Positions 1 to 64,000 of a DNA stretch of 64,000 bases are shown in pieces; positions within the stretch are counted from its first letter, which is position 1, and every line of letters starts with the position of its first letter. The position numbers were made by a program, and so were the translations under genes. The notes under the pieces were generated by a model. That model saw only the letters and a list, made by a program, of their open reading frames with translations, had not been told where the DNA came from and ran no database searches. Source of the DNA: Bacillota bacterium (GTDB lineage Bacteria; Bacillota; Sulfobacillia; Fermentithermobacillales; Fermentithermobacillaceae); NCBI GenBank assembly GCA_033810155.1, contig JAPXKJ010000002.1:12252-76251 (forward strand), in the 5' to 3' direction.

Positions 1-820
1 CGAAGGTATCATGGACTACATAAATGAGAATAATTTTAAGAACCTGCTGATGATCCTAAGATCTGCAGGATTTGTAGATTCTTCGATGATCCGCTCTCAG
101 AACGCGATTAACTTTGCCTACATATTGTACTTGACTCTACGCTGCCAAAGAATGAATCCAGCGAAAATTGAATCATTGGTCAGAAAGTGGTTTGTCCTGT
201 CTGTGCTAACCGGTCGATATTCTGGTTCCCCAGAGTCGCAGTTTGACTACGATATTAGGAGAATGAACGAGCAAGGAACTCAGGACTTTATTACCATGAC
301 GATAGATGCTGAACTTTCCGACGCGTTCTGGAATATCGGGTTACCCCAACAAATGAACTCTTCGGTAGCTAGCAGTCCGCATTTTAACGTGTATCTAGCG
401 GCTCAAGTGAAAATGCATGATAAGGGCTTCCTGTCTAAAGACATATTAGTCCATGACCTCATAACGCAAAAAGGAGATGTCCATCACGTTTTTCCTAAGG
501 AATACTTGAAGAGCAATGGGTACGATAGTAGAAGGATGTATAATCAAATCGCCAATTATGTGATCATGCAAAGCGAGATCAACATTGCGATAGGAAAGGC
601 CTCCCCTAGGAAATACTTGGCGGAGATAAAATCCCAATGTGATTCCGGTGTATTGCGCTATGGCGGTATAACCACAGAAGAGGAACTTCTTGAGAATCTG
701 GAGAGCCATTGCATCCCATTGGAATTGATCAACATGGAAGCGGCAGACTATCCCGACTTTCTAGAAAAGCGCCGAAAGCTTATGGCAAAGAAAATCAAGA
801 AATACTTTGAAATGCTGTAA
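1..820 (+). CDS. DUF262/DUF1524-family (GmrSD-like type IV restriction) protein, C-terminal part. The 5' end is cut off by the window edge.
   Basis: The reading frame is open from the first bases of the window. The C-terminal motif GDVHHVFPKEYL...NQIANYVIMQSEINIAIGKASP matches the HNH-like H..P...N...N signature of DUF1524 nuclease domains. Confidence 0.5.
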   Translation, partial: EGIMDYINENNFKNLLMILRSAGFVDSSMIRSQNAINFAYILYLTLRCQRMNPAKIESLVRKWFVLSVLTGRYSGSPESQFDYDIRRMNEQGTQDFITMTIDAELSDAFWNIGLPQQMNSSVASSPHFNVYLAAQVKMHDKGFLSKDILVHDLITQKGDVHHVFPKEYLKSNGYDSRRMYNQIANYVIMQSEINIAIGKASPRKYLAEIKSQCDSGVLRYGGITTEEELLENLESHCIPLELINMEAADYPDFLEKRRKLMAKKIKKYFEML

Positions 821-1021
821 GAGTGCGTGAAACTCGGGCTGAATTTGGTTCTTGACGCTCAGTTTCGTAAAAATCAATTGGTACGAAACTGCACTTTTGA
901 TTCGTCCCACAACCGCGAAACCATGCAAAGCAGGAAGGCCTTTACAGAGTGAAACACGTTCTTTCAAAAGAAAATGATGTGCTATGCAGTATCTTGTTTT
1001 CTTGATGTTCCAAATTCATTG

Positions 1022-1049
1022 TTGACATATGCCCGAAACAATGTATAAT
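1022..1049 (+). promoter_or_regulatory. Near-consensus sigma70-type promoter (TTGACA -35, 16-nt spacer, TATAAT -10) upstream of the DUF5320 gene.
   Basis: TTGACA at 1022-1027 and TATAAT at 1044-1049. GGGAGG ribosome-binding site at 1083-1088 and ATG at 1097. Confidence 0.55.
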
Positions 1050-1071
1050 AACAATCGATAGCGGCATATGT
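1025..1071. promoter_or_regulatory. 9-bp perfect inverted repeat (ACATATGCC ... GGCATATGT) bracketing the -10 element. Candidate operator.
   Basis: Left arm at 1025-1033 and right arm at 1063-1071. The repeat overlaps the promoter of the DUF5320/DUF134 cluster. Confidence 0.35.
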
Positions 1072-1096
1072 CGGAAACTGCAGGGAGGTGTGTATT

Positions 1097-1426
1097 ATGC
1101 CAAGAAGAGATGGAACAGGCCCAATGGGCGAAGGACCAATGACCGGAAGAGGATGCGGTCCATGCGAATGTCATGCCGCCTGGTATGGCGCTGGGCATGG
1201 ACCTGGCTTCGGACATCGGCCAGGCAGGAGGTGCAACTACGCACACGGTTTCGGACCTAGATGTGGCCGGAGGCACGGCTATGCGCGCGGTTGTGCGGAA
1301 AGCACTCCCATGGAGTGGTCTCCTGAGATAGAGAAAGAACTGCTCCAGAAGCAAAGAGATGCCCTCAAAAACAAACTAGACTTCATTGATAAAAGACTAG
1401 AATCTCTGGAAAATCTGCAAGAGTAA
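1097..1426 (+). CDS. DUF5320-family small protein (Gly/Pro/Arg-rich N-terminus, coiled-coil C-terminus).
   Basis: MPRRDGTGPMGEGPMTGRGCG... is the typical DUF5320 N-terminus. The ribosome-binding site favours ATG at 1097 over the ORF-track start at 1088. Confidence 0.6.
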   Translation: MPRRDGTGPMGEGPMTGRGCGPCECHAAWYGAGHGPGFGHRPGRRCNYAHGFGPRCGRRHGYARGCAESTPMEWSPEIEKELLQKQRDALKNKLDFIDKRLESLENLQE

Positions 1427-1443
1427 CATAACAAGAGTAACAT

Positions 1444-1475
1444 AAATAACCAGGTATTCCCTGGTTATTTATGTT
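1444..1475 (+). terminator. Intrinsic-terminator-like hairpin between the DUF5320 and DUF134 genes.
   Basis: AAATAACCAGG tattc CCTGGTTATTT is an 11-bp perfect stem, followed by TTTATGTTG. It is preceded by an exact 14-bp tandem duplication (CAAGAGTAACATAA x2, 1421-1448). Confidence 0.45.
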
Positions 1476-1496
1476 GTCAAGTAAGGTGAGGGATGC

Positions 1497-1853
1497 ATGC
1501 CAAGACCTAAAAAATGTAGAACTGTCTGCTGCCTTCCTGATAGGAAACGGTTTGGACCTCTAGATACTCCTAGAGATGGGATAGAGACGGTCAACATGAC
1601 TGTTGACGAATACGAGGCGATAAGGCTAATCGACCTGGAAGGCCTCACGCAGGAAGAGTGCGCGGATCAAATGAACATTTCCCGCACAACGGTTCAAGGG
1701 ATCTACGATGAAGCAAGAAGAAAACTTGCAGAGTCTCTGGTCCAAGGAAATGTTCTCCAGATAGAGGGCGGTAGGTACGTGCTTTGCGACGGCAAAAGGG
1801 ACTGTTGGAACAAGAGCCATTGCCACAGACGTAGACGAGGCAACGGATTCTAA
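1497..1853 (+). CDS. DUF134 (UPF0251) family predicted DNA-binding protein.
   Basis: MPRPKKCRTVCCLP... is the N-terminus typical of DUF134, with a sigma70-region-4-like helix-turn-helix. Ribosome-binding site AAGGTGAGGG upstream. Confidence 0.6.
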   Translation: MPRPKKCRTVCCLPDRKRFGPLDTPRDGIETVNMTVDEYEAIRLIDLEGLTQEECADQMNISRTTVQGIYDEARRKLAESLVQGNVLQIEGGRYVLCDGKRDCWNKSHCHRRRRGNGF

Positions 1854-1878
1854 GATAACTCTAGAACGGAGGGTTCCA

Positions 1879-2244
1879 ATGAAGATAGCGATACCCGTAG
1901 ATGAAAAGCGCCCTGAATCAAGCGTGTGTTTATCCTTTGGTCGCGCTCCATATTTCCTTTTTTATGACACTACCACAAAAGAAACATACTATCTTGACAA
2001 CAGCGCAATAGAAAACCCGAGTGGGGCGGGCATAAAAGCAGCGCAGAATATTGTGGACCACAGTGCCCAGGCTCTATTGACTCCACGTTGCGGCGAGAAC
2101 GCTCAAGAAGTGTTACTCAGATCAGAAGTCTTGGTGTATCAATCCATACCCGGGACAGTCAAGGAGAACATGGACGCTTTCGAAGCCGGGGAACTTACGC
2201 TTCTTAGCGATTTTGATTCTGGAGCCGGCCGTGATGGGAGATAA
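1879..2244 (+). CDS. Dinitrogenase FeMo-cofactor-binding domain protein (NifX/NafY/NifB-C-like).
   Basis: MKIAIPVDE...FGRAPYFLFYD...GAGIKAAQNIVDHSAQALL matches the PF02579-type pattern. Ribosome-binding site GGAGGG upstream. Confidence 0.6.
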   Translation: MKIAIPVDEKRPESSVCLSFGRAPYFLFYDTTTKETYYLDNSAIENPSGAGIKAAQNIVDHSAQALLTPRCGENAQEVLLRSEVLVYQSIPGTVKENMDAFEAGELTLLSDFDSGAGRDGR

Positions 2245-3063
2245 GAGTGCAAAGATAGCCGTGCTCAGCGGCAAGGGCGGTTCAGGTAAAACTATGGTAT
2301 CCGTGAATCTAGCTTTTTTGAGCGGAGAATCCGTCTACATCGACTGTGATGTGGAAGATCCTAACGGGCATCTCTTTTTTAATCCTGATGGAGTTTCTAA
2401 AGAAGCAGTTATAGTGATGATACCAGTTATGGATGATAGCCTATGCAATGGCTGCCGCAAGTGCATCGATTTCTGCAAATTAGACGCACTTGCCTTCATA
2501 AAAAACAGACCGCATGTTTTTGAGAACATTTGTCATTCCTGCGGTGGATGTGCGCTTCTCTGCCCAGAAAAAGCGATTTGGGAAAAGGATAGGGTGATTG
2601 GAGAGGTTCAGTCAGGGGTTTCCCATGATGTAATCGTCTCTACTGGGATAATGAATATAGGTAAAACTTCGGGCGTGCCGATCGTGAAACACCTTCTAAA
2701 CAAGAACGTTCCAAAAGACCTCCCGGAAGTTCCTGTATCGTCATGGAGAGTATAAGGGACGCTGATTTTTGCATACTAGTTGCCGAACCAACAGTTTTCG
2801 GGGTCCATAACCTCAGCATGGTGTATGATTTGGTCAGGCTGTTCGCGAAACCATACGGAGTTGTATTAAACAAATGTCTTTTCGGGAAGAACCCGGCGGA
2901 AGAATTTTGTATTGAGAAGAACGTTCCCATATTAGGGCGTATACCATTTGATCCTGAACTTGGAGCGCCAAATTCCGATGCCAAAATAGCCGTTAGGGAA
3001 AGCGAGAGGTTTAGAGAATTGTTTGGGTCATTGCTTGAAACCGTGATGAGTGCTCATGGTTAA
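2234..3063 (+). CDS. MinD/ParA-superfamily P-loop ATPase with an inserted 2x[4Fe-4S] ferredoxin domain (COG1149-like). An apparent frameshift near 2719-2722 splits it into two ORFs (2213-2755 and 2743-3063).
   Basis: Walker A motif VLSGKGGSGKT. Two cysteine clusters CNGCRKCIDFC and CHSCGGCALLCP. The downstream frame carries PPGSSCIVMESIRDADFCILVAEPT, which is the expected continuation (PPGxGC..ADxxLIVTEPT) but sits in frame +1. Confidence 0.55.
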
Positions 3064-3205
3064 TAAAAAAGCAGATTACAATCATACTAAGTGCAGCCGC
3101 CATGCCGCTATTCCGTAAAATATTAGTAATAGATTTTCACTTAACGTCTAAAACTGATATATCCACACCAGTTTTGAGTTCTGCGTTGAAATAATCTTAG
3201 TTCAC

Positions 3206-3622
3206 TTAAAATAGATTGCGCAAATAGGTGGGGCCATCATCGCTGATAATCATTTCAGTGTGTCCAAATATCAAATAGTAGGTTTCAACCACAATTGAAA
3301 CATCATCAGCGTACTTAACCAATACACAAACAGGTATGGCTGGAATATGTTTGCTGTAAATACCTGAATTATATCCAATAATATTTTGTTCATCTTCTTC
3401 CGAGATAAACTCACAGTATTCCGTTGGACATATCAAAAAAGGGTTATTCGCCAAGTGTGCTATACTTAAAAGTTCTATTAATAAGCAGAATAATAGCAAG
3501 ATGACAAACATGGTTTTTCGTTTCCACTTTTTAAAAACGAAAATGGGTATTATGGATGCAATTATGACAGCAATGCATGTTTGAATGGCACATACTAATA
3601 AGGAGATAATAGATGAAATCAT
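3206..3622 (-). CDS. Hypothetical small membrane protein encoded in an AT-rich islet.
   Basis: 138-aa ORF with two N-terminal hydrophobic helices. The surrounding 600 bp (3064-3660) is visibly AT-richer than the flanks. Confidence 0.35.
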   Translation of the reverse strand: MISSIISLLVCAIQTCIAVIIASIIPIFVFKKWKRKTMFVILLLFCLLIELLSIAHLANNPFLICPTEYCEFISEEDEQNIIGYNSGIYSKHIPAIPVCVLVKYADDVSIVVETYYLIFGHTEMIISDDGPTYLRNLF

Positions 3623-3836
3623 AAATGCATACCTATGTCACTTAACAGGATCCGTTGATGAATCAAAATTCCAATGGTCGTTTGCCGCTCTTGAAGCATT
3701 TCCGGGGTGGGCTTTGAAGTAAGCATGCCATCACCTCACAAATCAGGTTTTCAAAAGAATATATCAAAAAGCAGCAACAACGCAATGACACATGATAACC
3801 CATAGAAGAAAAATCGTCATTGTGACGGCGCATAAA

Positions 3837-3894
3837 GAAGCAAAAGGTGTGTACGCCAGCTCCCGTTCCCTTTACTTCCCGTCCCCTTTGCTTC
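3837..3894. repeat. Expanded copy of the dispersed GAAGCA...CCGTCCCC..TGCTTC hairpin motif.
   Basis: GAAGCAAAAGGTG-[29 nt]-CCGTCCCCTTTGCTTC, immediately downstream of thrB. Confidence 0.45.
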
Positions 3895-3898
3895 TCAG

Positions 3899-4792
3899 TC
3901 ACTCCACTTGCACAGCACCTGTTTGCGAAACTGTAAGTTCCATAACTTTGCATAGTATTCCGTGCTTCTCAAACGCTTTTTGCATAGCAAATCCTACTTG
4001 AGGGCAACTTCCGCTGCAAAGAGCTATGACTGTGGGCCCAGAACCGCTGAGTGCTACCCCCAATGACCCGGCTTCTTTAGCCGCAGTAAAAACTTGCTGC
4101 ATACCAGGCACCAAATCCATCCTATGTGGTTGGTGCAGCTTATCGCACATAGATTTGCCCATAGTTTCTAGGTCTCCTGATGCAAGAGCTGCAACTAGGA
4201 GCGCTGTGTTACCTAGGTTGAAGACTGCGTCTTTTAAAGAAATTGTTTCAGGTAACACGTTCCGGGCAGCTTCTGTGAGCAAAGTAAAGTCAGGCACTGC
4301 TACCTGAAAGTGCAGGGACTTAGGAGGGTCAAACCGTTTGTAACATGTCGCTTCTTCGCACCTTGCAGCTACAATAAAGCCGCCTACCATAGCGGCCACT
4401 ACGTTATCTGGGTGACCCTCTAAACTAACAGCCATGGATATGAGCTCTTCGCGGTTAAGAGGATTCCCCAAAAGGGCGTTTGCCCCTACTAATCCTCCTG
4501 CTATAGCGGCGGCGCTTGACCCAAGTCCACGAGCCACAGGGATATTGTTTTCTAGAATAATCCGAAAACCGGATGGCTCCAGTCCTACCCGTAAATACAC
4601 TGCCTGCGCGGCCCGATACACAATGTTATCTTCCCGACAAGAAATCTGATCCTTCCCTTCTCCGCGCACCTTTATATCCAACCCTGACATCTCTTCCATG
4701 TAAATGTAGTTGTAAAGATCAAGGGCGACACCTAAAACATCAAACCCGGGACCTAGATTCGCTGATGTAGCAGGAACTTGTATTCGCACCAC
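3899..4792 (-). CDS. thrB: Homoserine kinase.
   Basis: GHMP-kinase signature VPATSANLGPGFD. The 297-aa length fits, and the gene is adjacent to thrC. Confidence 0.85.
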   Translation of the reverse strand: MVRIQVPATSANLGPGFDVLGVALDLYNYIYMEEMSGLDIKVRGEGKDQISCREDNIVYRAAQAVYLRVGLEPSGFRIILENNIPVARGLGSSAAAIAGGLVGANALLGNPLNREELISMAVSLEGHPDNVVAAMVGGFIVAARCEEATCYKRFDPPKSLHFQVAVPDFTLLTEAARNVLPETISLKDAVFNLGNTALLVAALASGDLETMGKSMCDKLHQPHRMDLVPGMQQVFTAAKEAGSLGVALSGSGPTVIALCSGSCPQVGFAMQKAFEKHGILCKVMELTVSQTGAVQVE

Positions 4793-4844
4793 AGTTATTG
4801 CCCCCTCGGTATCTCGAGCATCTCGAGAGATCTCTTACGCTTTA

Positions 4845-5891
4845 TCATAGAAATGCGTTTAGTATGGCTTCCTCATCTGCTGGCAGAGAAATAGGTTCTT
4901 CTACCTGTCTGAGAGCGATATCCGGATCTTTAAGCCCGTGCCCGGTAAGTACGCACACCACAGTGTCTCTTGGGCTAAACAGACCCTTCTTTGCATACTT
5001 GAGTACACCTGCAAGAGATGCAGCCGAAGCAGGCTCGGCAAAAATCCCTTCTTCTTGAGCCAAGAGCCTCTGAGCTGAGAGGATCTCTGCATCGCTAACG
5101 CTATCTATGAAGCCTCCAGAATCTCGCGCGGCTTCTACAGCTGTCTTCCAGCTGGCTGGATTCCCAATCCTTATGGCCGTAGCTACTGTTTCAGGGTTTT
5201 CCACTATACGTCCTTTTACGATGGGAGCAGCGCCTTCAGCTTGAAAACCTATCATTTTGGGAAGTTTGTGGATCTTCCCCATTTCTGCGTATTCTCTAAA
5301 CCCCCGCCAGTATGCCGTTATGTTCCCTGCATTTCCTACAGGGATAGAAAGGTAATCAGGTGGGCAACCTAATGAGTCGCAAACTTCAAAAGCGGCAGTC
5401 TTCTGCCCTTCTATCCGATAAGGGTTAAGTGAATTGACCAAAGTAATTGGATGCTCGGCTGTAATCTTTCGCACAAGTCCCAAGGCAACATCGAAGTTCC
5501 CTTGCACTGCGATTACGTGAGCTCCGTAAAAAAGTGCCTGCGCTAGTTTGCCTAAGGCAATCTTCCCTTCTGGAATCAGGACTAGACATCTCAAACCACA
5601 CTTAGCAGCATAGGCGGCAGCTGAAGCAGATGTATTTCCAGTAGATGCGCACATAATTGCTTTGGAACTGCTTTCTACAGCTTTTGCGACAGCCATGACC
5701 ATGCCCCTGTCTTTGAAGGAACCTGTAGGGTTAAGCCCTTCATACTTGAAGTAAACGTTTGCGCCTATTCTTTTGGATATAGAAGACGAAGGGATGAGCG
5801 GTGTGTTTCCTTCAAAAAGAGTAACTAAAGGGGTATTGTCGGTAACGGGCAAGAACTCTTTGTATGCAGATATTACGCCAGACCAGTTCAA
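4845..5891 (-). CDS. thrC: Threonine synthase.
   Basis: PLP-lysine motif GSFKDRG. The 348-aa length fits. TTG start with AAGGAGG ribosome-binding site 8 nt upstream. Confidence 0.85.
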
Positions 5892-6147
5892 TCTTGTTGC
5901 CTCCTTGTGGGTACCACTTGGGTACCTTTTCGTTGCTTCGCTTAGACTTATTGAAACCTAACAGCCTTAAGCCGCGGCTAATCTCCTGATTCACTACTCG
6001 TTTTAGCCATCCCTCGTGCTCAAGCCGTACGCTACATCACCACGCAAGCATCTGCGTATCTGCGTACAAGGTTCTAGAAGAAGGTTGGCTACCGAAAGGT
6101 TTATTCTCCATTTGTCAGCAATTACCTTTAGCATAGACAGAGGTTTG

Positions 6148-6520
6148 ATAGTTCTAGGAAAGTGGCTCACAAGGTGGGCCACTTCTGGTGAACCAAAAAG
6201 GATTCGCTTCTAAAGTGGCTCACTGGATGTACCACTTTGATGAAAGAGATTAGTAGGAATCGATAAAGTGGCTCAGCTGGTAGGCCACTTTATCTGTAGG
6301 AAGACTCGATGCCAAATAAAGTGGTTCACTGTATATGCCAGTTTCCGAGAATTGCACGAATCATTATAGGAAAGTGGCCCACGTGGTGGGCCACTTCTCA
6401 TAAAGCAAAAGATATTCGCTTCTAAAGTGGCTCACTGGATGTACCACTTTGACGAAGGGACCTAGTAGGAATCGATAAAGTGGTTCAGCTGGTAGACCAC
6501 TTTACTGGAACACATCCTCA
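6148..6520. repeat. Cluster of seven REP-like imperfect palindromes (consensus AAAGTGGCTCA-N6-8-GGCCACTTT). The cluster is organised as a duplicated unit of about 230 bp.
   Basis: For example GGAAAGTGGCTCACAAGGTGGGCCACTTCTGG. Elements 1-3 are repeated as elements 5-7 with few changes. Confidence 0.8.
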
Positions 6521-6602
6521 TTTGACGATGATGTTCAGTACTTGGCCACCAAGTAAGAAAGCGGAGCCTCTTAGACAGGAATCCCGTCCCTTTTTCCTCA
6601 AG

Positions 6603-6648
6603 CCGAAGCAAAAGGTGAAGCAAAAAGTGCCGTCCCCGTTGCTTCGGT
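6603..6648. repeat. Copy of the dispersed hairpin motif GAAGCAAAAAGTGCCGTCCCCGTTGCTTCG, with an adjacent partner CCGAAGCAAAAGGT.
   Basis: The same roughly 30-nt element recurs at 12455, 12502, 22600, 38661 and 62296. Confidence 0.7.
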
Positions 6649-6837
6649 TTGAAAAATGATGGCGCCTATCATAGAATGATTCTTGTAGTCTAGTCCTTGG
6701 GCGGTTTCGGTGTTTTTGATACGCATCAAGGTTAGACTGTTCCAGCCAAGGTATGTCTTCGCATCACTGTTGTTTCTGATTGGGCAGCACTTTTTAATGC
6801 GTCAACCTACAATTTCGCTTGAGGAGGAGGAATCTCA

Positions 6838-8022
6838 ATGCAAGCAATACAAGTTAAGCCAGGGATTCATTGGGTCGGAGGCATCGATTGGGATTTGAGG
6901 TATTTTCATGGGTACCTTACGCCGCGGGGTTCTACATATAACTCGTACCTAATAGTAGATGACAAGGTCGTCTTGGTAGATACTGTAAAACACTATTTGG
7001 CCGACGAAATGTTGTCGAGGATTGCGTCTGTCATAGATCCTCAAAAGATCGACTATGTTTTGGTAAACCACGTAGAAATGGATCATTCAGGAAGTGTGCC
7101 TAAAATCATGGAGATAGCTCCTAAAGCTAAGATCATTACCAACGCTAAGTGCAAACGCGGCTTGGAGCGTCATTATAAAAGAGAGTGGGACTACGTCATA
7201 GTAAAGTCTGGAGACGAACTAAGCATTGGTTCCAGAACTCTTAAGTTTGTCGAAACTCCTATGGTTCACTGGCCTGACAACATGGTGACATACGTACCTG
7301 AAGAAAAACTTCTCTTTTCAAACGACGCTTTTGGTCAGCACATAGCAAGCGTAGAAAGATTTGTAGATGAACTTGGCCTGGATGTTGTGCTAGAAAACGC
7401 AGCCTCTTACTACGCAAACATAGTATTTCCCTATGGTGACCAGGTGCTAAAAGCTCTAGAGGTAGTAGAAAGCCTGCCCATAGACATCATTGCACCTAGC
7501 CACGGCCTTATTTGGCGGTCTTCCATACCTGCGATCGTAAAACACTACCGAAAATGGGCCAGCAATCAAGCAGGCGACAAAGCCCTCATAGTGTACGACA
7601 CCATGTGGGGTTCTACAGAAAAGATGGCCCTCGCTTTGAGAGAGGGGTTGGAAGAAAGCGGAGTGCCCGTTACAATGAAGTCCCTTCGAGTCAATCATGT
7701 ATCCCAGGTAATCCCAGAGATCCTTGATTCGGGACTAGTTTTGGTCGGATGTCCTACTCTCAACAATGGGATGCTCCCGTCTGTTGCAGAGTTTCTGACT
7801 TACATGAAAGGATTGCGCCCTAAGAATCGCATAGGATTTGCATTCGGCTCCTACGGCTGGGGCGGTCAAGGTGCTAGGGAGGCGGAGACGATCTTAAAAG
7901 ACATGGGCTGGGATGTTCCTGAATCTTTTGTAAACTTGCAGTATGTTCCTGATGAAAAAGAGTTGGAAAACCTCAAGGATGTCGGCAAAAGGTTGGCTAA
8001 GGTATTGAAGGAGAAAGAATAG
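6838..8022 (+). CDS. Flavodiiron protein (A-type flavoprotein; rubredoxin:O2/NO oxidoreductase-like).
   Basis: N-terminal metallo-beta-lactamase-like domain with the HxExDH diiron motif (VNHVEMDHSG). C-terminal flavodoxin-like domain. 394 aa. Confidence 0.8.
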   Translation: MQAIQVKPGIHWVGGIDWDLRYFHGYLTPRGSTYNSYLIVDDKVVLVDTVKHYLADEMLSRIASVIDPQKIDYVLVNHVEMDHSGSVPKIMEIAPKAKIITNAKCKRGLERHYKREWDYVIVKSGDELSIGSRTLKFVETPMVHWPDNMVTYVPEEKLLFSNDAFGQHIASVERFVDELGLDVVLENAASYYANIVFPYGDQVLKALEVVESLPIDIIAPSHGLIWRSSIPAIVKHYRKWASNQAGDKALIVYDTMWGSTEKMALALREGLEESGVPVTMKSLRVNHVSQVIPEILDSGLVLVGCPTLNNGMLPSVAEFLTYMKGLRPKNRIGFAFGSYGWGGQGAREAETILKDMGWDVPESFVNLQYVPDEKELENLKDVGKRLAKVLKEKE

Positions 8023-8071
8023 GGTTAAGTCCACACTTAGTTTCTAATCTTCTTGAAACGGAGGGCTGAAC

Positions 8072-8758
8072 ATGGATCTTAAAGCACTGCACAACATCAC
8101 TTACGGCGTCTATGTCATAACTTCTAAGGCCAATGAACGCATAAACGGTCAGGCGGCCAACACAGTCTTTCAGATTTCCAGCGAGCCTGCGACTTTGGCT
8201 GTGAGCATAAACAAGCAAAACTTCACCCACGGGCTAATCAAAGAAAGCGGGCTTTTCGCAGTGTCGGTGCTGCCTGAAGAAACCCCTATTTCCCTGATTG
8301 GGCAATTCGGGTTCAAATCTGGCAGGGATGTAGACAAGTTCGAAACGATAAGGTACGAAACTACTGAAAATGGTATACCGTACCTCACCGAAGATGACTC
8401 CTTGGCTTACATAGAAGCCAAGGTGATACAGGAAGTAGATGCAAACACCCACACCATTTTCATAGGCGAGGTAACCGACGCAAAAGTATTAAGAGACGGG
8501 AAGCCCATGACCTATGCTTATTATCATCAAGTAAAACGTGGGACTACCCCTCCTACGGCTCCCACTTACATCAAAGATGAAAGGAGGGTCGACATGGGAG
8601 ACATATATGAATGCACTGTGTGCGGGTACAGGTATGATCCTGCAAAGGGAGATCCTGAACATAGCATCCCGCCAGGCACATCTTTCGAAGACCTTCCAGA
8701 TGACTGGGTGTGCCCAGTATGTGGTGCAACCAAGGACCAGTTTGAAAAAGTAGAATAG
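8072..8758 (+). CDS. Flavin reductase-like domain fused to a C-terminal rubredoxin (high-molecular-weight rubredoxin / Hrb-like).
   Basis: N-terminal Flavin_Reduct-type sequence. C-terminal CTVCGY...CPVCG rubredoxin pair. The gene lies immediately downstream of the flavodiiron protein gene. Confidence 0.7.
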
Positions 8759-8793
8759 GCTGATGATCCTTGAATTTGGTTTTGCCAACAACA

Positions 8794-8826
8794 AGGATAG
8801 CGGCCTTGCATCAAGGCCGCTATCCT
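8794..8826. terminator. 15-bp perfect-stem hairpin between convergent genes. Candidate bidirectional terminator.
   Basis: AGGATAGCGGCCTTG cat CAAGGCCGCTATCCT. Confidence 0.5.
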
Positions 8827-8865
8827 AGTCCAAACTTGTCTATCTATCGATACTGCGAAGCACAC

Positions 8866-9492
8866 TCAATGTCCGATCATAGGTTGAATCCAATCGCGCA
8901 GCAGGAATTGTAGCCTGCCTAGGAAAAGAGATATCCTCCCTTGAATCGTATTTCCAAAGCCCGCTCCAAACATTATCATCATAAAATACCGTCCTATCTT
9001 CCCGCAAGTGCCAACAGTTTTGGAATTTTTGCCTACGGTCAAAAAGAAATACATCATGACGCATGCCCATATCAACAAGAAAAGGAGGTTATCGAAAACA
9101 TGGAGATCTCCCATGGTATCCGCCAATTGCACCATTGTAGACCTTGCGCCGCGGGCAATAGTATAGCCGAGTCCCCATCCCATAGATAGACAAATGGGGT
9201 ATGATGCCAGCCAACCGTACTTGCCCCCTCCGAAACTCCTTGTATAATACAGAGCGCCCAACGGCAGAAACAACAAGAACCACCAGCGCCCGTCCTCTAC
9301 TATGTGTGTGTTGTAGTATGGGATGATGTCAAGGTGAACGCTTAAGCACAAACCTCTACCTATGGCCAACGCCAGGAAAGTGTGTTCTGCAAACCTATAG
9401 AGGACATTTTCTTTGATAAGGTATGAATACACCGCTAGCGTGAAGAAGGCGGCGATCCATATCTCAAGTCTAGTCCATCCCACCAGATTCAC
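8866..9492 (-). CDS. Hypothetical polytopic membrane protein.
   Basis: 208 aa with multiple hydrophobic segments. It is the last gene of a four-gene minus-strand set of unknown function. Confidence 0.4.
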   Translation of the reverse strand: MNLVGWTRLEIWIAAFFTLAVYSYLIKENVLYRFAEHTFLALAIGRGLCLSVHLDIIPYYNTHIVEDGRWWFLLFLPLGALYYTRSFGGGKYGWLASYPICLSMGWGLGYTIARGARSTMVQLADTMGDLHVFDNLLFLLIWACVMMYFFLTVGKNSKTVGTCGKIGRYFMMIMFGAGFGNTIQGRISLFLGRLQFLLRDWIQPMIGH

Positions 9493-9523
9493 CTCGTTTC
9501 TTATCTCTGACTAATCAAACGCA

Positions 9524-10357
9524 TCAACCGTTTTTCTTCTTCAATATGTAAGATATGTTGCCTAGCACGATAAGAACAATGATCACAGCGTGACCAAGTC
9601 CCTGTGCATCCATAAGAGAAGTAGCGTCGCCAGGTCGGCCTAGAAGTTTTTCATACTGTGCGGCCCCGCCTAGACCTGCAAGCAGACCTTTAATCTGTCT
9701 AGACCGCAGAATGCTCTGGTTTCCCGCTACGTTAACCGCAACACAACCAACGTATATGTCACAGTCTGCCCAGTTCACTAGGTATGTTCCTACTCCGGGA
9801 CTTCCCGCTTCAAATATGATAAATGCCTTAGACGTTTCCGCCGTCCATTGTCTCACCTTTTGCATAAGGGGCAGATCCTCGAAATTGTTCCCGTAGAAAT
9901 CAGTGTTTCCACAGGTCTTCCAAAGATCCTCGCGCATTTCTCTCCATATCATGCTCTTGTAACCTATGAAGACCCAGTCGACGCCATATTCGGCGCTATA
10001 CCCATCGGCTTCTGCTGCTGCAGCAACCTTTTTCAGCAGGTCTCCAGCGATCATGGCGCCTGTTTCCCATTGAGCAACCCCTACAGCCTTCAGACCTTTC
10101 TGCATGCAATGGTAGAACCAAGCCTCGAGTTGTGGAGAAAGTTCTGCATTGGACCCTCCGCCGTAGGAGACGTCAAAAAACACGATTTCACCAGGTTTGC
10201 TGTTCTCAATCCAATCGAATACTGGTTTAGTCGTCTCTTCATCGACTACTATCGGCAATCCAATGGGTTGGAGCACAGGAATAATCAAAGCACATGCCAT
10301 CACCAAGTAAATTATGCGAGGATTTATCTCGCTAAAGCGTTCCAAAAACTCTCTCAA
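9524..10357 (-). CDS. Hypothetical protein with an N-terminal membrane anchor.
   Basis: 277-aa ORF, co-directional and tightly spaced with its neighbours. Confidence 0.4.
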   Translation of the reverse strand: MREFLERFSEINPRIIYLVMACALIIPVLQPIGLPIVVDEETTKPVFDWIENSKPGEIVFFDVSYGGGSNAELSPQLEAWFYHCMQKGLKAVGVAQWETGAMIAGDLLKKVAAAAEADGYSAEYGVDWVFIGYKSMIWREMREDLWKTCGNTDFYGNNFEDLPLMQKVRQWTAETSKAFIIFEAGSPGVGTYLVNWADCDIYVGCVAVNVAGNQSILRSRQIKGLLAGLGGAAQYEKLLGRPGDATSLMDAQGLGHAVIIVLIVLGNISYILKKKNG

Positions 10358-10389
10358 TTATCTCCCTCCCTTCACAGCAAAACTTGGTG

Positions 10390-11040
10390 CTAGTGGGCCA
10401 GATGGCGCCTCTCTATGCCAAGCACTACTCGCCAGGTATTGGCAACCCCTCCCAGAAATGCCCCAATGCTTATGGCTCGACTTACAGCAGCAGTAGGGGT
10501 AGCCAATATCCATGTCCTGATCCCTGAGAACCCCCCTAACCATGATTGGCTACTCCAAATCATCTCTCCAAAGGGAACGTTGGCCACCATCACTAGGAAA
10601 GCGACCACCATCATGACCGTTGACTCCAAGTTCTTCACTCTAAAAGCTCTATAGGCCGCAGAAGCTATGAAGAACGCCAAGAGCGAGAACATCGTTGCAT
10701 CAAGCGGTTCGCTTACAACTCTGAATATAGTGCTAAAGAGAGGGTCATTATTCCCTTTTATTACTCCGTAGACCCCATATGTCCACGCCAAAATGATAGT
10801 ATATGCGCTAAACATCCAGTGTTCTCGCCGATGTCTTATATTCCCGTAGTGAACGCGTGTAAAGTTCACTATGCCTAGTCCAAAAGCGCCAAAACCCATC
10901 CAAGTCATCGCCCAGCTAATGAGCGAGCGAACCTTCATGCCATCGGCCAAAACCCATGCATCCAGAGGGCCTATCCACTCGAACCCAAACCTTAGAACTA
11001 TCATTATGAGCATCAATATGTACGGGACTTCTCTTTTCAT
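10390..11040 (-). CDS. Hypothetical polytopic membrane protein.
   Basis: 216 aa, hydrophobic throughout. Confidence 0.4.
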   Translation of the reverse strand: MKREVPYILMLIMIVLRFGFEWIGPLDAWVLADGMKVRSLISWAMTWMGFGAFGLGIVNFTRVHYGNIRHRREHWMFSAYTIILAWTYGVYGVIKGNNDPLFSTIFRVVSEPLDATMFSLLAFFIASAAYRAFRVKNLESTVMMVVAFLVMVANVPFGEMIWSSQSWLGGFSGIRTWILATPTAAVSRAISIGAFLGGVANTWRVVLGIERRHLAH

Positions 11041-11076
11041 CTAGCGCACCTCCTTTCCGCTCAATCCGCATGTAGA

Positions 11077-11910
11077 TTAAAAGTTGCAGAACGTCTTGAT
11101 GAAATTGTGCCCTGGCGCAAACGTCTCCAAAAGCGCGCCTAGAATGACCGCTACGAAAATGACTATACGAAAGATATCTTGGGAAACGACACTTCCCATG
11201 ATAATGGGATCTCTAGACAGCCACGCAGCACCTGCATACATTTCCTCTCCGATCATCACGTAGTCACATGTAGCTATGAAGAACGGGATCTGAGTAGTCG
11301 CGATTGTAGCAGCAACCTGTATGCTTTCAATCAGCGCTCCGGCTTCGGCTATCAGCAGCGCTTCAGCATAGAAGTAGCCGATTAAGAACTGAGCAGCTGG
11401 CTTTTCACGGGCTATTATTCCGTTGATGTTCATGGCCCAAGCAAACTGAGTTCCACTGATGTACCGAATGTCATCGGGGTTAAAGGCATCAGGCCTGCCA
11501 GCCTCTAAGTATGCCTGCCTCACGATATCTTGGTGAACCGCATTGCACAAATAACTGCTGTCGGTAACTATCAGCCTGGTATCATACTGCGCACACAGTT
11601 TTGCCACATATGCCATGTATGACCAATATGCAAAGGTATCCTCATATCCAATACCCTCGTCGTAGTTGGTCATATGTACAGGCCGCCCCATCTCAGTTGC
11701 CCTCCCTACGGCTTCGTCAAAAGCCTCCAAACCTGGGATTCGCTTTATCTCTGGAAGCGGCAGGCCGGCCCTAGCCCTGCTAACACCTACCCATACCAGA
11801 ATTCCCATGCACAAATAAAAGAGGCAAGCCGAAACGGCATTGGGTTGGTCTACTACGAACCCAAACTTGTATTGAGGTGCCTCCGCAGCGAGAAACATTA
11901 TTTCGGACAT
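11077..11910 (-). CDS. Hypothetical protein with an N-terminal membrane segment.
   Basis: 277-aa ORF and first gene of the four-gene set. About 650 bp of non-coding sequence lies upstream. Confidence 0.4.
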   Translation of the reverse strand: MSEIMFLAAEAPQYKFGFVVDQPNAVSACLFYLCMGILVWVGVSRARAGLPLPEIKRIPGLEAFDEAVGRATEMGRPVHMTNYDEGIGYEDTFAYWSYMAYVAKLCAQYDTRLIVTDSSYLCNAVHQDIVRQAYLEAGRPDAFNPDDIRYISGTQFAWAMNINGIIAREKPAAQFLIGYFYAEALLIAEAGALIESIQVAATIATTQIPFFIATCDYVMIGEEMYAGAAWLSRDPIIMGSVVSQDIFRIVIFVAVILGALLETFAPGHNFIKTFCNF

Positions 11911-12454
11911 ATCTTCACCTCCTTCCGCAATGAGATACCACCGGCTTTGGGGTCTGACGCGTTGAACAGCTATGCATCCATGGGTATTGCGCCTATGACC
12001 ACTGCTTCGAGAGGATGATGAGCGATCAGCGTAACCAGAATTGGCTGTTTTTCGAAAGCCATGTGTGAAACCCGAAATAGTGGGTTCGTTTAGCTGTGTA
12101 GCGTGTTAGTTGCTGCGTAGTATGGTGCGATCCTTGGTTAACTAACCGAACATACCTCTTGAAGATAAGACCCATATTAACGACGTATTGCCTGTTCTTT
12201 CTGCTTACCCTACTGCCGATGATATGGTATTCTACGCCGTCATCGATTATCCTCTTTCTCCATTTACGTATATTTTATTGCATAAAAGTATCCGGACTTT
12301 AGGTTTTCCTATTTACAGGAAACGCGCTTATGCATTAAATGATGCACAGGCCTAGCATGCAGCCTCTTTCGGGGGTTCTTGATCATATCTACTCCGTTAG
12401 TGCCCCTTTCTCCTTCGTGCTACGGCCACAAGAATCTTTTGAACCACACTCCAA

Positions 12455-12548
12455 GAAGCAAGGGGGACGGCACTTTTTGCTTCATGCGCAACGTGAGAGA
12501 CGAAGCAAAAAGTGCCGTCCCCGCTGCTTCGCGGTTACCTTTGCTTCG
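12455..12548. repeat. Two copies of the GAAGCA hairpin motif in inverted orientation (12455-12483 and 12502-12531), plus an ACCTTTGCTTCG partner.
   Basis: GGGGACGGCACTTTTTGCTTC ... GAAGCAAAAAGTGCCGTCCCC form a perfect 21-bp inverted repeat with an 18-nt centre. Confidence 0.7.
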
Positions 12549-12579
12549 TGGGTGTACTTAGAAGTAGAATCAGAGTAGG

Positions 12580-12804
12580 GTGATGGATATGCAAGATAAA
12601 TCCTGGGTCGAGGTGTGCCAGGTATCAACTGAAGTAGAAGCAGAGCTTATCGGCTCAGTGCTCGAATCTTACGGCATTGAGGTTATATTCCAGGCGTCTC
12701 TGCCAGGTAGCGTTTATCCAGGTTTGGCACCGATCAAGGTGCTTGTACCAAAAAAAGATCAGGAACTGGCAGAAACTGCACTTAAGACTACCGAAAACAG
12801 ATGA
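12580..12804 (+). CDS. DUF2007-like small protein (putative signal-transducing protein).
   Basis: 74 aa with the pattern WVEV......EAELIGSVLESYGIEV. Confidence 0.4.
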   Translation: MMDMQDKSWVEVCQVSTEVEAELIGSVLESYGIEVIFQASLPGSVYPGLAPIKVLVPKKDQELAETALKTTENR

Positions 12805-13073
12805 ATCTTTTGCATTCGAAGAATTGCGAACATCCTCTAACCTGCTCTGGTGAGGGTTTGATGGTTCTCTGCCTGCATTAATAGATGAACTTCTCAATAC
12901 TACCACATAATTTTAGTATTCGAATCGTGCAACTTTGCGCGGTGGAAGATGGACGTAAAACTCATCTACTCTTATCGATGATCATACCTAAAACCTATAT
13001 AGGGCCAACAGTCTCTCTCGCCTATCTTTTGATTGTGGCTGTAGGGTTCTCATGCGAATGGAAATAGAAGTTC

Positions 13074-14318
13074 TCAGCTGTCCGTTTCTAATACTTCACG
13101 GCCTGAGACCCGACCCAACACGAGATAGCATACCAAGGCTTCAACTGCTCGTCCTGAAACCATAACTATAGCTCCAACAGATCCACCAAGTTTAGGAAAT
13201 ATACTTACGAGGAGCATTGATAGTGCAAAAACTGCGAACACGTCTAGGAATTTCGCCAGGGTAACCCAAAAGGCATGTCGCTGCATCAATAATACGCCGC
13301 CGTAGAATTCTGCTAAAGAAGCGACAAGCGGCAACCATGAAAAATATATCAACGTTCGGATAGCTTCGGGTATAATGTTCTGTGGGGCTCCAATCAGGCC
13401 ACCAAATATCCAATTTCCTACAGCAGGAAGATTAGTTAGAGCCAAACACGCTGTAAGGAAAATTCCCAAGATAACAGAAAACAGTTTCAGCTGGCTAAGA
13501 CGCTCTCTACTGTTGCCAAATATTACTACTACATGATAGATATTCATAGTAGGAGCGTTGAATATGAGCGAATAGCTCATGGCTACCTGGTAAGCTGCCA
13601 GCGCAGTCGCTGGGTTTCCTGTACGCGACAACGCTCCAGTGATCATAGGGCCTCCAAGCGTCTGAATGATTGACGCAAACACAAGTGGCACTGCAAAAGC
13701 AAACATTGCTCTGTAACCTAAAGATGGTTCTTCCGGACCTTCATCAACCAATGGCAGAATTGCCTTTTTAGAAACGATGAAAGTCAACACCGCCTCTACG
13801 CCTAGCCCCATCATTAGTATTGCAGCACCGACAGGACCTGTCGGAAGAACTCTGGGAAGGATAGACGCAGCCACGAACATTACTACTACACGTACTAGCA
13901 TGCTCAAAGTGGTATAGTGAGTCTTTCTATGCATTACAATGGGCGTCTGATATATGGAGCGGATAGTTGAAAATACAGGCCAGAATACAAATATCTGCAT
14001 CGACTCTATGACCCCTCTATAGATTTCGTCGGACACACCGAGGAGGTTTACAAATATAGTTTTCGACAGTGTCGTCCATGTAGCTAGGGACTGGACTAGT
14101 ACCAGAATCCCAAGGATCATCAAGGTCACACTCTTTACTTTTCGGAAAGATTTCTTCCCTTGTGTAAAGGTAAGACATATACGCTGCATAGCATAACAGG
14201 GGGACTCAATCACCTTTGCAACGCTGTGAGAAGCTGAATATGCGGCAAGAGCCACAGTTGGGTACAAGGTTCGTGCCATTGCAGCCGAAACCACAGAGTG
14301 CGTCACCATCATCAACAC
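13074..14318 (-). CDS. MOP-superfamily (MATE/Wzx-like) polytopic transporter.
   Basis: 414 aa, about 12 hydrophobic helices, general resemblance to MATE/polysaccharide-biosynthesis transporters. Confidence 0.4.
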   Translation of the reverse strand: MLMMVTHSVVSAAMARTLYPTVALAAYSASHSVAKVIESPCYAMQRICLTFTQGKKSFRKVKSVTLMILGILVLVQSLATWTTLSKTIFVNLLGVSDEIYRGVIESMQIFVFWPVFSTIRSIYQTPIVMHRKTHYTTLSMLVRVVVMFVAASILPRVLPTGPVGAAILMMGLGVEAVLTFIVSKKAILPLVDEGPEEPSLGYRAMFAFAVPLVFASIIQTLGGPMITGALSRTGNPATALAAYQVAMSYSLIFNAPTMNIYHVVVIFGNSRERLSQLKLFSVILGIFLTACLALTNLPAVGNWIFGGLIGAPQNIIPEAIRTLIYFSWLPLVASLAEFYGGVLLMQRHAFWVTLAKFLDVFAVFALSMLLVSIFPKLGGSVGAIVMVSGRAVEALVCYLVLGRVSGREVLETDS

Positions 14319-14413
14319 CTTTGGTTTATATTTATCGAGGTATCAAAAAAAGAGCCATGGCGAGAATGAATCATCGCCATGGCACCTCTAATCTATGCAG
14401 AAGATTCAAAGAG

Positions 14414-15898
14414 TTAGATGCCTGTCCACTTCCTACCTATGGGATAGGCGTCGTAGGGGGCATTATTGTAGTGCAGCTGGCTCAAATCGGCAGGCCCCTG
14501 CCCTGGGACGCTGGTCCTAATATCTACTTTTGCAACTTGGTCCCAAAAAGCCCTGTGGTGCACCCTGTCTTTTAACACGATTATATCTAGGTCATTGTAG
14601 TCTAGGCCTACGCACGAAAGCCCCGCGGAATCATTTGCGCCGCGCATCCTTTCGGCGACGACCACGTGCCTGTTGTCCCCTAAGTTAATTCGGGCAACAA
14701 ACCCTTCTTTTACTCTAGACCCTTTGCCCATAGGCCCTACTAAGGTGTACTCTGGACAACCCGTGTATTCTACTGTTCCAGTTATCTCAACAGGAGTGCC
14801 AGAAAACTCGTCGTACCATCCGCCTACAGTTACAGTGACTTTGTCTCCTACCTTCGCAGTCTTTTTTATCTCCTGAGCGGCCTTGGGATCTGTTATGCAA
14901 GGTATGACCCAATTCTTTGCTCCTTGGGCAAGAAGTTCTTTTAGCATGTGGGTGCTGTCGCCTATTCTGTCAGCGCCGTCTGCTATTATGACTGGCCGAA
15001 GCCCTTGGGAGACGTACTTCATGGCTAAGCGGGTAGCCTCTTTTGCATCAGGTAGAGGTTCGGTGAACGATTCCCTTAAGCTCCACGCAAGGTCGTTTAA
15101 GTCCTGAGCCACTTTTTCTGCTAGCTCAGGGTCGTCATTAGTCACTACAAATATGGACATGCCTATGTCTATAACGTCGGCATAAGCATAACCCGGCGCT
15201 ACAGAAGCGCAATACACTCCAGGAACTTTCTCCCATTCCCTGCATCTGTCATATATGTCTTTCATAGGATGCTGGTCCGATGCCTGATATATGCTAGCAG
15301 AAACGATCCCCGGACGTCTGCATACCGTATATGGTTTGAACTCTCCGCGCACAGTCTTAACCATGCACTCAGCTGCCTTCATACCTATCTCTTCTGAATC
15401 TACATGGGGGTAAGTCTTAAGTATGAAAACCGCATCAGCAGCTTCGGCAAGCTCTGAATCCTCGTTGGCATGCAAATCCAATGTCACCATTATGGGGACG
15501 TCTTTACCCACAGCTTGCCTGGCGCGCCTCACTATTTCCGCCTCTGGCCTTACTGCGTTTGCAGCTGCCATCGCACCGTGAAGGGCAAGAAGCACGCCGT
15601 CAACAGGTCCTGCTGCCTTTAGTCCATCCCTTATTTCGTTCGCGTACTTCTCAAAGCATTCTGGGACAAGCCAACTTGAAAATCCTCCCGGGCCCTTAGA
15701 AGCATGTACTATGGGGACTATTTCTGCTCCTTCTGCCTCAAGCACCTTGAGGTAACCATTTACGTAGGTAGGGATGCCTCGGTTTTTCTCGATGATTGCC
15801 TGGCCTCTTATGGTTCCAGATTCAAACCTTTCTACTGTCGTAAGATCCTTACAAAACGTACAAGTTTCATCTGAAAACCCTGCAATAGCGATTCTCAT
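14414..15898 (-). CDS. M81-family metallopeptidase (microcystinase MlrC-like; DUF1485+DUF1446).
   Basis: N-terminus MRIAIAGFSDETCTF. 494 aa. A paralog is at 17787-19280. Confidence 0.6.
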   Translation of the reverse strand: MRIAIAGFSDETCTFCKDLTTVERFESGTIRGQAIIEKNRGIPTYVNGYLKVLEAEGAEIVPIVHASKGPGGFSSWLVPECFEKYANEIRDGLKAAGPVDGVLLALHGAMAAANAVRPEAEIVRRARQAVGKDVPIMVTLDLHANEDSELAEAADAVFILKTYPHVDSEEIGMKAAECMVKTVRGEFKPYTVCRRPGIVSASIYQASDQHPMKDIYDRCREWEKVPGVYCASVAPGYAYADVIDIGMSIFVVTNDDPELAEKVAQDLNDLAWSLRESFTEPLPDAKEATRLAMKYVSQGLRPVIIADGADRIGDSTHMLKELLAQGAKNWVIPCITDPKAAQEIKKTAKVGDKVTVTVGGWYDEFSGTPVEITGTVEYTGCPEYTLVGPMGKGSRVKEGFVARINLGDNRHVVVAERMRGANDSAGLSCVGLDYNDLDIIVLKDRVHHRAFWDQVAKVDIRTSVPGQGPADLSQLHYNNAPYDAYPIGRKWTGI

Positions 15899-16144
15899 TA
15901 TTAACCACCTCCATTCATAATCTAATCCATGTAGGCTGCAATTACCAGTGATCGTTTCTGTATATACTTGCAGATCTTCGAAAAGAGAGGTCTCCCGTAT
16001 TCATTGTGTTGGTGCTACCTTGGGTAGAAACATTGCTAAAAGTGGCGGAATGTTAGAACAAGTATTGAAGCAGATGCTCCTGCACTTCACAGGAACATAT
16101 TGCGAAGGTAAAAACGCTTATCTCCGATTTAGGTCCTATCTTTT

Positions 16145-16780
16145 CTAATATGGACTCGGATATATGTTGGTTCCCATATCCAAGAAATTTCTGAATTCTC
16201 CTAAAAAAGCTCGCGCCTGGCGCTGAGCCTCAGCGGATTGCTGAGGGAGTGGGTTCTTACACAACAAGAGGTCAGGCCTAAAAGAAACCTCGTGAAAAAT
16301 GAAAATCATCCGGTCCCTAGCGCCTACGTAGTAAAAGTCGTCAGCAAGAGCGACAAATTCGTCTCCCCCAAATCTTGGGTCTGAAAAGCGGGAGTTTTCA
16401 CCAGCATACGCTAAAGTACCTCTCCCAAGGTCCACATCCATAAGAGCCATATGCACTACAACGGCAAATCCTCCTTCCTCGTTCACCCAGACCAAGCTCT
16501 CCTGAGTAATTTGAGCCCCAGGATCCTTCCCTTTCCCCCAAGCTACCGGAGCCTGGACGAATAGCTCATCTTCTTCATTAGGGATCTTTTCCAAAAGTGT
16601 AAACCCCTCGGGTCTGAAATGCTCGCTTAAACGCCAAGCTATTAACCTGAACTGAGACAACCAAAACTGATCTTCTTGTTCCTTTTGCTTGCGTGCAAAT
16701 ACCGCGTTGCGACACAAAAGACCCACTACGACGCCAACTACAACTGCTCGAAGAATAGGGGCAACGGATTTCTTCGACAA
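16145..16780 (-). CDS. Hypothetical membrane-anchored protein, paralog of 16808-17464.
   Basis: Shares the GFAVVV(D/H)M block with its neighbour. N-terminal transmembrane segment. Confidence 0.4.
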   Translation of the reverse strand: MSKKSVAPILRAVVVGVVVGLLCRNAVFARKQKEQEDQFWLSQFRLIAWRLSEHFRPEGFTLLEKIPNEEDELFVQAPVAWGKGKDPGAQITQESLVWVNEEGGFAVVVHMALMDVDLGRGTLAYAGENSRFSDPRFGGDEFVALADDFYYVGARDRMIFIFHEVSFRPDLLLCKNPLPQQSAEAQRQARAFLGEFRNFLDMGTNIYPSPY

Positions 16781-16807
16781 AACTCTCCCTCCATTAATCG
16801 TCCACTC

Positions 16808-17464
16808 TTATAAGCCTTTCTTATCCATAAAAAGTTGAAACTCGGCTACGAAGGATTGTGCCTTCTCTATCCACTCGTACGGATACGCATCTATAGAGGC
16901 TTGGCTTCCCGGCTGGATTATTGGCCGCAGTTGAAAGAAGAGCAGCATGTTATCATGACTCGCGACGAAAACCCAATCAGGCGGGAGTAATTCGCGTCCC
17001 CCTCTAGCAATACGCGAGACTGGAAAAGCTACAGGCTTTTTCCCCATTTCCTGGTCTTTGCGCGCAAAAACCATGTCCACAACAATAGCGAATCCATCTT
17101 CGTCATCCGCATAGGCTAAACCCACTTGAGTCGTGAACCAACCGTTTTCCTGCAATGCAAGAGGCACCGCAAATCCATAATCATTTCCGTTAGCGTACCA
17201 ACCAGGAGATACAAGCACAATATGAGAATCAACGCGACGCTCAGGCACACCTACTACCCGATAGCCATCAGGCCGGAACCCTTGACTAATCTCCCATGCA
17301 ACATCGCGGAACTCATCATAACTGCGAAGAAACCGCATTTCTTTATCATAATCGAATAAATAGGGACTCACATGCAACGAAAGGATATTCCCTAATCCAA
17401 GGCCTGCGACAATCGCTACAGTGAACCATATCTTGCCATACTCACGGCTACGAGAATCATCCAT
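16808..17464 (-). CDS. Hypothetical membrane-anchored protein, paralog of 16145-16780.
   Basis: 218 aa with an N-terminal transmembrane segment. Confidence 0.4.
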   Translation of the reverse strand: MDDSRSREYGKIWFTVAIVAGLGLGNILSLHVSPYLFDYDKEMRFLRSYDEFRDVAWEISQGFRPDGYRVVGVPERRVDSHIVLVSPGWYANGNDYGFAVPLALQENGWFTTQVGLAYADDEDGFAIVVDMVFARKDQEMGKKPVAFPVSRIARGGRELLPPDWVFVASHDNMLLFFQLRPIIQPGSQASIDAYPYEWIEKAQSFVAEFQLFMDKKGL

Positions 17465-17786
17465 CTAGTTCGCCTCCGGTGCTGATGTGACTAGTATTGT
17501 AAATTAATAGTATCTTTACCAGTAGTAAAATGTCAAGTATGTAACTCACTACCATGTCATCTGCCTATATGTATCCTGGGAAACTGTCACTTTGCGATTT
17601 GGACTCGTTTTGAGAGAGGCAGAACTGGCGAATACCCTATACCTTTGGCGACCTTTATACCTGCATCCAATTAACTGTAGATGAATCCGAAATATTCGAA
17701 AAACAACTATATAAATTGCCGCTAGATGAGATTAATCCCTTCTTTGCGATATACCAAGACGATATACCAGGGGTATCAACTAATGG

Positions 17787-19280
17787 CTACTCTTTTAGGC
17801 CCCACAAGACTTCTCTATCTATTGGGAAAATTGGCCGACGAATATGTCTGAAAGTAAAACGCGAAAGGTTAGGACTGCTCAAACCTGGTCCATCCACCTC
17901 TATGATTTCTGCAGCAATAGGCTCATATGACGCTCTATAGTGTACAGCCGACTTTATGACCACGATTTTCCGGTAGGAAGGATCAATCCCCACCGATCGA
18001 GGCACTTCTACGTCTACAGGCTGAACCCGCCTTTCGTTAACAATGATTTCTACGCCCCCGCTTTGGATAACTGCAGTTTTCCCGATACACGACATAAGGC
18101 CAGTAGACATGGGCCCTCTATGTACAAACCAACCGTCGGAAAGGAGCCTTACAACCCCCTGGACCCTAACAGGTAAACCGTGTTTGTCGTCGAATTTGCC
18201 GCCTATCGGGAAATCGAATTTGCCTCCTACCCCTACGCGAAAACCCTCTTCTACCCCTTCTTTATCAGGGATAGTTATAACTACTGCATCTTGAGCGTTT
18301 TGCTCAATCAAACATCTGAGTATTTCTGTTCCATCCCCTGATGCGCCGCCGCCTACGTTATCAGCTACATCGGCTAGCACGACTGGGCCTCGCTTCGCTT
18401 CAATGGCATATTTCACCGCCTGAGACGGGCTAAGCATCTCTGTCTTAATCTCATCCCTCATATCCCATGCCATCTGGGCAAGGCTTTGTGCAATTTCCCT
18501 TGCCTTTTCCTCATCCCCGTCAGTAGTAGCCAAAAAAGAAAGGCCCGCTTCCTCTATATCCGAGTATACAAAACCTCCATATACGCTTACATTTATAACT
18601 CCGGGTTCTTTTTCGTATTCAAAAGCCTGCTCCATAAGGGCCTTACATGGTCCAAATCCTGTATGGAAAGGAACCACGCCTGGAGCCATGGGAGGTCTTA
18701 CTACATAACTTACAGGGTTAATCTCCTTATCAAGCAACCTGAGGGAAAACTCAAAAGCCTCAACAGCCCTTTCCCAACCATCAATGTGAGGATAGGTGTT
18801 GTAACCAAACAGTCCGTCAGAGTACTTAACCATGGCATCTGTCACATTGGCGTGAAAATCCAAAGTAGACACAACCAGAACCTTCTCGCCGACTACCTCC
18901 CTCACGCTTCTTAGAATATCCCCTTCTGCATCTGGAGTTCCATCTACTACCATGGCCCCGTGAAGCGCCAAAAGTACCCCATCGACCTTCCCTGCTTTTT
19001 TGATACCGTCGATAAGCTGGGTCTTTAGGGTTTCATATGCTTCTTTAGTGACAATTCCCGACGGAGATGCCGAGGCAGCTATGGTATGGACGACTTCATT
19101 GCCGGTTTTCTTCGCAAAATCGATGAACCCTCCAATGGGTGTGCGGGTTCCTTGGAGTTTCTCTATTACCTCTTCAACCAGGTAATAGCCACCTTCCGTG
19201 AAACACGATAGATCTGTCTTTATGGGGCTAAAGGAATTTGTCTCGTGACTAATTTGACCCACTGCAAAACGGCGTGCCAT
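17787..19280 (-). CDS. M81-family metallopeptidase (MlrC-like), second copy.
   Basis: N-terminus FAVGQISHETNSFSP. 497 aa. Confidence 0.6.
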   Translation of the reverse strand: MARRFAVGQISHETNSFSPIKTDLSCFTEGGYYLVEEVIEKLQGTRTPIGGFIDFAKKTGNEVVHTIAASASPSGIVTKEAYETLKTQLIDGIKKAGKVDGVLLALHGAMVVDGTPDAEGDILRSVREVVGEKVLVVSTLDFHANVTDAMVKYSDGLFGYNTYPHIDGWERAVEAFEFSLRLLDKEINPVSYVVRPPMAPGVVPFHTGFGPCKALMEQAFEYEKEPGVINVSVYGGFVYSDIEEAGLSFLATTDGDEEKAREIAQSLAQMAWDMRDEIKTEMLSPSQAVKYAIEAKRGPVVLADVADNVGGGASGDGTEILRCLIEQNAQDAVVITIPDKEGVEEGFRVGVGGKFDFPIGGKFDDKHGLPVRVQGVVRLLSDGWFVHRGPMSTGLMSCIGKTAVIQSGGVEIIVNERRVQPVDVEVPRSVGIDPSYRKIVVIKSAVHYRASYEPIAAEIIEVDGPGLSSPNLSRFTFRHIRRPIFPIDREVLWGLKE

Positions 19281-20952
19281 CCTGATACATCTCCCTTTCT
19301 ACATGGAATCTTACGTTAAACGCCCTATTGCCTGTATTCTTAAAACCCAAAATATTGCCTTTTTCATCCCGTAGAAAGTCTAGTCTGCTCAAAGGCCCTG
19401 TTTTTCCATGGAATTGGTCTTTGCCTGAAGGTATAAGGGTCGCATCTTCGTGACGTCTGTGACCTGCAATCAGGTGACCCTGAGATACAAAAAGGGTGTA
19501 TGCGGTGCCAAGTTCTTCGCTAAAGTAAGTCCCAACATATTCGCGGAGATCTTCTTCTTTAAGGTCGACGACTTCTACTTTCAAACCGCCTAGTTCTTCA
19601 CCATAGGTGTTTATGAGGATCTGGTAAGGGCTGGGCATAAGCTCATCTTCCTTGGCCTCTTGGCTTATGAAGGTAATCAAGATTTCTCTATCTTCTGTGG
19701 CAAAAACGTCGGTCTCGAAAAACTCGCCTTGAGGAAGCGTTTCTCCCCTTTCTATTTGCCCTGTGTTAACCAAAAGGCGCGCCTCGTCCCACCCTTCCAT
19801 AGTTATTGTGAGTCCTTTATCGGTAAGCCTAATCTCTACTAACTTACCCAAGGCTTTCACAAGATAAGTGCCAGGACAAGACAGATATTTTATCTTTTTA
19901 GGCTGCGGCTTTGGGCGCTTTATGTGCGCATTTGGTTCTTCGTCTATGAAAAGGTCTGCGATCTTCATAGCCATAGGCTCCCTAGGGAAACTACTGACGT
20001 TGGAAAGTATGACTACGCCTAAGTCTATTTCGGGAAAACCTCCAACGTAAGCTCTAAAACCAGCATCTGAACCTGTGTGATAGATGAGTTTTAACTTGCG
20101 GTACTCTTTGGATATTATCCCAAAACCATAGTCTATCTTTTTTCCGCCTGTGAGGGTGTAACCTTCTTTCATCTGAGAGATCACTTCGGGTCCACCTACT
20201 TTGGGGTGGGTATAGTTGGTCAACCATTTGGCTAAGTCCTCTACAGTTGTAAATAGACTGGTAGCGCCAAAATTTGCGTAGTTTAGCACACTTTTTCTGT
20301 ACTTACCGCCTGGCTTTGGCGAATAGGACTCTGCTTTGTTTTTCACTATGAGTTGATGATCGTGGTGAATGTGGGAGTTATTCATGCCTAGGGGTTCAAA
20401 AATCGTTTTTTGCATGTAATCGGGAAAAGACATTCCAGATACGCGCTGGACTATAACCGCGAGTAGAGTATACCCAGAATTGGAATAGAGGAATCTAAAA
20501 CCAGGTTCGAAGTTTAATTCTTTTTGATGGGTGATGATCTTCATTAGGTGACCCATTGTTATAACATCATCCATCCTCCAGCCTGCCATCGTAAGGAGCT
20601 CCCACTGGTCTCTCAATCCACTCACGTGATGTAGTAGATGGCGTATGGTTATGGGATGTCCAAATTCTGGCATCTCGGGTATGTACTTTTTTACCTCGTC
20701 ATCTAAAGAAATTCGTCCTTCTTTAGCAAGTATGGCTACAGCCATGGCAGTGAACTGTTTGGATACTGAAGCCACGTGAAATACAGTATCAGGCGTTATA
20801 GGTACATCATATTCGAGGTTTGAGTAACCGTATCCCTTGCTGTGTACTATCTTTCCGTCTTTCATAACCACAGCGGCTGCGCCCGGCAAGCCAGGTCTAT
20901 CCCATTTAGCAAATAATGAATCGATACTATCTTTCATTTCTTGGGTTTTCAC
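19249..20952 (-). CDS. Serine hydrolase of the beta-lactamase/transpeptidase fold (class-C-like esterase or D-aminopeptidase family).
   Basis: SxxK motif SVSKQF plus the YSN element. 567 aa. Confidence 0.6.
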   Translation of the reverse strand: MKTQEMKDSIDSLFAKWDRPGLPGAAAVVMKDGKIVHSKGYGYSNLEYDVPITPDTVFHVASVSKQFTAMAVAILAKEGRISLDDEVKKYIPEMPEFGHPITIRHLLHHVSGLRDQWELLTMAGWRMDDVITMGHLMKIITHQKELNFEPGFRFLYSNSGYTLLAVIVQRVSGMSFPDYMQKTIFEPLGMNNSHIHHDHQLIVKNKAESYSPKPGGKYRKSVLNYANFGATSLFTTVEDLAKWLTNYTHPKVGGPEVISQMKEGYTLTGGKKIDYGFGIISKEYRKLKLIYHTGSDAGFRAYVGGFPEIDLGVVILSNVSSFPREPMAMKIADLFIDEEPNAHIKRPKPQPKKIKYLSCPGTYLVKALGKLVEIRLTDKGLTITMEGWDEARLLVNTGQIERGETLPQGEFFETDVFATEDREILITFISQEAKEDELMPSPYQILINTYGEELGGLKVEVVDLKEEDLREYVGTYFSEELGTAYTLFVSQGHLIAGHRRHEDATLIPSGKDQFHGKTGPLSRLDFLRDEKGNILGFKNTGNRAFNVRFHVEREMYQDGTPFCSGSN

Positions 20953-20989
20953 GAGAATACACCTCTTTTTTGCTTTGACTGCCTAAAAC

Positions 20990-22039
20990 CTATTTAAACG
21001 ACGGAGGAGACGATCTGAAGTTGCGTTCTGTGTTGAGGTCAATTACGTTTTGGGCGAACAAGGAACCTAACCCACCTGTGTGGATGTAACAAGCGCCTTC
21101 ATGAGAAGGTATGATCCCGCGAGATATAAGGTCTAAGAATCCCCCAACGGTTTTGGATGTATATACGTCTTCAAGGAGAATGCCTTCTTTGCGAGGCAGT
21201 TTGTACAAGGTTTCTCTGGAAACAGGGGTAGGAATGGCATAGCCTTCTCCTAGGTATTCTTCGTACGTTGTGAAACGGGTTTCTAGGGGAGGAAAGAGAT
21301 CTTTGCCTCCGAGGTTTTCGGAGATTAACTGGTAAGCTTCTCCGGTAAGGTTGATGATGATTTCGTTTAGTACGCTCTTTGGATATTCTACGCTTATAAC
21401 ATGGACGTGAAATGGATTGCCCAAAAGAGCGTTCCCCAGGATAAAGCCGCTAGCGGTGCCTCCCATGGCTCCTACCATGCCTATGTGCTTAATGGTCAGG
21501 TTTTGTTTTTGGCACTGTTCGAAAAGCTCAAAAGCAGCACTGGCATATCCAAGGCTGCCTAGCGGCGTTGATGCGCCGTTATGTATAATATATGGATTTC
21601 TGCCTTGGCCCTTTAGTTCTTGGGCAATTTGCTCCATTTGGAGGGTCCTTGTGTTTTCGTCAGTTTTGCCTATGAAAACTGAACGTGCCCCAAAAAGGTG
21701 ATTAAGCAGCATGTTCCCTTGGAGCAGAGCTGGCTCTTCATCGTTATGGACTAAGATGCAATCTACGCCGATCTTGCAGCACGCGGCGGCTGTTAGGGCG
21801 CATAGGTTGGATTGAAGTCCTCCTGCGGTGATTATGACATCGGCTCCTTTATCTAGAGCGTCGCCTAAGAGGAATTCAAGACTACGAGTTTTGTTGCCTC
21901 CGAGACCTAATCCGGATAAATCGTCTCGTTTGATGTAAAGATTAGGGTGGCCGATGTCTTCACCTAGTCTATCTAGTTTGTGTATGGGTGTAGGCCACAG
22001 GCCTAATTGAGCCCTAGGTAATCCTGGAAAGTGGTGCAT
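20990..22039 (-). CDS. PLP-dependent ACC deaminase / D-cysteine desulfhydrase family protein.
   Basis: Lysine motif GGNKTR followed by glycine-rich loops. 349 aa. Confidence 0.6.
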   Translation of the reverse strand: MHHFPGLPRAQLGLWPTPIHKLDRLGEDIGHPNLYIKRDDLSGLGLGGNKTRSLEFLLGDALDKGADVIITAGGLQSNLCALTAAACCKIGVDCILVHNDEEPALLQGNMLLNHLFGARSVFIGKTDENTRTLQMEQIAQELKGQGRNPYIIHNGASTPLGSLGYASAAFELFEQCQKQNLTIKHIGMVGAMGGTASGFILGNALLGNPFHVHVISVEYPKSVLNEIIINLTGEAYQLISENLGGKDLFPPLETRFTTYEEYLGEGYAIPTPVSRETLYKLPRKEGILLEDVYTSKTVGGFLDLISRGIIPSHEGACYIHTGGLGSLFAQNVIDLNTERNFRSSPPSFK

Positions 22040-22421
22040 TTTGAAAGCTCCAATCTTTGGTATCAGTTTGAGAAAGGTCCCATCTGGACATATTCCATGG
22101 TGCCGTGTTTGATTTCAACGGCTTCGGCTTCATTGTATCAGTTCAACGGTAATTTTGGTGCATGGATTTACATGACCAACCGAATCTGAAGCGGCATGGA
22201 CCCCTGCCTTCCAAGTGATCAGTGCATAATTAGGCGGCGCATACCTCGGCCAACATAGAAACACTAGGAAAACGCAGGTCCAAATGGACCCGGCTTGGCG
22301 GCACAGTTTGGGCAACGAAAGGGAAGCGTTGGTAGGAGGTAGAAGAAATTGTGCAGGAGGTTCGTTTCTTGTGCGTAGACTAAAACGGGTGGCAGCGATC
22401 GATAGAGGCATCGAAGCCCGT

Positions 22422-22516
22422 GTTTCCATCCCTTATAGGTAGGCTAAAAGGATATAGGCAAGTGCAGAGGAGACTTTGTGAGAAAAGTTTCCATCCCTTC
22501 ATAGGTAGTCTAAAAC
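22422..22516 (+). repeat. CRISPR-like degenerate repeat pair: two 29/30-nt direct repeats (GTTTCCATCCCTT(C)ATAGGTAG(G/T)CTAAAA(G/C)) separated by a 36-nt spacer.
   Basis: Repeat 1 at 22422-22450 and repeat 2 at 22487-22516. The GTTTC...AAAAC format resembles CRISPR repeats. No cas genes are present in the window. Confidence 0.3.
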
Positions 22517-22599
22517 TTTTTCGAGCTATATACATATAAGCGCCCGATCACTAAGCCAATACTCTTTTGCCTACCACCGATCCTAATACCTCTTTTGTT

Positions 22600-22628
22600 G
22601 AAGCAAAAAGTACCGTCCCCCTTGCTTC
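22600..22628. repeat. Copy of the GAAGCA hairpin motif (GAAGCAAAAAGTACCGTCCCCCTTGCTTC) overlapping the stop codon of the M42 peptidase gene.
   Basis: Same motif as at 6617, 12502, 38661 and 62296. Confidence 0.7.
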
Positions 22629-23712
22629 AGCTGTTGAGCAACATCTCGATGAGGATATCGCACATAGCTAGGATGTCGTCTCCGTTGATCATCTCGAAGG
22701 GTCCATGAGTGTATCTCGTCGGGAAGGTGAAAAGAGCGGTGGGTATTCCCATGCGGATGAGGGAGTCTCCGTCGGAGCCGAATCCGTGGAATACCGCGTG
22801 CTGGACTGGTTTTCCGATCCGCTTCGCCGCTTCTTCTAGTTTCTCAGCTACAGACTCGCTGTAATGAATGCGTGCGTCTTTGTGAGCTATTATGGGGCCT
22901 TTGCCAAGTTTTGTGGGCATGTACTTAAAATCGACTGTAGGTATGTCGCCCACAAGCCCAATTTCCAAAGCGATGGCCAAATCGAACTCTCCTTCGAAGA
23001 CAACGTTCATCGAACCTCCAAGCCCTACCTCCTCTTCTATAGTAGCAGCATAGTAAAGCTCGTATCCATAGTCCTTACCCTGAAGCTTTTGAGCCAGGAT
23101 GGTCATAATAGCCAAACCGACCCTATCATCCATCGCTTTTCCAATAACGTTATGCCCTAAGCGGACTGTCTCCGAACCAAATATCACTGGACTACCAGGC
23201 CGGACGCCTAAAGCTTCAACTTCTTCTTTGCTCCACAACCCAAGGTCAAGGAAGAAATCATCCCAGCCTACTTCTCCTTTGGCTCGCTGTGCTGCGGTTT
23301 TAACATGGCCGCTGGCAATGCCTACGAGGCCGGGATAATACTTATCCTTCCCCTTAACCAGGACAGGCTGGTTGAGATAGGTGTCGTTGGGCTTAACGCT
23401 GGTCTCGCTGCCCCCAGTTCCGTGAGTCAATCTGCAGAATCCATTTTCGTCAACGCTGCTTACCAAGAAATTTATCTGGTCCATGTGAGCTGTTATGAGA
23501 AGTCTTGGGCCTTTCCCGCCCACTTTTGCCATAACATTACCTATTTTGTTCTGCCAGACCTCCTGACACACAGGACTCCAATCCTCGATCAAGCGTTTAG
23601 CAACCAACTCTTCATGACCAACAGGTCCAGGGATTTCAGTGTATTCTTTTATTAGATCAAATAGCATGTATCTTCCTCCCAATCTGCCTGAAATTGATTT
23701 GCCTCTATACAT
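22627..23712 (-). CDS. M42-family aminopeptidase (FrvX/CelM-like).
   Basis: 361 aa. N-terminal LIKEYTEIPGPVGHE is typical of M42 peptidases. Confidence 0.65.
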   Translation of the reverse strand: MYRGKSISGRLGGRYMLFDLIKEYTEIPGPVGHEELVAKRLIEDWSPVCQEVWQNKIGNVMAKVGGKGPRLLITAHMDQINFLVSSVDENGFCRLTHGTGGSETSVKPNDTYLNQPVLVKGKDKYYPGLVGIASGHVKTAAQRAKGEVGWDDFFLDLGLWSKEEVEALGVRPGSPVIFGSETVRLGHNVIGKAMDDRVGLAIMTILAQKLQGKDYGYELYYAATIEEEVGLGGSMNVVFEGEFDLAIALEIGLVGDIPTVDFKYMPTKLGKGPIIAHKDARIHYSESVAEKLEEAAKRIGKPVQHAVFHGFGSDGDSLIRMGIPTALFTFPTRYTHGPFEMINGDDILAMCDILIEMLLNS

Positions 23713-23718
23713 GGAATC

Positions 23719-24225
23719 CTAGTTAATCAGATCAAAATACATGTCTATGTAATTCCCTTCCCCTACCGGAAACACCTCTATAGATCCGCCTAATGGGCTA
23801 ACCAAGCAATAGTATTTGGTTCCATTTCTTTCTCCTATATAGAGATATGCTGAATCGATTAGGTCAGTGCGCCTTAGCGTAAAAGACAGCAGGCTCTTTT
23901 CTTCTAGCTCCGATATGTTTGTGTAACCATTTGAAGACAAAAGATCTTTGCCTTCTTCATAGGTAAGAGCGGGTCGGAAGATCAAGAATACACCGATCGC
24001 TCCAACCACAAGTACCACAGTGAACCACCGGATGCGAGGCTCTTCGGTGTCAACTTCTTTCTTCCAGTTTATAATCGTAATTACAGCCCAGCAGACAAGC
24101 AAGGAAACTGGAAACGTCAGTCTGTAAACATCAGCATACACGTAGTGAGAAACAGCAGCCATCCCAAGAGGGATTAGTAGGCATATAAGAATCTCAATAA
24201 TTAGTATGTTGCGCTGCTTCGTCAT
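23719..24225 (-). CDS. Hypothetical membrane protein.
   Basis: 168 aa with hydrophobic N-terminal helices. Confidence 0.35.
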   Translation of the reverse strand: MTKQRNILIIEILICLLIPLGMAAVSHYVYADVYRLTFPVSLLVCWAVITIINWKKEVDTEEPRIRWFTVVLVVGAIGVFLIFRPALTYEEGKDLLSSNGYTNISELEEKSLLSFTLRRTDLIDSAYLYIGERNGTKYYCLVSPLGGSIEVFPVGEGNYIDMYFDLIN

Positions 24226-24290
24226 AAGTTAGAACTCCTTTCTAGACTCAAGGCATACCCCTTATGAATGGTAACCCCCTTGGAGCACCG

Positions 24291-24632
24291 TCATTCAGCA
24301 TGGGACTCTTCGGTATCCGGAACCAATCTAACGGCAGTACCACTTGAAAGCACCAGCATCATCCCATTGGCAAGAATCTCGTGATCCAGTTTCACGCCAA
24401 TTACAGCGTTGGCGCCGAGTCTTTCAGCTCTTACGCACATTTCCTTTATACATAATCCGCGAGATTCGACCAGCTTCTCCTCGTAAGCCACAGTCCTGGC
24501 GCCGAAGAAATCCGCCAAGGCAGCAGTCATGTCTCTCACAAAACTAGTCCCCAACGCTATTTCCCCGGCAACTATGCCCAAATAGTCTGTTACTCTATAA
24601 CCGTCTACAGAATGTGTAGTAGTGACGATCAC
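24291..24632 (-). CDS. YbjQ/UPF0145-family small protein.
   Basis: 113 aa. The pattern YRVTDYLGIVAGEIALGTSF...ANAVIGVKLDHEI is typical of this family. Confidence 0.6.
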   Translation of the reverse strand: MIVTTTHSVDGYRVTDYLGIVAGEIALGTSFVRDMTAALADFFGARTVAYEEKLVESRGLCIKEMCVRAERLGANAVIGVKLDHEILANGMMLVLSSGTAVRLVPDTEESHAE

Positions 24633-24896
24633 TTTAGCGCCCTCCGAAAATCAGTTTTAAACCACAATTATTGTAACTTTATCGCAGCTCCTTAGTTTTG
24701 TATAGTATTTTACTACCAGGTAACCATTTCCCTTTCTCAGATATGGAAATGAGTATGGCACCAGTTAGTCACTCTTTAGATTCTAGCTCAAAAAGAGCGG
24801 CAGATTTCGCTCCTGCCGCTCCGGAAAGATTGCCTAGCCCCTTCGTTCGTTAACAAACACGGTATCATCTGAATCGCCATCATTTTTCGATTATCG

Positions 24897-25583
24897 CTAA
24901 TCTTCCTTAATCTGGTGAGATACGAACAAGAAACCATCATCTTGTATCTTGAGAGTAAGTACCGCATTATCACTGTAAAGCCTTACAATGTCACCCTCTT
25001 TTTCGCCGCTTACCGGGATGAAAGTGGCAAATCCAGCGTCGCTAGTAAAGTTGTAAAACGCATCATACTCTTCGAGATACACCAACTCGTCCATTCCTAC
25101 CCCGCTTAAATCGTCAAGCCCAATTCCCATATGCTGTTTCAGGATCTCATCTACCACATCAGCCGGAAACTTGTGGATGGGAACAGGCATCTCTTGTCGA
25201 GTTATATCCTTCCCGAAAGGCCAGTTTTCTGCGTTCTTGAGGGCTTCGAACTCTGCTTCATCACTCACAAATTCCTCGATTGGGTAATATCGTAAAAACT
25301 CAGCCAAATTGATATCCTCTGGTTTCTCGTAGTAAGAACTAAAGAAGTGATTGAGGGGATTTATGGTAACATTCCCCTGTTCGTCGGTGGACGTCAGCTC
25401 AAAGATTTCCTTGTAATACTCCAACTCTTCTGCGGTAAGAGGAACGATCTGGCTTTCATCGTCCTCACCATTTGTAATGGTACAACCTGCTGCGCAAATC
25501 ATAAGTAGCACAAGCGCCATAAGCAGCGGTAGAATCCTTGTGTATTTCTTAGCGACAGACATCACTTGGATCAACTCCTTCAT
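24897..25583 (-). CDS. Hypothetical lipoprotein.
   Basis: Signal peptide with a lipobox-like LLMICAAGC. 228 aa. Confidence 0.4.
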   Translation of the reverse strand: MKELIQVMSVAKKYTRILPLLMALVLLMICAAGCTITNGEDDESQIVPLTAEELEYYKEIFELTSTDEQGNVTINPLNHFFSSYYEKPEDINLAEFLRYYPIEEFVSDEAEFEALKNAENWPFGKDITRQEMPVPIHKFPADVVDEILKQHMGIGLDDLSGVGMDELVYLEEYDAFYNFTSDAGFATFIPVSGEKEGDIVRLYSDNAVLTLKIQDDGFLFVSHQIKED

Positions 25584-25689
25584 AATGGGTACCGAAACAG
25601 CTCATCCTTCTATTTCTAGACGACGAAATTCAGGACAAGTTCCTTACAGACTGCATTGTCCAGTTCGGAGCATGAAACCACAGCATGTG

Positions 25690-26960
25690 TTATGGAAGGT
25701 GGCTCATCAAATAGGCCACTTCCGCAGGAGAATTAGATTTAATCATAGGAAGTGGCTCACACAGTGAGCCACTTTCCACAATTTCTTTCTCCAAAACATC
25801 ATTTCTGGCTCACCCTGTAGGCCGCTTTCCCCAATCCCTTTACGCCATAAAGAAAAAGTGGCTCAGTACGTATGCCACATTCCTTAGATTCTCGCACCTT
25901 CCCATAGAAAAGTGGTCTATCACATGAGCCACTTCTTCTGAAAGTGAGCTCTTAACCCACCCAAAGTGGCTCATCAGGTAGGCCACTCCCGCAGGAGAAT
26001 TAGATTTAATCATAGGAAGTGGCTCACACAGTGAGCCACTTTCCATAATTCCCTTCTCCAAAACATCATTTCTGGCTCACCCTGTAGGCCACTTTGCCCA
26101 ATCCCTTTACGCCATAAAGAAAAAGTGGCTCAGTACGTATGCCACATTCCTTAGATTCTCGCAGTCTCCCATAGAAAAGTGGTCTATCACATGAGCCACT
26201 TCTTTTAAATGTGAGCTCTTAACCCACCTAAAGTGGCTCATCAGGTAGGCCACTCTCGCACCACGATCAGTTTTAATCATAGGAAGTGGCTCACACAGTG
26301 AGCCACTTCCCATAATTTCTTTCTCCAAAATATGATTTCTGGCTCACCCCATAGGCCACTTTCCCCAATCCCTTTACGCCATAAAGAAAAAGTGGTCCAG
26401 TACGTATGCCACATTCCTTAGATTCTCGCACTCTCCCATAGAAAAGTGGTCTATTACATGAGCCACTTCTTCTGAAAGTGAGCTCTTAACCCACCTAAAG
26501 TGGCTCATCAGGTAGGCCACTCCCGCAGGAGAATTAGATTTAATCATAGGAAGTGGCTCACACAGTGAGCCACTTTTCATAATTTCCTTCTCCAAAATAT
26601 CATTTCTGGCTCACCTCATAGGCCACTTTCCCCAATTCCTTTGTGCCATAATGAAAAAGTGGCTTAGTAGGTGTGCCACATTCCTTAGATTCTCGCACTC
26701 TCCCATAGAAAAGTGGTCTATTACATGAGCCACTTCTTCTGAAAGTGAGCTCTTAACCCACCCAAAGTGGCTCATCAGGTAGGCCACTCCCGCGCCAGGA
26801 TCAGATTTAATCATAGGAAGTGGCTCACTGTGTGAGCCACTTTCCACAATTTCTTTCTCCAAAACATCATTTCTGGCTCACCTCATAGGCCACTTTCCCC
26901 AATCTCTTTGCGCCATAAAGAAAAAATGCCTCACCCCACAGGCCACTTTCCACTACATCC
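25690..26960. repeat. Higher-order tandem array of a 267-bp unit, about 4.75 copies. Each unit carries five REP-like palindromes (AAGTGGCTCA...TGAGCCACTT family), for about 24 palindromes in total.
   Basis: Marker CCATAAAGAAAAAGTGGCTCAGTACGTATGCCACATTCC recurs at about 25845, 26112, 26379 and 26646. Variation between units is concentrated in the palindrome centres. Confidence 0.85.
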
Positions 26961-27035
26961 AACACATCAACAGTGACACTTTCTCAATTCTTCCGTATCC
27001 TAACATTAGAACCATAGAACCATCCCTTATTTTGC

Positions 27036-27887
27036 ATGAGACTGGAGGCACAGAAGTTGAACAAACGAAGTTATCCTTGCATAATCCTAGTAACCATCGC
27101 AATCTTTTTGGCTTTGGGTGCAGCAACCATGGCTCTTAACAAAGTGTTCGAAGATAGACTGTCCCAGGGTTATATGATGGAATACATGTTTTTCACCGGC
27201 TTAGTGCAGGTAGCCCTTTCTGCAATAGTCATTCAAATTATGAAGAAAAACCAGGTGTTTTACGCAGATGAATTCACATCTCGCGGCTTGCTAGAAGGCA
27301 TAAAACTTGGATGGCTGGCTTATATCTTCTCAGCAGCTCTTTTTACCCTAAACTATTTTGGCCAAGACAAAAGTCTCTTTACTAGACCTAGCTTTCTTTC
27401 CATCCTCATAGTGCTTTTTTCCGCTTTGGCAACAGGGTTCTTCGAAGAGGTCTTGGTGAGGGGATTTGTGCTAAATTCCATTAACGAAAAACTACAAGGC
27501 GTACCTGGGAGAACTAAGAAGGCCATGCTGATTTCTTCTGCGATATTTGCCTTGGCCCACTTATTTAATCTTTTTATGAACCCAGACTTTTTCTTTGTCA
27601 TAGCCAACGTGATTCAGGCTTTTATGATGGGGCTTTACCTCTCTGCGATTTATGTAAGGAGTAGTAATTTGATAGCTCCTTCGATCATCCATGGGATAGT
27701 AGACTTTGCAACTTTCATCCTCTACGCTATCTTGTCGCCAGAAGCTTTATCAAGCATGATGAATGCACCTCAACCAGAGCCTACAGGTTCTCTTTGGGTA
27801 ACCTTTTTCGTGCAAATGGCGATAACTGTCCCGTTTCTTATATCAGGTCTTTTAATGATGAAGAAGGTAGATGATAAAACATCTTAA
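27036..27887 (+). CDS. CPBP-family (CAAX-type) intramembrane metalloprotease.
   Basis: EExxxR motif (FFEEVLVRGF) and FxxxH motif (FALAHL), with multiple transmembrane helices. Confidence 0.6.
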   Translation: MRLEAQKLNKRSYPCIILVTIAIFLALGAATMALNKVFEDRLSQGYMMEYMFFTGLVQVALSAIVIQIMKKNQVFYADEFTSRGLLEGIKLGWLAYIFSAALFTLNYFGQDKSLFTRPSFLSILIVLFSALATGFFEEVLVRGFVLNSINEKLQGVPGRTKKAMLISSAIFALAHLFNLFMNPDFFFVIANVIQAFMMGLYLSAIYVRSSNLIAPSIIHGIVDFATFILYAILSPEALSSMMNAPQPEPTGSLWVTFFVQMAITVPFLISGLLMMKKVDDKTS

Positions 27888-28055
27888 AAAAGCGAAGGAT
27901 TTCGGCGAAACACTAGGGCCTAAGGGCACTATACGATAGAAGGAGCCTAAAGAAATTAATCTTCAGACTCCTTCTGCCTTAGATGAAATATCTTTGCATC
28001 AAAACTCTATATGCTTCAAGGTATGCTTCAAGATACGCTTCTTCCACAAAAAATG

Positions 28056-29834
28056 TTAGGTGCCTGACACCCCTACAAGAACCGATAGCCTCACGTTATA
28101 GATCGACACTTCGCCTAAAGATGGATCTAACCCACCGTAAAACTCACGCATAATCACCTTTATCCTGAGGTTTTGACTCTGGGATTCTATGATCATGTCT
28201 TGAGGGTTCAAGGTGACATAAGTACCGCTTTCGGATCCGCCTACGATTTCAAAAACGTGATCTTTCAAAGAGATACTCCACTCTTCATTACCTTTGAAAT
28301 ATACGGTAAGGACCTGCTTATCAATATCATATTCTATAGAAACATCACCTTGGGAAAGGCGGGACTTTGGTCCTTCGCTGTAAGCCAGACCTTCGAATTG
28401 AAACAAATAGTCGTAGCCTGCTATGCTTAGGCTCATATCTGTCTCCTCTGGTCCCGCTATATTGATTACATATGAACGGCCATAAGGATCGTATTCGAAT
28501 CCAAACAATTCTCTGAAGGCGTCAAGCGTAAAGTCGTCGGGAAGGAGTTTTACGTCTCTTAAGGTGTGATATCTTTCAAAGTAAAGTATGACAGCCGATA
28601 TTTCCTTCCTGTCTTCTTGCGAAACCTTATCTGAAGGGGTTAAAGCGCCTTCTTGAACCATGTCATACTTGGCGCATATCCCTTCTAGCCTCTTATTTTG
28701 GCTCCATTTGGACACTGAAAAAGCGCTCCAAGGGCCTACTGTAGAAAGGGCGATCAATACGGCTAAGGCGAAGATCAACATGGCATTTCTCTTTTTATGA
28801 GAAAAAGCGAGATAGAGCATGGAACCTAATAGCCACAGCCCTATTAACAAAACATAGTAGCGGCTTTCTGTGATGCCGTAGTATTCTACCCTAATCCCCA
28901 TAGAAACAAACATCATGCCCAAAAGGGGGATGATGACTACGGGAAAGTATTTGGAAAATATCTCAGCCCACCTGCTCTCGTGAGCGATAGGTTGGATGAA
29001 GAAAAAAACCCCTGTGCCTACTAAGGCGTACCAAATCACAAGGTTTGAAACCAGTCCTACAGGCCATTGCCAGGTGATAAGTATTTTGGCGAAGTAGACG
29101 AACAAAATGGCGGCGTACAAAAGAAGGAGCGGAGTGACTACATTTGTAATGAGGCTTTTTAAAACCTTTGGGTATGCTTCGTAAGATATATCTTCTCCCG
29201 GCTCTGGGATCCCTGCCATGAACAAAAAAGATCCTAAGATGCCAAATATGCCGACAAATAGTTTGAGGTAGAAATCGTAAAACACATTTAATGAAAAAAG
29301 AGACGACACTGTGAATACTGCAGCTGCTAACCCTAGGAACACCACTGCAGAAAAAATGGCGGCTATGACTAGTTGAAGAAATAGCCTCACTAAATACATT
29401 TCAAAACCTTTTTCTTTATTTAGATTTGGTATGACGAGAAAAAGGAGAAGCAACGAAGCGGTTATGCAAAGATGCCTCACTCCGGCTACAAATGTGAGTC
29501 CGTCTAGCATCACATAAAAAAGGGCGCCTAGGAGTATTGATACACCTAATGCGACAAGATTGCGTTTATGGGAAGAATAGTAGGTCTTTGACTCTTCGGA
29601 TCTGCTTTCTAAGTACAGTATGACGCACCAAGATATGATTATTTCGGCGAAGAGACAAAGGGATAGTTTGGTGAGGTTTTCTTCGATGAAACTTCCTTCT
29701 CTGCTTATATTTGCTATGGCAGTCCCAGTTAGAGCAATGCTCAACGCTACAGAAGACCAGAATCTTCTGAGAGTTGGGCCTATGGCAGAAGCGCTTCTTT
29801 TTGCCATAGCGCCTACGGTTTGACTGAATGTCAT
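28056..29834 (-). CDS. Hypothetical polytopic membrane protein with a C-terminal soluble domain of about 250 aa.
   Basis: 592 aa. The N-terminal two-thirds is hydrophobic. Confidence 0.4.
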   Translation of the reverse strand: MTFSQTVGAMAKRSASAIGPTLRRFWSSVALSIALTGTAIANISREGSFIEENLTKLSLCLFAEIIISWCVILYLESRSEESKTYYSSHKRNLVALGVSILLGALFYVMLDGLTFVAGVRHLCITASLLLLFLVIPNLNKEKGFEMYLVRLFLQLVIAAIFSAVVFLGLAAAVFTVSSLFSLNVFYDFYLKLFVGIFGILGSFLFMAGIPEPGEDISYEAYPKVLKSLITNVVTPLLLLYAAILFVYFAKILITWQWPVGLVSNLVIWYALVGTGVFFFIQPIAHESRWAEIFSKYFPVVIIPLLGMMFVSMGIRVEYYGITESRYYVLLIGLWLLGSMLYLAFSHKKRNAMLIFALAVLIALSTVGPWSAFSVSKWSQNKRLEGICAKYDMVQEGALTPSDKVSQEDRKEISAVILYFERYHTLRDVKLLPDDFTLDAFRELFGFEYDPYGRSYVINIAGPEETDMSLSIAGYDYLFQFEGLAYSEGPKSRLSQGDVSIEYDIDKQVLTVYFKGNEEWSISLKDHVFEIVGGSESGTYVTLNPQDMIIESQSQNLRIKVIMREFYGGLDPSLGEVSIYNVRLSVLVGVSGT

Positions 29835-29923
29835 GTTGAATCTCCTCTTTCATGATTTTGTGTGAAAGATCAGCCTTTTATGTCTATTACGCTATGACGA
29901 ACGTAAAAGTACACCGGTTGCAC

Positions 29924-30676
29924 CTAGGTTTCGGCTATGAAGAGTCCTGCTTTTCCAAGGGGCACTTCTTTTATTATATTCCCATCTTTTCCGACTACCA
30001 TGGCGCCTCCAAAGGAGTTTCCGTCGACTAAGTCTTCGTGAGAAAGGTAGTTTACCATTATAGATGTGGAGCCTGTCTTTAGAGCGCACCTTATGTACTC
30101 TTGTTTTTCTTCCGTATCCCAACGTTTTTGGTCGTATGAACCGTCATCGAAACAACGGGCAAAGGGGTAAAGCAACCAATCTACTTGGAGGTTCTTTACT
30201 TGTTGGGTTAAGTAGTCGTCGAATAGGTCTCCGCATATTAAAAAGGCAAAGGAACCTAGGGGCGTTTTGACTTTGGATATGGAGTTTCCGTGGCGGTAAA
30301 ATAAAGGGTTGGCGCCTCGCCCGTGCCAGTGTGGAGAGATTCTTCTGTATTTTAGAGTGATATGACCGCAAGGGTCTATTAAAACGGCAGAGTCGTAAAG
30401 GGAATTGCCGTCTTTTTCAAAGATGCCTGTGGCGATATATATGTTTCCTTCTACGGCCGCCTGAGAAAGTAAAGAAGTAGCAGGCCCGGGGATTGGTTCA
30501 CCGAGTTTTATGTCTTTCATTGGATCGTCTGAGTTTATAAGCCCTGTAGGGGCGGCTTCTGGAAAAAGGATAAGGTCGGCTCCAGATTTCGCCGCTTCTT
30601 CTGCCATATTCACCATTTCGTCTAGGTTCTTGGATTTATCGCAAGTTACTTCGAGTATTCCCAAACCTATTTTCAT
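29924..30676 (-). CDS. Carbon-nitrogen hydrolase (nitrilase superfamily), stand-alone.
   Basis: Glutamate motif LILFPE and cysteine motif FLICGDLF. 250 aa. Confidence 0.65.
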   Translation of the reverse strand: MKIGLGILEVTCDKSKNLDEMVNMAEEAAKSGADLILFPEAAPTGLINSDDPMKDIKLGEPIPGPATSLLSQAAVEGNIYIATGIFEKDGNSLYDSAVLIDPCGHITLKYRRISPHWHGRGANPLFYRHGNSISKVKTPLGSFAFLICGDLFDDYLTQQVKNLQVDWLLYPFARCFDDGSYDQKRWDTEEKQEYIRCALKTGSTSIMVNYLSHEDLVDGNSFGGAMVVGKDGNIIKEVPLGKAGLFIAET

Positions 30677-30837
30677 CGTAAAGACCTTCTTTCGGCTTAG
30701 AGGGAAAAACTCACTTGAAACGCTAGAGCTAACTACATGGAGTATATCATGGGAGAAGATGTAAGGGTTATATAGCCTAAAACGGGTTTCTTCTCTGAGT
30801 TGGATAGTTATATAATGCAGACAGGCTTGTCATATCA

Positions 30838-30867
30838 GCGGTCAGAGACAGGCGACCGCTCTTTTTG
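30838..30867 (+). terminator. Orphan terminator-like hairpin on the plus strand with no annotated plus-strand gene upstream.
   Basis: GCGGTC agagacaggc GACCGC followed by TCTTTTTG. A TATAAT box lies at 30811-30816. Confidence 0.3.
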
Positions 30868-30988
30868 AATATGGAAGTCCTATGGACATCAAGTAGCGTT
30901 TGTGTCGCAGCCTGCCAACAGGCAGAAGTTGCACGCCACACAAACGCCGCATATGGTCCTATTGATGAATCTGCTAGCTGTCTTCGAT

Positions 30989-32038
30989 CTATGGCTTGTC
31001 AAAAAGATGACACGCCACGGAATGGTTTCGCCCTAGGTCTTTCATGCCTGGCTCCTCGACCCTGCAAAGGCTCGAACACATTGGGCAACGTGTGTGAAAT
31101 CGACATCCTGAAGGAGGGTCTATCGGCGATGGTACGTCGCCTTCTAGCAATAACCGTTGTTTTTTCTTTTTTGGATCGGGAACGGGAATCGCTGAGATCA
31201 AAGCTTGTGTATACGGGTGTAGCGGGTTCTTGTAGAGGTCCTTGCTGTCTGCGATCTCTACTATTTTGCCCAGGTACATTACGGCAACCGTGTCGGAAAG
31301 ATGTTTAACTGCAGCCAATCCGTGGGCAATAAAGATATAAGTCAGGCGAAACTCTTCCTGCAAATCGCTCAGCAGGTTAAGTATCTGGGACTGTATGGAA
31401 ACATCCAACGCAGAAACTGGCTCGTCGCATACGATAAGTTTGGGGTTCAAAGCAAGAGCCCTGGCAACACCTATGCGCTGTCTTTGCCCTCCTGAAAACT
31501 CGTGAGGATACCTGTGCGCATACCCGGGAGCCAACCCGACAATGGTGAGAAGTTCTCTTACTTTTTCCACCCGTTCGTGCTTACTTAGCACCTTATGTAC
31601 CAAGAGAGGTTCGGCTATGATTTCCCCTACCGTTAGTCTCGGATTCAACGAGGAATACGGGTCTTGATAGATCATCTGCATTTCCTTGCGTTTTCTGCGC
31701 ATTTCCGCCTTATCCAAGGGTAATAAGTTCTGACCGTCAAAAAACACGGTCCCCTCGGTGGGTTCTACAAGCCTAAGGATGCTCTTCCCTGTTGTCGTCT
31801 TCCCACAGCCCGATTCTCCTACTAATCCGAAAGTCTCTCCTCTATTGACAGTAAATGATATGTCATCTACCGCCTTGACAAACCCCTGCGACTTCCCGAA
31901 AAAACCGCGCTTCAAGGGCAGGTAGGTCTTTAGATTGTGGACATCAAGCAGAATATCGGCATCAATTCCACTAGAGATGCCCTCATGCCGGTCATCGTAA
32001 TTGGTAGAACATGACAGAGGTTGAGGCGACTGGCTCAT
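30989..32038 (-). CDS. Oligopeptide/dipeptide ABC transporter ATP-binding protein (OppF/DppF-like).
   Basis: Walker A motif [12 protein letters not shown] signature LSGGQRQR, and a C-terminal Opp-type extension. Confidence 0.75.
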
Positions 32039-33087
32039 AGCGTCCCCTCCTTTTCATACAACCAGCATCTGACTTTCCGTCCTGGCCCCATTTCAAATAG
32101 CGGAGGATTCTCCATCTGGCAACGTTCCATCCTGCGATCACATCGCGGATGGAACCTGCAACCTGACGGCCATTCTGAGAGACTTGGGACGGTGCCCGGT
32201 ATGACATGAAGCCTCTCGGTTTCTACGTCTATCCGAGGTATAGAAGTCAAGAGCCCCACTGTGTAGGGATGTAAGGGTTGTTCAAATATGGAATGAACGT
32301 CCCCTTCCTCCACAAAGTATCCTGTATACATAACACTTACTCTATCAGCCATCTCCGCAACAACTCCCATATCGTGTGTAATCAATAAGATTGCAGTTCC
32401 CCTGTCATTCTGCAAACGGCCCATTAGCTCCAATATCTGAGCTTGAATAGTAACATCCAACGCAGTTGTAGGTTCGTCTGCTATTAGGAGTCTAGGATTA
32501 CACGCCAAAGCCATGGCGATCATCACGCGTTGCCTCATGCCACCGGACATCTGGTGAGGATATTCGTCTATGCGCCGCTCTGGTTCTGGTATACCCACCA
32601 ATCTTAGCATTTCGATGGCTTTTTCCCGAGAGTCTTTCGATGCCAAACCCTGATGTAGCTCCAAAACCTCCATAATCTGAAATCCAACGCTGAAAACAGG
32701 GTTCAGCGACGTCATTGGTTCTTGGAATATCATAGAGACCTTATTGCCGCGTACCTGCTGCATCTCATTCTCTGTCTTCAGCAACAAATCTTGTCCATCG
32801 AGAAGAATCTCACCGCTCAGTATCTTGCCAGGAGGCCATGAGATCAACCTCATTATGGAAAGACATGTTACTGACTTGCCGCATCCACTTTCCCCTACTA
32901 TTGCGAGGATTTCCTTCTCACCTATTGAAAAGCTGACATCGTCTACAGCCCTGATTTCACCTTCAGTGGTAAAAAACGATGTTGTGAGATTATTCACTCT
33001 TAGAACTTCTCTAACCATCTCTACACCGCTTTCTTCATAAAATCTACTCTTTGAGCCGTGGATCCAACGCATCACGCAAACCGTCAC
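32035..33087 (-). CDS. Oligopeptide/dipeptide ABC transporter ATP-binding protein (OppD/DppD-like).
   Basis: Walker A motif GESGCGKS, signature SGGMRQR. Overlaps the next gene by 4 nt. Confidence 0.75.
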
Positions 33088-33940
33088 CTACAAAGTTGAA
33101 TGCAAGCACGGTTACCATAATGGCTAGGCCCGGATAGGTCGCCAGATGAGGAGAGCTTCTAAGGTAGTCCTTTCCTGCGTTTAACATGGCTCCCCATTCG
33201 GCAGTTGGAGGTTGAGCTCCAAGCCCCAGAAAACTCAGCCCAGAAGCTGAGAGAATTGCACCTGCAATGCCCAGCGACATCTGAACTATAACCGGTCCCA
33301 AGGCGTTCGGCAGAAGATGGACAAACATTATACGTAGATCGCCTGCACCGGCTCCCCTTGCAGCCTCCACAAATTCGGTTTGCTTCAAGGACAAAAACTG
33401 GCCTCGCACCATACGTGCATATCCAACCCAACTCACAACAGCGAGAGCCAGCATTGCGTTGTACAAGCTAGGCCCCAAAATGGCAACTATGGTGATAGCA
33501 AGGATAAAAAAGGGAAAAGCATAAAGGAAATCAACGACCCGCATTATCAGGGAATCTATCCACCCACCATAGTAACCAGCAATTGCGCCCAGAGTAATGC
33601 CAACGACACTTGACATCCCAACGACCACAAGTCCGACAGTAAGCGAAACTCGCGCACCATATATCAACCTGCTTAGGACGTCCCTTCCAAATTCGTCTGT
33701 GCCAAGGATATGCCCAGGCGAACCCGGCGGAGCGTAAATATTGTCTAGATTCATTTTGTCATACGGATAGGGCGCCAGAATCGGAGCAAATATGGCTACT
33801 GTGTAAAGAAATATGATGACGCAAAGGCCCACCATTGCTAATTTGTTCCGCTTGAACCGCGCCCACACATCTCCCCATAAAGAACGTCTCTGCTCTGCCA
33901 GATCATCTTCCACGTTTGATAGACCTCCTTTTGCAGTCAC
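33044..33940 (-). CDS. ABC transporter permease (OppC/DppC-like).
   Basis: 298-aa polytopic protein with a BPD-transporter EAA-like loop. Confidence 0.65.
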   Translation of the reverse strand: MTAKGGLSNVEDDLAEQRRSLWGDVWARFKRNKLAMVGLCVIIFLYTVAIFAPILAPYPYDKMNLDNIYAPPGSPGHILGTDEFGRDVLSRLIYGARVSLTVGLVVVGMSSVVGITLGAIAGYYGGWIDSLIMRVVDFLYAFPFFILAITIVAILGPSLYNAMLALAVVSWVGYARMVRGQFLSLKQTEFVEAARGAGAGDLRIMFVHLLPNALGPVIVQMSLGIAGAILSASGLSFLGLGAQPPTAEWGAMLNAGKDYLRSSPHLATYPGLAIMVTVLAFNFVGDGLRDALDPRLKE

Positions 33941-33966
33941 TAAAAGATCGCAGGGAAAAGTAACGC

Positions 33967-34920
33967 CTAATCATAGCGGATCCTTGGATCTATCAAAGAG
34001 TAACTAATGTCAACAATAAGGTTCACAATTACGAATATGAAACACATAAAGAGTACATTCCCTTGAATCATTGGCAAATCTCTGCGCGTAATCGAATCTA
34101 CGGCTTGCCTGCCAATGCCGGGCCAAGCAAAAATCGTCTCGACAACAACGGCTCCGCCCAACAGCGAGCCAAACTGAGTACCTATATGAGTAACTATAGG
34201 TATTAACGCGTTTCTAAAGGCGTGCCTGTAGACTACGACTCTTTCGGGAAGGCCTTTGGCTTTGGCAGTCCTCACATAGTCTTGGCGTATAACATCAAGC
34301 ATGCTCGAACGTGTAAGGCGAGTCGTCATGGCTGCCATGCCGAAACCAAGAGTCAATGATGGAAGTATGAGGTGCTTTAGCACGTCCACAACCCCAACGG
34401 AGAGATGACCTATGCCTGTAGCCGGCAACCAACGCAACTTGATTGAGAAGAAATACATAACCAAAAGTCCAAACCAGAAACTAGGCATAGACACCCCTAA
34501 CAAAGCTCCAACCATCCCAATATGATCCCATGCCGAATACTGCTTGGTTGCAGAGATGATCCCAATAGGAATGGAAACTACCACAGCGATTATCAATGAG
34601 GATATCGTCAGCAACAAGGTAGCCGGGATGCGTTGAAGGATGCTAGAAAAAACATCTTGACCCGTGTAAATTGAACGTCCGAGATCCCCGCGAATAGCAT
34701 TCTTGAGAAACCTCCAATACTGAACGTACAAAGGATCATTGAAGCCCCAGGCTTCTCTAAGTTGTTCAATCCTCTCAGGAGTGATTACTTGTTCCTGTGA
34801 CCCCAGCATGATCAGGACCGGATCTCCGGGCGCCAGGTGAACCATCAAGAATACTACTATCGAGATACCCAGCAGGACAGGAATCGCTTGCAGCAGGCGG
34901 CGCAGAATGAATCGAAACAC
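33967..34920 (-). CDS. ABC transporter permease (OppB/DppB-like).
   Basis: 317 aa. N-terminus MFRFILRRLLQAIPVLLGISIVVF is typical of OppB. Confidence 0.65.
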   Translation of the reverse strand: MFRFILRRLLQAIPVLLGISIVVFLMVHLAPGDPVLIMLGSQEQVITPERIEQLREAWGFNDPLYVQYWRFLKNAIRGDLGRSIYTGQDVFSSILQRIPATLLLTISSLIIAVVVSIPIGIISATKQYSAWDHIGMVGALLGVSMPSFWFGLLVMYFFSIKLRWLPATGIGHLSVGVVDVLKHLILPSLTLGFGMAAMTTRLTRSSMLDVIRQDYVRTAKAKGLPERVVVYRHAFRNALIPIVTHIGTQFGSLLGGAVVVETIFAWPGIGRQAVDSITRRDLPMIQGNVLFMCFIFVIVNLIVDISYSLIDPRIRYD

Positions 34921-35004
34921 CTATCTATCACCTCCGTGTCAGTAGGGGCGTCGGAAGCCGACGCCCGCACCCCCCCAAATCCAATAGATCAAGTTACCAT
35001 CCGC

Positions 35005-36630
35005 CTAACGCTCCAGCCATACGTTATTAATCCTGCTTACAAACTGGAAGTTCCCCGCATAGTCTTTAACTATGTCGTTGTATGCAAAGAAGAAGTACTC
35101 ATGATAAGCAGGCATGTGTGCCCTATCCTTGACCACGAGTTCTTGTGCTTCTTTCCATACAGGCTCCCGTTCCTTAGGATCTAATAACGTAATACCAAGT
35201 TCGAGAAGCTCGTCAACCTTAGGATTCTCATACCGCGCGCTGTTTCCGTTGGGGCCTTTGTTACGACTATGGAACATAAAGAGCATTCCGTTGGGTCCGC
35301 TATACCCGCCAAGTATCAGCATGTCAAAGTTGCCCTTGTCGCTTTCACTTAGAAGTGTTCCCCACTCAAGGTTCTGCACTTCGGCTTTTATCCCCAGCTC
35401 GTTTAGACTAGTAGCCACAATAACAGACAGTTTCGAACGATTTGTATCTTGCGGAGCAATGATCCTTAATTTCAAAGGCTGACCATCTTTATCCAAAACA
35501 CCGTCTGCATTTGTGTCCTTCCAACCCAACTCTCCGAGTATCTCCAGCGCCTTCTCCGGATTATATTCCCAGTATTTACTCAGCGACGGATCATAGCCAA
35601 GATTCGGTGGCGGAACTGGTCCGACCGCCCTCTCAGCCATTCCTGGCGGAAAAATCGCCTTAACCGCCCCGTCCATATCTATTGCTGCACATATGGCATC
35701 TCGAAACTTCAGATTGCTTGTTGGGTCTTTTTCGCAGTTGAAAGCAATGAATCGATATGCAGCCGTCCCTTGTTTCATAACAACTAGTCCCGGGGTGTCC
35801 TCGATTCTTTCAACGTCCTTCTGCGGAATCTGCGCTACAAGATCAACGTCACCGGCCTCCAGAGCCATTAGCAGAGCATTGGGATCCGGTATCGGTTTGA
35901 GGATTATCTTGTCTAGGTTCGGCTTAAGCCAGTGCTCATCATTGCGAACCAAAGATACGTAATCGTCAGGTTTGATTTCTTCCAACTTGAAAGGACCGCT
36001 CCCAATCGGAGTACGAGAGAACTTCTCGGGTCCAAGAGTCTCCACTATTTGCTTATTCACAATATACACAGACGCAAGATTATCGAGAAGAAACGCATCA
36101 GGTCGCTTGGTGGTGATCTTTACTTTGTACTTATCTAGGGCTTCGACCTTGTCAATCGATTCGACGAGATTGTAGCGACTTGACTTCGTTTCGGAATCAA
36201 GAATTCGCTCTATGGAGTATTTGACATCCTCAGCTGTAACTTCGGGCCCCTCTCCTTTCGCATAGACTTCATTATCGTCGTGCCATCTGGCACCCTCCTG
36301 CAGCGTGAAAACCCACGTCAGGTTATCGGGGTTTTCCCAAGATGTTGCCAATCGCGGAATGATTTTGCGTTCAGGGTCCTGATCAACAAGCGCATCGAAA
36401 ACCAAGTTAATCACATGCCACGAGCCCTCGTCATTGTAAAGCGCCGGATCAAGGTTCACAACACTCCATGAGTCACCGACAACAAGGGTACCGCCCACTT
36501 TTGGTTCAGAACCGTTCTCTTCGACATTGGGTTCGACACTAGGCTTACAACCAGATACTATGAAAGAACACATCACAACCAAAACTAGCACAAAACACAT
36601 TCTCTTCTTCAAATGGCATGCTCCTCCCAA
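35005..36630 (-). CDS. Family-5 extracellular solute-binding lipoprotein (OppA/DppA-like).
   Basis: 541 aa. Signal peptide plus lipobox (IVSGC). First gene of the five-gene operon. Confidence 0.65.
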   Translation of the reverse strand: MGGACHLKKRMCFVLVLVVMCSFIVSGCKPSVEPNVEENGSEPKVGGTLVVGDSWSVVNLDPALYNDEGSWHVINLVFDALVDQDPERKIIPRLATSWENPDNLTWVFTLQEGARWHDDNEVYAKGEGPEVTAEDVKYSIERILDSETKSSRYNLVESIDKVEALDKYKVKITTKRPDAFLLDNLASVYIVNKQIVETLGPEKFSRTPIGSGPFKLEEIKPDDYVSLVRNDEHWLKPNLDKIILKPIPDPNALLMALEAGDVDLVAQIPQKDVERIEDTPGLVVMKQGTAAYRFIAFNCEKDPTSNLKFRDAICAAIDMDGAVKAIFPPGMAERAVGPVPPPNLGYDPSLSKYWEYNPEKALEILGELGWKDTNADGVLDKDGQPLKLRIIAPQDTNRSKLSVIVATSLNELGIKAEVQNLEWGTLLSESDKGNFDMLILGGYSGPNGMLFMFHSRNKGPNGNSARYENPKVDELLELGITLLDPKEREPVWKEAQELVVKDRAHMPAYHEYFFFAYNDIVKDYAGNFQFVSRINNVWLER

Positions 36631-36778
36631 ATAAGTAGTGCGTTAGGCCTACAGTGTTATGAAAAAAGAGTAGAGATCTATAAAGACCGTTCACCTCCAA
36701 CCTGCCCCGTGACTTCCTACTAGTTGCAATGATGTAGACTCCAAAAAGACAGAGCTGACAAGAGCAATCTAATTGTGC

Positions 36779-37534
36779 CTAGGATTTAGGGACAACCTTT
36801 ACGCCCAACATAATCGACAAACACCGCACTTTCCAAACTCCCCGAAATTCTCGGAAATCGCCTTTACGCCCAACATAATCGACAAACACCCTTCCCCATC
36901 TGAGGATATGTTCTTCTGTAAGGGCCCTTGCTTTCTCACCATCGCCCTCACAGATAGCCTCATAGATCCGCCGATGCTCCAAGTAAGGTACTGGTTTCCT
37001 CATGCTCGAAGTCTGAATGTATGACCTCATGTCCCAAGTTATTGACTGCAACGACCTTGCCATAGCCACGAGAACCGGTGATTTTGTTGACGCAACAATC
37101 ACTCCGTCAAACTCCATCAGCAGTTCGGTTATCCGATCCGTGTCTTCTGCACCGGCAGCAACCTCCAACTCGCAAAGCAATCTTGCCAGTTCGGAAATCT
37201 CGGATTGTGATATTCTTTCAGCAGACAACTCGGCAGCTAATCCTTCAAGGCCTGCTCGAATACGCCATATGTCCCAGATCTCATTCCGCCCAAAGCCTAC
37301 AACAACTACACCGCGATTTGGGCTATACTCAAGAAGCCCTTCTGACACAAGCAACCGAAATGCTTCTCGTACGGGTATTTTGCTGACTCCTGCTTCATTC
37401 GCTACTTCTTCTTCGGTCAACCGCTGTCCTGGTTCATAAACGCCAAGCACGATTGATCGCCTCAAAGCCCGATAGACTCTCTCGAACAGCGATACTCGAG
37501 ATTCTCGTCTGATCTCGCCAAGGGGACTATCCAC
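36779..37534 (-). CDS. GntR-family transcriptional regulator (FadR/FCD subfamily).
   Basis: N-terminal winged helix-turn-helix (LTEEEVANEAGVSKIPVREAFRLLVSEGLL) and C-terminal helical FCD-like domain. Confidence 0.7.
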   Translation of the reverse strand: MDSPLGEIRRESRVSLFERVYRALRRSIVLGVYEPGQRLTEEEVANEAGVSKIPVREAFRLLVSEGLLEYSPNRGVVVVGFGRNEIWDIWRIRAGLEGLAAELSAERISQSEISELARLLCELEVAAGAEDTDRITELLMEFDGVIVASTKSPVLVAMARSLQSITWDMRSYIQTSSMRKPVPYLEHRRIYEAICEGDGEKARALTEEHILRWGRVFVDYVGRKGDFREFRGVWKVRCLSIMLGVKVVPKS

Positions 37535-37554
37535 TTATTTCCACCCCGCATCTT

Positions 37555-37586
37555 TAGCATATTGGTATATTGTATATAATATGCTA
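37555..37586. promoter_or_regulatory. 32-bp imperfect palindrome (TAGCATATT-N14-AATATGCTA) in the GntR gene promoter region. Candidate autoregulatory operator.
   Basis: 9-bp perfect arms. The centre carries a GTATA...TATA(A)T box. It lies 21 bp upstream of the GntR start codon. Confidence 0.35.
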
Positions 37587-37997
37587 TCCTATTCGAGCTC
37601 AATGGCTGATATCCTTCTTTGCAGTACCGCAAACTCGCTGATTTGCAGGATCATTTCTCAATGATACTTGCTTGCCGGGCTAACTTAGCAGCTAATCAGA
37701 CATAACGGTAACCGGGTTCGGATGGCACATTCAGAGCGCACTTTTTCACGGTGAAGCATTTGTTACAGGCTTGTGTGTCCAATTGCTGTCGTCGAAATAT
37801 GAAGACAGAACTATGGCAGACGTTATACATTGCGGCACTCGGAATGGCGCTTCACCAACCTGCACATGAGTCCCCAACACAGCAGAACAAGTTTGAACAT
37901 GAAATGACGTCCTTCTGGAAATGCGTATGCAGCGTTTGCTCAGGTAGTAGTATAATGCAGATAATGCCTTCAGCACGTCACCCGAAAGGAGAAACTC

Positions 37998-38486
37998 ATG
38001 CAAGGATTAGTTGAAACGATTTTGGAAACGTTGCCGGCTGAGGCAGCTATAATGATAGTGGCTGCTTTGCCTGTGATAGAGGTAAGGGGGGCTATTCCTT
38101 TGGCTGTAACTTTGGGGCTTCCTCCTCTTTACAGCACTTTTCTTTCGTTTGTGGGAAGTATGATCCCTTTTCCTTTTGTGTTTTTCTTCGTTAGGCCTAT
38201 TTTTAGGTACCTTCGTAGCAAGGAAGCAGTGAAGCATCTAGTGGATTCTTTCATTGAAAGGACTATGAGGAATAACAGGGATAAGGTGGAGAAGTATGGT
38301 GCTTTAGGATTGTTGCTGCTGGTTGCTATCCCTCTTCCTGGTACAGGTGTGTGGACAGGTAGTATAGTGGCAGCGCTTATGGATATGAGGTTCAAACTTG
38401 CTTGTCCTGCTATATTCATAGGGAACGTTATAGCAGCGATTATAGTTATGGTGGTTAGTTATGGGGTGGCGGGGGTGGTGGGGTAG
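37998..38486 (+). CDS. Putative small multidrug export protein (COG2426 / Sm_multidrug_ex family).
   Basis: 162 aa with four hydrophobic helices. Confidence 0.45.
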   Translation: MQGLVETILETLPAEAAIMIVAALPVIEVRGAIPLAVTLGLPPLYSTFLSFVGSMIPFPFVFFFVRPIFRYLRSKEAVKHLVDSFIERTMRNNRDKVEKYGALGLLLLVAIPLPGTGVWTGSIVAALMDMRFKLACPAIFIGNVIAAIIVMVVSYGVAGVVG

Positions 38487-38660
38487 AAGGAAGCAACTTT
38501 GCGAGGCTTCCGAACTTTTCGGTTTTTCGACATCGAATCATCAGCATTATCCGACGTACCAACACTCCTCGTAAACTCGCGCAGCTACCGACCTCATTTG
38601 ATGATCACAAACTTGTCTTCTCAGATCACAACTGGCATTGAGGTTTAATCTAGTCATAGC

Positions 38661-38689
38661 GAAGCAAAAACCCCCGTCCCTTATGCTTC
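38661..38689. repeat. Variant copy of the GAAGCA hairpin motif (GAAGCAAAAACCCCCGTCCCTTATGCTTC) between convergent genes.
   Basis: The stem GAAGCA/TGCTTC and the CCGTCCC core are conserved. Confidence 0.55.
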
Positions 38690-38710
38690 ACGCTGCTTGA
38701 TTGGTTGGCT

Positions 38711-39778
38711 CTAGCTCGGAGAGTCTTCCTCAGCATTTATAGTAGCGTGTTTTACGGATGTCATTGGTGACCACTTTCTGTAAAGGCACACATGTGCCAA
38801 GGCGAGCAACATATAGACAATGAGGAGTATAGGGATGCTCAAATGACTATATAAGGTGGCGATCCATCCAAGAACTCCCAAACATGCGGTTAGCGCAATC
38901 ACACTAACAGTAACTTGCCTATGAGTGTAACCTACTTGAACTGCCAGTTGATAAACATGGGTTCGATGAGGCTCGTACCATTTCTCACCAGAAACAACTC
39001 TACGCATAAGGGTAAGCGTAGCGTCCACAACAAATGCTGAAAGTAAAACAAGCCAGACAATAAGCGTAACACCTTTGGTTTTTTCAGAAAACAGAGCAAG
39101 GTATGCAAAAGTAAATCCTAAAAAGCCACTGCCAACATCGCCCATGAAAATCTTGGCGGGGGGCCAATTCCACACTAGAAATCCACCAACAGACAAGGAT
39201 ACCCCAAAAGCCAATAAGGCAACTATTGTGTTACCTGACATTAGAGATAGAAAACCTCCAACAGTGGCAACCACAACAGCTTCACTAGCAGCGAGACCGT
39301 CAATACCGTCCATGAAATTATACATGTTTATAGACCAGACAATTCCCAAAACTGCCAACACGAAGCCAAAATGACCTAGTTCAATCACTTGTGAGCCTAT
39401 AGTTATCTGTTCCAGTCCATTTAGGCAGTACACAGCATATATGGCTGATATCAGATGAACCCCAGCGCGGAATAGGACAGACAAATTCTTTTTGTCGTCA
39501 AACCAACCTACGGCAGCTACTGCCAATCCTGCGACAATTAGGCCTAAGCTCATTCTAGTCGGTACATTCATAGCATAAAAACAAATCCCAGCAAACAAGA
39601 GGAAAAGTGTTACGAATGAAAGACCGCCTCCTCGCGGCTTTGGAATTGAATGAGAACTACGAGAATTGGGAATGTCTATCATACCTTGCCTGGTTGCGTA
39701 CCTCATGATTAGGCTGGTTAAGACCCAGGCAGAGGGAAATAACAAGAACATGACTACATAAATGGTTTTTGGCGACAT
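38711..39778 (-). CDS. Polyprenyl-phosphate N-acetylhexosamine-1-phosphate transferase (MraY/WecA/WbpL family), initiating glycosyltransferase.
   Basis: 355-aa polytopic protein with the family-typical MYNFMDGIDGLA and VGSGFLGF blocks. Confidence 0.65.
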   Translation of the reverse strand: MSPKTIYVVMFLLFPSAWVLTSLIMRYATRQGMIDIPNSRSSHSIPKPRGGGLSFVTLFLLFAGICFYAMNVPTRMSLGLIVAGLAVAAVGWFDDKKNLSVLFRAGVHLISAIYAVYCLNGLEQITIGSQVIELGHFGFVLAVLGIVWSINMYNFMDGIDGLAASEAVVVATVGGFLSLMSGNTIVALLAFGVSLSVGGFLVWNWPPAKIFMGDVGSGFLGFTFAYLALFSEKTKGVTLIVWLVLLSAFVVDATLTLMRRVVSGEKWYEPHRTHVYQLAVQVGYTHRQVTVSVIALTACLGVLGWIATLYSHLSIPILLIVYMLLALAHVCLYRKWSPMTSVKHATINAEEDSPS

Positions 39779-39848
39779 GACCCACTTTCCTTTGATTACT
39801 TTACGTATAATTTTCTAGACTGGTTGAAGGCGACCACAGCATCGGTGG

Positions 39849-40766
39849 CTACGATATTACCCCTGCTTCGCGAAGGGCCTGAATCTCCAAAACAACGCCG
39901 TCTTGAAAGCTTCGGGGACTAAAACCTAGTTCATCACGAGCTAGGCTATAGTCAAAGACTCTGTCTTCCTTAAGCCTTTGTATCCTCTCTAAGTTGACGA
40001 GACTGTTCGGAATCAACTCTCCCAGATACCCGCATGCTAAACAAACTGGATAAGGGATAGTCACAAATATGCGTTTCTTTCCTAGATCTTTCGCTATTTC
40101 TTCCATTAGGCTCCTGTATGCAATTGGCTCTTTCCCAGCCACATTATACTCTTTACGTATTGCTACGTCATTTAGAGCTGCTGCAGCGATTACATCAGCT
40201 AGATCTTCAGCATATATCGGTTGCATTAAAGAATTACCTGTACCTACTATAGGTACCATTGGAAAACGGTCCACGATTTTAACTAGTTTATGTATATTCT
40301 TGTCACGATGATTGCCATAAATCATCGTTGGCCGAATGATCGTGTAATCCAATCCGCTATTCCTGATTTTTTCTTCTATCTCTATGTACTCTGAAGCGTA
40401 TTTCCGATAGCTGCTGTACAATCCTGTCGTACTCACAAAGGTCACACGCCTAAGACCAGACTCCCGGCATGCTGAAATAATATTATTTGAATACCTTATG
40501 CCAGCCACATGGATCAGGTTTTGAGCACCGCGAATGAAGTCAATAAGTGATTCTGCATTGTTGCAGTCCCCAGTGTAATATTCAATACGCTCATCACTCG
40601 GCATGTGTTCAATATTACTTTTCGCCCTGGTCAGACAGCGGATATTTCCTTGAAACCCATGCTTTCTAAGTGAATTGATCAGAAATCTGCCTGTAAGGCC
40701 AGTAGCTCCAGTTACTGCGATCACCTTGGCAAATCCCCTCCCTACAGCTGCAAATGATAATTCCAT
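39849..40766 (-). CDS. NAD(P)-dependent sugar epimerase/dehydratase (SDR family).
   Basis: Rossmann motif VTGATGLTGRF. 305 aa. Confidence 0.6.
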   Translation of the reverse strand: MELSFAAVGRGFAKVIAVTGATGLTGRFLINSLRKHGFQGNIRCLTRAKSNIEHMPSDERIEYYTGDCNNAESLIDFIRGAQNLIHVAGIRYSNNIISACRESGLRRVTFVSTTGLYSSYRKYASEYIEIEEKIRNSGLDYTIIRPTMIYGNHRDKNIHKLVKIVDRFPMVPIVGTGNSLMQPIYAEDLADVIAAAALNDVAIRKEYNVAGKEPIAYRSLMEEIAKDLGKKRIFVTIPYPVCLACGYLGELIPNSLVNLERIQRLKEDRVFDYSLARDELGFSPRSFQDGVVLEIQALREAGVIS

Positions 40767-40960
40767 GCTCCAAAGCCAATCAAACTATGGCAAAAACGAT
40801 TCAGTTGCGCGTACGCTTTCTATGCTTCGTACTATCGATCTAGATCTGCAAATATGTCCACACCGTCATCATATCAACAAGTGGCACGTCATTAGATAGA
40901 ATAACACTAATTTTCGGCTATCTGCACCTTTTCATTTATAAAACATTAGCAGACTTCCCA

Positions 40961-41916
40961 TTAGGTATCGTTACTCTGATCTGCATACCATTCTACTGTC
41001 CGCCTCAACCCTTCCTCAAAGGTTACAGAAGGGACAAATCCCAGCATGTTTCGGGCTTTTTCTATAGAAGCGCTGGAGTGTCTAACATCACCTTTTCTTT
41101 CTGCTTGGTACTCGGGCTCTAGGCTAGTCCCAAGCACTTGGTTGAGTATTTTTACAAGCTGGTTAACGCTTAAACTTTCTCCTGATGCTATATTAAAAAC
41201 CTCGCCTGACACATCTGGAGTTGAAGCTGCCAAGAGATTGGCTTTTACGACGTCGTCTACGTATATGAAATCTCTGGTCTGTTCTCCATCTCCGTATATA
41301 ACAGGGCTATCGTCTTGAAGTATCTTTGTTATGAAGATAGGGATAACGGCAGCATATTCTGAGCGAGGGTTTTGCATAGGACCATATACGTTAAAGTAAC
41401 GGAGACACACTGTTTCAACGCCCTTATATCTAGAAAAGAACCTCGCGTATTGCTCGCCTGTGCACTTGGATATTGCATAGGGTGATTCAGGATTAGGACA
41501 TTTGCCTTCTGAGTTGGGTAATTCTGTTGAACTGCCGTAGACTGCTGATGAACTTGCAAGGACCACTCGATGCACTGAGCATTCTTCAGCGATGGAAAGG
41601 ACGTTTAATGTTCCTGTGATATTCACCTCATGGGTAGAAAAAGGATCATCTACAGAGGCAGGAACAGAAGTCAAAGCTGCTTGGTGAAAAACCACTTCTG
41701 AACCATCAAAAACCTGACGAAGGCAATCTGAATCCCTTATATCCCCTTGAACAAATTCTAACAACTTACTGTCGAGAACATCTTCAAGATTATCGATAGT
41801 CCCAGTAGTTAAATTATCTATTACCCTTAGGCTAACCCTTCTCCTATTAATCGTCTTACCAAGTGTGAACCGATAAAACCTGCTCCACCTGTTACGACAC
41901 ACGTTTTAGACTTCAT
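40961..41916 (-). CDS. NAD-dependent nucleotide-sugar epimerase/dehydratase. An apparent 1-nt frameshift near 41850 puts the N-terminal Rossmann motif out of frame.
   Basis: The minus-strand frame from 41916 reads MKSKTCVVTGGAGFIGSHLVRRLIGEGLA and then hits a stop. The long ORF (40961-41902) continues as ...RVIDNLTTG... in a different frame. Its ORF-track start MCRNRW... is a frame artefact. Confidence 0.55.
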
Positions 41917-42099
41917 TCCCCTGCCCCCATATACTCAAGTTCGACCGACATGCTCTCACTCTATGCCCTGCGATTCTAACTTTACTAGGTTATTAGTGAT
42001 TCCTTTGTTGCTCATTCTCTAAGCACACAGTTCTTTGTTGGTATCCTGAGTCGTTTCGCCCAGCAAAAAGAACAAACCCACTACTAAGACGAGCTGACA

Positions 42100-43386
42100 C
42101 TAGAGCTCTAGAGCAGAATCCTCCACGATGACTTTTTCTATTATATCTATAAGTTTTTTGGTGAGAACACTAAAGTCAAAATCTTGAGCACCTAACCTAG
42201 CATTGTGACCTAATCGATCATATTCGCCTTTTGACATGTTCTTTACCTGCAAAATAGCAGTGGCTAGCTCCTCGGCAGTCCCGTTTTCAAGTTCAATGCC
42301 ACAATTATACCTTTCGATTATGGAATATCCAGGCCTAATTGTCGAAATAATTGGTTTCCCTGAAGCCATGTACTCAAAAAGCTTGTTCGAACTGCTACCC
42401 CGAGTCCAGTTATACTGGGTCGACGAGTAATTTAGTATATTTACTGATGATTTGCTCAGGACGTACGGAACAAGCTGCTTGTTAATAAAGCCTTTGAACT
42501 TCACATTGAAAAGTTCTCCAGCTTTCACCTTTTCTTCAAGTCGCTCTCTTTCGCTCCCGTCACCAAAAATCAAAAACTGAATATCATCATTATCCTTCAG
42601 CAACGAAGCAGCATCCAAAATGTTTTCAACGTTATTCATAGGCCTTATTGAACCAACATACACAACATTAAATTTATCTGAGCTCAAATCAGGATCATGC
42701 AAAATCTTGTTCTTCGCCAATTCGTCAAAACCACTGACATCAACACCGTTATTAATATGATAGCATTTGCCCAAATCTATATCGCCACCTTGGGCAATGT
42801 CCCATTTCTTCTCTTTTATATAATCGCTTCCGCCTTCCATCGTGAAAATAATCGCATCCGCTTTCTTGTAGATCCAGTGCTCTCCTGCCAAAAGTACTTT
42901 GCCTAATGTACTATCCTCCCTAGCCTTGTCAAAGGCAAATATCGCTTCCGGCCAAAGGTCACGTATTTCACATATACAAGGAACACCAAACTTCTCAGCA
43001 AGTCGAATACCTGCAATCATGGTTAGGGGATGAGGGCTGGATGCTAAAATCACATCGGGTTCTCCGCATCTTGCTGCATACGTCTTAGCAGCAAGGTATA
43101 AATTGTGGGCGAATAATACCATATTAATGATCCTGTCTAGCCCATTCCCTTTGGCCTTGCAAGTCTTAACAAACACAAACGGGATAGTGTCCACTTGTTC
43201 AACAACATGGTTCCCCTTCTTGATATCCACAACTCTGTTCGTCTCATGAGCCACATTAGCGCAAAAGATCACTGGTTCGTATCCATTAGAGTCAAGATTC
43301 CTCGCAAACCAATAATGCCGTCCTCCACGATTGAAAAACATGTTCGTCGCATAATGATTCATTATCCAAATTGTCTTGCCCTTCAT
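42100..43386 (-). CDS. GT4-family glycosyltransferase (WbuB-like).
   Basis: 428 aa with a GT-B fold C-terminal block (E...FEYMASGKPIIST). Confidence 0.6.
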   Translation of the reverse strand: MKGKTIWIMNHYATNMFFNRGGRHYWFARNLDSNGYEPVIFCANVAHETNRVVDIKKGNHVVEQVDTIPFVFVKTCKAKGNGLDRIINMVLFAHNLYLAAKTYAARCGEPDVILASSPHPLTMIAGIRLAEKFGVPCICEIRDLWPEAIFAFDKAREDSTLGKVLLAGEHWIYKKADAIIFTMEGGSDYIKEKKWDIAQGGDIDLGKCYHINNGVDVSGFDELAKNKILHDPDLSSDKFNVVYVGSIRPMNNVENILDAASLLKDNDDIQFLIFGDGSERERLEEKVKAGELFNVKFKGFINKQLVPYVLSKSSVNILNYSSTQYNWTRGSSSNKLFEYMASGKPIISTIRPGYSIIERYNCGIELENGTAEELATAILQVKNMSKGEYDRLGHNARLGAQDFDFSVLTKKLIDIIEKVIVEDSALEL

Positions 43387-43427
43387 GCTTTATCCCCATT
43401 TCCTACTTGACCAAATCAAATTCGCTC

Positions 43428-44522
43428 TTACAATGACTCCAGATACTCTCTAGATTTCTGGCTGATTTTTAGACTAGCATCTCCCGTTCCAAAGTAATAT
43501 TGAGGGTCCAAAATTATAGCAGGGCCCAATACATATTGAACCTTAGCTGCTGACAATATCCTCTCAACCTCAGTACCTGCAAGAACATTCGCACCACATT
43601 CAACTGTTTCCACCCATTCTGTCTCTTCTCTTAAGGTAACACAAGGCTTGCATAAGAAGAATGCCTCTTTCTGAACGCCTCCTGAATCGGTCATGATCAT
43701 CGCTGAATGATATTCTAAAACAAGCATATCTAAATAGCCAACTGGATCGATCACCTTTATATGCTCAGCACTTTCTAATTTGCCTAGCAGATTGTTTTTT
43801 TCTAGAGCCTGGCGCGTCCTCGGGTGTAAAGGCCAAACAACCTCATAGTCTAGCTGAAGCAAAGCGCTAACAATATTTCCCAAGCTGTTCGGGTTGTCTG
43901 TGTTCTCCGCACGATGGACGGTAACAAGGATATAGCTATCTCGTGTGATATCCAGATCTTCCAATATCGTAGACTTGCTCTTTGCTATCTGCATGTTCTC
44001 TGAGAATGCGTCATACATCACATCGCCGACCTGATATACGTTTTTGGTGATGCCTTCTTTAGCAAGATTGGCGACTGCAACATCTGTGGGACAAAATAAT
44101 AGATCCGATAGATGGTCTGTCAAGACACGGTTTATCTCTTCTGGCATGTTCTTGTTATAACTGCGTAACCCAGCTTCCACATGAAAAACCGGTATATGTA
44201 GTTTAGCTGCCGCTAGACCTCCAGCCAGAGTTGAATTAGTGTCCCCATAAACTAAAACAGCCTGCGGCAATTCCTTCATGAGAACGGATTCTATAGCTTC
44301 AAGCATGGCTCCTGTCTGCTTGCCATGAGTACCCCCACCCAGTCCCAAATTATAGTCAGGACGCGGGATATTCAAATCATCAAAGAAGGTTTTTGACATA
44401 TTGTAATCATAGTGCTGGCCTGTATGCACTAACACTTCTTTACACCATTTCCTCAGTTCTCTTGATACAGGAGCAGCTTTTATGAACTGAGGTCTAGCTC
44501 CTACTACTGTAACTATCTTCAA
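43428..44522 (-). CDS. UDP-N-acetylglucosamine (or UDP-GlcNAc3NAcA) 2-epimerase, non-hydrolysing (WecB/WbpI/FnlC family).
   Basis: N-terminus MKIVTVVGARPQFIKAAPV, plus HTGQHYD and the HVEAGLRS motif. 364 aa. Confidence 0.75.
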   Translation of the reverse strand: MKIVTVVGARPQFIKAAPVSRELRKWCKEVLVHTGQHYDYNMSKTFFDDLNIPRPDYNLGLGGGTHGKQTGAMLEAIESVLMKELPQAVLVYGDTNSTLAGGLAAAKLHIPVFHVEAGLRSYNKNMPEEINRVLTDHLSDLLFCPTDVAVANLAKEGITKNVYQVGDVMYDAFSENMQIAKSKSTILEDLDITRDSYILVTVHRAENTDNPNSLGNIVSALLQLDYEVVWPLHPRTRQALEKNNLLGKLESAEHIKVIDPVGYLDMLVLEYHSAMIMTDSGGVQKEAFFLCKPCVTLREETEWVETVECGANVLAGTEVERILSAAKVQYVLGPAIILDPQYYFGTGDASLKISQKSREYLESL

Positions 44523-44618
44523 GTTAACACCCCGCTCTTTTACGAAAAACCAGACTCCATCGGCTTATATATACAGACACCTTGCAAATCACCACTCTTT
44601 CCAACGTTTTTACGATGA

Positions 44619-45326
44619 TCAGTCGGGAGTCTCTTTCCACAACCACTGTACCCGATACGGCTGAAAGCCAAGGCGTTCTTTGAAGTATCTAAGCCCTTCT
44701 TTTGCTCCTAACAAGGTGTCATACATAAGCCACTCGGGTTGCCCATATTTGCTCTTCCGTTCTATGACCAAGCGCATTATTCCATCCACCAAAAGATACA
44801 TAATTCCGTTATCAAGGTATTCCCCATGCCCCAAAATCCTCGACATAACTGTAACTTCACCGCAACAACTAATATCAGCGTAAGCTACCAAAACACCCGT
44901 TGCATCAAGAACAGCCGGAATGGTCTCAACATCTTGCCAAGACATTTCAACTTGACGGCGGTCCATATATGACTGAGACATCGACCGTTCTTGCCTGACT
45001 TGCATAGATGAATTGACATCCATTATGTCATCAATGTAATCGAGCGGCTTCACAAACTGGAATACGTAACCTGCCCTGGTAGCACGTTTTCTATTGGTCC
45101 TAAAAGCCTGCATCTTTCGCCCGCTTTCGTAATCAGTAATATCGTCAGGTATACGAATCAATGCCACACCTAGTTCTTTTCTCGCAAAGATAGGGCACTT
45201 AGGATGTCTGGTAGTGAAATATTTAAAGGCTGCTTTGCTTTTACCATCGCCTGACATAGTAATACTAATGCGTGGCATGGTTCTAAGCGTTTTCACAATA
45301 TACCTTATCTGATTTCTACTAATCAT
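44619..45326 (-). CDS. Hypothetical protein in the polysaccharide cluster, possibly an acyltransferase-like fold.
   Basis: 235-aa ORF, co-directional with its neighbours. Confidence 0.35.
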   Translation of the reverse strand: MISRNQIRYIVKTLRTMPRISITMSGDGKSKAAFKYFTTRHPKCPIFARKELGVALIRIPDDITDYESGRKMQAFRTNRKRATRAGYVFQFVKPLDYIDDIMDVNSSMQVRQERSMSQSYMDRRQVEMSWQDVETIPAVLDATGVLVAYADISCCGEVTVMSRILGHGEYLDNGIMYLLVDGIMRLVIERKSKYGQPEWLMYDTLLGAKEGLRYFKERLGFQPYRVQWLWKETPD

Positions 45327-45380
45327 GCTCGAATACCGTTCCTTTCTCCACTAAAAGCGACATCATCACAACTAAGTTCC

Positions 45381-46199
45381 CTAGAGATTCCTGCCGGATA
45401 GCGGCAGCCGATATTTCAATCCTTCAACAACCCGATTGACATCTTCTCCGAAGCGCAAGACTATGTTCCTACGCCACCTAGAGGGATGGGTCAAAATATA
45501 TACTACGCTATCTCCCCTCTTTAGAACATCTTTTGGAGAAATAGGGTACCACCACATAGGATATAACCCATCTGATAGTCTAGCTACAACTGGCGCCATC
45601 AATTTGCTGTCGTACGCTTCAACTTCAATACCCAAACAATCACGCAAATCCTGCGATTGAAGTAAGTAGTGATTTGGAATCCCTACGGCACGATTAGCAA
45701 AGTCTCCGTGAGAAGCCACGCTTGCTAGAGGAAGACCTGCCATCTCTTTCAGCATTCTGTAGTTAACTGCAAACAAAGACTGAGCCTCTTTCACAATATC
45801 CGCCACTTCATCAGCACTGCTTATGCGATACCTTTTGATCAGCGTAGCCAATTCCTCGTAATGATAACTTGCTTCACTTCCTGATTGCTCTATTTGCTCC
45901 ATCAAATCAACATCTAATGTGCACAATCTGAAATAGAACGAAGATCGAGCACCAACTTGTTGTTCAATATCATGCATCATCTTTGCAGCGCCGCAGTCCA
46001 AATCTACATCGTGTCTGAGTATCAAGCACCTTCCCCCTGAAATATCCGATCCCGAATTGAGCGATCTCCAAAACGATATTATAGAGTGTGTCTCGTAACC
46101 ATGGTCAATAAATTCGCGGAGTAGATCTCTATAATCTTGCATTCTTGTCGGCGCCAAATAGTCCGAATATAGTCTGTACCATATGTTGTGAGTAGACAC
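45381..46199 (-). CDS. Hypothetical protein, possibly a polysaccharide deacetylase-like (WalW-type) enzyme.
   Basis: 272 aa with an LILRHDVDLD motif reminiscent of divergent polysaccharide deacetylases. Confidence 0.35.
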   Translation of the reverse strand: MSTHNIWYRLYSDYLAPTRMQDYRDLLREFIDHGYETHSIISFWRSLNSGSDISGGRCLILRHDVDLDCGAAKMMHDIEQQVGARSSFYFRLCTLDVDLMEQIEQSGSEASYHYEELATLIKRYRISSADEVADIVKEAQSLFAVNYRMLKEMAGLPLASVASHGDFANRAVGIPNHYLLQSQDLRDCLGIEVEAYDSKLMAPVVARLSDGLYPMWWYPISPKDVLKRGDSVVYILTHPSRWRRNIVLRFGEDVNRVVEGLKYRLPLSGRNL

Positions 46200-46355
46200 T
46201 TAGATCACTCTTTCTGCAAAGTGTTTCAAATAAAGGGCCTGCAAGTTATTCAGATGCCAATTCTACAAAACACCTCAAAACAGTACATGACGAATTCTTG
46301 TATAGCACGGCATACTTTCTTGCAGCCAGCGCACACAGGACCCATAAATCGAGAA

Positions 46356-47477
46356 TCACCGAGACAGCACTTCTCGGTATACCTCTATGTATTCAGCAGC
46401 TATTTTATCCCAATCAAACCTCTGGCTATAAGCAACACATCTTGTAGATATGGCATTATAGTCTGCCAAAATATCCTGTACTCTTGCTACAATTTCGTCA
46501 GGAGAATTGCAATCTACAGAATATCCAACTACTCCCTCGTCAAAATACCCGTCAAAACCCTGGCCTCGAGTATAAATGACCGGAAGACCTTGAGACAACG
46601 CTTCTGCATAGACAAGCCCAAACGTCTCTGTTCTTGATGGCATTACGAATATATCAGAAGCCCTATAATAGTCTATAAGTTTCTCCTTTGGACAACGCGG
46701 AATGTAGTTCACATATGGGTACTTGTTAAGCAACCGAAGATATCTCTCGTTTTCTATACCACCAACCACAGTGTATTGGACTTTGTAGCCGCTCTTTACC
46801 AATGAATCACATGCCTGCAATGTAGTTTGAACGTTCTTATTCCTATCAACTCTACCTGCGTAAATGATATTGACACAGCCCGGCAATGGTCCCTTTCTGT
46901 CATGGAAACGATTTTCTAACCAGAACCTATCTATCCCGTTAGGGATAACTACCGTCTTATCCATTATTTCTTTCCCAAACTTGGCAGGAATATAGTGCTC
47001 AAAGGTGTGATTCCGATATGATTCTGAAAGAAATACTATCTTCGAAGCGTTAAGCAATATATCCACACCAATCTTCCTAAGGTGCACCATTCTTCCAAAA
47101 AACAGATTTACATCGGTGTTTCTCACAGCAACAACATACGGAATGTTGTATTGTTGCTTTAACATGTAAGCTACGTACCCATTTGAAAAGAGAGAATGTG
47201 CATGCAGTAGGTCATACCTCCCAAAATCCAGCCTCCGCTTTGCGTCTTCCAAAACTTTTCGGTGCTTGACACGGAAGAAGAGTCTATCGTATTTCCTATA
47301 GCATGGTGCAAATATGACATTCAACGGACGTTCTGTAGGCAATCGGTAATCGTAATCAACGAAAACATATGCATCCTGAGTGACCCCTTGCTTGCTTAAC
47401 GCATCAAAGAGATTTTGATAAAGCGGTGTACCCACATAATAGGAACAAATATGAAGGATACTTGGATTGTTCATCAA
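46356..47477 (-). CDS. GT4-family glycosyltransferase.
   Basis: 373 aa with C-terminal GT-B motifs (PSRTETFGLVYAEALSQGLPVI). Confidence 0.65.
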   Translation of the reverse strand: MMNNPSILHICSYYVGTPLYQNLFDALSKQGVTQDAYVFVDYDYRLPTERPLNVIFAPCYRKYDRLFFRVKHRKVLEDAKRRLDFGRYDLLHAHSLFSNGYVAYMLKQQYNIPYVVAVRNTDVNLFFGRMVHLRKIGVDILLNASKIVFLSESYRNHTFEHYIPAKFGKEIMDKTVVIPNGIDRFWLENRFHDRKGPLPGCVNIIYAGRVDRNKNVQTTLQACDSLVKSGYKVQYTVVGGIENERYLRLLNKYPYVNYIPRCPKEKLIDYYRASDIFVMPSRTETFGLVYAEALSQGLPVIYTRGQGFDGYFDEGVVGYSVDCNSPDEIVARVQDILADYNAISTRCVAYSQRFDWDKIAAEYIEVYREVLSR

Positions 47478-47717
47478 ATGGCCAACCTCACTATCGCAAA
47501 TCGATTACTATTAACATATTAACATCGCCAAACAAAAGATCACCACCACCCCCCTACTACCTATCACAAACAACATTTAATGAAACTGAATATTATTTGG
47601 AAGATCCACCTGGTACAAACTTCTGCAAGGATGGCACTATTTGCCAATAGGGATTAGCGATGCTCTCGCGTTTCCAAGTAAGCCCACACCACCTGCCAAC
47701 ATACCTTGTAGATAATC

Positions 47718-48920
47718 CTACAGTAGTCTGTCACCCCATTTGAGTCCTCGAGTAACCAGGCCCAGAAAAACCCAAAAGTGAATCTCCGAGAAATAAGATC
47801 CGCTCACCATCAGTGGACAAAACCCAATACACAGCCACAGTGCAATAAAACTATACCCACGCATATCCTTCCAAAAGAAAACACGTGATATTAGGGCTAG
47901 TATTAACAAGATGGCAAAACTTCCAATCACCACCCCATAATCTGCTAATAGCTCAATAAACATGTTATGGCTGTAAGTGCCACCCAATACGAACCTATCT
48001 CCAGCTATACCTAATCCCATCAAAGGGCATTCCAATAGTTCAATTATCACGTTCTCATAAATTGCAGTCCTGGGCTCAATATGTAAACCAGGAGTCAGAG
48101 CTAACGCAATGTTCCTACTATAGATACCAATTCTAGCTAAGAAACTTTCAAGACTCGCTAGAAAACTAGGCATGAGTAGTACAATACTTGCCAGGGCCAT
48201 TATAACGAGCGAATAAGCTAGTACTTGGGTATTCGTTAGCTTTCGAGGCGGTCGTATTAATCTCATGGCAACAAAAACTGTAATACACATAACAGGCCCC
48301 CTAGAGCCGATTGCTACTATGAAGAACGTCGAAACCACTGATAGAACGAGACTCCAAAAACTCCCCTTATCAAAGAAATCGTTAAGGAATACGATAGCAG
48401 GCACAAGCATGTAATAAGAAAACGACATACTATAAGTACCAATCAACACCTTTCCAGAGAGGACAAACAGACCAAGTACTGACCCCAAGCAAAAAATGAC
48501 ATGGCTGGCTCTCAACAGTGTATCCTTAAATACTCTTATATCTATAATGCTTGAACTATATATGAACGCAGGTAGACACATTGCAAAAAAAGGAAAAATC
48601 AGGGCCTGTTGATAAACTCTATTACTTGGAAACATAAGATAGTGTAATAGAAACACAGAAGACCAGATAAGGTAGTTCCGCACGAATTTCATTTTGTTCC
48701 GCCTAAGAACCACTGGCAATGCATAGAAAAACACTACAGCTACTAGCAACTTCGACAGTAGCTGTATTTGACTAGCTCTATCCGTGTCGATTATGCCTAA
48801 TGATGCTAGAACCAAATACTGTAAAGTAAGAATAGTAACCGGCGATATAAGTGCCAGGCTAATTTTCCTATCGCCGGACTCTGCTGCACCCCATCCAACA
48901 TACTCACACTTTTCAAGCAC
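47718..48920 (-). CDS. Wzy-like O-antigen polymerase/ligase-family polytopic membrane protein.
   Basis: 400 aa with about 10 transmembrane helices, located inside the glycan cluster. Confidence 0.45.
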   Translation of the reverse strand: MLEKCEYVGWGAAESGDRKISLALISPVTILTLQYLVLASLGIIDTDRASQIQLLSKLLVAVVFFYALPVVLRRNKMKFVRNYLIWSSVFLLHYLMFPSNRVYQQALIFPFFAMCLPAFIYSSSIIDIRVFKDTLLRASHVIFCLGSVLGLFVLSGKVLIGTYSMSFSYYMLVPAIVFLNDFFDKGSFWSLVLSVVSTFFIVAIGSRGPVMCITVFVAMRLIRPPRKLTNTQVLAYSLVIMALASIVLLMPSFLASLESFLARIGIYSRNIALALTPGLHIEPRTAIYENVIIELLECPLMGLGIAGDRFVLGGTYSHNMFIELLADYGVVIGSFAILLILALISRVFFWKDMRGYSFIALWLCIGFCPLMVSGSYFSEIHFWVFLGLVTRGLKWGDRLL

Positions 48921-49261
48921 ACCTCAAAACCTCTCAATTGAATACCGCTTCAATTCCATATCATCCTGCTTACACTTAACACACTCACTCTATATAACAG
49001 AAACTAGGATGCTGATAACCTCAGAATCGCCATGTATGCAGGGATTCCCACTTGTCACAGGGCAATGACAATTCCCTGTCGTTTGATATTCCACATGAAC
49101 AACAATAACTTCCTCTGGAAGCGCTACCACAAACACATATTATTCTTGCCCCTGTCTTGAGTATCTCTCCTACCCACATTCGCACGAAATATCATACCTA
49201 GTTCGACCTCTAGACAGACAGTTCCTCTACAACGCTGGAATCGCCGCTCACGTATGATCCC

Positions 49262-50647
49262 TCATAGCCGAACTACCTTGCTCTCATCATATACTTTACC
49301 TTTCAGCGCATTCCTAGTATCGAGAATCAACTGTGCTTTGTCGACTACCCACTGATAATCAATGTTCGAGTGATCGGTAGTTATGATTACTATATCTGGG
49401 TTTCTTAGTGTTTCCTCAGTTAAAGGTACACTTTCCAGCACAATAGACTTACACTGATCCTGGTTTCCGGCAGCAACTGGAATAGCAATCTTCGGTATAT
49501 AAGGGTCGTGGTAAGAAACTTCCGCTCCTTCTTTAAGCAAAAGGCTTATTACTTTCAAAGCAGGCGACTCTCTATCATCTGGAATATCCTTTTTGTATGT
49601 CACCCCAAGAACCAGCACCTTTGCCCCTCTAAGAGATTTACGCTGGGTACCTAAAAGCCTGCCCGCCTTCTCCACCACAAAATATGGCATCCTAAGATTG
49701 ATCTCACCTGCAAGCTCAATAAAACGGGTTGCGAAGTCATACTCCCGAGCCTTCCAAGAAAGATAAAAAGGGTCTATAGGAATGCAGTGCCCACCTACCC
49801 CAGGTCCTGGATAAAAAGGCTGTATCCCAAATGGCTTAGTAAAAGCTGCATCAAGGACTTCCCAAACATCAAGTCCCATCCTGTCACACAAAAGCGCCAT
49901 TTCGTTAACAAGAGCAATATTAACAGCTCTGTAAGTGTTCTCAAAAACCTTTGCCAGCTCAGCAACAGCCGGTGATGACACTTTTACAACTTCCAAGATG
50001 GTCTGAGAATAGAAAGTAGACGCCACATCCAAACATGAAGGCGTAACCCCGCCTACCAATTTATTCGTGTTTTTCGTAGTGTATCTCGCGTTTCCCGGAT
50101 CTACCCTTTCAGGTGAAAAGGCTAAGAAGAAATCTTCACCCACCTTGAGCCCTGACTTGGCTAAGATCGGAAGTATGACTTCTTCAGTAGTACCGGGATA
50201 AGTGGTACTCTCCAGGCACACCAATTGTCCCCTGTGGAGATGTTTAGATATATCTTCAGAAACACCCACTATGTATTGAAGATCAGGTTCCCTATTTACG
50301 GTGAGAGGAGTAGGCACGCATATTATCACCACGTCACACTCATCTAACACGTCAAACTCAGTCGTAGCTTTAATCAGGCCTTTTTCAACTGCTTCTTTCA
50401 GTTCCTCAGATTTAACATCGAGTATGTAGTTTTCACCTCTATTGATCATGTCCACTCTTTGCGAATTCCGATCTATGCACCAAACTCTAAATCCCACTTT
50501 GGCTTTTTCAACAGCAAGAGGAAGACCTACATACCCGGCACCTACTACTGCAACCGCGGCCTTTCTTTCAACTATTTTCTTCTTAAGTTCTGAAACCACA
50601 TGATTTTCAGATATATTCTCCTGTCGATCATCTTTCTTCATCTCCAC
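49262..50647 (-). CDS. UDP-sugar dehydrogenase (UDP-GlcNAc 6-dehydrogenase, WbpA/TviB-like).
   Basis: Rossmann motif VAVVGAGYVGLPLAV. 461 aa. UDPG/MGDP dehydrogenase family. Confidence 0.7.
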   Translation of the reverse strand: MEMKKDDRQENISENHVVSELKKKIVERKAAVAVVGAGYVGLPLAVEKAKVGFRVWCIDRNSQRVDMINRGENYILDVKSEELKEAVEKGLIKATTEFDVLDECDVVIICVPTPLTVNREPDLQYIVGVSEDISKHLHRGQLVCLESTTYPGTTEEVILPILAKSGLKVGEDFFLAFSPERVDPGNARYTTKNTNKLVGGVTPSCLDVASTFYSQTILEVVKVSSPAVAELAKVFENTYRAVNIALVNEMALLCDRMGLDVWEVLDAAFTKPFGIQPFYPGPGVGGHCIPIDPFYLSWKAREYDFATRFIELAGEINLRMPYFVVEKAGRLLGTQRKSLRGAKVLVLGVTYKKDIPDDRESPALKVISLLLKEGAEVSYHDPYIPKIAIPVAAGNQDQCKSIVLESVPLTEETLRNPDIVIITTDHSNIDYQWVVDKAQLILDTRNALKGKVYDESKVVRL

Positions 50648-50717
50648 ACATACCCCTTCTTTTCAGCCAAAAGTAAACCGCCTGTATTCATAATTCATTC
50701 CTGTAAAAACTCTGTAT

Positions 50718-51839
50718 TTAAAAACCGCTAAAGGCAGAAATTGCATCTACAACATAATCTACCTGATCATCTTTCAGTTCAGGGAACATAGGCAGGGACA
50801 ATACAGTTTTAGATGCTTCCTCTGAATTAGGAAAGTCTCCTTCTTTGTATCCAAGGTCAGAAAACACCTTCTGAAGATGCAAGGGTAGAGGATAGTACAC
50901 AGTAGAAGATATACCTTTATCCTTAAGATAGGCCTGTAAGTCATCTCTATTCTTTGCCCTTATGGTGTATTGATGGTACACATGCCTATTCCCATCCATT
51001 TCCTTAGGAAGCACCAAGTTCCCAGATTTGACTGCATAAGTTCCAGATAGTCCGGAAGTGTATCGCTGGGCGATCCTACGTCTGCTTTCAGTCCATTCTT
51101 CAAGATACTTAAGTTTCACCGAAAGCACCTTTGCTTGTAGAGCATCCAGCCTGCTGTTTATGCCTAACATTTCATGATGGTATTTCTTCCTGCTGCCATG
51201 AACTCTCAAGATTCGGCACTTGTCTGCAATCTCATCATCACTGGTAACTATCATACCTGCATCTCCAAACGCTCCTAAGTTCTTCGTAGGAAAGAAGCTT
51301 AGGCATGCAACATCCCCAAGATTACACACCATCCGACCTCTGTAACTAGCCCCTATGGCCTGGGCCGCATCTTCAATTACCTTGAGCCCATGTTTTCTTG
51401 CAATGTCCATTACGGGATCCATGTCTGCCGACTGACCGTACAAATGCACAGGCAAAATCGCTTTAGTCCTAGATGTAATCTTCTTCTCGATGTCCAAAGG
51501 ATCGATGTTGAAGGTTTCAAGATCAATATCAGCAAAAACAGGCGTTGCACCAGCCCTTACAATTGATCCAGCAGTAGCGAAAAAAGTAAAAGGAGTGGTT
51601 ATGACTTCATCCCCCGGCCCTACACCACACGCTACTAGAGCGATATAAAGGGCATCGCTCCCATTACCCACGCCGATACCGTGCTTTACTTCGCAGAGTT
51701 GGGCAATTTGCGTTTCAAAAAAAGCCACAACATCGCCGAGGATAAACTGCCCGCTTAGCACAACATCCTCAATGGCAGCCATAAGTTCGTCTCTCAATCG
51801 CTGGTTCTGTTCTTTAAGATCAAACGACGGTACTTTCAT
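50718..51839 (-). CDS. DegT/DnrJ/EryC1/StrS-family PLP aminotransferase (WbpE-like).
   Basis: 373 aa with the family-typical GDEVITTPFTFFAT block. Confidence 0.7.
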   Translation of the reverse strand: MKVPSFDLKEQNQRLRDELMAAIEDVVLSGQFILGDVVAFFETQIAQLCEVKHGIGVGNGSDALYIALVACGVGPGDEVITTPFTFFATAGSIVRAGATPVFADIDLETFNIDPLDIEKKITSRTKAILPVHLYGQSADMDPVMDIARKHGLKVIEDAAQAIGASYRGRMVCNLGDVACLSFFPTKNLGAFGDAGMIVTSDDEIADKCRILRVHGSRKKYHHEMLGINSRLDALQAKVLSVKLKYLEEWTESRRRIAQRYTSGLSGTYAVKSGNLVLPKEMDGNRHVYHQYTIRAKNRDDLQAYLKDKGISSTVYYPLPLHLQKVFSDLGYKEGDFPNSEEASKTVLSLPMFPELKDDQVDYVVDAISAFSGF

Positions 51840-51938
51840 ATATGTACGCCACCTTTCATTTTCAACGCTTCCGAAAACACTTGTCTATTCACATGTGAAT
51901 CCTACCATAAATAACCCATTGAGCCAGGCAAAATACCC

Positions 51939-52655
51939 CTAATCTTCCTCTTTTGGATAAATAATCTGTTCTTGAGGAACATCCCCAACTACTCTCGCTG
52001 GAACCCCCATGACCTTGACATAAGGCGGAACGTCCTTGGTAACCACACTTCCAGCAGCAACCATGGCTTCTTGCCCTATGACCACTCCAGGAAGGATTAC
52101 TGCGTTGCCTCCAATTCTAGAGCCTTTTTTTGCAGTAACCCCCTTGGTCTTTTCGAACCTTTCCTGTGTTCTGCCCATAAAATTGTCATTAGTAGTGGTC
52201 ACCATTGGGGCAATAAACACATCCTCTTCAAGGATGGAATGAGCAGTGATGTAAGCACCTGTCTGAATTCTAGTTCTGTCTCCCACCTGGCAATCATTCT
52301 CAACGGTCGCCCCGTGCCCCACAATCACCGACTTCCCTATGTTACATCTTTCTCTCACCTGGGCACTGTCTGCTATGAAACAATCCTCACCCAATGAAGA
52401 ACCAGCATAGATCACGGCACCAACACCTACAAGGCATCTATCTCCAATAAATAGCGGGGGAAGATCACCTGAGGTCTTAAGAGTGCTCGACTTGGCCTTA
52501 GTAGGTTTTTGCCCTAAAACAGCGTTGGCCGATATTCTCACGTCGTTCCCAATTCTGGTATCCGCATATATCACAACATTTGGACCTATCTGAACCCCGT
52601 GACCCAAAGTAACGCCTTCTTCGATCAAGGCTGAGGGATGTATATCAGTTCCCAT
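51939..52655 (-). CDS. Left-handed beta-helix (hexapeptide-repeat) N-acetyltransferase (WbpD-like).
   Basis: 238 aa with repeated [LIV]G.N..I hexapeptides. Confidence 0.65.
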   Translation of the reverse strand: MGTDIHPSALIEEGVTLGHGVQIGPNVVIYADTRIGNDVRISANAVLGQKPTKAKSSTLKTSGDLPPLFIGDRCLVGVGAVIYAGSSLGEDCFIADSAQVRERCNIGKSVIVGHGATVENDCQVGDRTRIQTGAYITAHSILEEDVFIAPMVTTTNDNFMGRTQERFEKTKGVTAKKGSRIGGNAVILPGVVIGQEAMVAAGSVVTKDVPPYVKVMGVPARVVGDVPQEQIIYPKEED

Positions 52656-52703
52656 AAAAAACCTTCTTTCCGAAACAAGTGTCTAAGAACGGTTTTCCTC
52701 TGT

Positions 52704-53717
52704 TTAGTCTAAATCTAGCATCTCACTAATGCAACTTATAACCTTAACGGCTGATAGAACCACATCTGGGACTACAACGTCGTGAGAAATATTCGACAGA
52801 AATTCTGAAATGACCTGCTTATGTGCCCAGCTTGGTTCATGTCTCGGTGCATTTTCGCCCCATTTCGCAAGGAAAGCACCCTCATCATCACCTTCTACCC
52901 GCCAGGTTCTGAAAGAGTCGATCCTGCTTCCACCTAATACAGCAGTACCCTTATCCCCAAAAATGCTCACAGTCTGCTCAAGATTTTTCGGGTAGACGTT
53001 TGTAGTCGCCTCTATTAGCCCTAAGGATCCATCCTCCAATTCCATAGTTCCAAGGACCACATCCTCAGTTTCAATATCGTGAAACCTGGTTGCTGAAATG
53101 CCATGTGTCCTTCTTACAAGACTCCCCATAAACCACAAGAGAAGGTCTAGGGCATGCCAAGCTTGATTGAAGAGAATACCGCCATCCATGTTTCGAGTTT
53201 TTCTCCACGGGGCTTCATCATAGTACGCCTGAGACCTGTTCCACCTAAGAGTCACTACGCCATGGCTTAATTTCCCAAATCTGCCTTGAGAAATACAAGA
53301 CTTCAATATCTGACTAGTCTCATAATATCTGTTAGGGTGAACAGTACCCAAGCACCTATTCACGATCTCAGCTTTAGACACGAGTGCTTCCGCATCTTTT
53401 CGGTTAAGCGTGAGAGGTTTTTCAACTAAGACATGTTTTCCTGCACCTAATGCGTCTAATGCCATCTGAGTATGCATACCGCTAGGTGTTGCAACGATCA
53501 CTGCGTCAATCGATGAATCTCGGAGCATTTCCTTATAATCGTCGTACACCTTTTTTGACGCCGTTTTATTAAGATACTTACAAGCAAAGCGCTCCGCCTT
53601 GCTTATATCAACATCCGAAGCGGCGACAAGATTAGCGTTATCTAATTGTAAGAGTGCTTGGCCGTGTTTTTCTGCTATTGCTCCGCATCCTATGATGCCG
53701 AAGTTCACGTTTTTCAA
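52704..53717 (-). CDS. Gfo/Idh/MocA-family oxidoreductase (WbpB-like). The likely TTG start is at 53717 with a GGAGGG ribosome-binding site, rather than the ORF-track ATG at 53756.
   Basis: Rossmann motif FGIIGCGAIAEKH. The TTG-start N-terminus reads (M)KNVNFGIIGCG. Confidence 0.65.
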   Translation of the reverse strand: MKNVNFGIIGCGAIAEKHGQALLQLDNANLVAASDVDISKAERFACKYLNKTASKKVYDDYKEMLRDSSIDAVIVATPSGMHTQMALDALGAGKHVLVEKPLTLNRKDAEALVSKAEIVNRCLGTVHPNRYYETSQILKSCISQGRFGKLSHGVVTLRWNRSQAYYDEAPWRKTRNMDGGILFNQAWHALDLLLWFMGSLVRRTHGISATRFHDIETEDVVLGTMELEDGSLGLIEATTNVYPKNLEQTVSIFGDKGTAVLGGSRIDSFRTWRVEGDDEGAFLAKWGENAPRHEPSWAHKQVISEFLSNISHDVVVPDVVLSAVKVISCISEMLDLD

Positions 53718-53909
53718 AGATAACCCTCCAATAGAGAAAGCGATTCGATACTGCATTTATTCTAACAAGAAGAGCGTTTTCCTGCAGAAGATGTACCATC
53801 GAGTTAAGCTACCGAAAGGCGAAAATAAATGGGCATGCGTTTTGTGCTACTTTGTGCGATCGTATTGTGTACTGCCAGGTCTATAAGCCACAACTACGAC
53901 AATAAAGAC

Positions 53910-54875
53910 TCATTTCTTCCTTCTTGAATAGTACTTATCCAGCTCGTATAGGATCGCCTGGCTGTAGAACTTCTGTTTTTGCGAGTTTGGATTGTTCGAA
54001 TCAAGATAACGCACATAGGTGTACCTTTGATTGCTTTCGAAGCACTTCCTAATACTATGATATTGTTCGTTCACTTTGAAGTCCACGTACCTATCTTTAC
54101 ATTGTTTGGTCAATTCCTTGTAATTCCAGGGATATCTTCTGCGCATCTCTTCATCAGATAATCCAATCTTGACAGCATCAGGGGCATTGCTCAATCGCAC
54201 CGCCGGTGCACTTGAACTGCAAGAACGTACAAATCGGAGTTCAATGCCTACGGCTATCGAATAGGGCGCAGTCTCATCTTCATACCCCGATTTGAGACCC
54301 TCAAGGTATTGTAAGAATTTCTCTTCGTCTTTGCTTATCTTCACTCTCGTCAGAGAACGTTTTGGGTCATCAAATGAAAGCGGAATGGGGTATATATAGA
54401 AACCAGAAAGGTCACGTTGAAACCAGTCCCACACAATGTTAACGAAGTTATTGATACACGCAACACCAAATTCCTGAGCCTGCTCAACCAGTACAGAATC
54501 ATGGTGGTAAAAATGCACGGCGCCGTCACGCAGGGCTGCAAGTGCTTCAATGTTCCGTTCTATGGCTCCATCCAGTGTTTTTTGTTCCACCATAGTTCGC
54601 GCCAACCACTCTAAACTGTGAGTTTTTGGTGTGCCGCTTCGCGTTCGAACATATCTGACTCCTTTTTTAGCCTCACTTCGTTGGATATAAAGACTATTCA
54701 GCTGATTACCGTGGTCTGCAAGCCACTTGGCCTTAAGCAACAACTCCCAAGCGTTAATCGCAAGGATCGTGAAAGATTCCACACGATACGGTAGGTTAGG
54801 TAGATTATACACACCAATAGCGGCAACCATTGCGTTTATTGCCCGATCAACAAGCTCTTTTGATCGTGCCCTCAT
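53910..54875 (-). CDS. HEPN-like domain protein (candidate RNase / abortive-infection effector).
   Basis: 321 aa. A canonical R[NHQD]xxxH motif (ALRDGAVHF) sits about 120 aa from the N-terminus, after an N-terminal helix (AINAMVAAIGVYNLPNLPYRVESFTILAINAWELLLKAKWL) typical of HEPN/Abi families. The gene lies directly between the RT gene and the glycan cluster. Confidence 0.45.
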   Translation of the reverse strand: MRARSKELVDRAINAMVAAIGVYNLPNLPYRVESFTILAINAWELLLKAKWLADHGNQLNSLYIQRSEAKKGVRYVRTRSGTPKTHSLEWLARTMVEQKTLDGAIERNIEALAALRDGAVHFYHHDSVLVEQAQEFGVACINNFVNIVWDWFQRDLSGFYIYPIPLSFDDPKRSLTRVKISKDEEKFLQYLEGLKSGYEDETAPYSIAVGIELRFVRSCSSSAPAVRLSNAPDAVKIGLSDEEMRRRYPWNYKELTKQCKDRYVDFKVNEQYHSIRKCFESNQRYTYVRYLDSNNPNSQKQKFYSQAILYELDKYYSRRKK

Positions 54876-55603
54876 GGCGATACATCCTTTCTTGGCCAGA
54901 TTCTCTTTCGGTTGTAATCTAGGGCACTTTATCCATTGAGAAGGTAGACGGTATTCTGTACCTACTACTCCTCAATTCTTCTCCCAAGAAAGATCGTAGA
55001 GTTCGCAAACTCCCTGTTCTACCTCCGGCTGACCGGGTTGCTACAGACGCAGGGGTAAGATCCATATTGGTGCCATTCTATTTGCTTCCTAAGAGTCTTT
55101 TCGGTCACGGATTTCTACTAGGGTGCCGACACCAAGAGACTCCCAACTTAGCAAGATAATAGCCGTTATCTCTACAGTTCAAAAAGACCCATAATCCTTG
55201 ACCTAGGTCAAGTCTATTTTTGTGTGTTAGATGCTCTAAGCTCAGACAATCTGCTCGTAGAAAACGTAGTGCTACATAGCTCCCTTGTGATGACAATTAC
55301 TTTCCGGGTAGATACCGCAGCCCTTGGGTTTCTCGTATTCTCTCACACGCTCTTTTCGTTCTTCGGCAATTTTGTTCTCTAGGCTGCACCTTCAATACCT
55401 GCTCTACAACCAATTCGAGTAATTCACCCGACTCCGAATCTTGAAAAGTCCATAAAGATTGTTGCTATAAATCTTCTAAATCTAAGGTAAGCCAGTTATT
55501 TCCTACTATAGTCAATTTGACAGTATGGGAGCCCGCCGTCGACACCGCCACACAACAGCTCTTAATCACATCGCAACGCCCTTTAACACAACTGTTTTCC
55601 AAA
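54876..55603. ncRNA. Non-coding gap of about 730 bp between the RT-nitrilase and HEPN genes. Candidate structured ncRNA or long 3'UTR.
   Basis: Gene spacing elsewhere in this window is tight, whereas this gap holds no credible ORF. It carries a perfect 16-bp palindrome CTTGACCTAGGTCAAG (55197-55212) followed by TCTATTTTTGTG. Confidence 0.25.
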
Positions 55604-58600
55604 TCAAGTGCCCAGTTCTACTCTCTCATATCTGTCTCGCTCATGCCTCACCTTCGGAGGCGGCGTCTTAAAATCCTTCAGTCTCTTACGCACGTCATCT
55701 GTTTCCTCTTTGCCCCTTACTTTCAACAACTTCTCCTTCCAATCCTTCTCCTTATCCATCAATTTGTACTCATACTGCACTTCCCTTGCAAGTCTAAGAT
55801 CTTTAACAGGAACGCTAACAGGGATAGCAAGTCCCTTCTGCGAACCACGGACCCTGAAAATCTCCTTCCGATACTCATGCTTAGGAGTCCAAACTGTTGT
55901 TCCGCCGTACATCCCGTGATTTACTGTAATCGCATTGGCATATAACTCATAACCCTTAGCCCAAGTAACTTGCTCGTAAAGGTCAATATCCTGATTAAAT
56001 GCAAGTATAAAAAGGTGATCTAAAGAACCCTTAAGATCCCCCCACTTCCCTGAAGCAAGAACATCCGCACAGATTGTAACCACAAAATTACCCCACCTAG
56101 GATGGAAAAAACACTTCCATGCATTCCCAGAAGCAAAACGCCAATCTGTATCAGGGAAAACATCCTTTAACGCCCTCAAAAGCCCAACCTCAGAAACTGC
56201 AGGAACACATTTGCGTATGGAAAACTGATACACCTCCGTAGGCAGATCAAATTTATAGCCCTTACCATGAGAAGAACTATTCTTATGCGTCTCCCTTGTT
56301 TCCGAACCAGGCATTATCAAAACCGCTTCATTGACCAAACACCTAAGCCCTACCTTACGAACATCACGAACTACTGGCACCGCCCTAGGAAGCTCATAAG
56401 GAAGCAATCCGCACAAGATCGCAATGCCGCTCTGCATGGAAAACCGCCTCAGATCCCTAATGCGCCCCCTATCCACATACCACTCAGGGAACACGATCAT
56501 ATCAGGATAGGGCCTGCTACCTCGATCTCGCCCGTCACCCACAGCTACCCTAGCCTCGCTGTAGGCTTGCTGCAGACTTGCAGCCATTTCCTCCCATACT
56601 TTTTCCATAGATTCCCTGCTTACAGAAAAGAACGGACGATCTCGAGAAGGAAGCCACTTGGAATAATCGGGTATCTCAACGCCTTGAATGAGCCTTAAGT
56701 TAAACTCCTCAGCACAATATGAACTGCTATCGTCATGCAAATTCCCATCAGGAGGTGACATCAAATCCCAACCACCGTTAATATGGAATTCAACACACCT
56801 TATCCATGGATCTTTTAGTAACTCTTTGCACTGATCCTCAGTGGCAGTTATCATCCTCTTACTAACGTCGCTCTCACTTATGATACCAAAACCCTTTTCT
56901 AACTCGTGCATCAGATAATAAGGAAGCATGAGATTTGCTCTAACATCTTTACGATCTGATAAGGGTAGGATCCAAGGGTGAAACTCAAACATTTGGTCTA
57001 GCAATCTTTCAGAACCCTCAAGCAACCATAGAAGAAGAGCTCCTAACTGGGAATCAGGCGTTCTACCTTCATTTAGATAATGTAAACAGATGAACAAAGG
57101 ATGAGGTGCGGGATGACCCAAACCCAATGGGATAACTTCTGTTTTCAACTTAGATCTGCTAGATAAACCTTCTCCGTCCCCTTGTTGATCATCGCCTAAT
57201 AAAAATGACCCCTGAAACACCCTTTCATTGCTATTTACCAACTCATTCCTCCTAAAGTCCACCAAAAGTCTAAAAGAATCATCATCGAGGCAAACTGTAG
57301 AAGGAGCAACCACATTTCCTGCCTTCGCCGCACTTCGCGCACTAGACCATACTTGCCATGCTAAAGGCCACTGCAAGCCTAAAGATGGTACCTGAGAAGG
57401 CCTAGGAGGTCTTTCGGTACAAACTCCTTCTTCACCATCTAGATTGTAAAAGGCATAGTAAAGGGATTTTTCAAACGCACCGGCTCCGTCGCCATCTTTT
57501 AACCCTGTAAAAATGGAGAACCAGTCTTTAAACAAGCTAGTAGGAACGTATATATCGTGTGCCATAAGAAGGCGTCTCAAAGAAGCGTAGTCTTGCAGTC
57601 GAATAAAGCATTTCCACAAGTAGGTCAACCTATCATCTACATATCGTGCCTTAAACGGCCCCGTCACCACAGGATTATCCTTTGAATAAAGCGAATCCCA
57701 AAGAGACACCCGAGCCAATGACGCCCAGTTCGGATCGCAAGTCCCAGGCAAAACCTTAGCCGCAATCTCCCGCTTAGTAATAGCGATCTCATTTTCGTCA
57801 GGTGTGTACCAATTGCCAAAGTAACGCGTGAGCCATAACGAGCTTAGCCCAGAATCTGCGTTATTCCCCGAAGCAACGGGAAAACTACCTTGTCCCTCAT
57901 ATGACGCGGTTCGCCCGAGTAATTCGCGTATTCGCCCTTGGACTTCAAAGTCATGCGAAAGTATCATAGAAATCGCGTAATTTCGCACATCCTCCGGTCC
58001 TAGTGAAGATCTAAATGCTTGAGCACAAGAAGAACCTAGCGAATCCAAAACATCTTCTGCAAAGTCCAAAGCAGTATAGCTCACGCTTTCAGCCCAGAAA
58101 GGTCTATTCCCATCGGGCAGATCCATTATCTCTCTGTGAATTTCATTAAGATTTTCGGCAGATAAGACTGTCAAACAACCATCGATCAGCGCTTCTTGCT
58201 CCCACCACCAAAGAAACGGTTCTTTGGACCACTTCCAAGTCCAATCGCCATACAAAACGCTAGCAAATCTGCTAATATCGCCAAACTCCTTAAGCAATAG
58301 CTTTGCATCTTCGGCGCCGAAAAAGGCCAGCCAACCGCCTAAAAGAGCCTCATCATCACCATCGGCTATTTTCTGCAAGGCATTTATGCAATAGGACCAC
58401 TCTCGCCAAAACTGGGTTCGGTGAAAACTGGTTCTTTCCCGACACCTATGAATTTGAGCCATTCTCAAGCGATCTGCGTACCTACATTTATGTTTAAGGT
58501 CAGGGTAGTCTCTGAACGTTCGTGGATCCCATTCCCATTTGGTGTTTCCAGCCGAAAGGTAGCCTTCCATGTCGACCTCTTCATCCTTAGAAACCCATTG

Positions 58601-60754
58601 TATAATCGGCAATATCTGCTCAGTCAACCACTTAAAACCTGCCCGTTCTGGGACTTCCCCGCCTTGTACCTCAAAATACGCAGACGCCCTCAGAGCTACA
58701 ATTATAATTGCCCTCCAAAGTTTGAACCGCCAAGGATGTCTACGCAAAGCGGTCTCGGCTATCAACATAATCTTCTTTACATAAGTGGTAGCGCTAATTA
58801 TCTCCCCTTCCCTAAGAACCGACCCCTTGGGCCAAGAAGCTCTTGCCAACCTGTTTACAGCAAAAGACAGACGAGCATCGGCTCCTACTTCAAAATCTTC
58901 GATTTCAAGAGTAGCCAACTCCATCAGTTCTTCAAGCCTCTCGATGCCGTAAGCGCCAAATCGCTCTCCAAAAGTCTCTTCACTTATCCCGCTCATCTGC
59001 CTAACAATCTCAGTCGTAAACAACTCTAGATTCTTCCTGGTAAGGTAATCGTCGGGGAGTAAGTATTTCCGCAGCGGATTATTGTCTCCTCCGTATGGAG
59101 GAGGCACTTCTTGCAAAGGAATCTCTTTTCCAGTCGTCTTAATTTCGTGGTTCGGAGTACTTTCATTCCTGTTTTTCTCGCTAAGCTTACTGGATTTAGT
59201 CCGCTTGGTCATATAATTTCTCACACCCTGCGGTTTCATCTTGGAAAGGTTAAGCTGCAAGTCATCTCCTGTATACTCTTTCAGCGATTCCTTAAGTTCT
59301 AAGATAGCTTGTTCCAAAACCTCTGGATCTTTCGCCAAAATAACCACATCGTCTGCAAATCGAAGGTAAATCATAGGACCTGCGGATGTCTTGTCGATTC
59401 TATCTGATAATTCAACCATACGCTCATCTACAGGTGTCAACACAACATTGAGCAAGAATCCTGATATGGCGAGACCCGTTGGCAAACCATCATTTCTTTT
59501 TACAATTTCATTTGAACTAGAGCCTTGTAAAGAAGGCTTCACTTCCAAAGGAGCAAAACCATGGGGACCAATCCACAACCGATCTTCGTTTCCTAATAAT
59601 TCCGAACACTTGTCCGGATTCGCTTCATTATGAGCGTCAGCCTCGTCCCTACAGGCCTTTTCGCCAGAAGATGAACAACTGTCGCAGGGCGCCCATGTGT
59701 TTACGCTATCTTCCCAATCAGAAGGTACGTTCCAAGGCAAGTACGTAACAGAATCAAGTAGTGACATAAGGTGTTCTGCAAGTCTTATCCTTGCGCGTTC
59801 ATTTTGTTCCTGTCTAAGATACTCCCAAGGGTGTTGAATACTGGAACTATGTCCTGAACCCCAATAGGACTCAATAGAATCCTGAAAGCCTTTTGATCTT
59901 GGACGCTTTAAGGACGGAAATTTAGGTCGCCCAAAACCTGTGTATTTCATCTCTTGGGAATCTGTCTTACCTTCTATCTTGTTTCGTACTAACGAAGTCA
60001 TTGTAACTCGGAGTATATTTCTATTCACAGAAGGAAAAGCCATTTTAAGGTCCAGTTTTGCATATGTCAAATCTATCGGTTCTTGGTTCTTCTTTTCCCG
60101 TAGATAATTCAAATAGGGAAGCAGATCGGGATCTTCCTCAAAAATCTCCTCATATTGGAAGGAACTCGAGGATTTTTCGCTGCCAATTACGTAGTAGTTC
60201 GTAAGCCACTGCAACACCCGTCTGAACAGACCATAGCCAGCCGCAAAGCCAGTATAAACTTGCTTGTGATTAAGAGAAAAAGGCGCTTGGAACCAGCGTT
60301 TATTTTTTTCGGATAGTGTTTCGTCCTCTGATTCGGATGATTTTTCGTTTTTCGGTTCCTTTCGAACCCTGGGCCTGTACAGACGATTGCCCATGGAAAC
60401 ATTCGGCATCCTAGCCTCAAGAAAGGGACCTAGTAGGACCATAAATACGGTAAATGCCACCTGATCACGCACTGATGGCATTACAAAGTGTCGAGTATAT
60501 CCGCCTTTTTTAGGATAGGGAATTTCAGGAAAAGGGCCAGGCGAATACGTACCTTGTGCTAACTCATAAGAAAGCTCGCCTAAGTGACGCCAAGGATCCG
60601 CCTTCCATTCCAGAATCTCAGCAGGGTCGTGCCACTCCCCACCAGAGTACCAATTCAATACCTTGTTCCATGCAGCGCGCATCACCCACGGGCTAAAGAG
60701 CACATTAGCTTCTTCTTCTGAATAGGGAAATTTGATATCTGCGATGGAAACCAC
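55604..60754 (-). CDS. Reverse transcriptase fused to a C-terminal carbon-nitrogen hydrolase (nitrilase) domain, DRT1/UG1-like defence-associated RT. 1,716 aa.
   Basis: RT motifs are present: motif 1 (RHFVMPSVRDQVAFTVFMVLLGPFLE), motif A (YAKLDLKMAFPSVNR), motif B' (LPTGLAISGFLLNVVLTPVD), YxDD (YLRFADDVVIL) and motif 6 (LQLNLSKMKP). There is an insertion of about 180 aa between motifs A and B'. The C-terminal roughly 300 aa carries a nitrilase-type E-K-C pattern (MIVFPEW ... ETHK ... VVTICADVL). No retron msr/msd, group II intron or DGR features were seen. The start is GTG with a weak ribosome-binding site. Confidence 0.7.
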   Translation of the reverse strand: MVSIADIKFPYSEEEANVLFSPWVMRAAWNKVLNWYSGGEWHDPAEILEWKADPWRHLGELSYELAQGTYSPGPFPEIPYPKKGGYTRHFVMPSVRDQVAFTVFMVLLGPFLEARMPNVSMGNRLYRPRVRKEPKNEKSSESEDETLSEKNKRWFQAPFSLNHKQVYTGFAAGYGLFRRVLQWLTNYYVIGSEKSSSSFQYEEIFEEDPDLLPYLNYLREKKNQEPIDLTYAKLDLKMAFPSVNRNILRVTMTSLVRNKIEGKTDSQEMKYTGFGRPKFPSLKRPRSKGFQDSIESYWGSGHSSSIQHPWEYLRQEQNERARIRLAEHLMSLLDSVTYLPWNVPSDWEDSVNTWAPCDSCSSSGEKACRDEADAHNEANPDKCSELLGNEDRLWIGPHGFAPLEVKPSLQGSSSNEIVKRNDGLPTGLAISGFLLNVVLTPVDERMVELSDRIDKTSAGPMIYLRFADDVVILAKDPEVLEQAILELKESLKEYTGDDLQLNLSKMKPQGVRNYMTKRTKSSKLSEKNRNESTPNHEIKTTGKEIPLQEVPPPYGGDNNPLRKYLLPDDYLTRKNLELFTTEIVRQMSGISEETFGERFGAYGIERLEELMELATLEIEDFEVGADARLSFAVNRLARASWPKGSVLREGEIISATTYVKKIMLIAETALRRHPWRFKLWRAIIIVALRASAYFEVQGGEVPERAGFKWLTEQILPIIQWVSKDEEVDMEGYLSAGNTKWEWDPRTFRDYPDLKHKCRYADRLRMAQIHRCRERTSFHRTQFWREWSYCINALQKIADGDDEALLGGWLAFFGAEDAKLLLKEFGDISRFASVLYGDWTWKWSKEPFLWWWEQEALIDGCLTVLSAENLNEIHREIMDLPDGNRPFWAESVSYTALDFAEDVLDSLGSSCAQAFRSSLGPEDVRNYAISMILSHDFEVQGRIRELLGRTASYEGQGSFPVASGNNADSGLSSLWLTRYFGNWYTPDENEIAITKREIAAKVLPGTCDPNWASLARVSLWDSLYSKDNPVVTGPFKARYVDDRLTYLWKCFIRLQDYASLRRLLMAHDIYVPTSLFKDWFSIFTGLKDGDGAGAFEKSLYYAFYNLDGEEGVCTERPPRPSQVPSLGLQWPLAWQVWSSARSAAKAGNVVAPSTVCLDDDSFRLLVDFRRNELVNSNERVFQGSFLLGDDQQGDGEGLSSRSKLKTEVIPLGLGHPAPHPLFICLHYLNEGRTPDSQLGALLLWLLEGSERLLDQMFEFHPWILPLSDRKDVRANLMLPYYLMHELEKGFGIISESDVSKRMITATEDQCKELLKDPWIRCVEFHINGGWDLMSPPDGNLHDDSSSYCAEEFNLRLIQGVEIPDYSKWLPSRDRPFFSVSRESMEKVWEEMAASLQQAYSEARVAVGDGRDRGSRPYPDMIVFPEWYVDRGRIRDLRRFSMQSGIAILCGLLPYELPRAVPVVRDVRKVGLRCLVNEAVLIMPGSETRETHKNSSSHGKGYKFDLPTEVYQFSIRKCVPAVSEVGLLRALKDVFPDTDWRFASGNAWKCFFHPRWGNFVVTICADVLASGKWGDLKGSLDHLFILAFNQDIDLYEQVTWAKGYELYANAITVNHGMYGGTTVWTPKHEYRKEIFRVRGSQKGLAIPVSVPVKDLRLAREVQYEYKLMDKEKDWKEKLLKVRGKEETDDVRKRLKDFKTPPPKVRHERDRYERVELGT

Positions 60755-60974
60755 CTTCTACATATTATTAGGTCCAATATTCTATGCACCTGGTATATAT
60801 CCTTTAGTGTATCCTTTAGGAACAAGGTCCCTGCGCTTTTCACATTTAAACGCCATACATGGGGTATCCGATACACGAAGAGAAGGTTAAGATAGTCTTG
60901 CACCGATATTTTGAGTAACGATAGCCCATCTTTTACCCTAGCTTTCCTTCATTCCAGGGATGCCTATTTATCAA

Positions 60975-61375
60975 TCTGGCTCACTCCATAGACCACTTAC
61001 TTCCTCTTCGCCCTCACTACATGAAAAAGTGGCTCATCTGATAGACCACTTTCCTCAGTCTCACCATCATCAGCTCTAAAAAGTGGCTCACTGGTTGAGC
61101 CACTTACGTTTAGAATCAAATAAACATGGATAAAACTGGCTCACCAGGTGAGCCAGTTTTGACCTTCTTATCTGAGTTTCCCTAGAAAGTGGCTCAGTAC
61201 ATATACCACTTTGCTTCTCGGAAGGATGTTATTAATGGAAAAGTGGCCTACTGTGTAGGCCACTTTCCTTGTTCCTCCCTTGCCAACCTACCAAAGTGGC
61301 TCACCACATATGCCACTTTCTTTCCCTCTACCCTAAGAATCTGCCAACAGTGGCCAATGGGATAGGCCACTTCTT
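60975..61375. repeat. Cluster of eight REP-like palindromes immediately upstream of the RT-nitrilase gene. It includes perfect palindromes with compensatory arm changes.
   Basis: AAAACTGGCTCACC-A-GGTGAGCCAGTTTT (61132-61160) and AAAGTGGCCTAC-TGT-GTAGGCCACTTT (about 61240-61267), compared with the family consensus AAGTGGCTCA...TGAGCCACTT. Confidence 0.8.
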
Positions 61376-61384
61376 TGGTGTCCA

Positions 61385-62107
61385 TCACTTATTTTGAAAC
61401 CTCATATCCCGCGCCCTAGCCCGTTCCGAGTATTTCATGTACTGCAGACACATTTCCTCCACACCCTTAGCGTAGACGCTATTTACATCGAATAGTTTAG
61501 TAGGCACATGCTCTGGAACTTTCTCTAGCATGGTATCGATCTTAAGATCTTTGGAAGTGATCGTAATCAAAGTAACGCCTTGCTCGCAACTAAGCTGCGC
61601 CTTCATCAAATCCCTCTCTTTAGTTCGTTCGAACTCAATTTCATCAGAGAATTGAGGAGTGGTTTCGTAATGCTGCCTTCCGTTGAACTCCCAAGCGACT
61701 TTTACGTCAGGCGCAAAACAATCGTATTCAAGGAATTCTTTAGTAAGAGGATTCTGCAAAAACCAAGGCCTGCAATTGTAGATAAAAGGAGCTACATCCA
61801 CAATTAGATCCAACAACAAATTCATTTTGTTCTCACCCCCTCGGGGATGGAACTTATCTACTTCTTTGGCGTGTTCGAGTTTTGCCTTCTGAACCTCTAA
61901 AGGCCCGGTAGGAATCATGACCTTCTTTCCAGGTGTTTCATAGATGAGAAGCCACTGTGCTTCCTGCAAGGAACCGACCAAATTCGTGACTACACTTCGA
62001 TTCATCCCAGTTCGGTCAGCGAGTTCGCGGATGGATTTGGGTTTGAATGCAATTATGCTCATGTACAAAAACTTAGCCCGCGGGTCTATAGAATTATCTG
62101 CTAACAA
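61385..62107 (-). CDS. Winged-HTH (MarR-like) domain fused to a DUF559/Vsr-like endonuclease-fold domain.
   Basis: N-terminal LADRTGMNRSVVTNLVGSLQEAQWL. C-terminal YDCFAPDVKVAWEFNGRQHY...ERDLMKAQLSCEQGVTLITI matches the DUF559 pattern D(F/C)..P...hAhE.DG.QH...D..Rd..L...G..hh.h. Confidence 0.5.
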   Translation of the reverse strand: MLADNSIDPRAKFLYMSIIAFKPKSIRELADRTGMNRSVVTNLVGSLQEAQWLLIYETPGKKVMIPTGPLEVQKAKLEHAKEVDKFHPRGGENKMNLLLDLIVDVAPFIYNCRPWFLQNPLTKEFLEYDCFAPDVKVAWEFNGRQHYETTPQFSDEIEFERTKERDLMKAQLSCEQGVTLITITSKDLKIDTMLEKVPEHVPTKLFDVNSVYAKGVEEMCLQYMKYSERARARDMRFQNK

Positions 62108-62295
62108 AGCACGTGGAACTCGTGTAACTTTCTGCCTCGAAGGAAGTAAAAGTCCACGCTCAATTACCCTTTTTTGAAGAACATCTCGAATCTCACATCA
62201 CCTCCGTGTGTAGCAATACCTTCACTCTATTACCATATACCATATTATACCAGTAAAGGCAAAGGTTACTTACACGAAAGGAAAAAGCAGAAAGA

Positions 62296-62324
62296 GAAGC
62301 AGAAAGTGCCGTCCCCGGTGCTTC
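62296..62324. repeat. Copy of the GAAGCA hairpin motif (GAAGCAGAAAGTGCCGTCCCCGGTGCTTC) in the divergent region between the wHTH-DUF559 and MCP genes.
   Basis: Matches the consensus of the other six copies. Confidence 0.65.
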
Positions 62325-62420
62325 ATTTCAGGTCTAATCCTACAAAACAGCTCCTCTTTGATCGATAACAAAGTAAACAGAAATGTCTATAGCAAGATAC
62401 GAACGTCATCTCTATGGGAA

Positions 62421-64000
62421 GTGATAAATTTGAAACTAAACTTACGGCTTAAAGGCAAATTGGTGCTTTCATACTTGGCAGTCGTGATACTGAGTTGTAC
62501 GCTTTTGGGAGGCATCCTCTTCTCTCAGGTATCCACCAGGACACAGGAAGACTTAGAGGCGCGTCTGCTCAGCATCGTACAAACAGTCGCTCAACACATA
62601 GATGGCGACCAGCACGCCCTCCTTACATCCTATGAAATGGAATCTTCGCCTTTTTACATTCAAGCCCAACGCAAACTTCAACAGGTCATGGAAGCAAACC
62701 CTGATCTGGTCTACCTGTATACTTTGGCAAAAACCCCCGACGGTAAAGTCTATTTCGTGCTAGACGCCGCTGTCGGCGAAGACCACTCGGACCTCGCGAG
62801 CACATATGAATCAAACCCGGACATGGAGAAATCTTTTTCCGGAATAGCGACAACAGTCTCTGATTTTATCACCGATGACTGGGGCACTTTTCTCTCAGGT
62901 TATGCACCTATAAAAGACTCCAAAGGCGAGATTGTAGGCGTTGTAGCCGCGGACATCGCCGCCGATCATGTCCAAGCTGCCCGGAGAAAACTTCTAACAT
63001 CAACCTTTACCATTGGACTAATTGCCGTAGCTATTGCCTCGGGAGTAGGCATTTGGATGTCGTATTCTATTTCTTCGCCCCTTACAAATACAGTGTATTT
63101 GCTCAAAGACATCGCTGAAGGAGAAGGCGATCTTACCAAACGAATTGAGGTAAATTCTAAGGATGAGTTAGGTGATTTAGGGCATTGGTTCAACGTTTTT
63201 GTCGACAAAATCCACAGCATAGTCGCCCAAATCGCATCTGATGCGACTGAGGTTTCCTCCACTAGCGAGGAACTAGCAGCAGGTGGGGCACAAGTAAGCG
63301 CTGCGGCAGAACAGATATCTACTGCAATAGCCGAGGTTGCAAAAGGGGCCCAGGAGCAGACCACCAACGCTGGTAGCGCTACAGAATTCCTTGAGGAGAT
63401 AACACAGGTCATCGAACAGATCGCCCGTGACGCTCAGGCACAAGAAGCTAACACTGAATCAGCAAATGTCATCGTAAACAGCATGATTTCGGCCCTCGAT
63501 TCAGTCGCTTCGGGCCTCGAGAATACAGTAAGAGTAAGCCAGGAGAACCAAGCTTCTGCATCTAACGGAATTGACACAGTTCAAGCGGCCGTAGAAAGCG
63601 TTACCCGGTTGAGAGAGACAACCTCAAACGTAGTTAAGGGCATTTCGCAACTTGACTCACATTCTCAGCAGATAGGACAGATCTTGGAGATAATAAGCGA
63701 CATCGCCGATCAAACTAACCTATTGGCCCTTAATGCAGCGATAGAAGCGGCTCGGGCTGGCGAACATGGGCGTGGATTTGCAGTTGTAGCCGACGAGGTA
63801 AGAAAACTAGCCGAAAGATCCGCCGCCGAAACTAAAGCCATTGAGAACCTCATAAGTCAGACCTTGCGCGATACCAAACACCTGTCAAACACCATCGCTG
63901 AAACCGCAGAAGAGGTAGAGCGCGTAAATGAGCACGTAGGGAAAGCCGGCTCAGCCCTAAGTCAAGTCGCGTACACAGCCGAAGAATCGCAAGCACATGT
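62421..64000 (+). CDS. Methyl-accepting chemotaxis protein with an N-terminal transmembrane segment, a Cache-like periplasmic domain, HAMP and the MCP signalling domain. The 3' end is cut off by the window. The start is GTG at 62421 or TTG at 62430.
   Basis: Open frame from about 62421 to the window end. It carries the conserved MCP methylation/signalling helices ([38 protein letters not shown]). It is absent from the ORF track because there is no in-window stop. Confidence 0.8.

What the first reader, a model, noticed from the sequence alone, without database searches (positions are those of the whole stretch)
53910..62107. Candidate composite defence islet: HEPN-like gene, 730-bp non-coding gap, RT-nitrilase gene with an upstream REP cluster, and a wHTH-DUF559 gene, wedged between an O-antigen cluster and an MCP gene
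Four co-directional minus-strand elements sit together with no housekeeping function. The first is a winged-HTH fused to a Vsr/DUF559 endonuclease fold. The second is the giant RT-nitrilase. The third is a long non-coding stretch. The fourth is a protein with a canonical HEPN R[NHQD]xxxH motif. They lie directly after the start of a 15-kb polysaccharide cluster, a classic site for accessory insertions. The islet is flanked upstream by eight REP-like palindromes and a GAAGCA-hairpin copy. Described DRT1 is a single-gene system. Linkage to a HEPN RNase-like protein and a nuclease-fold regulator could therefore mean a new multi-component RT system, for example RT product or nitrilase activity coupled to a HEPN effector. 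Alternatively it could be two or three independent defence genes co-located in an island.
Basis: inference. Interest (0 to 1): 0.8.

Follow-up and report, generated by a model that had tools for sequence, protein, structure and literature searches.

The report
Two independent defence genes, not one system
The region holds a rare giant reverse-transcriptase–nitrilase defence gene and, beside it, a separately acquired HEPN-nuclease cassette. They sit in a variable spot at the head of a surface-sugar gene cluster, and they are neighbours rather than parts of one new multi-gene system.

Summary
All the described elements exist at the stated coordinates.

- **Co-occurrence.** 47 distinct loci with relatives of the 1716-aa RT-nitrilase contain no DUF3644/HEPN or wHTH relative. 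Of 93 loci with relatives of the HEPN protein, only the same-population contig L084 has the RT-nitrilase.
- **Close strains.** The 728-bp gap and the HEPN gene form one ~1.8-kb cassette. It is ~99% identical between strains whose RT genes are ~90% identical. In other strains unrelated DNA replaces it, starting within ~40 bp of the RT stop codon.
- **The gap.** It has no Rfam match and no unusual folding. It is not conserved upstream of 74%-identical HEPN genes. It carries a weak stop-interrupted gene remnant.
- **The wHTH gene.** It is lineage-specific. Relatives at 57-61% identity sit among housekeeping genes. No profile supports DUF559.
- **The REP palindromes.** They are genome-wide.

What remains of interest is the RT-nitrilase. 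Its catalytic residues are intact and dN/dS is 0.28. Its closest solved relative is DRT1. No UG profile matches it beyond local stretches, only 94 cluster representatives share its middle domain, and its relatives are embedded in BREX and Hma operons. It is a new variant of a known kind.

The parts
55604..60754 (-). Giant RT-nitrilase gene (1716 aa, GTG start). It is a stand-alone class-3-like UG/Abi defence reverse transcriptase.
   Evidence: ORF. RVT_1 and nitrilase profile hits. Closest solved structure is DRT1 9YFD, E 4e-24. dN/dS is 0.28 against the strain in L056.
59348..59359 (-). RT catalytic motif FADD (residues 466-469).
   Evidence: Translation. D468 and D469 are invariant in 25 homologues. 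The motif aligns to the DRT1 stretch that contains its catalytic D324/D325 (PMC13275509).
56705..59074 (-). Family-specific middle domain (residues 561-1350).
   Evidence: Residues 701-1350 have no PADLOC hit. Only 94 representatives among 1.84 billion match residues 561-1350 at E<=1e-3, most of them 1300-1700-aa proteins and the rest shorter proteins, probably fragments.
55775..56701 (-). C-terminal nitrilase (C-N hydrolase) domain, residues 1352-1660. The catalytic Cys1562 codon is at 56069-56071.
   Evidence: PADLOC RTasNitrilase, UG5-nitrilase and Drt1a hits. C1562 aligns to DRT1 C1116. E1424, K1515 and C1562 are invariant.
56534..60961 (.). Segment deleted in related strains L066-L070. 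It covers the RT and middle domains plus the promoter region. Only a 265-291-aa nitrilase remnant ORF is left there.
   Evidence: blastn joins. The remnant ORF hits RTasNitrilase. Junction sequence.
53795..55603 (-). HEPN cassette: the 728-bp gap plus the DUF3644 gene, behaving as one unit with its own recent history.
   Evidence: Identity to L056 is 98.6% in the gap and 99.4% in the gene, against 89.6% in the RT gene and 95-96% in the sugar genes. Divergence steps occur at ~55600 and ~53800. In L068 unrelated DNA replaces the stretch between 55640 and 53790.
54876..55603 (-). 728-bp non-coding stretch. It is probably decayed DNA plus the leader or promoter of the HEPN gene.
   Evidence: No Rfam match. 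Fold z-score +0.96. Not conserved upstream of 74%-identical HEPN genes. Absent next to the RT remnants in L067 and L068.
54993..55157 (-). Weak remnant, with two in-frame stops, of a ~103-aa small ORF. An intact version lies ~1.9 kb upstream of the DUF3644 gene in other loci, separated from it by an hsdS-like ORF in L095 and L099.
   Evidence: tblastn 32 bits to ORFs in L094, L095, L099 and L105. None of 300 dinucleotide shuffles reached that score.
53910..54875 (-). DUF3644 HEPN protein (321 aa), PADLOC candidate single-gene system PDC-S19. The Rx4H motif codons are at 54513-54530.
   Evidence: In the Foldseek search of the AF2 model, solved HEPN toxins make up most of the best-ranked matches, and the C-terminal domain resembles a winged helix.
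60974..61372 (.). Array of 8 REP-like palindromes (AAAGTGGCTCA..TGAGCCACTTT) with a 53-54 bp period. It is a genome-wide repeat, not part of a system.
   Evidence: The same arrays occur at 6160-6502 and 25697-26948.
61385..62107 (-). Lineage-specific 240-aa protein with an N-terminal MarR-like wHTH and a conserved C-terminal domain of unknown fold. It is a flanking gene, not a conserved partner of the RT.
   Evidence: Its family has only 15 clusters. Relatives at 57-61% identity sit among housekeeping genes.
62296..62324 (.). GAAGCA-N17-TGCTTC hairpin, one of 6 copies in the window. Similarity to relatives L066-L070 begins at 62328.

Best explanation
The region is a variable hotspot between a lineage-specific wHTH gene and the first gene of a surface-polysaccharide cluster. 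It holds two independent single-gene defence modules side by side.

Module 1 is a giant RT-nitrilase. By inference from its distant relative DRT1, it works on its own. The RT domain would make short untemplated DNA attached to the protein itself. That DNA would hold nitrilase oligomers in a dormant state until a phage factor releases the nitrilase effector and the infection is aborted.

Module 2 is a ~1.8-kb cassette made of a 728-bp non-coding stretch and a DUF3644 HEPN gene (PDC-S19). It was acquired or exchanged separately and more recently. By inference it acts as a stand-alone HEPN ribonuclease against phage or plasmids.

The gap is not an RT template RNA. It belongs to the HEPN cassette and is most likely decayed flanking DNA plus the promoter or leader. 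The wHTH gene and the REP array are bystanders.
For: No conserved linkage:
- phmmer and profile HMMs of the HEPN and wHTH families found nothing within up to 10 kb (less where the contig ends) of 54 RT-nitrilase loci, 47 of them distinct and from many phyla.
- Clustering the neighbours of those loci gave no partner shared across the family.
- Of 93 DUF3644 loci, only L084 (same population, 99% identical) has the RT-nitrilase.

Separate histories in close strains:
- Against L056 the RT gene is 89.6% identical, the gap 98.6%, the HEPN gene 99.4% and the sugar genes 95-96%. The divergence steps fall at the RT stop codon and just after the HEPN stop.
- L068 keeps an RT remnant and the same sugar genes, but has an unrelated 1-kb segment in place of the gap and HEPN gene. 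L067 has yet another cargo.

Each module is a known single-gene type:
- Class-3 RT-nitrilases DRT1 and DRT11 work as single genes, and no ncRNA has been found for class 3 (PMC13275509, PMC13436386).
- Single-gene HEPN defences with a DUF3644-type N-terminal domain have been tested experimentally: HEC-08 and Ishtar (10.1101/2024.01.29.577857; 10.64898/2026.07.06.735840).

The RT-nitrilase is functional and defence-linked:
- FADD and the nitrilase Cys are invariant and align to stretches holding the DRT1 catalytic residues.
- dN/dS is 0.28.
- Relatives are embedded co-directionally in BREX in 10 loci, follow HmaC in one, and lie beside DruE- and Ppl-like genes in others.

The gap:
- No Rfam hit and fold z-score +0.96.
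- No conservation upstream of 74%-identical homologues.
- In 69 other loci the DUF3644 gene usually overlaps an upstream hsdS or type IIG methylase gene by 4 bp. The long gap is therefore atypical for the family, and it carries a weak pseudogene trace.
Against: - Within this population the RT-nitrilase and the HEPN cassette are adjacent and co-directional in every contig that spans both. Read-through transcription or local cooperation is therefore not excluded.
- All function is inferred. No activity data exist for this RT-nitrilase clade or for PDC-S19.
- Similarity to DRT1 is limited to the RT palm and the nitrilase core, with weak N-terminal stretches. The DRT1 priming serine cannot be mapped.
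- The pseudogene trace in the gap is weak (32 bits).
- 99% identity of the gap says nothing about selection, because the flanking HEPN gene is equally young.
Confidence: 0.8

Rival explanations
1. A new multi-component RT system: the RT-nitrilase product or activity is coupled to the HEPN protein as effector, and the wHTH-nuclease protein acts as regulator.
For: The elements are co-directional and adjacent in the window and in same-population contigs L056, L057, L062 and L084. Some distant relatives have an HTH regulator directly upstream of the RT: an RmrA-like protein in L016, L030 and L041, and an XRE-type protein in L006.
Against: There is no co-occurrence in 47 distinct RT-nitrilase loci or in 92 other DUF3644 loci. 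The RT gene and the HEPN cassette diverged differently, and the cassette is replaced in L067 and L068. wHTH relatives sit among housekeeping genes. A 630-bp REP array and a 728-bp gap separate the genes.
Confidence: 0.04
2. The 728-bp gap encodes a functional non-coding RNA. It could be a template or scaffold for the RT, as in DRT2, DRT3 and DRT9, or an RNA antitoxin or regulator for the HEPN nuclease.
For: The gap is long and ORF-poor, and it sits between an RT and a nuclease. It always travels with the HEPN gene in this population. HEPN toxins usually need a neutralising partner, and none is encoded nearby.
Against: No Rfam family matched at E<=1. The folding energy is not below that of shuffles (z +0.96). 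No similarity was found upstream of 74%-identical HEPN homologues or near any RT-nitrilase relative. The gap is absent beside the RT remnants in L067 and L068. No ncRNA has been identified for class-3 RT-nitrilases, and RNA-seq of the DRT11 (UG5-large) locus showed none (PMC13436386). In most loci the family's genes overlap an upstream R-M gene, so there is no such gap.
Confidence: 0.07
3. The RT-nitrilase is not a working defence gene here. It could be a decaying relic, or an enzyme with another cellular role.
For: Related strains L066-L070 have lost 4.4 kb of the gene, so it is dispensable. No UG profile covers it, and no member of the clade has been tested.
Against: The 5151-bp ORF is intact in the window and in L056, with dN/dS 0.28 in all three domains. 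The catalytic residues of both enzymes are invariant across 25 relatives at 24-54% identity. Relatives are embedded in BREX and Hma operons and lie beside Druantia- and Ppl-like genes. Presence/absence and deletion variants are typical of defence genes.
Confidence: 0.08

Closest known systems
DRT1 (UG1) and DRT11 (UG5-large): class-3 UG/Abi RT-nitrilase single-gene defence systems
   Same: The order RT, helical extension, C-terminal C-N hydrolase is the same. The RT xxDD motif and the nitrilase Cys align to the DRT1 stretches that contain D324/D325 and C1116. The gene is single, with no conserved partner and no conserved flanking RNA. It is associated with defence islands. A variable, poorly conserved loop follows the RT palm, where DRT1 carries its priming serine. 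A conserved C-terminal tail (FKxPPP) follows the nitrilase domain.
   Different: It is 1716 aa, against about 1200-1300 aa for UG1 (PMC9226505; the solved DRT1 chain is 1229 aa) and 1005 aa for the tested UG5-large protein. UG1, UG5, UG6 and UG29 profiles match only the ~100-aa palm or the nitrilase. Residues 701-1350 match no PADLOC model, and only 94 cluster representatives match residues 561-1350. A ~180-aa insertion lies between RT motifs 3 and 4. There is no N-terminal primase, unlike UG29. No TM partner gene was seen beside it. Relatives are recurrently embedded in BREX and Hma operons, which is not reported in any paper of the searched library.
DUF3644-type HEPN defence proteins: PADLOC PDC-S19, HEC-08, Ishtar, and the EC042_2821 family of Anantharaman 2013
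   Same: It has an N-terminal DUF3644 HEPN domain with an invariant Rx4H motif. It is a ~320-aa single polypeptide that matches the PDC-S19 model over its full length. The family is patchily distributed across phyla and occurs in viral contigs.
   Different: [quoted passage not shown] Family members usually overlap an upstream hsdS or type IIG methylase gene, but this copy sits behind 728 bp of non-coding DNA next to an RT gene. PDC-S19 itself is an untested candidate.
Defence genes embedded in or clustered beside other systems (guilt-by-embedding, Payne et al. 2024) and defence hotspots next to surface-polysaccharide loci
   Same: Cargo differs at one site between conserved flanks in close strains (window, L067, L068). 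Relatives of both modules are embedded in BREX, Hma or R-M operons elsewhere.
   Different: Here neither module is embedded in a larger system. The hotspot is bounded by a REP array with a wHTH gene on one side and by the WbpB-like first gene of a glycan cluster on the other.

Membership tests
Class-3 UG/Abi RT-nitrilase (DRT1/UG1, UG5-large/DRT11, UG29) | RT domain with a catalytic xxDD palm motif | tested here: met
   RVT_1 hit at residues 414-507. FADD at 466-469 is invariant and aligns to the DRT1 stretch containing D324/D325.
Class-3 UG/Abi RT-nitrilase (DRT1/UG1, UG5-large/DRT11, UG29) | C-terminal C-N hydrolase domain of the UG-associated nitrilase clade with a Glu-Lys-Cys triad | tested here: met
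   RTasNitrilase E 7e-30, UG5-nitrilase E 9e-26, Drt1a E 3e-21. E1424, K1515 and C1562 are invariant, and C1562 aligns to DRT1 C1116.
Class-3 UG/Abi RT-nitrilase (DRT1/UG1, UG5-large/DRT11, UG29) | Full-length match to one of the defined groups (UG1, UG5, UG6, UG29) | tested here: not met
   All UG models match only the ~100-aa palm or the nitrilase. Residues 701-1350 match nothing. NCBIfam gives no Drt model above its cut-off.
Class-3 UG/Abi RT-nitrilase (DRT1/UG1, UG5-large/DRT11, UG29) | Works as a single gene, without a conserved partner gene or ncRNA | tested here: met
   No neighbour family is shared across 47 distinct loci. No conserved flank was found. This is a genomic proxy only.
Class-3 UG/Abi RT-nitrilase (DRT1/UG1, UG5-large/DRT11, UG29) | Enrichment in defence islands | tested here: met
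   Embedded in BREX in 10 loci, following HmaC in L040, next to DruE- or Ppl-like genes in L009 and L008.
Class-3 UG/Abi RT-nitrilase (DRT1/UG1, UG5-large/DRT11, UG29) | [quoted passage not shown] | not testable with these tools
   This needs biochemistry. The DRT1 priming serine S402 is not conserved even among class-3 groups (PMC13275509).
DUF3644 HEPN / PADLOC PDC-S19 | Pfam DUF3644 above the gathering score and a full-length PDC-S19 profile match | tested here: met
   149.1 bits against a cut-off of 27.6. PDLC04954 E 2.6e-111 over residues 1-320 of a 330-position model.
DUF3644 HEPN / PADLOC PDC-S19 | HEPN Rx4-6H catalytic motif | tested here: met
   RDGAVH at residues 116-121. R116 and H121 are invariant in 33 sequences.
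DUF3644 HEPN / PADLOC PDC-S19 | HEPN four-helix fold | tested here: inconclusive
   AF2 model pLDDT 73.5. In the Foldseek search HEPN toxins make up most of the best-ranked matches (5yep SO_3166, 7bxo HepT, sacsin), with probability 0.4-0.8 and TM 0.5-0.6 on the target, but E>0.1.
HEC-08 | [quoted passage not shown] | tested here: not met
   In the AF2 model the confidently predicted part of the C-terminal region (residues ~241-312) is helix-helix-helix-strand-strand and resembles PadR/LmrR winged helices. Residues 203-237 are poorly predicted. The only invariant Cys in the family is C259, so no conserved Cys pairs are present.
DUF559 / Vsr-like endonuclease (claimed for the 240-aa protein) | Match to the DUF559 or Vsr profile, or to a solved Vsr-like structure | tested here: not met
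   0 of 13 family members hit DUF559 at E<=10. No PDB sequence hit. AF2 model pLDDT 44, unusable. Only a by-eye E-x-D ... E-F-[DN]-G-x-Q-H motif remains.
Multi-gene RT defence system (RT plus accessory effector or regulator) | Recurrent co-occurrence of the component genes across unrelated genomes | tested here: not met
   No co-occurrence in 47 distinct RT-nitrilase loci or in 92 DUF3644 loci outside this population. wHTH relatives lie in housekeeping contexts.

The most novel reading that the evidence does not exclude
The ~1400-1700-aa RT-nitrilase family represented here may be a distinct, so far unclassified type of defence reverse transcriptase. It has its own ~800-aa middle domain and an expanded RT. 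It is rare, occurs almost only in uncultured lineages, and is recurrently embedded in BREX and Hma operons. It would use DRT1-like chemistry but with its own trigger or regulation. A further, much less likely layer is that in this lineage it cooperates with the adjacent HEPN cassette.
Probability: 0.4. Interest if true: 0.55.

Novelty: new variant of a known kind. Interest (0 to 1): 0.4.

Why it matters
The proposed multi-component system would have been a new class of RT defence, and the evidence says it is not one. That saves a cloning effort aimed at the wrong unit.

Three things are worth keeping.
1. A rare RT-nitrilase clade lies outside the current UG groups, with both catalytic centres conserved and recurrent embedding in BREX and Hma operons. 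It extends class-3 defence RTs and offers a second, very divergent model beside DRT1 for how untemplated DNA synthesis controls a nitrilase effector, whose substrate is still unknown.
2. The locus is a clean natural example of a defence hotspot at the head of a variable surface-glycan locus. Among close strains it shows cassette swapping, an internal deletion of the RT gene, and a recently spread HEPN cassette.
3. This copy of PDC-S19 lies outside its usual R-M operon, which is useful for asking whether the protein works alone.

Tried and rejected
- **Rfam scan** of 53500-62600 at E<=1 gave only a chance-level hit (21.8 bits against a gathering score of 174.8) inside the REP array.
- **tRNA scan** of the whole window found none, so there is no tRNA-linked integration site.
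- **RNA folding of the gap** gave z = +0.96, no better than shuffles.
- **Promoter and terminator scans** were not above shuffles, and the terminator-like hits in the upstream gap are the REP hairpins.
- **blastn of both RT flanks** against 54 RT-nitrilase loci found nothing.
- **Exact look-up of the window's own contig** failed. The wHTH protein is not on record, and the RT protein's own cluster did not appear in the homology search. Boundaries were therefore inferred from other strains' contigs.
- **Structure prediction of the wHTH protein** failed (pLDDT 44), so no fold search was run on it.
- **A profile of the wHTH family against PDB sequences** gave only weak MarR/ArsR hits.
- **tblastn of the RT-nitrilase against plasmids** gave only 6% coverage of the nitrilase core in two E. 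coli plasmids.
- **Paralogues of the three proteins** elsewhere in the window: none found.
- **REP array as a CRISPR-like or RT-specific element**: rejected, because the same arrays occur at two other unrelated sites and the loops and spacers are degenerate copies of each other.
- **wHTH as a regulator that travels with the RT**: considered because L066-L070 keep the wHTH gene, the REP array and the RT remnant together. Rejected as a conserved linkage because those loci are one population and more distant wHTH relatives lack any RT.
Full report
**1. What is in the sequence**

The minus strand carries three ORFs:
- 53910-54875, 321 aa
- 55604-60754, 1716 aa, GTG start
- 61385-62107, 240 aa

A 728-bp gap (54876-55603) and a 630-bp gap (60755-61384) separate them.

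Downstream, the first gene is a GFO/IDH/MocA oxidoreductase (52704-53756). It heads a ~15-kb glycan cluster that runs down to a WecA-like gene at 38711. The cluster also contains a hexapeptide acetyltransferase, a DegT aminotransferase, a UDP-sugar dehydrogenase, a Wzy_C protein, GT1 glycosyltransferases and a UDP-GlcNAc 2-epimerase.

Upstream, on the + strand, an MCP gene with HAMP and MCPsignal domains starts at 62421.

Names attached to near-identical proteins suggest an uncultured Bacillota lineage close to Candidatus Fermentithermobacillaceae. A more distant wHTH relative (61% identical) came from an anaerobic-digester metagenome. The organism assignment is inference.

**2. Identity of each element**

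*The 321-aa protein* is Pfam DUF3644 (149 bits). It matches PADLOC's single-gene candidate PDC-S19 over its whole length (E 2.6e-111).
- DUF3644 was defined as a HEPN family, EC042_2821, found in R-M operons (PMC3710099).
- Its RDGAVH (residues 116-121) is the Rx4H motif. R116 and H121 are invariant in 33 homologues at 45-74% identity.
- An AF2 model (pLDDT 73.5) finds solved HEPN toxins among its best Foldseek matches, though with weak statistics. The small C-terminal domain resembles a winged helix.

*The 1716-aa protein* has four recognisable parts:
- an RT domain, with D235 and FADD at 466-469
- a variable loop after the palm
- a long middle region with no match to any defence profile
- a C-terminal nitrilase whose invariant E1424, K1515 and C1562 include the Cys that aligns to the catalytic C1116 of DRT1

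The closest solved structure is DRT1 (9YFD, E 4e-24). UG1, UG5, UG6 and UG29 models match only the palm or the nitrilase.

*The 240-aa protein* has a weak MarR-type wHTH, found in 11 of 13 family members. Its C-terminal domain is conserved but of unknown fold. The DUF559/Vsr claim has no profile or structural support.

*The eight palindromes* at 60974-61372 are real. They belong to a genome-wide element that forms larger arrays at 6160-6502 and 25697-26948. The GAAGCA hairpin has six copies in the window.

**3. Are the genes linked? Distant comparisons**

*RT-nitrilase relatives.* There are 93 clusters of relatives, the closest only 50% identical. I fetched 54 loci, 47 of them distinct, all from MAGs across many phyla.
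- Neither phmmer nor family HMMs found any DUF3644 or wHTH relative within up to 10 kb (less where the contig ends) of any of them.
- Clustering of neighbours found no partner shared across the family.

*HEPN relatives.* The family is large, with 321 clusters across many phyla and also viral contigs.
- Among 93 fetched loci, only L084, a 99%-identical copy from the same population, has the RT-nitrilase.
- One viral contig, L075, has an ordinary 320-aa RT 3 kb away.
- In 69 loci with enough upstream sequence, the median distance to the upstream ORF is -4 bp. That ORF is typically co-directional and is an hsdS gene, an MmeI/Eco57I-type methylase or an Mrr_N protein. The family therefore normally sits inside R-M operons, as published.

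*wHTH relatives.* The family is tiny, with 15 clusters at 53% identity or more. Relatives at 57-61% identity lie next to YchF and OsmC, or next to FxsA, pyruvate kinase, PFK and DnaE. None has an RT, a HEPN gene or glycan genes nearby.

**4. Are the genes linked? Close strains**

- L056 has the same order: RT, gap, HEPN, glycan genes.
- Identity to the window differs sharply by segment: 89.6% in the RT gene, 98.6% in the gap, 99.4% in the HEPN gene and 95-96% in the glycan genes.
- Differences per 100 bp fall from about 8 to about 1 at the RT stop codon (~55600). They rise again near 53800.
- The gap plus the HEPN gene is therefore one ~1.8-kb cassette with a recent history of its own.
- L066-L070 keep the wHTH gene and the REP array (window 62328-60962, ~90% identical). 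They then jump to window 56533, so 4.4 kb of the RT gene is deleted. What remains is a 265-291-aa nitrilase remnant ORF.
- Similarity to the window stops within ~40 bp of the RT stop codon: at 55640 in L068 and 55612 in L067.
- L068 then has an unrelated 1-kb segment with a 193-aa ORF of no known family. It rejoins the window at ~53790, in front of the same glycan genes (97% identical).
- L067 carries a different small ORF and a rhamnose-type cluster.
- Upstream of the wHTH gene these strains have a UDP-sugar dehydrogenase instead of the MCP gene.

The site is a hotspot with swappable cargo, and the RT gene and the HEPN cassette are separable units.

**5. The 728-bp gap**

- It goes with the HEPN gene, not with the RT (section 4).
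- It has no Rfam match.
- It folds no better than shuffled sequence (z +0.96).
- It shares nothing with the upstream regions of 74%-identical HEPN genes except ~50 bp next to the start codon.
- It shares nothing with the flanks of RT-nitrilase relatives.
- One frame (54993-55157) retains a stop-interrupted trace of a ~103-aa ORF. The intact ORF lies ~1.9 kb upstream of the DUF3644 gene in L094, L095, L099 and L105, with an hsdS-like ORF between them in L095 and L099. The trace scores 32 bits, and none of 300 dinucleotide shuffles reached that score. It is suggestive only.

The most economical reading is decayed flanking DNA carried along with the cassette, now providing the promoter or leader. 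No ncRNA has been identified for class-3 RT-nitrilases, and RNA-seq of the DRT11 (UG5-large) locus showed none (PMC13436386).

**6. The RT-nitrilase as the item of interest**

- The gene is intact in the window and in L056. The two proteins are 86% identical, with dN/dS of 0.28 in the RT, 0.29 in the middle and 0.23 in the nitrilase parts.
- Its middle domain (residues 561-1350) matches only 94 of 1.84 billion cluster representatives at E<=1e-3. Most are 1300-1700-aa proteins of the same family and the rest are shorter, probably fragments.
- Relatives sit between brxC and pglX in L016, L030, L035 and L041, in three of them (L016, L030, L041) with an RmrA-like HTH-M78 gene just upstream of the RT.
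- Relatives sit between pglXI and pglZ in L020, L022, L025, L031 and L043, with a partial case in L034.
- A relative directly follows HmaC in L040. Others lie beside DruE-like and Ppl-like genes in L009 and L008.
- By the guilt-by-embedding argument of Payne et al. (10.1101/2024.01.29.577857), this strongly supports a defence role.
- No paper in the searched library links RT-nitrilases with BREX embedding.

**7. Likely mechanism (inferred, not shown)**

*RT-nitrilase.* By homology to DRT1, the RT would add short untemplated DNA to a residue of the same protein. The adducts would drive nitrilase-mediated oligomers into a dormant state, and a phage factor would release the nitrilase to abort infection (PMC13275509).
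- Shown here: conservation of both catalytic centres, the domain order, a variable post-palm loop, and a conserved C-terminal tail.
- Inferred: everything else.

*HEPN protein.* By analogy to HEC-08 and Ishtar it is probably a stand-alone RNase, with its C-terminal winged-helix-like domain acting in sensing or regulation.
- Shown here: family membership and the catalytic motif.
- Inferred: the activity, the target, and how self-toxicity is controlled.

**8. Verdict**

The multi-component interpretation is not supported. The RT-nitrilase is a new variant of a known kind. Interest is moderate.

Noticed in passing
window 6160-6502, 25697-26948, 60974-61372: REP-like palindromes (AAAGTGGCTCA-loop-TGAGCCACTTT) occur as regularly spaced arrays with a 53-54 bp period. 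The middle array has about 20 units organised in a 267-bp higher-order repeat, 4.6 copies at 91% identity. Contigs of related strains tend to break at these arrays.
   Followed up: partly
window 6617, 12455, 12502, 22600, 38661, 62296: A second repeat family, the hairpin GAAGCA-N17-TGCTTC, has 6 copies against 0.16 expected by chance. The copy at 62296-62324 sits exactly where similarity to related strains L066-L070 begins (62328).
   Followed up: partly
L016, L030, L035, L041; L020, L022, L025, L031, L034, L043; L040; L009; L008: Distant relatives of the RT-nitrilase are embedded co-directionally inside BREX operons (brxC-RT-pglX and pglXI-RT-pglZ). One directly follows HmaC, and others lie next to DruE-like or Ppl-like genes. 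In L016, L030 and L041 an RmrA-like HTH-M78 regulator gene lies just upstream of the RT.
   Followed up: partly
L066-L070, corresponding to window 56534-60961: Related strains carry a 4.4-kb deletion that removes the RT and middle domains. It leaves a 265-291-aa ORF made of the nitrilase domain only. This could be a decaying relic or possibly a stand-alone nitrilase.
   Followed up: partly
window 49120-53756, and L056, L061, L062, L067, L068: The first four glycan genes resemble a WbpA/B/D/E-type set (UDP-sugar dehydrogenase, oxidoreductase, acetyltransferase, aminotransferase). They are shared by close strains, but the cluster diverges completely beyond ~49120-49212, and L067 has a rhamnose-type cluster instead. 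The surface-glycan locus is itself a diversity hotspot.
   Followed up: partly
L094 440-751, L095, L099, L105: A conserved ~103-aa ORF lies ~1.9 kb upstream of the DUF3644 gene in several R-M loci, with an hsdS-like ORF between them in L095 and L099. By eye it looks GIY-YIG-like, but it has no Pfam hit. It may be a recurring companion of the R-M-embedded HEPN gene.
   Followed up: no
L068 3051-3632: A 193-aa ORF with no Pfam or PADLOC match occupies the position held by the HEPN cassette in the window. It may be another unknown hotspot cargo gene.
   Followed up: partly
window 55604-60754: The window's own RT-nitrilase did not appear at or near 100% identity in the 5.8-billion-protein search, although its neighbours are in the collection from a 103,989-bp NCBI contig. 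Its homologue in L056 is called with a start 32 codons shorter.
   Followed up: no

What the first reader, a model, noticed from the sequence alone, without database searches (positions are those of the whole stretch)
55604..60754. Giant (1,716-aa) reverse transcriptase-nitrilase fusion protein, DRT1/UG1-like but unusually large and with a 180-aa insertion inside the RT core
The N-terminal third has the RT motifs in order: motif 1 (RHFVMPSVRDQVAFTVFMVLLGPFLE), motif A (LDLKMAFPSVNR), B' (LPTGLAISGFLLNVVLTPVD), YxDD (YLRFADDVVI) and motif 6 (LQLNLSKMKP). The C-terminal roughly 300 aa carries the nitrilase-superfamily catalytic pattern: glutamate in IVFPEW, lysine in ETHK, cysteine in VVTICADVL. 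About 750 aa of W-rich helical sequence lies between the two. RT-nitrilase fusions are the hallmark of the defence-associated UG1/DRT1 class (and the related UG5/UG6 classes). From memory the characterised DRT1 proteins are markedly shorter, and I do not recall a large insertion between motifs A and B'. There is no msr/msd-like structure, no group-II-intron domains, and no DGR template/variable repeats. The mechanism of RT-nitrilase systems is still poorly understood, so a divergent enlarged member with new neighbours is worth characterising.
Basis: partly seen in the sequence, partly recalled or inferred. Interest (0 to 1): 0.85.

Follow-up and report, generated by a model that had tools for sequence, protein, structure and literature searches.

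The report
Divergent RT-nitrilase phage-defence protein
This 1,716-residue gene really does fuse a reverse transcriptase to a nitrilase-type enzyme, and it belongs to a rare, unnamed branch of a known class of bacterial anti-phage proteins (relatives of DRT1/UG5/UG6), so it extends a known kind rather than revealing a new one.

The parts
55604..60754 (-). Whole RT-nitrilase ORF, 1716 aa, GTG start (the true start could lie up to about 18 codons downstream)
59162..60754 (-). Reverse transcriptase region, aa 1-531: N-terminal extension, fingers and palm, and the helix after motif 7. Invariant D235 (motif A), P425-T426-G427 (B'), F466-x-D468-D469 (C), K505 and P508
59486..60019 (-). Expanded spacer between motifs A and B' (aa 246-423). 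The part up to about aa 348 is folded (helices 309-334; conserved P309, R322, L333)
59504..59710 (-). Subclade-specific, predicted-disordered segment (aa 349-417) with a Cys cluster at C357, C360, C368 and C383. CxxC..C is also present in the 3-4 closest relatives
59060..59161 (-). Low-confidence flexible loop after the RT (aa 532-565, rich in S/T/Y/K). Its position is analogous to the disordered loop that carries the priming Ser402 in DRT1. No hydroxyl residue is conserved inside it
56804..59059 (-). Family-exclusive, mostly helical, Trp-rich middle region (aa 566-1317). It contains a kinase-like fold without conserved kinase catalytic motifs
57467..57559 (-). Linker at the module boundary (aa 1066-1096). 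This is the point where relatives are split into two translationally coupled genes
55724..56803 (-). Nitrilase-superfamily domain plus a long C-terminal helix (aa 1318-1677). Tetrad: E1424 (56483-56485), K1515 (56210-56212), E1522 (56189-56191), C1562 (56069-56071)
55655..55672 (-). Conserved C-terminal tail motif FKTPPP (K1696, P1698). It matches DRT1 'VKTQPAGF' and UG5-large 'FKPLPEGF', and in DRT1 this tail carries the essential lid residues K1219 and A1223

Best explanation
The gene encodes a single-polypeptide anti-phage defence protein of the class 3 UG/Abi reverse-transcriptase type (RT + helical region + nitrilase). It belongs to a rare, so far unnamed lineage related to UG6 (RT domain, kinase-like middle domain) and to DRT1/UG5 (nitrilase and C-terminal tail). 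Proposed mechanism, by homology with DRT1: the RT makes short, untemplated single-stranded DNA primed on one of its own Ser/Thr/Tyr residues in a flexible loop. These covalent DNA adducts drive assembly of nitrilase-mediated oligomers. In the oligomer, the conserved C-terminal tail (FK-T-PPP) of one protomer closes the active site of a neighbour and keeps the enzyme dormant. A phage-encoded activity then releases the nitrilase (E1424-K1515-E1522-C1562), which hydrolyses an essential amide- or nitrile-bearing metabolite and aborts the infection. Shown here: the domains, their folds, the invariant catalytic residues of both enzymes, the conserved tail, the absence of a conserved partner gene or ncRNA, and the location in defence islands. 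Inferred: protein priming, oligomerisation, the trigger, the substrate and the abortive outcome.
For: RT and nitrilase domains are supported by profiles and by confident models with fold matches. RT residues D235, D468 and D469 are invariant in 88 relatives, and nitrilase residues E1424, K1515, E1522 and C1562 are invariant in 17 and at least 90% conserved in 88. DRT1 is the best solved relative, with collinear matches. The C-terminal Lys-Pro tail is shared with DRT1 and UG5-large and is essential in DRT1. A disordered loop follows the RT, as in DRT1. No neighbouring gene family is shared by more than 5 of 37 loci. There is no Rfam hit and no conserved upstream repeat. Flanks carry BREX, Shosta, DarG, Druantia, DISARM, IetS, QatA, PD-T4-6 and other defence genes, and the gene pair lies between pglX and pglZ of BREX loci in three phyla. 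In the window it lies next to a PDC-S19/DUF3644 candidate defence gene. Class 3 DRT1, DRT5S and DRT5L all perform template-free, protein-primed synthesis (PMC13275509), and DRT11/UG5-large needs only the RT and nitrilase (PMC13436386).
Confidence: 0.7

Rival explanations
1. It is a bona fide member of DRT1/UG1 that has simply been enlarged by insertions.
For: It has the same domain order. DRT1 is the best PDB sequence hit, and the tail motif is similar.
Against: It scores 73 bits on Drt1a over about 80 residues, whereas two real DRT1 proteins score 1317-1890 bits end-to-end. hhalign aligns only the nitrilase. The middle region is unrelated in sequence. No DRT1b-like small membrane gene lies downstream.
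Confidence: 0.04
2. It is a deep-branching form of UG6, that is the UG6 RT with its kinase-like C-terminal domain, here fused or translationally coupled to the UG6-associated nitrilase (cluster 285), and having lost the DnaG-type primase partner.
For: RT_UG6 is the best group-specific RT model for the window protein and its relatives. RTasNitrilase is the best nitrilase model. The split-form ORF1 is about 880 aa, against a 925-position UG6 profile. A kinase-like fold is found in the middle region, as described for UG6. The group_II_RT_mat model hits, as myRT reports for UG6.
Against: Only 60-78 bits on RT_UG6, covering about 216 of 925 positions, with no match to the UG6 C-terminal domain. That is no more than the cross-hits seen between distinct UG groups. 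No primase or any other conserved neighbour is present. I had no genuine UG6 sequence for a direct comparison.
Confidence: 0.2
3. The RT is template-dependent and uses a locally encoded non-coding RNA, as class 2 DRTs (DRT2, DRT9, DRT10) do. The array of eight hairpin-forming palindromes directly upstream (60972-61372) would be that RNA.
For: The array lies in the 630-nt gap immediately 5' of the gene and would fold into stable hairpins.
Against: The same 53-54-nt periodic array occurs at two unrelated places in the window, beside housekeeping genes (6161-6501 and 25698-26947). It is absent upstream of the gene in relatives. No ncRNA is known for any class 3 system, and DRT1/DRT5 synthesise DNA without a template.
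Confidence: 0.03
4. The protein has a non-defence cellular role, for example one linked to the adjacent surface-polysaccharide cluster or to a mobile element.
For: In the window it borders a glycosyltransferase, Wzy, DegT and UDP-sugar dehydrogenase cluster. UG6 defence predictions were inconclusive in Mestre et al..
Against: The polysaccharide genes are not conserved next to relatives, whereas defence genes recur in the flanks. The distribution is patchy: 37 of about 185,000 species across many phyla, which is typical of horizontally moving defence genes.
Confidence: 0.05

Closest known systems
DRT1 / UG1 (class 3 UG/Abi RT-nitrilase; cryo-EM structure PDB 9YFD, Neville et al. 2026, PMC13275509)
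   Same: Single polypeptide with an N-terminal RT, a helical middle and a C-terminal nitrilase. Catalytic YxDD-type aspartates and an E-K-E-C tetrad with the same K-x6-E spacing. A disordered loop after the RT. A conserved C-terminal Lys/Pro tail (VKTQPAGF against FKTPPP). No ncRNA. Defence-island context. It is the best solved sequence relative (E=4.9e-22 with the family profile).
   Different: 1229 aa against 1716 aa. Sequence similarity is limited to the RT palm and the nitrilase. The motif A-to-B' spacer is about 67 aa against 189 aa. The middle region is not detectably homologous. The priming Ser402 is not alignable. There is no DRT1b-like membrane gene. The Drt1a profile membership test fails (73 bits against more than 1300).
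UG6 (class 3 UG/Abi RT of about 925 aa with a kinase-like C-terminal domain, plus separate nitrilase cluster 285 and DnaG-type primase cluster 192; Mestre et al. 2022, PMC9226505)
   Same: Best group-specific RT profile hit. A kinase-like fold follows the RT, without kinase catalytic motifs. The nitrilase is of the 'RT-associated' type. Many relatives carry the nitrilase as a separate, translationally coupled downstream gene, with an ORF1 of about 880 aa.
   Different: Only the RT core of the UG6 profile matches (60-78 bits, 216 of 925 positions). No primase partner was found in any locus. In the window protein the nitrilase is fused. The nitrilase-bearing module is 565-660 aa, against a 397-position profile for the stand-alone nitrilase.
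UG5-large / DRT11 (S. meliloti pSymA, about 1005 aa; Sanchez-Nieto et al. 2026, PMC13436386)
   Same: A minimal RT + fused nitrilase suffices for defence. The nitrilase belongs to the same UG1/UG5/CL249/CL285 radiation. The C-terminal tail is similar (FKPVPDGF). No ncRNA was detected.
   Different: About 700 aa shorter. It has a small DUF4136-type connector instead of the roughly 750-aa helical, kinase-like region. The RT_UG5-nitrilase profile matches only the C-terminal 210 positions here (89 bits against about 1015-1034 end-to-end).
UG29 (about 2500 aa; DnaG primase + RT + C-N hydrolase)
   Same: A very large class 3 RT with a C-terminal hydrolase, which shows that size alone is not unprecedented.
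   Different: UG29 has an N-terminal primase, which is absent here. Its nitrilase forms a separate clade. The RT_UG29 profile gives only 32 bits on the RT palm.

Membership tests
Class 3 UG/Abi RTs (Mestre et al. 2022) | Large protein (more than 1000 aa) with an RT domain fused to, or associated with, a C-N hydrolase (nitrilase) domain | tested here: met
   1716 aa. RT. Nitrilase.
Class 3 UG/Abi RTs (Mestre et al. 2022) | [quoted passage not shown] | tested here: met
   aa 566-1317, helical, family-exclusive by sequence.
Class 3 UG/Abi RTs (Mestre et al. 2022) | RT branches within the class 3 clade of the UG/Abi RT phylogeny | not tested
   No reference RT set was available. The only indirect support is that the best group-specific profile hits are UG6, Drt1a and UG5.
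DRT1 / UG1 | End-to-end match to the Drt1a family profile (about 1200-1300 aa) | tested here: not met
   73 bits, with the best stretch at aa 1573-1653 only. Real DRT1 proteins score 1317-1890 bits over the full length.
DRT1 / UG1 | Conserved priming serine (Ser402) in the loop after the RT | tested here: inconclusive
   A loop is present and disordered, but no conserved S/T/Y lies inside it. The paper states that S402 is not conserved in other class 3 RTs.
DRT1 / UG1 | [quoted passage not shown] | not testable with these tools
   Needs biochemistry and electron microscopy.
UG5-large / DRT11 | End-to-end match to the RT_UG5-nitrilase profile (about 1000 aa) | tested here: not met
   89 bits on profile positions 678-887 only. 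Real members score 1015-1034 bits end-to-end.
UG6 | Match to the RT_UG6 profile including its C-terminal domain | tested here: not met
   60 bits (window) and 78 bits (split ORF1 of L014), on profile positions of about 133-348 of 925.
UG6 | Kinase-like domain lacking catalytic residues, C-terminal to the RT | tested here: inconclusive
UG6 | Associated DnaG-type primase gene (cluster 192) and a separate nitrilase gene (cluster 285) | tested here: not met
   No neighbour family is shared by more than 5 of 37 loci. The nitrilase is fused in the window protein, although it is a separate coupled gene in many relatives.
Nitrilase (C-N hydrolase) superfamily | Alpha-beta-beta-alpha sandwich fold with a Glu-Lys-Glu-Cys catalytic tetrad | tested here: met
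Defence-associated RTs (DRT) in general | Enrichment in defence islands | tested here: met
   Flanking ORFs of 33 loci include BREX, Shosta, DarG, DruE, DrmD, IetS, QatA, PD-T4-6, type IIG RM and PDC candidates at E of 1e-46 to 0. The gene is embedded between pglX and pglZ in L012, L027 and L032. No formal enrichment statistic was computed.
Defence-associated RTs (DRT) in general | Experimentally shown phage protection | not testable with these tools
   No member of this lineage has been tested in the literature I could search.
Group II intron RT / retron / DGR (non-defence or other RT kinds) | Intron RNA domains, msr/msd RNA, or template/variable repeats next to the RT | tested here: not met
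   No Rfam family at gathering score lies within or near the gene. There are no TR/VR-type repeats. NCBIfam group_II_RT_mat scores 65 bits against a cutoff of 300.

The most novel reading that the evidence does not exclude
This lineage could be a distinct DRT type in its own right. In it, a pseudokinase-like sensor domain and, in the Bacillota subclade, a Cys-rich (possibly zinc-binding) disordered insert within the RT fingers/palm would replace the regulatory logic of DRT1. Priming site, trigger or oligomeric state would then differ from DRT1, and the repeated fusion and fission at one fixed boundary would show that the RT-plus-kinase-like module and the nitrilase module act as a separable sensor/effector pair.
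Probability: 0.3. Interest if true: 0.65.

Novelty: new variant of a known kind. Interest (0 to 1): 0.45.

Why it matters
RT-nitrilase systems have only just become mechanistically tractable, with the DRT1 structure and DRT11 both published in 2026. This lineage keeps the two catalytic centres and the C-terminal lid motif but has an entirely different, roughly 750-aa middle region with a kinase-like fold, and it exists naturally in both fused and two-gene forms. That makes it a useful comparator for three questions. Which features of the DRT1 mechanism are general, such as protein priming and tail-mediated autoinhibition? What does the middle region sense? Can the nitrilase module work in trans? 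It also shows that current defence-finder profile sets (PADLOC v2) and Pfam do not recognise this lineage as a system, so it is under-annotated: public records call it 'hypothetical' or just 'RNA-directed DNA polymerase'.

Tried and rejected
(1) Pfam CN_hydrolase found no hit in the window protein or in 17 relatives. I rejected this as evidence against a nitrilase because DRT-specific profiles and structure are unambiguous.
(2) The upstream palindrome array as a system ncRNA or operator: rejected, because identical arrays lie at two unrelated loci in the window and none lies upstream of relatives. My first pattern used the wrong spacer (N14 instead of N13) and found nothing.
(3) DUF3644/PDC-S19 and the HTH protein as partners: rejected, because they are not conserved in 37 genome loci or next to the two closest relatives.
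(4) Split ORFs in relatives as long-read assembly errors or programmed frameshifts: rejected for 8 loci, which have coupled stop/start overlaps with Shine-Dalgarno-like sequences at one fixed boundary. L003 and L004 break elsewhere and may be pseudogenes or errors.
(5) Search for a conserved priming Ser/Thr/Tyr in the post-RT loop: none found.
(6) Plasmid search: no close relative, only 7 weak nitrilase hits, which I used as DRT1/UG5 references.
(7) The AFDB fold library was unavailable, and 9YFD is not in the Foldseek PDB copy (release cut-off), so I could make no direct structural superposition on DRT1.
(8) A second homology search with a split ORF1 listed only family members and reached no UG6 outgroup.
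(9) The Mestre et al. supplements are not held.
(10) The weak HEPN_LA2681 hit (E=0.089) was dismissed as noise.
Full report
OBSERVATION. Motif 1 is at aa 88-113, motif A at 234-245, motif B' at 424-443, YLRFADDVVI at 463-472, LQLNLSKMKP at 499-508, IVFPEW at 1420-1425 and VVTICADVL at 1558-1566.

DOMAINS. Pfam RVT_1 hits aa 414-507 above its gathering score (E=1.8e-9), and many PADLOC and NCBIfam RT models hit the same core. An AlphaFold2 model of aa 1-720, built on 88 relatives, is confident (pLDDT 84.1, pTM 0.86). Its best Foldseek matches in the PDB are group II intron RTs, G2L4, DGR RT, DRT9, DRT2, UG15/DRT4 and AbiP2.

Pfam's own CN_hydrolase model does not hit the window protein or any of 17 relatives, even at E<=0.1, while RVT_1 hits 17/17. 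This agrees with the published remark that class 3 hydrolases form a clade apart from other nitrilases.

CORRECTIONS TO THE OBSERVATION. In a 17-sequence alignment spanning 25-54% identity, the invariant nitrilase residues are E1424 (FPEW), N1475-E1476-A1477, K1515 (IRK), E1522 and C1562 (ICAD). They remain at least 90% conserved in 88 sequences. The active site is thus the canonical E-K-E-C tetrad, with the same K-x6-E spacing as in DRT1.

The motif A-to-B' spacing is 189 aa. It is about 67 aa in two DRT1 and two UG5-large reference proteins, has a median of 98 aa (88-178) in 87 relatives, and is 121-178 aa in the 20 closest clusters. The window protein has the longest spacer seen. In the model, aa 257-348 are folded (confident helices at 309-334, carrying conserved P309, R322 and L333). 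Only aa 349-417 are disordered, and this segment carries C357, C360, C368 and C383, with a CxxC..C pattern shared by the three or four closest relatives only. So the 'insertion' is a lineage-wide expansion plus a subclade-specific disordered, Cys-rich addition.

The middle region is helical and has 3.8% Trp.

WHAT FAMILY. A search of 5.8 billion clustered proteins found 93 relatives. Almost all are 1380-1690 aa and unnamed, and the best is 50% identical over the full length. A second search, seeded with a split-form ORF1, found 278. An exhaustive HMMER search of 1.84 billion representatives with the middle region alone (aa 566-1350) found only 93 proteins at E<=1e-3. All have the same architecture or are fragments of it, so the middle region is family-exclusive by sequence.

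In one-genome-per-species GTDB, 37 of about 185,000 species carry the gene. All are uncultured MAGs, but they span Bacillota, Gammaproteobacteria, Acidobacteriota, Spirochaetia, Planctomycetota, Gemmatimonadota and others. This is a rare, patchy, horizontally spread distribution.

The exact window protein is in NCBI on a 104-kb MAG contig without a name. Fragments in its 90% cluster are labelled only 'RNA-directed DNA polymerase, partial [Bacillota bacterium]'. The clusters of the neighbouring housekeeping proteins carry the label Candidatus Fermentithermobacillaceae.

MEMBERSHIP TESTS. I fetched four reference RT-nitrilases from plasmids and scored them against PADLOC. Two DRT1 proteins score 1317-1890 bits end-to-end on Drt1a. 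An E. coli UG5-large and the experimentally validated S. meliloti DRT11 score 1015-1034 bits end-to-end on RT_UG5-nitrilase.

The window protein scores 73 bits (Drt1a), 89 bits (UG5-nitrilase, C-terminal 210 positions only), 60 bits (RT_UG6, RT core only) and 102 bits (RTasNitrilase). Six relatives behave the same way. These values are no larger than the cross-hits between different named groups in the calibration. UG5-large proteins, for example, score 82-89 bits on Drt1a. The protein is therefore not a member of UG1/DRT1, UG5-large or UG6 as these are modelled.

DRT1 is nevertheless the closest solved structure by sequence. The single sequence gives E=1.4e-11, and the family profile gives E=4.9e-22 with collinear RT and nitrilase segments, against 44 bits for the next RT. 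hhalign against the DRT1 pair aligns only the nitrilase (97% probability).

RT_UG6 is the best group-specific RT model for this family. The top NCBIfam hit is group_II_RT_mat, which myRT reports as characteristic of UG6 RTs. However, only about 216 of 925 positions of the UG6 profile match, and no primase is present. I therefore treat the lineage as UG6-related but distinct. A tree with reference sequences is needed to settle this.

FUSED AND SPLIT FORMS. In eight genome loci from several phyla (L010, L012, L013, L014, L017, L027, L032, L033), the gene is two ORFs. ORF1 (about 875-933 aa) ends just after the conserved 'EY-RARR-LLG' motif. ORF2 (about 565-660 aa) begins just before 'TLHRLLWG'. 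The stop and start overlap (ATGA, GTGGCCGTAA) or are 1-3 nt apart, and GGAGG-like sequences lie upstream.

This is translational coupling at a fixed module boundary, not a sequencing error. It corresponds to window aa ~1066-1096. Split ORF1s are numerous and interleave with about 1470-aa fused forms at similar identity. This parallels UG5-large against UG5-small. L003 and L004 break at other places and may be pseudogenes or assembly errors.

CONTEXT. All-against-all clustering of ORFs in 37 loci plus the window shows no neighbour family in more than five loci. The two closest relatives have yet other neighbours: a SocA/Panacea-domain gene, or mobile-element-like genes. The window's DUF3644/PDC-S19 gene (53910-54875; PADLOC E=2.6e-111) and the HTH protein (61385-62107) are therefore not partners, though PDC-S19 is itself a candidate defence gene.

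A batch PADLOC scan of 185 flanking ORFs found strong hits to BrxA, BrxC, PglX, PglZ, BrxHI, ShosA/ShosT, DarG, DruE, DrmD, HmaA, IetS, QatA, PD-T4-6, type IIG RM and several PDC candidates. In L012 (Spirochaetia), L027 and L032 (Longimicrobiales), the gene pair lies between pglX and pglZ of a type 1 BREX locus. From my own knowledge, this is a slot where accessory defence genes are known to be embedded. In the window, the gene borders a surface-polysaccharide cluster.

NO RNA COMPONENT. Rfam at gathering thresholds finds nothing near the gene, there are no tRNAs, and there are no DGR-type repeats. The 630-nt gap upstream does contain eight palindromic units (consensus AAAGTGGCTCA-N5-TGAGCCACTTT) spaced 53-54 nt apart (60972-61372).

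The same arrays occur at 6161-6501 and 25698-26947, beside unrelated housekeeping genes. None occurs upstream of relatives. The array is a dispersed host repeat, not part of the system.

MECHANISM. Neville et al. (PMC13275509) report the following for DRT1, and for DRT5S/L where stated:
- DRT1, DRT5S and DRT5L make DNA from dNTPs without a template, covalently primed on the protein. In DRT1 the priming residue is Ser402, in a disordered loop after the RT.
- The DNA adducts drive tetramer and filament assembly through the nitrilase domains.
- The last 19 residues swap between protomers and close the neighbouring active site, with K1219 and A1223 essential.
- A phage helicase is needed for activation.
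- The outcome is abortive infection.

The window protein keeps each element that can be read from sequence or model. It has invariant polymerase aspartates, a disordered S/T/Y-rich loop after the RT (aa 532-565), an intact tetrad, and a conserved tail. The tail reads FK(T/A)PPPGF in the family, FKTPPP in the window, VKTQPAGF in DRT1 and FKPLPEGF/FKPVPDGF in UG5-large. I therefore propose the same scheme. Only the parts list is shown here; the biochemical steps are inferred.

What differs is the region that could sense or regulate: the kinase-like middle domain and the Cys-rich insert. No conserved hydroxyl residue lies within the loop, so the priming residue cannot be predicted. T581 and S588, just after the loop, are invariant but sit in a folded helix.

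VERDICT. The size and the insertion are mostly lineage traits, and the neighbours are incidental. The lineage is not covered by the 42 UG/Abi groups as implemented in PADLOC v2, and I found no later name for it in the searchable literature. I rate it a new variant of a known kind, of moderate interest.

Noticed in passing
window 60972-61372; also 6161-6501 and 25698-26947: Three arrays of 7, about 24 and 8 palindromic units (consensus AAAGTGGCTCA-N5-TGAGCCACTTT; arms AGTGG-N13-CCACT), spaced 53-54 nt apart, about five helical turns. They lie in intergenic regions next to unrelated genes (threonine synthase/flavodiiron protein, a lipoprotein-like gene/CPBP protease, and the RT-nitrilase/HTH gene). 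Some copies keep the palindrome through changes on both arms. The largest array appears, from the recurring unit sequences, to repeat in blocks of five units (about 267 nt). Tandem Repeats Finder missed them. They are absent from the 37 related loci. They could be a REP/BIME-like element, an operator array or a hairpin-forming transcript, which remains unresolved.
   Followed up: partly
L010, L012, L013, L014, L017, L027, L032, L033 (junction near locus coordinate 12600): Relatives of the RT-nitrilase occur as two translationally coupled genes, split at one fixed boundary. ORF1 is the RT plus the kinase-like region, about 880 aa. ORF2 is the rest plus the nitrilase, about 565-660 aa. Stop and start overlap as ATGA or GTGGCCGTAA. 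The split form is at least as common as the fused one.
   Followed up: yes
L012 7059-19289, L027 1474-17456, L032 3254-16454: In three MAGs of different phyla the split RT-nitrilase pair is inserted between pglX and pglZ of a type 1 BREX locus (BrxC 1970 bits, PglX 1303 bits, PglZ 1009 bits in L027).
   Followed up: partly
window 53910-54875 (-): A 321-aa DUF3644 protein that matches the PADLOC candidate defence family PDC-S19 end-to-end (E=2.6e-111). It lies 729 nt downstream of the RT-nitrilase and is not linked to it in any relative.
   Followed up: partly
window 61385-62107 (-): A 240-aa protein with a weak N-terminal MarR/IclR-type winged helix (E about 1e-4) and an uncharacterised C-terminal half. 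From memory, the C-terminal half resembles DUF559/Vsr-like nuclease folds ('VAWEFNGRQHYE…ERDLMKAQL…GVTLITI'). Its 90% cluster has 109 members in Bacillota MAGs, far more than the RT-nitrilase cluster (27).
   Followed up: no
window 22422-22451 (+): A single marginal Rfam hit to CRISPR-DR2 (38 bits, gathering 37). I did not check for an array around it.
   Followed up: no
window 42100-53756 (-): A surface-polysaccharide biosynthesis cluster: two GT4 glycosyltransferases, UDP-GlcNAc 2-epimerase, a Wzy-like polymerase, UDP-sugar dehydrogenase, a DegT aminotransferase, a hexapeptide acetyltransferase and a GFO/IDH/MocA oxidoreductase. It lies immediately downstream of the two defence-type genes.
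   Followed up: partly
L003 9998-15063; L004 9983-14725: The two Bacillota genome relatives closest to the window protein carry a frameshift (about aa 611) or an in-frame stop (about aa 953) at non-canonical places. These are possible pseudogenes or MAG assembly errors.
   Followed up: no
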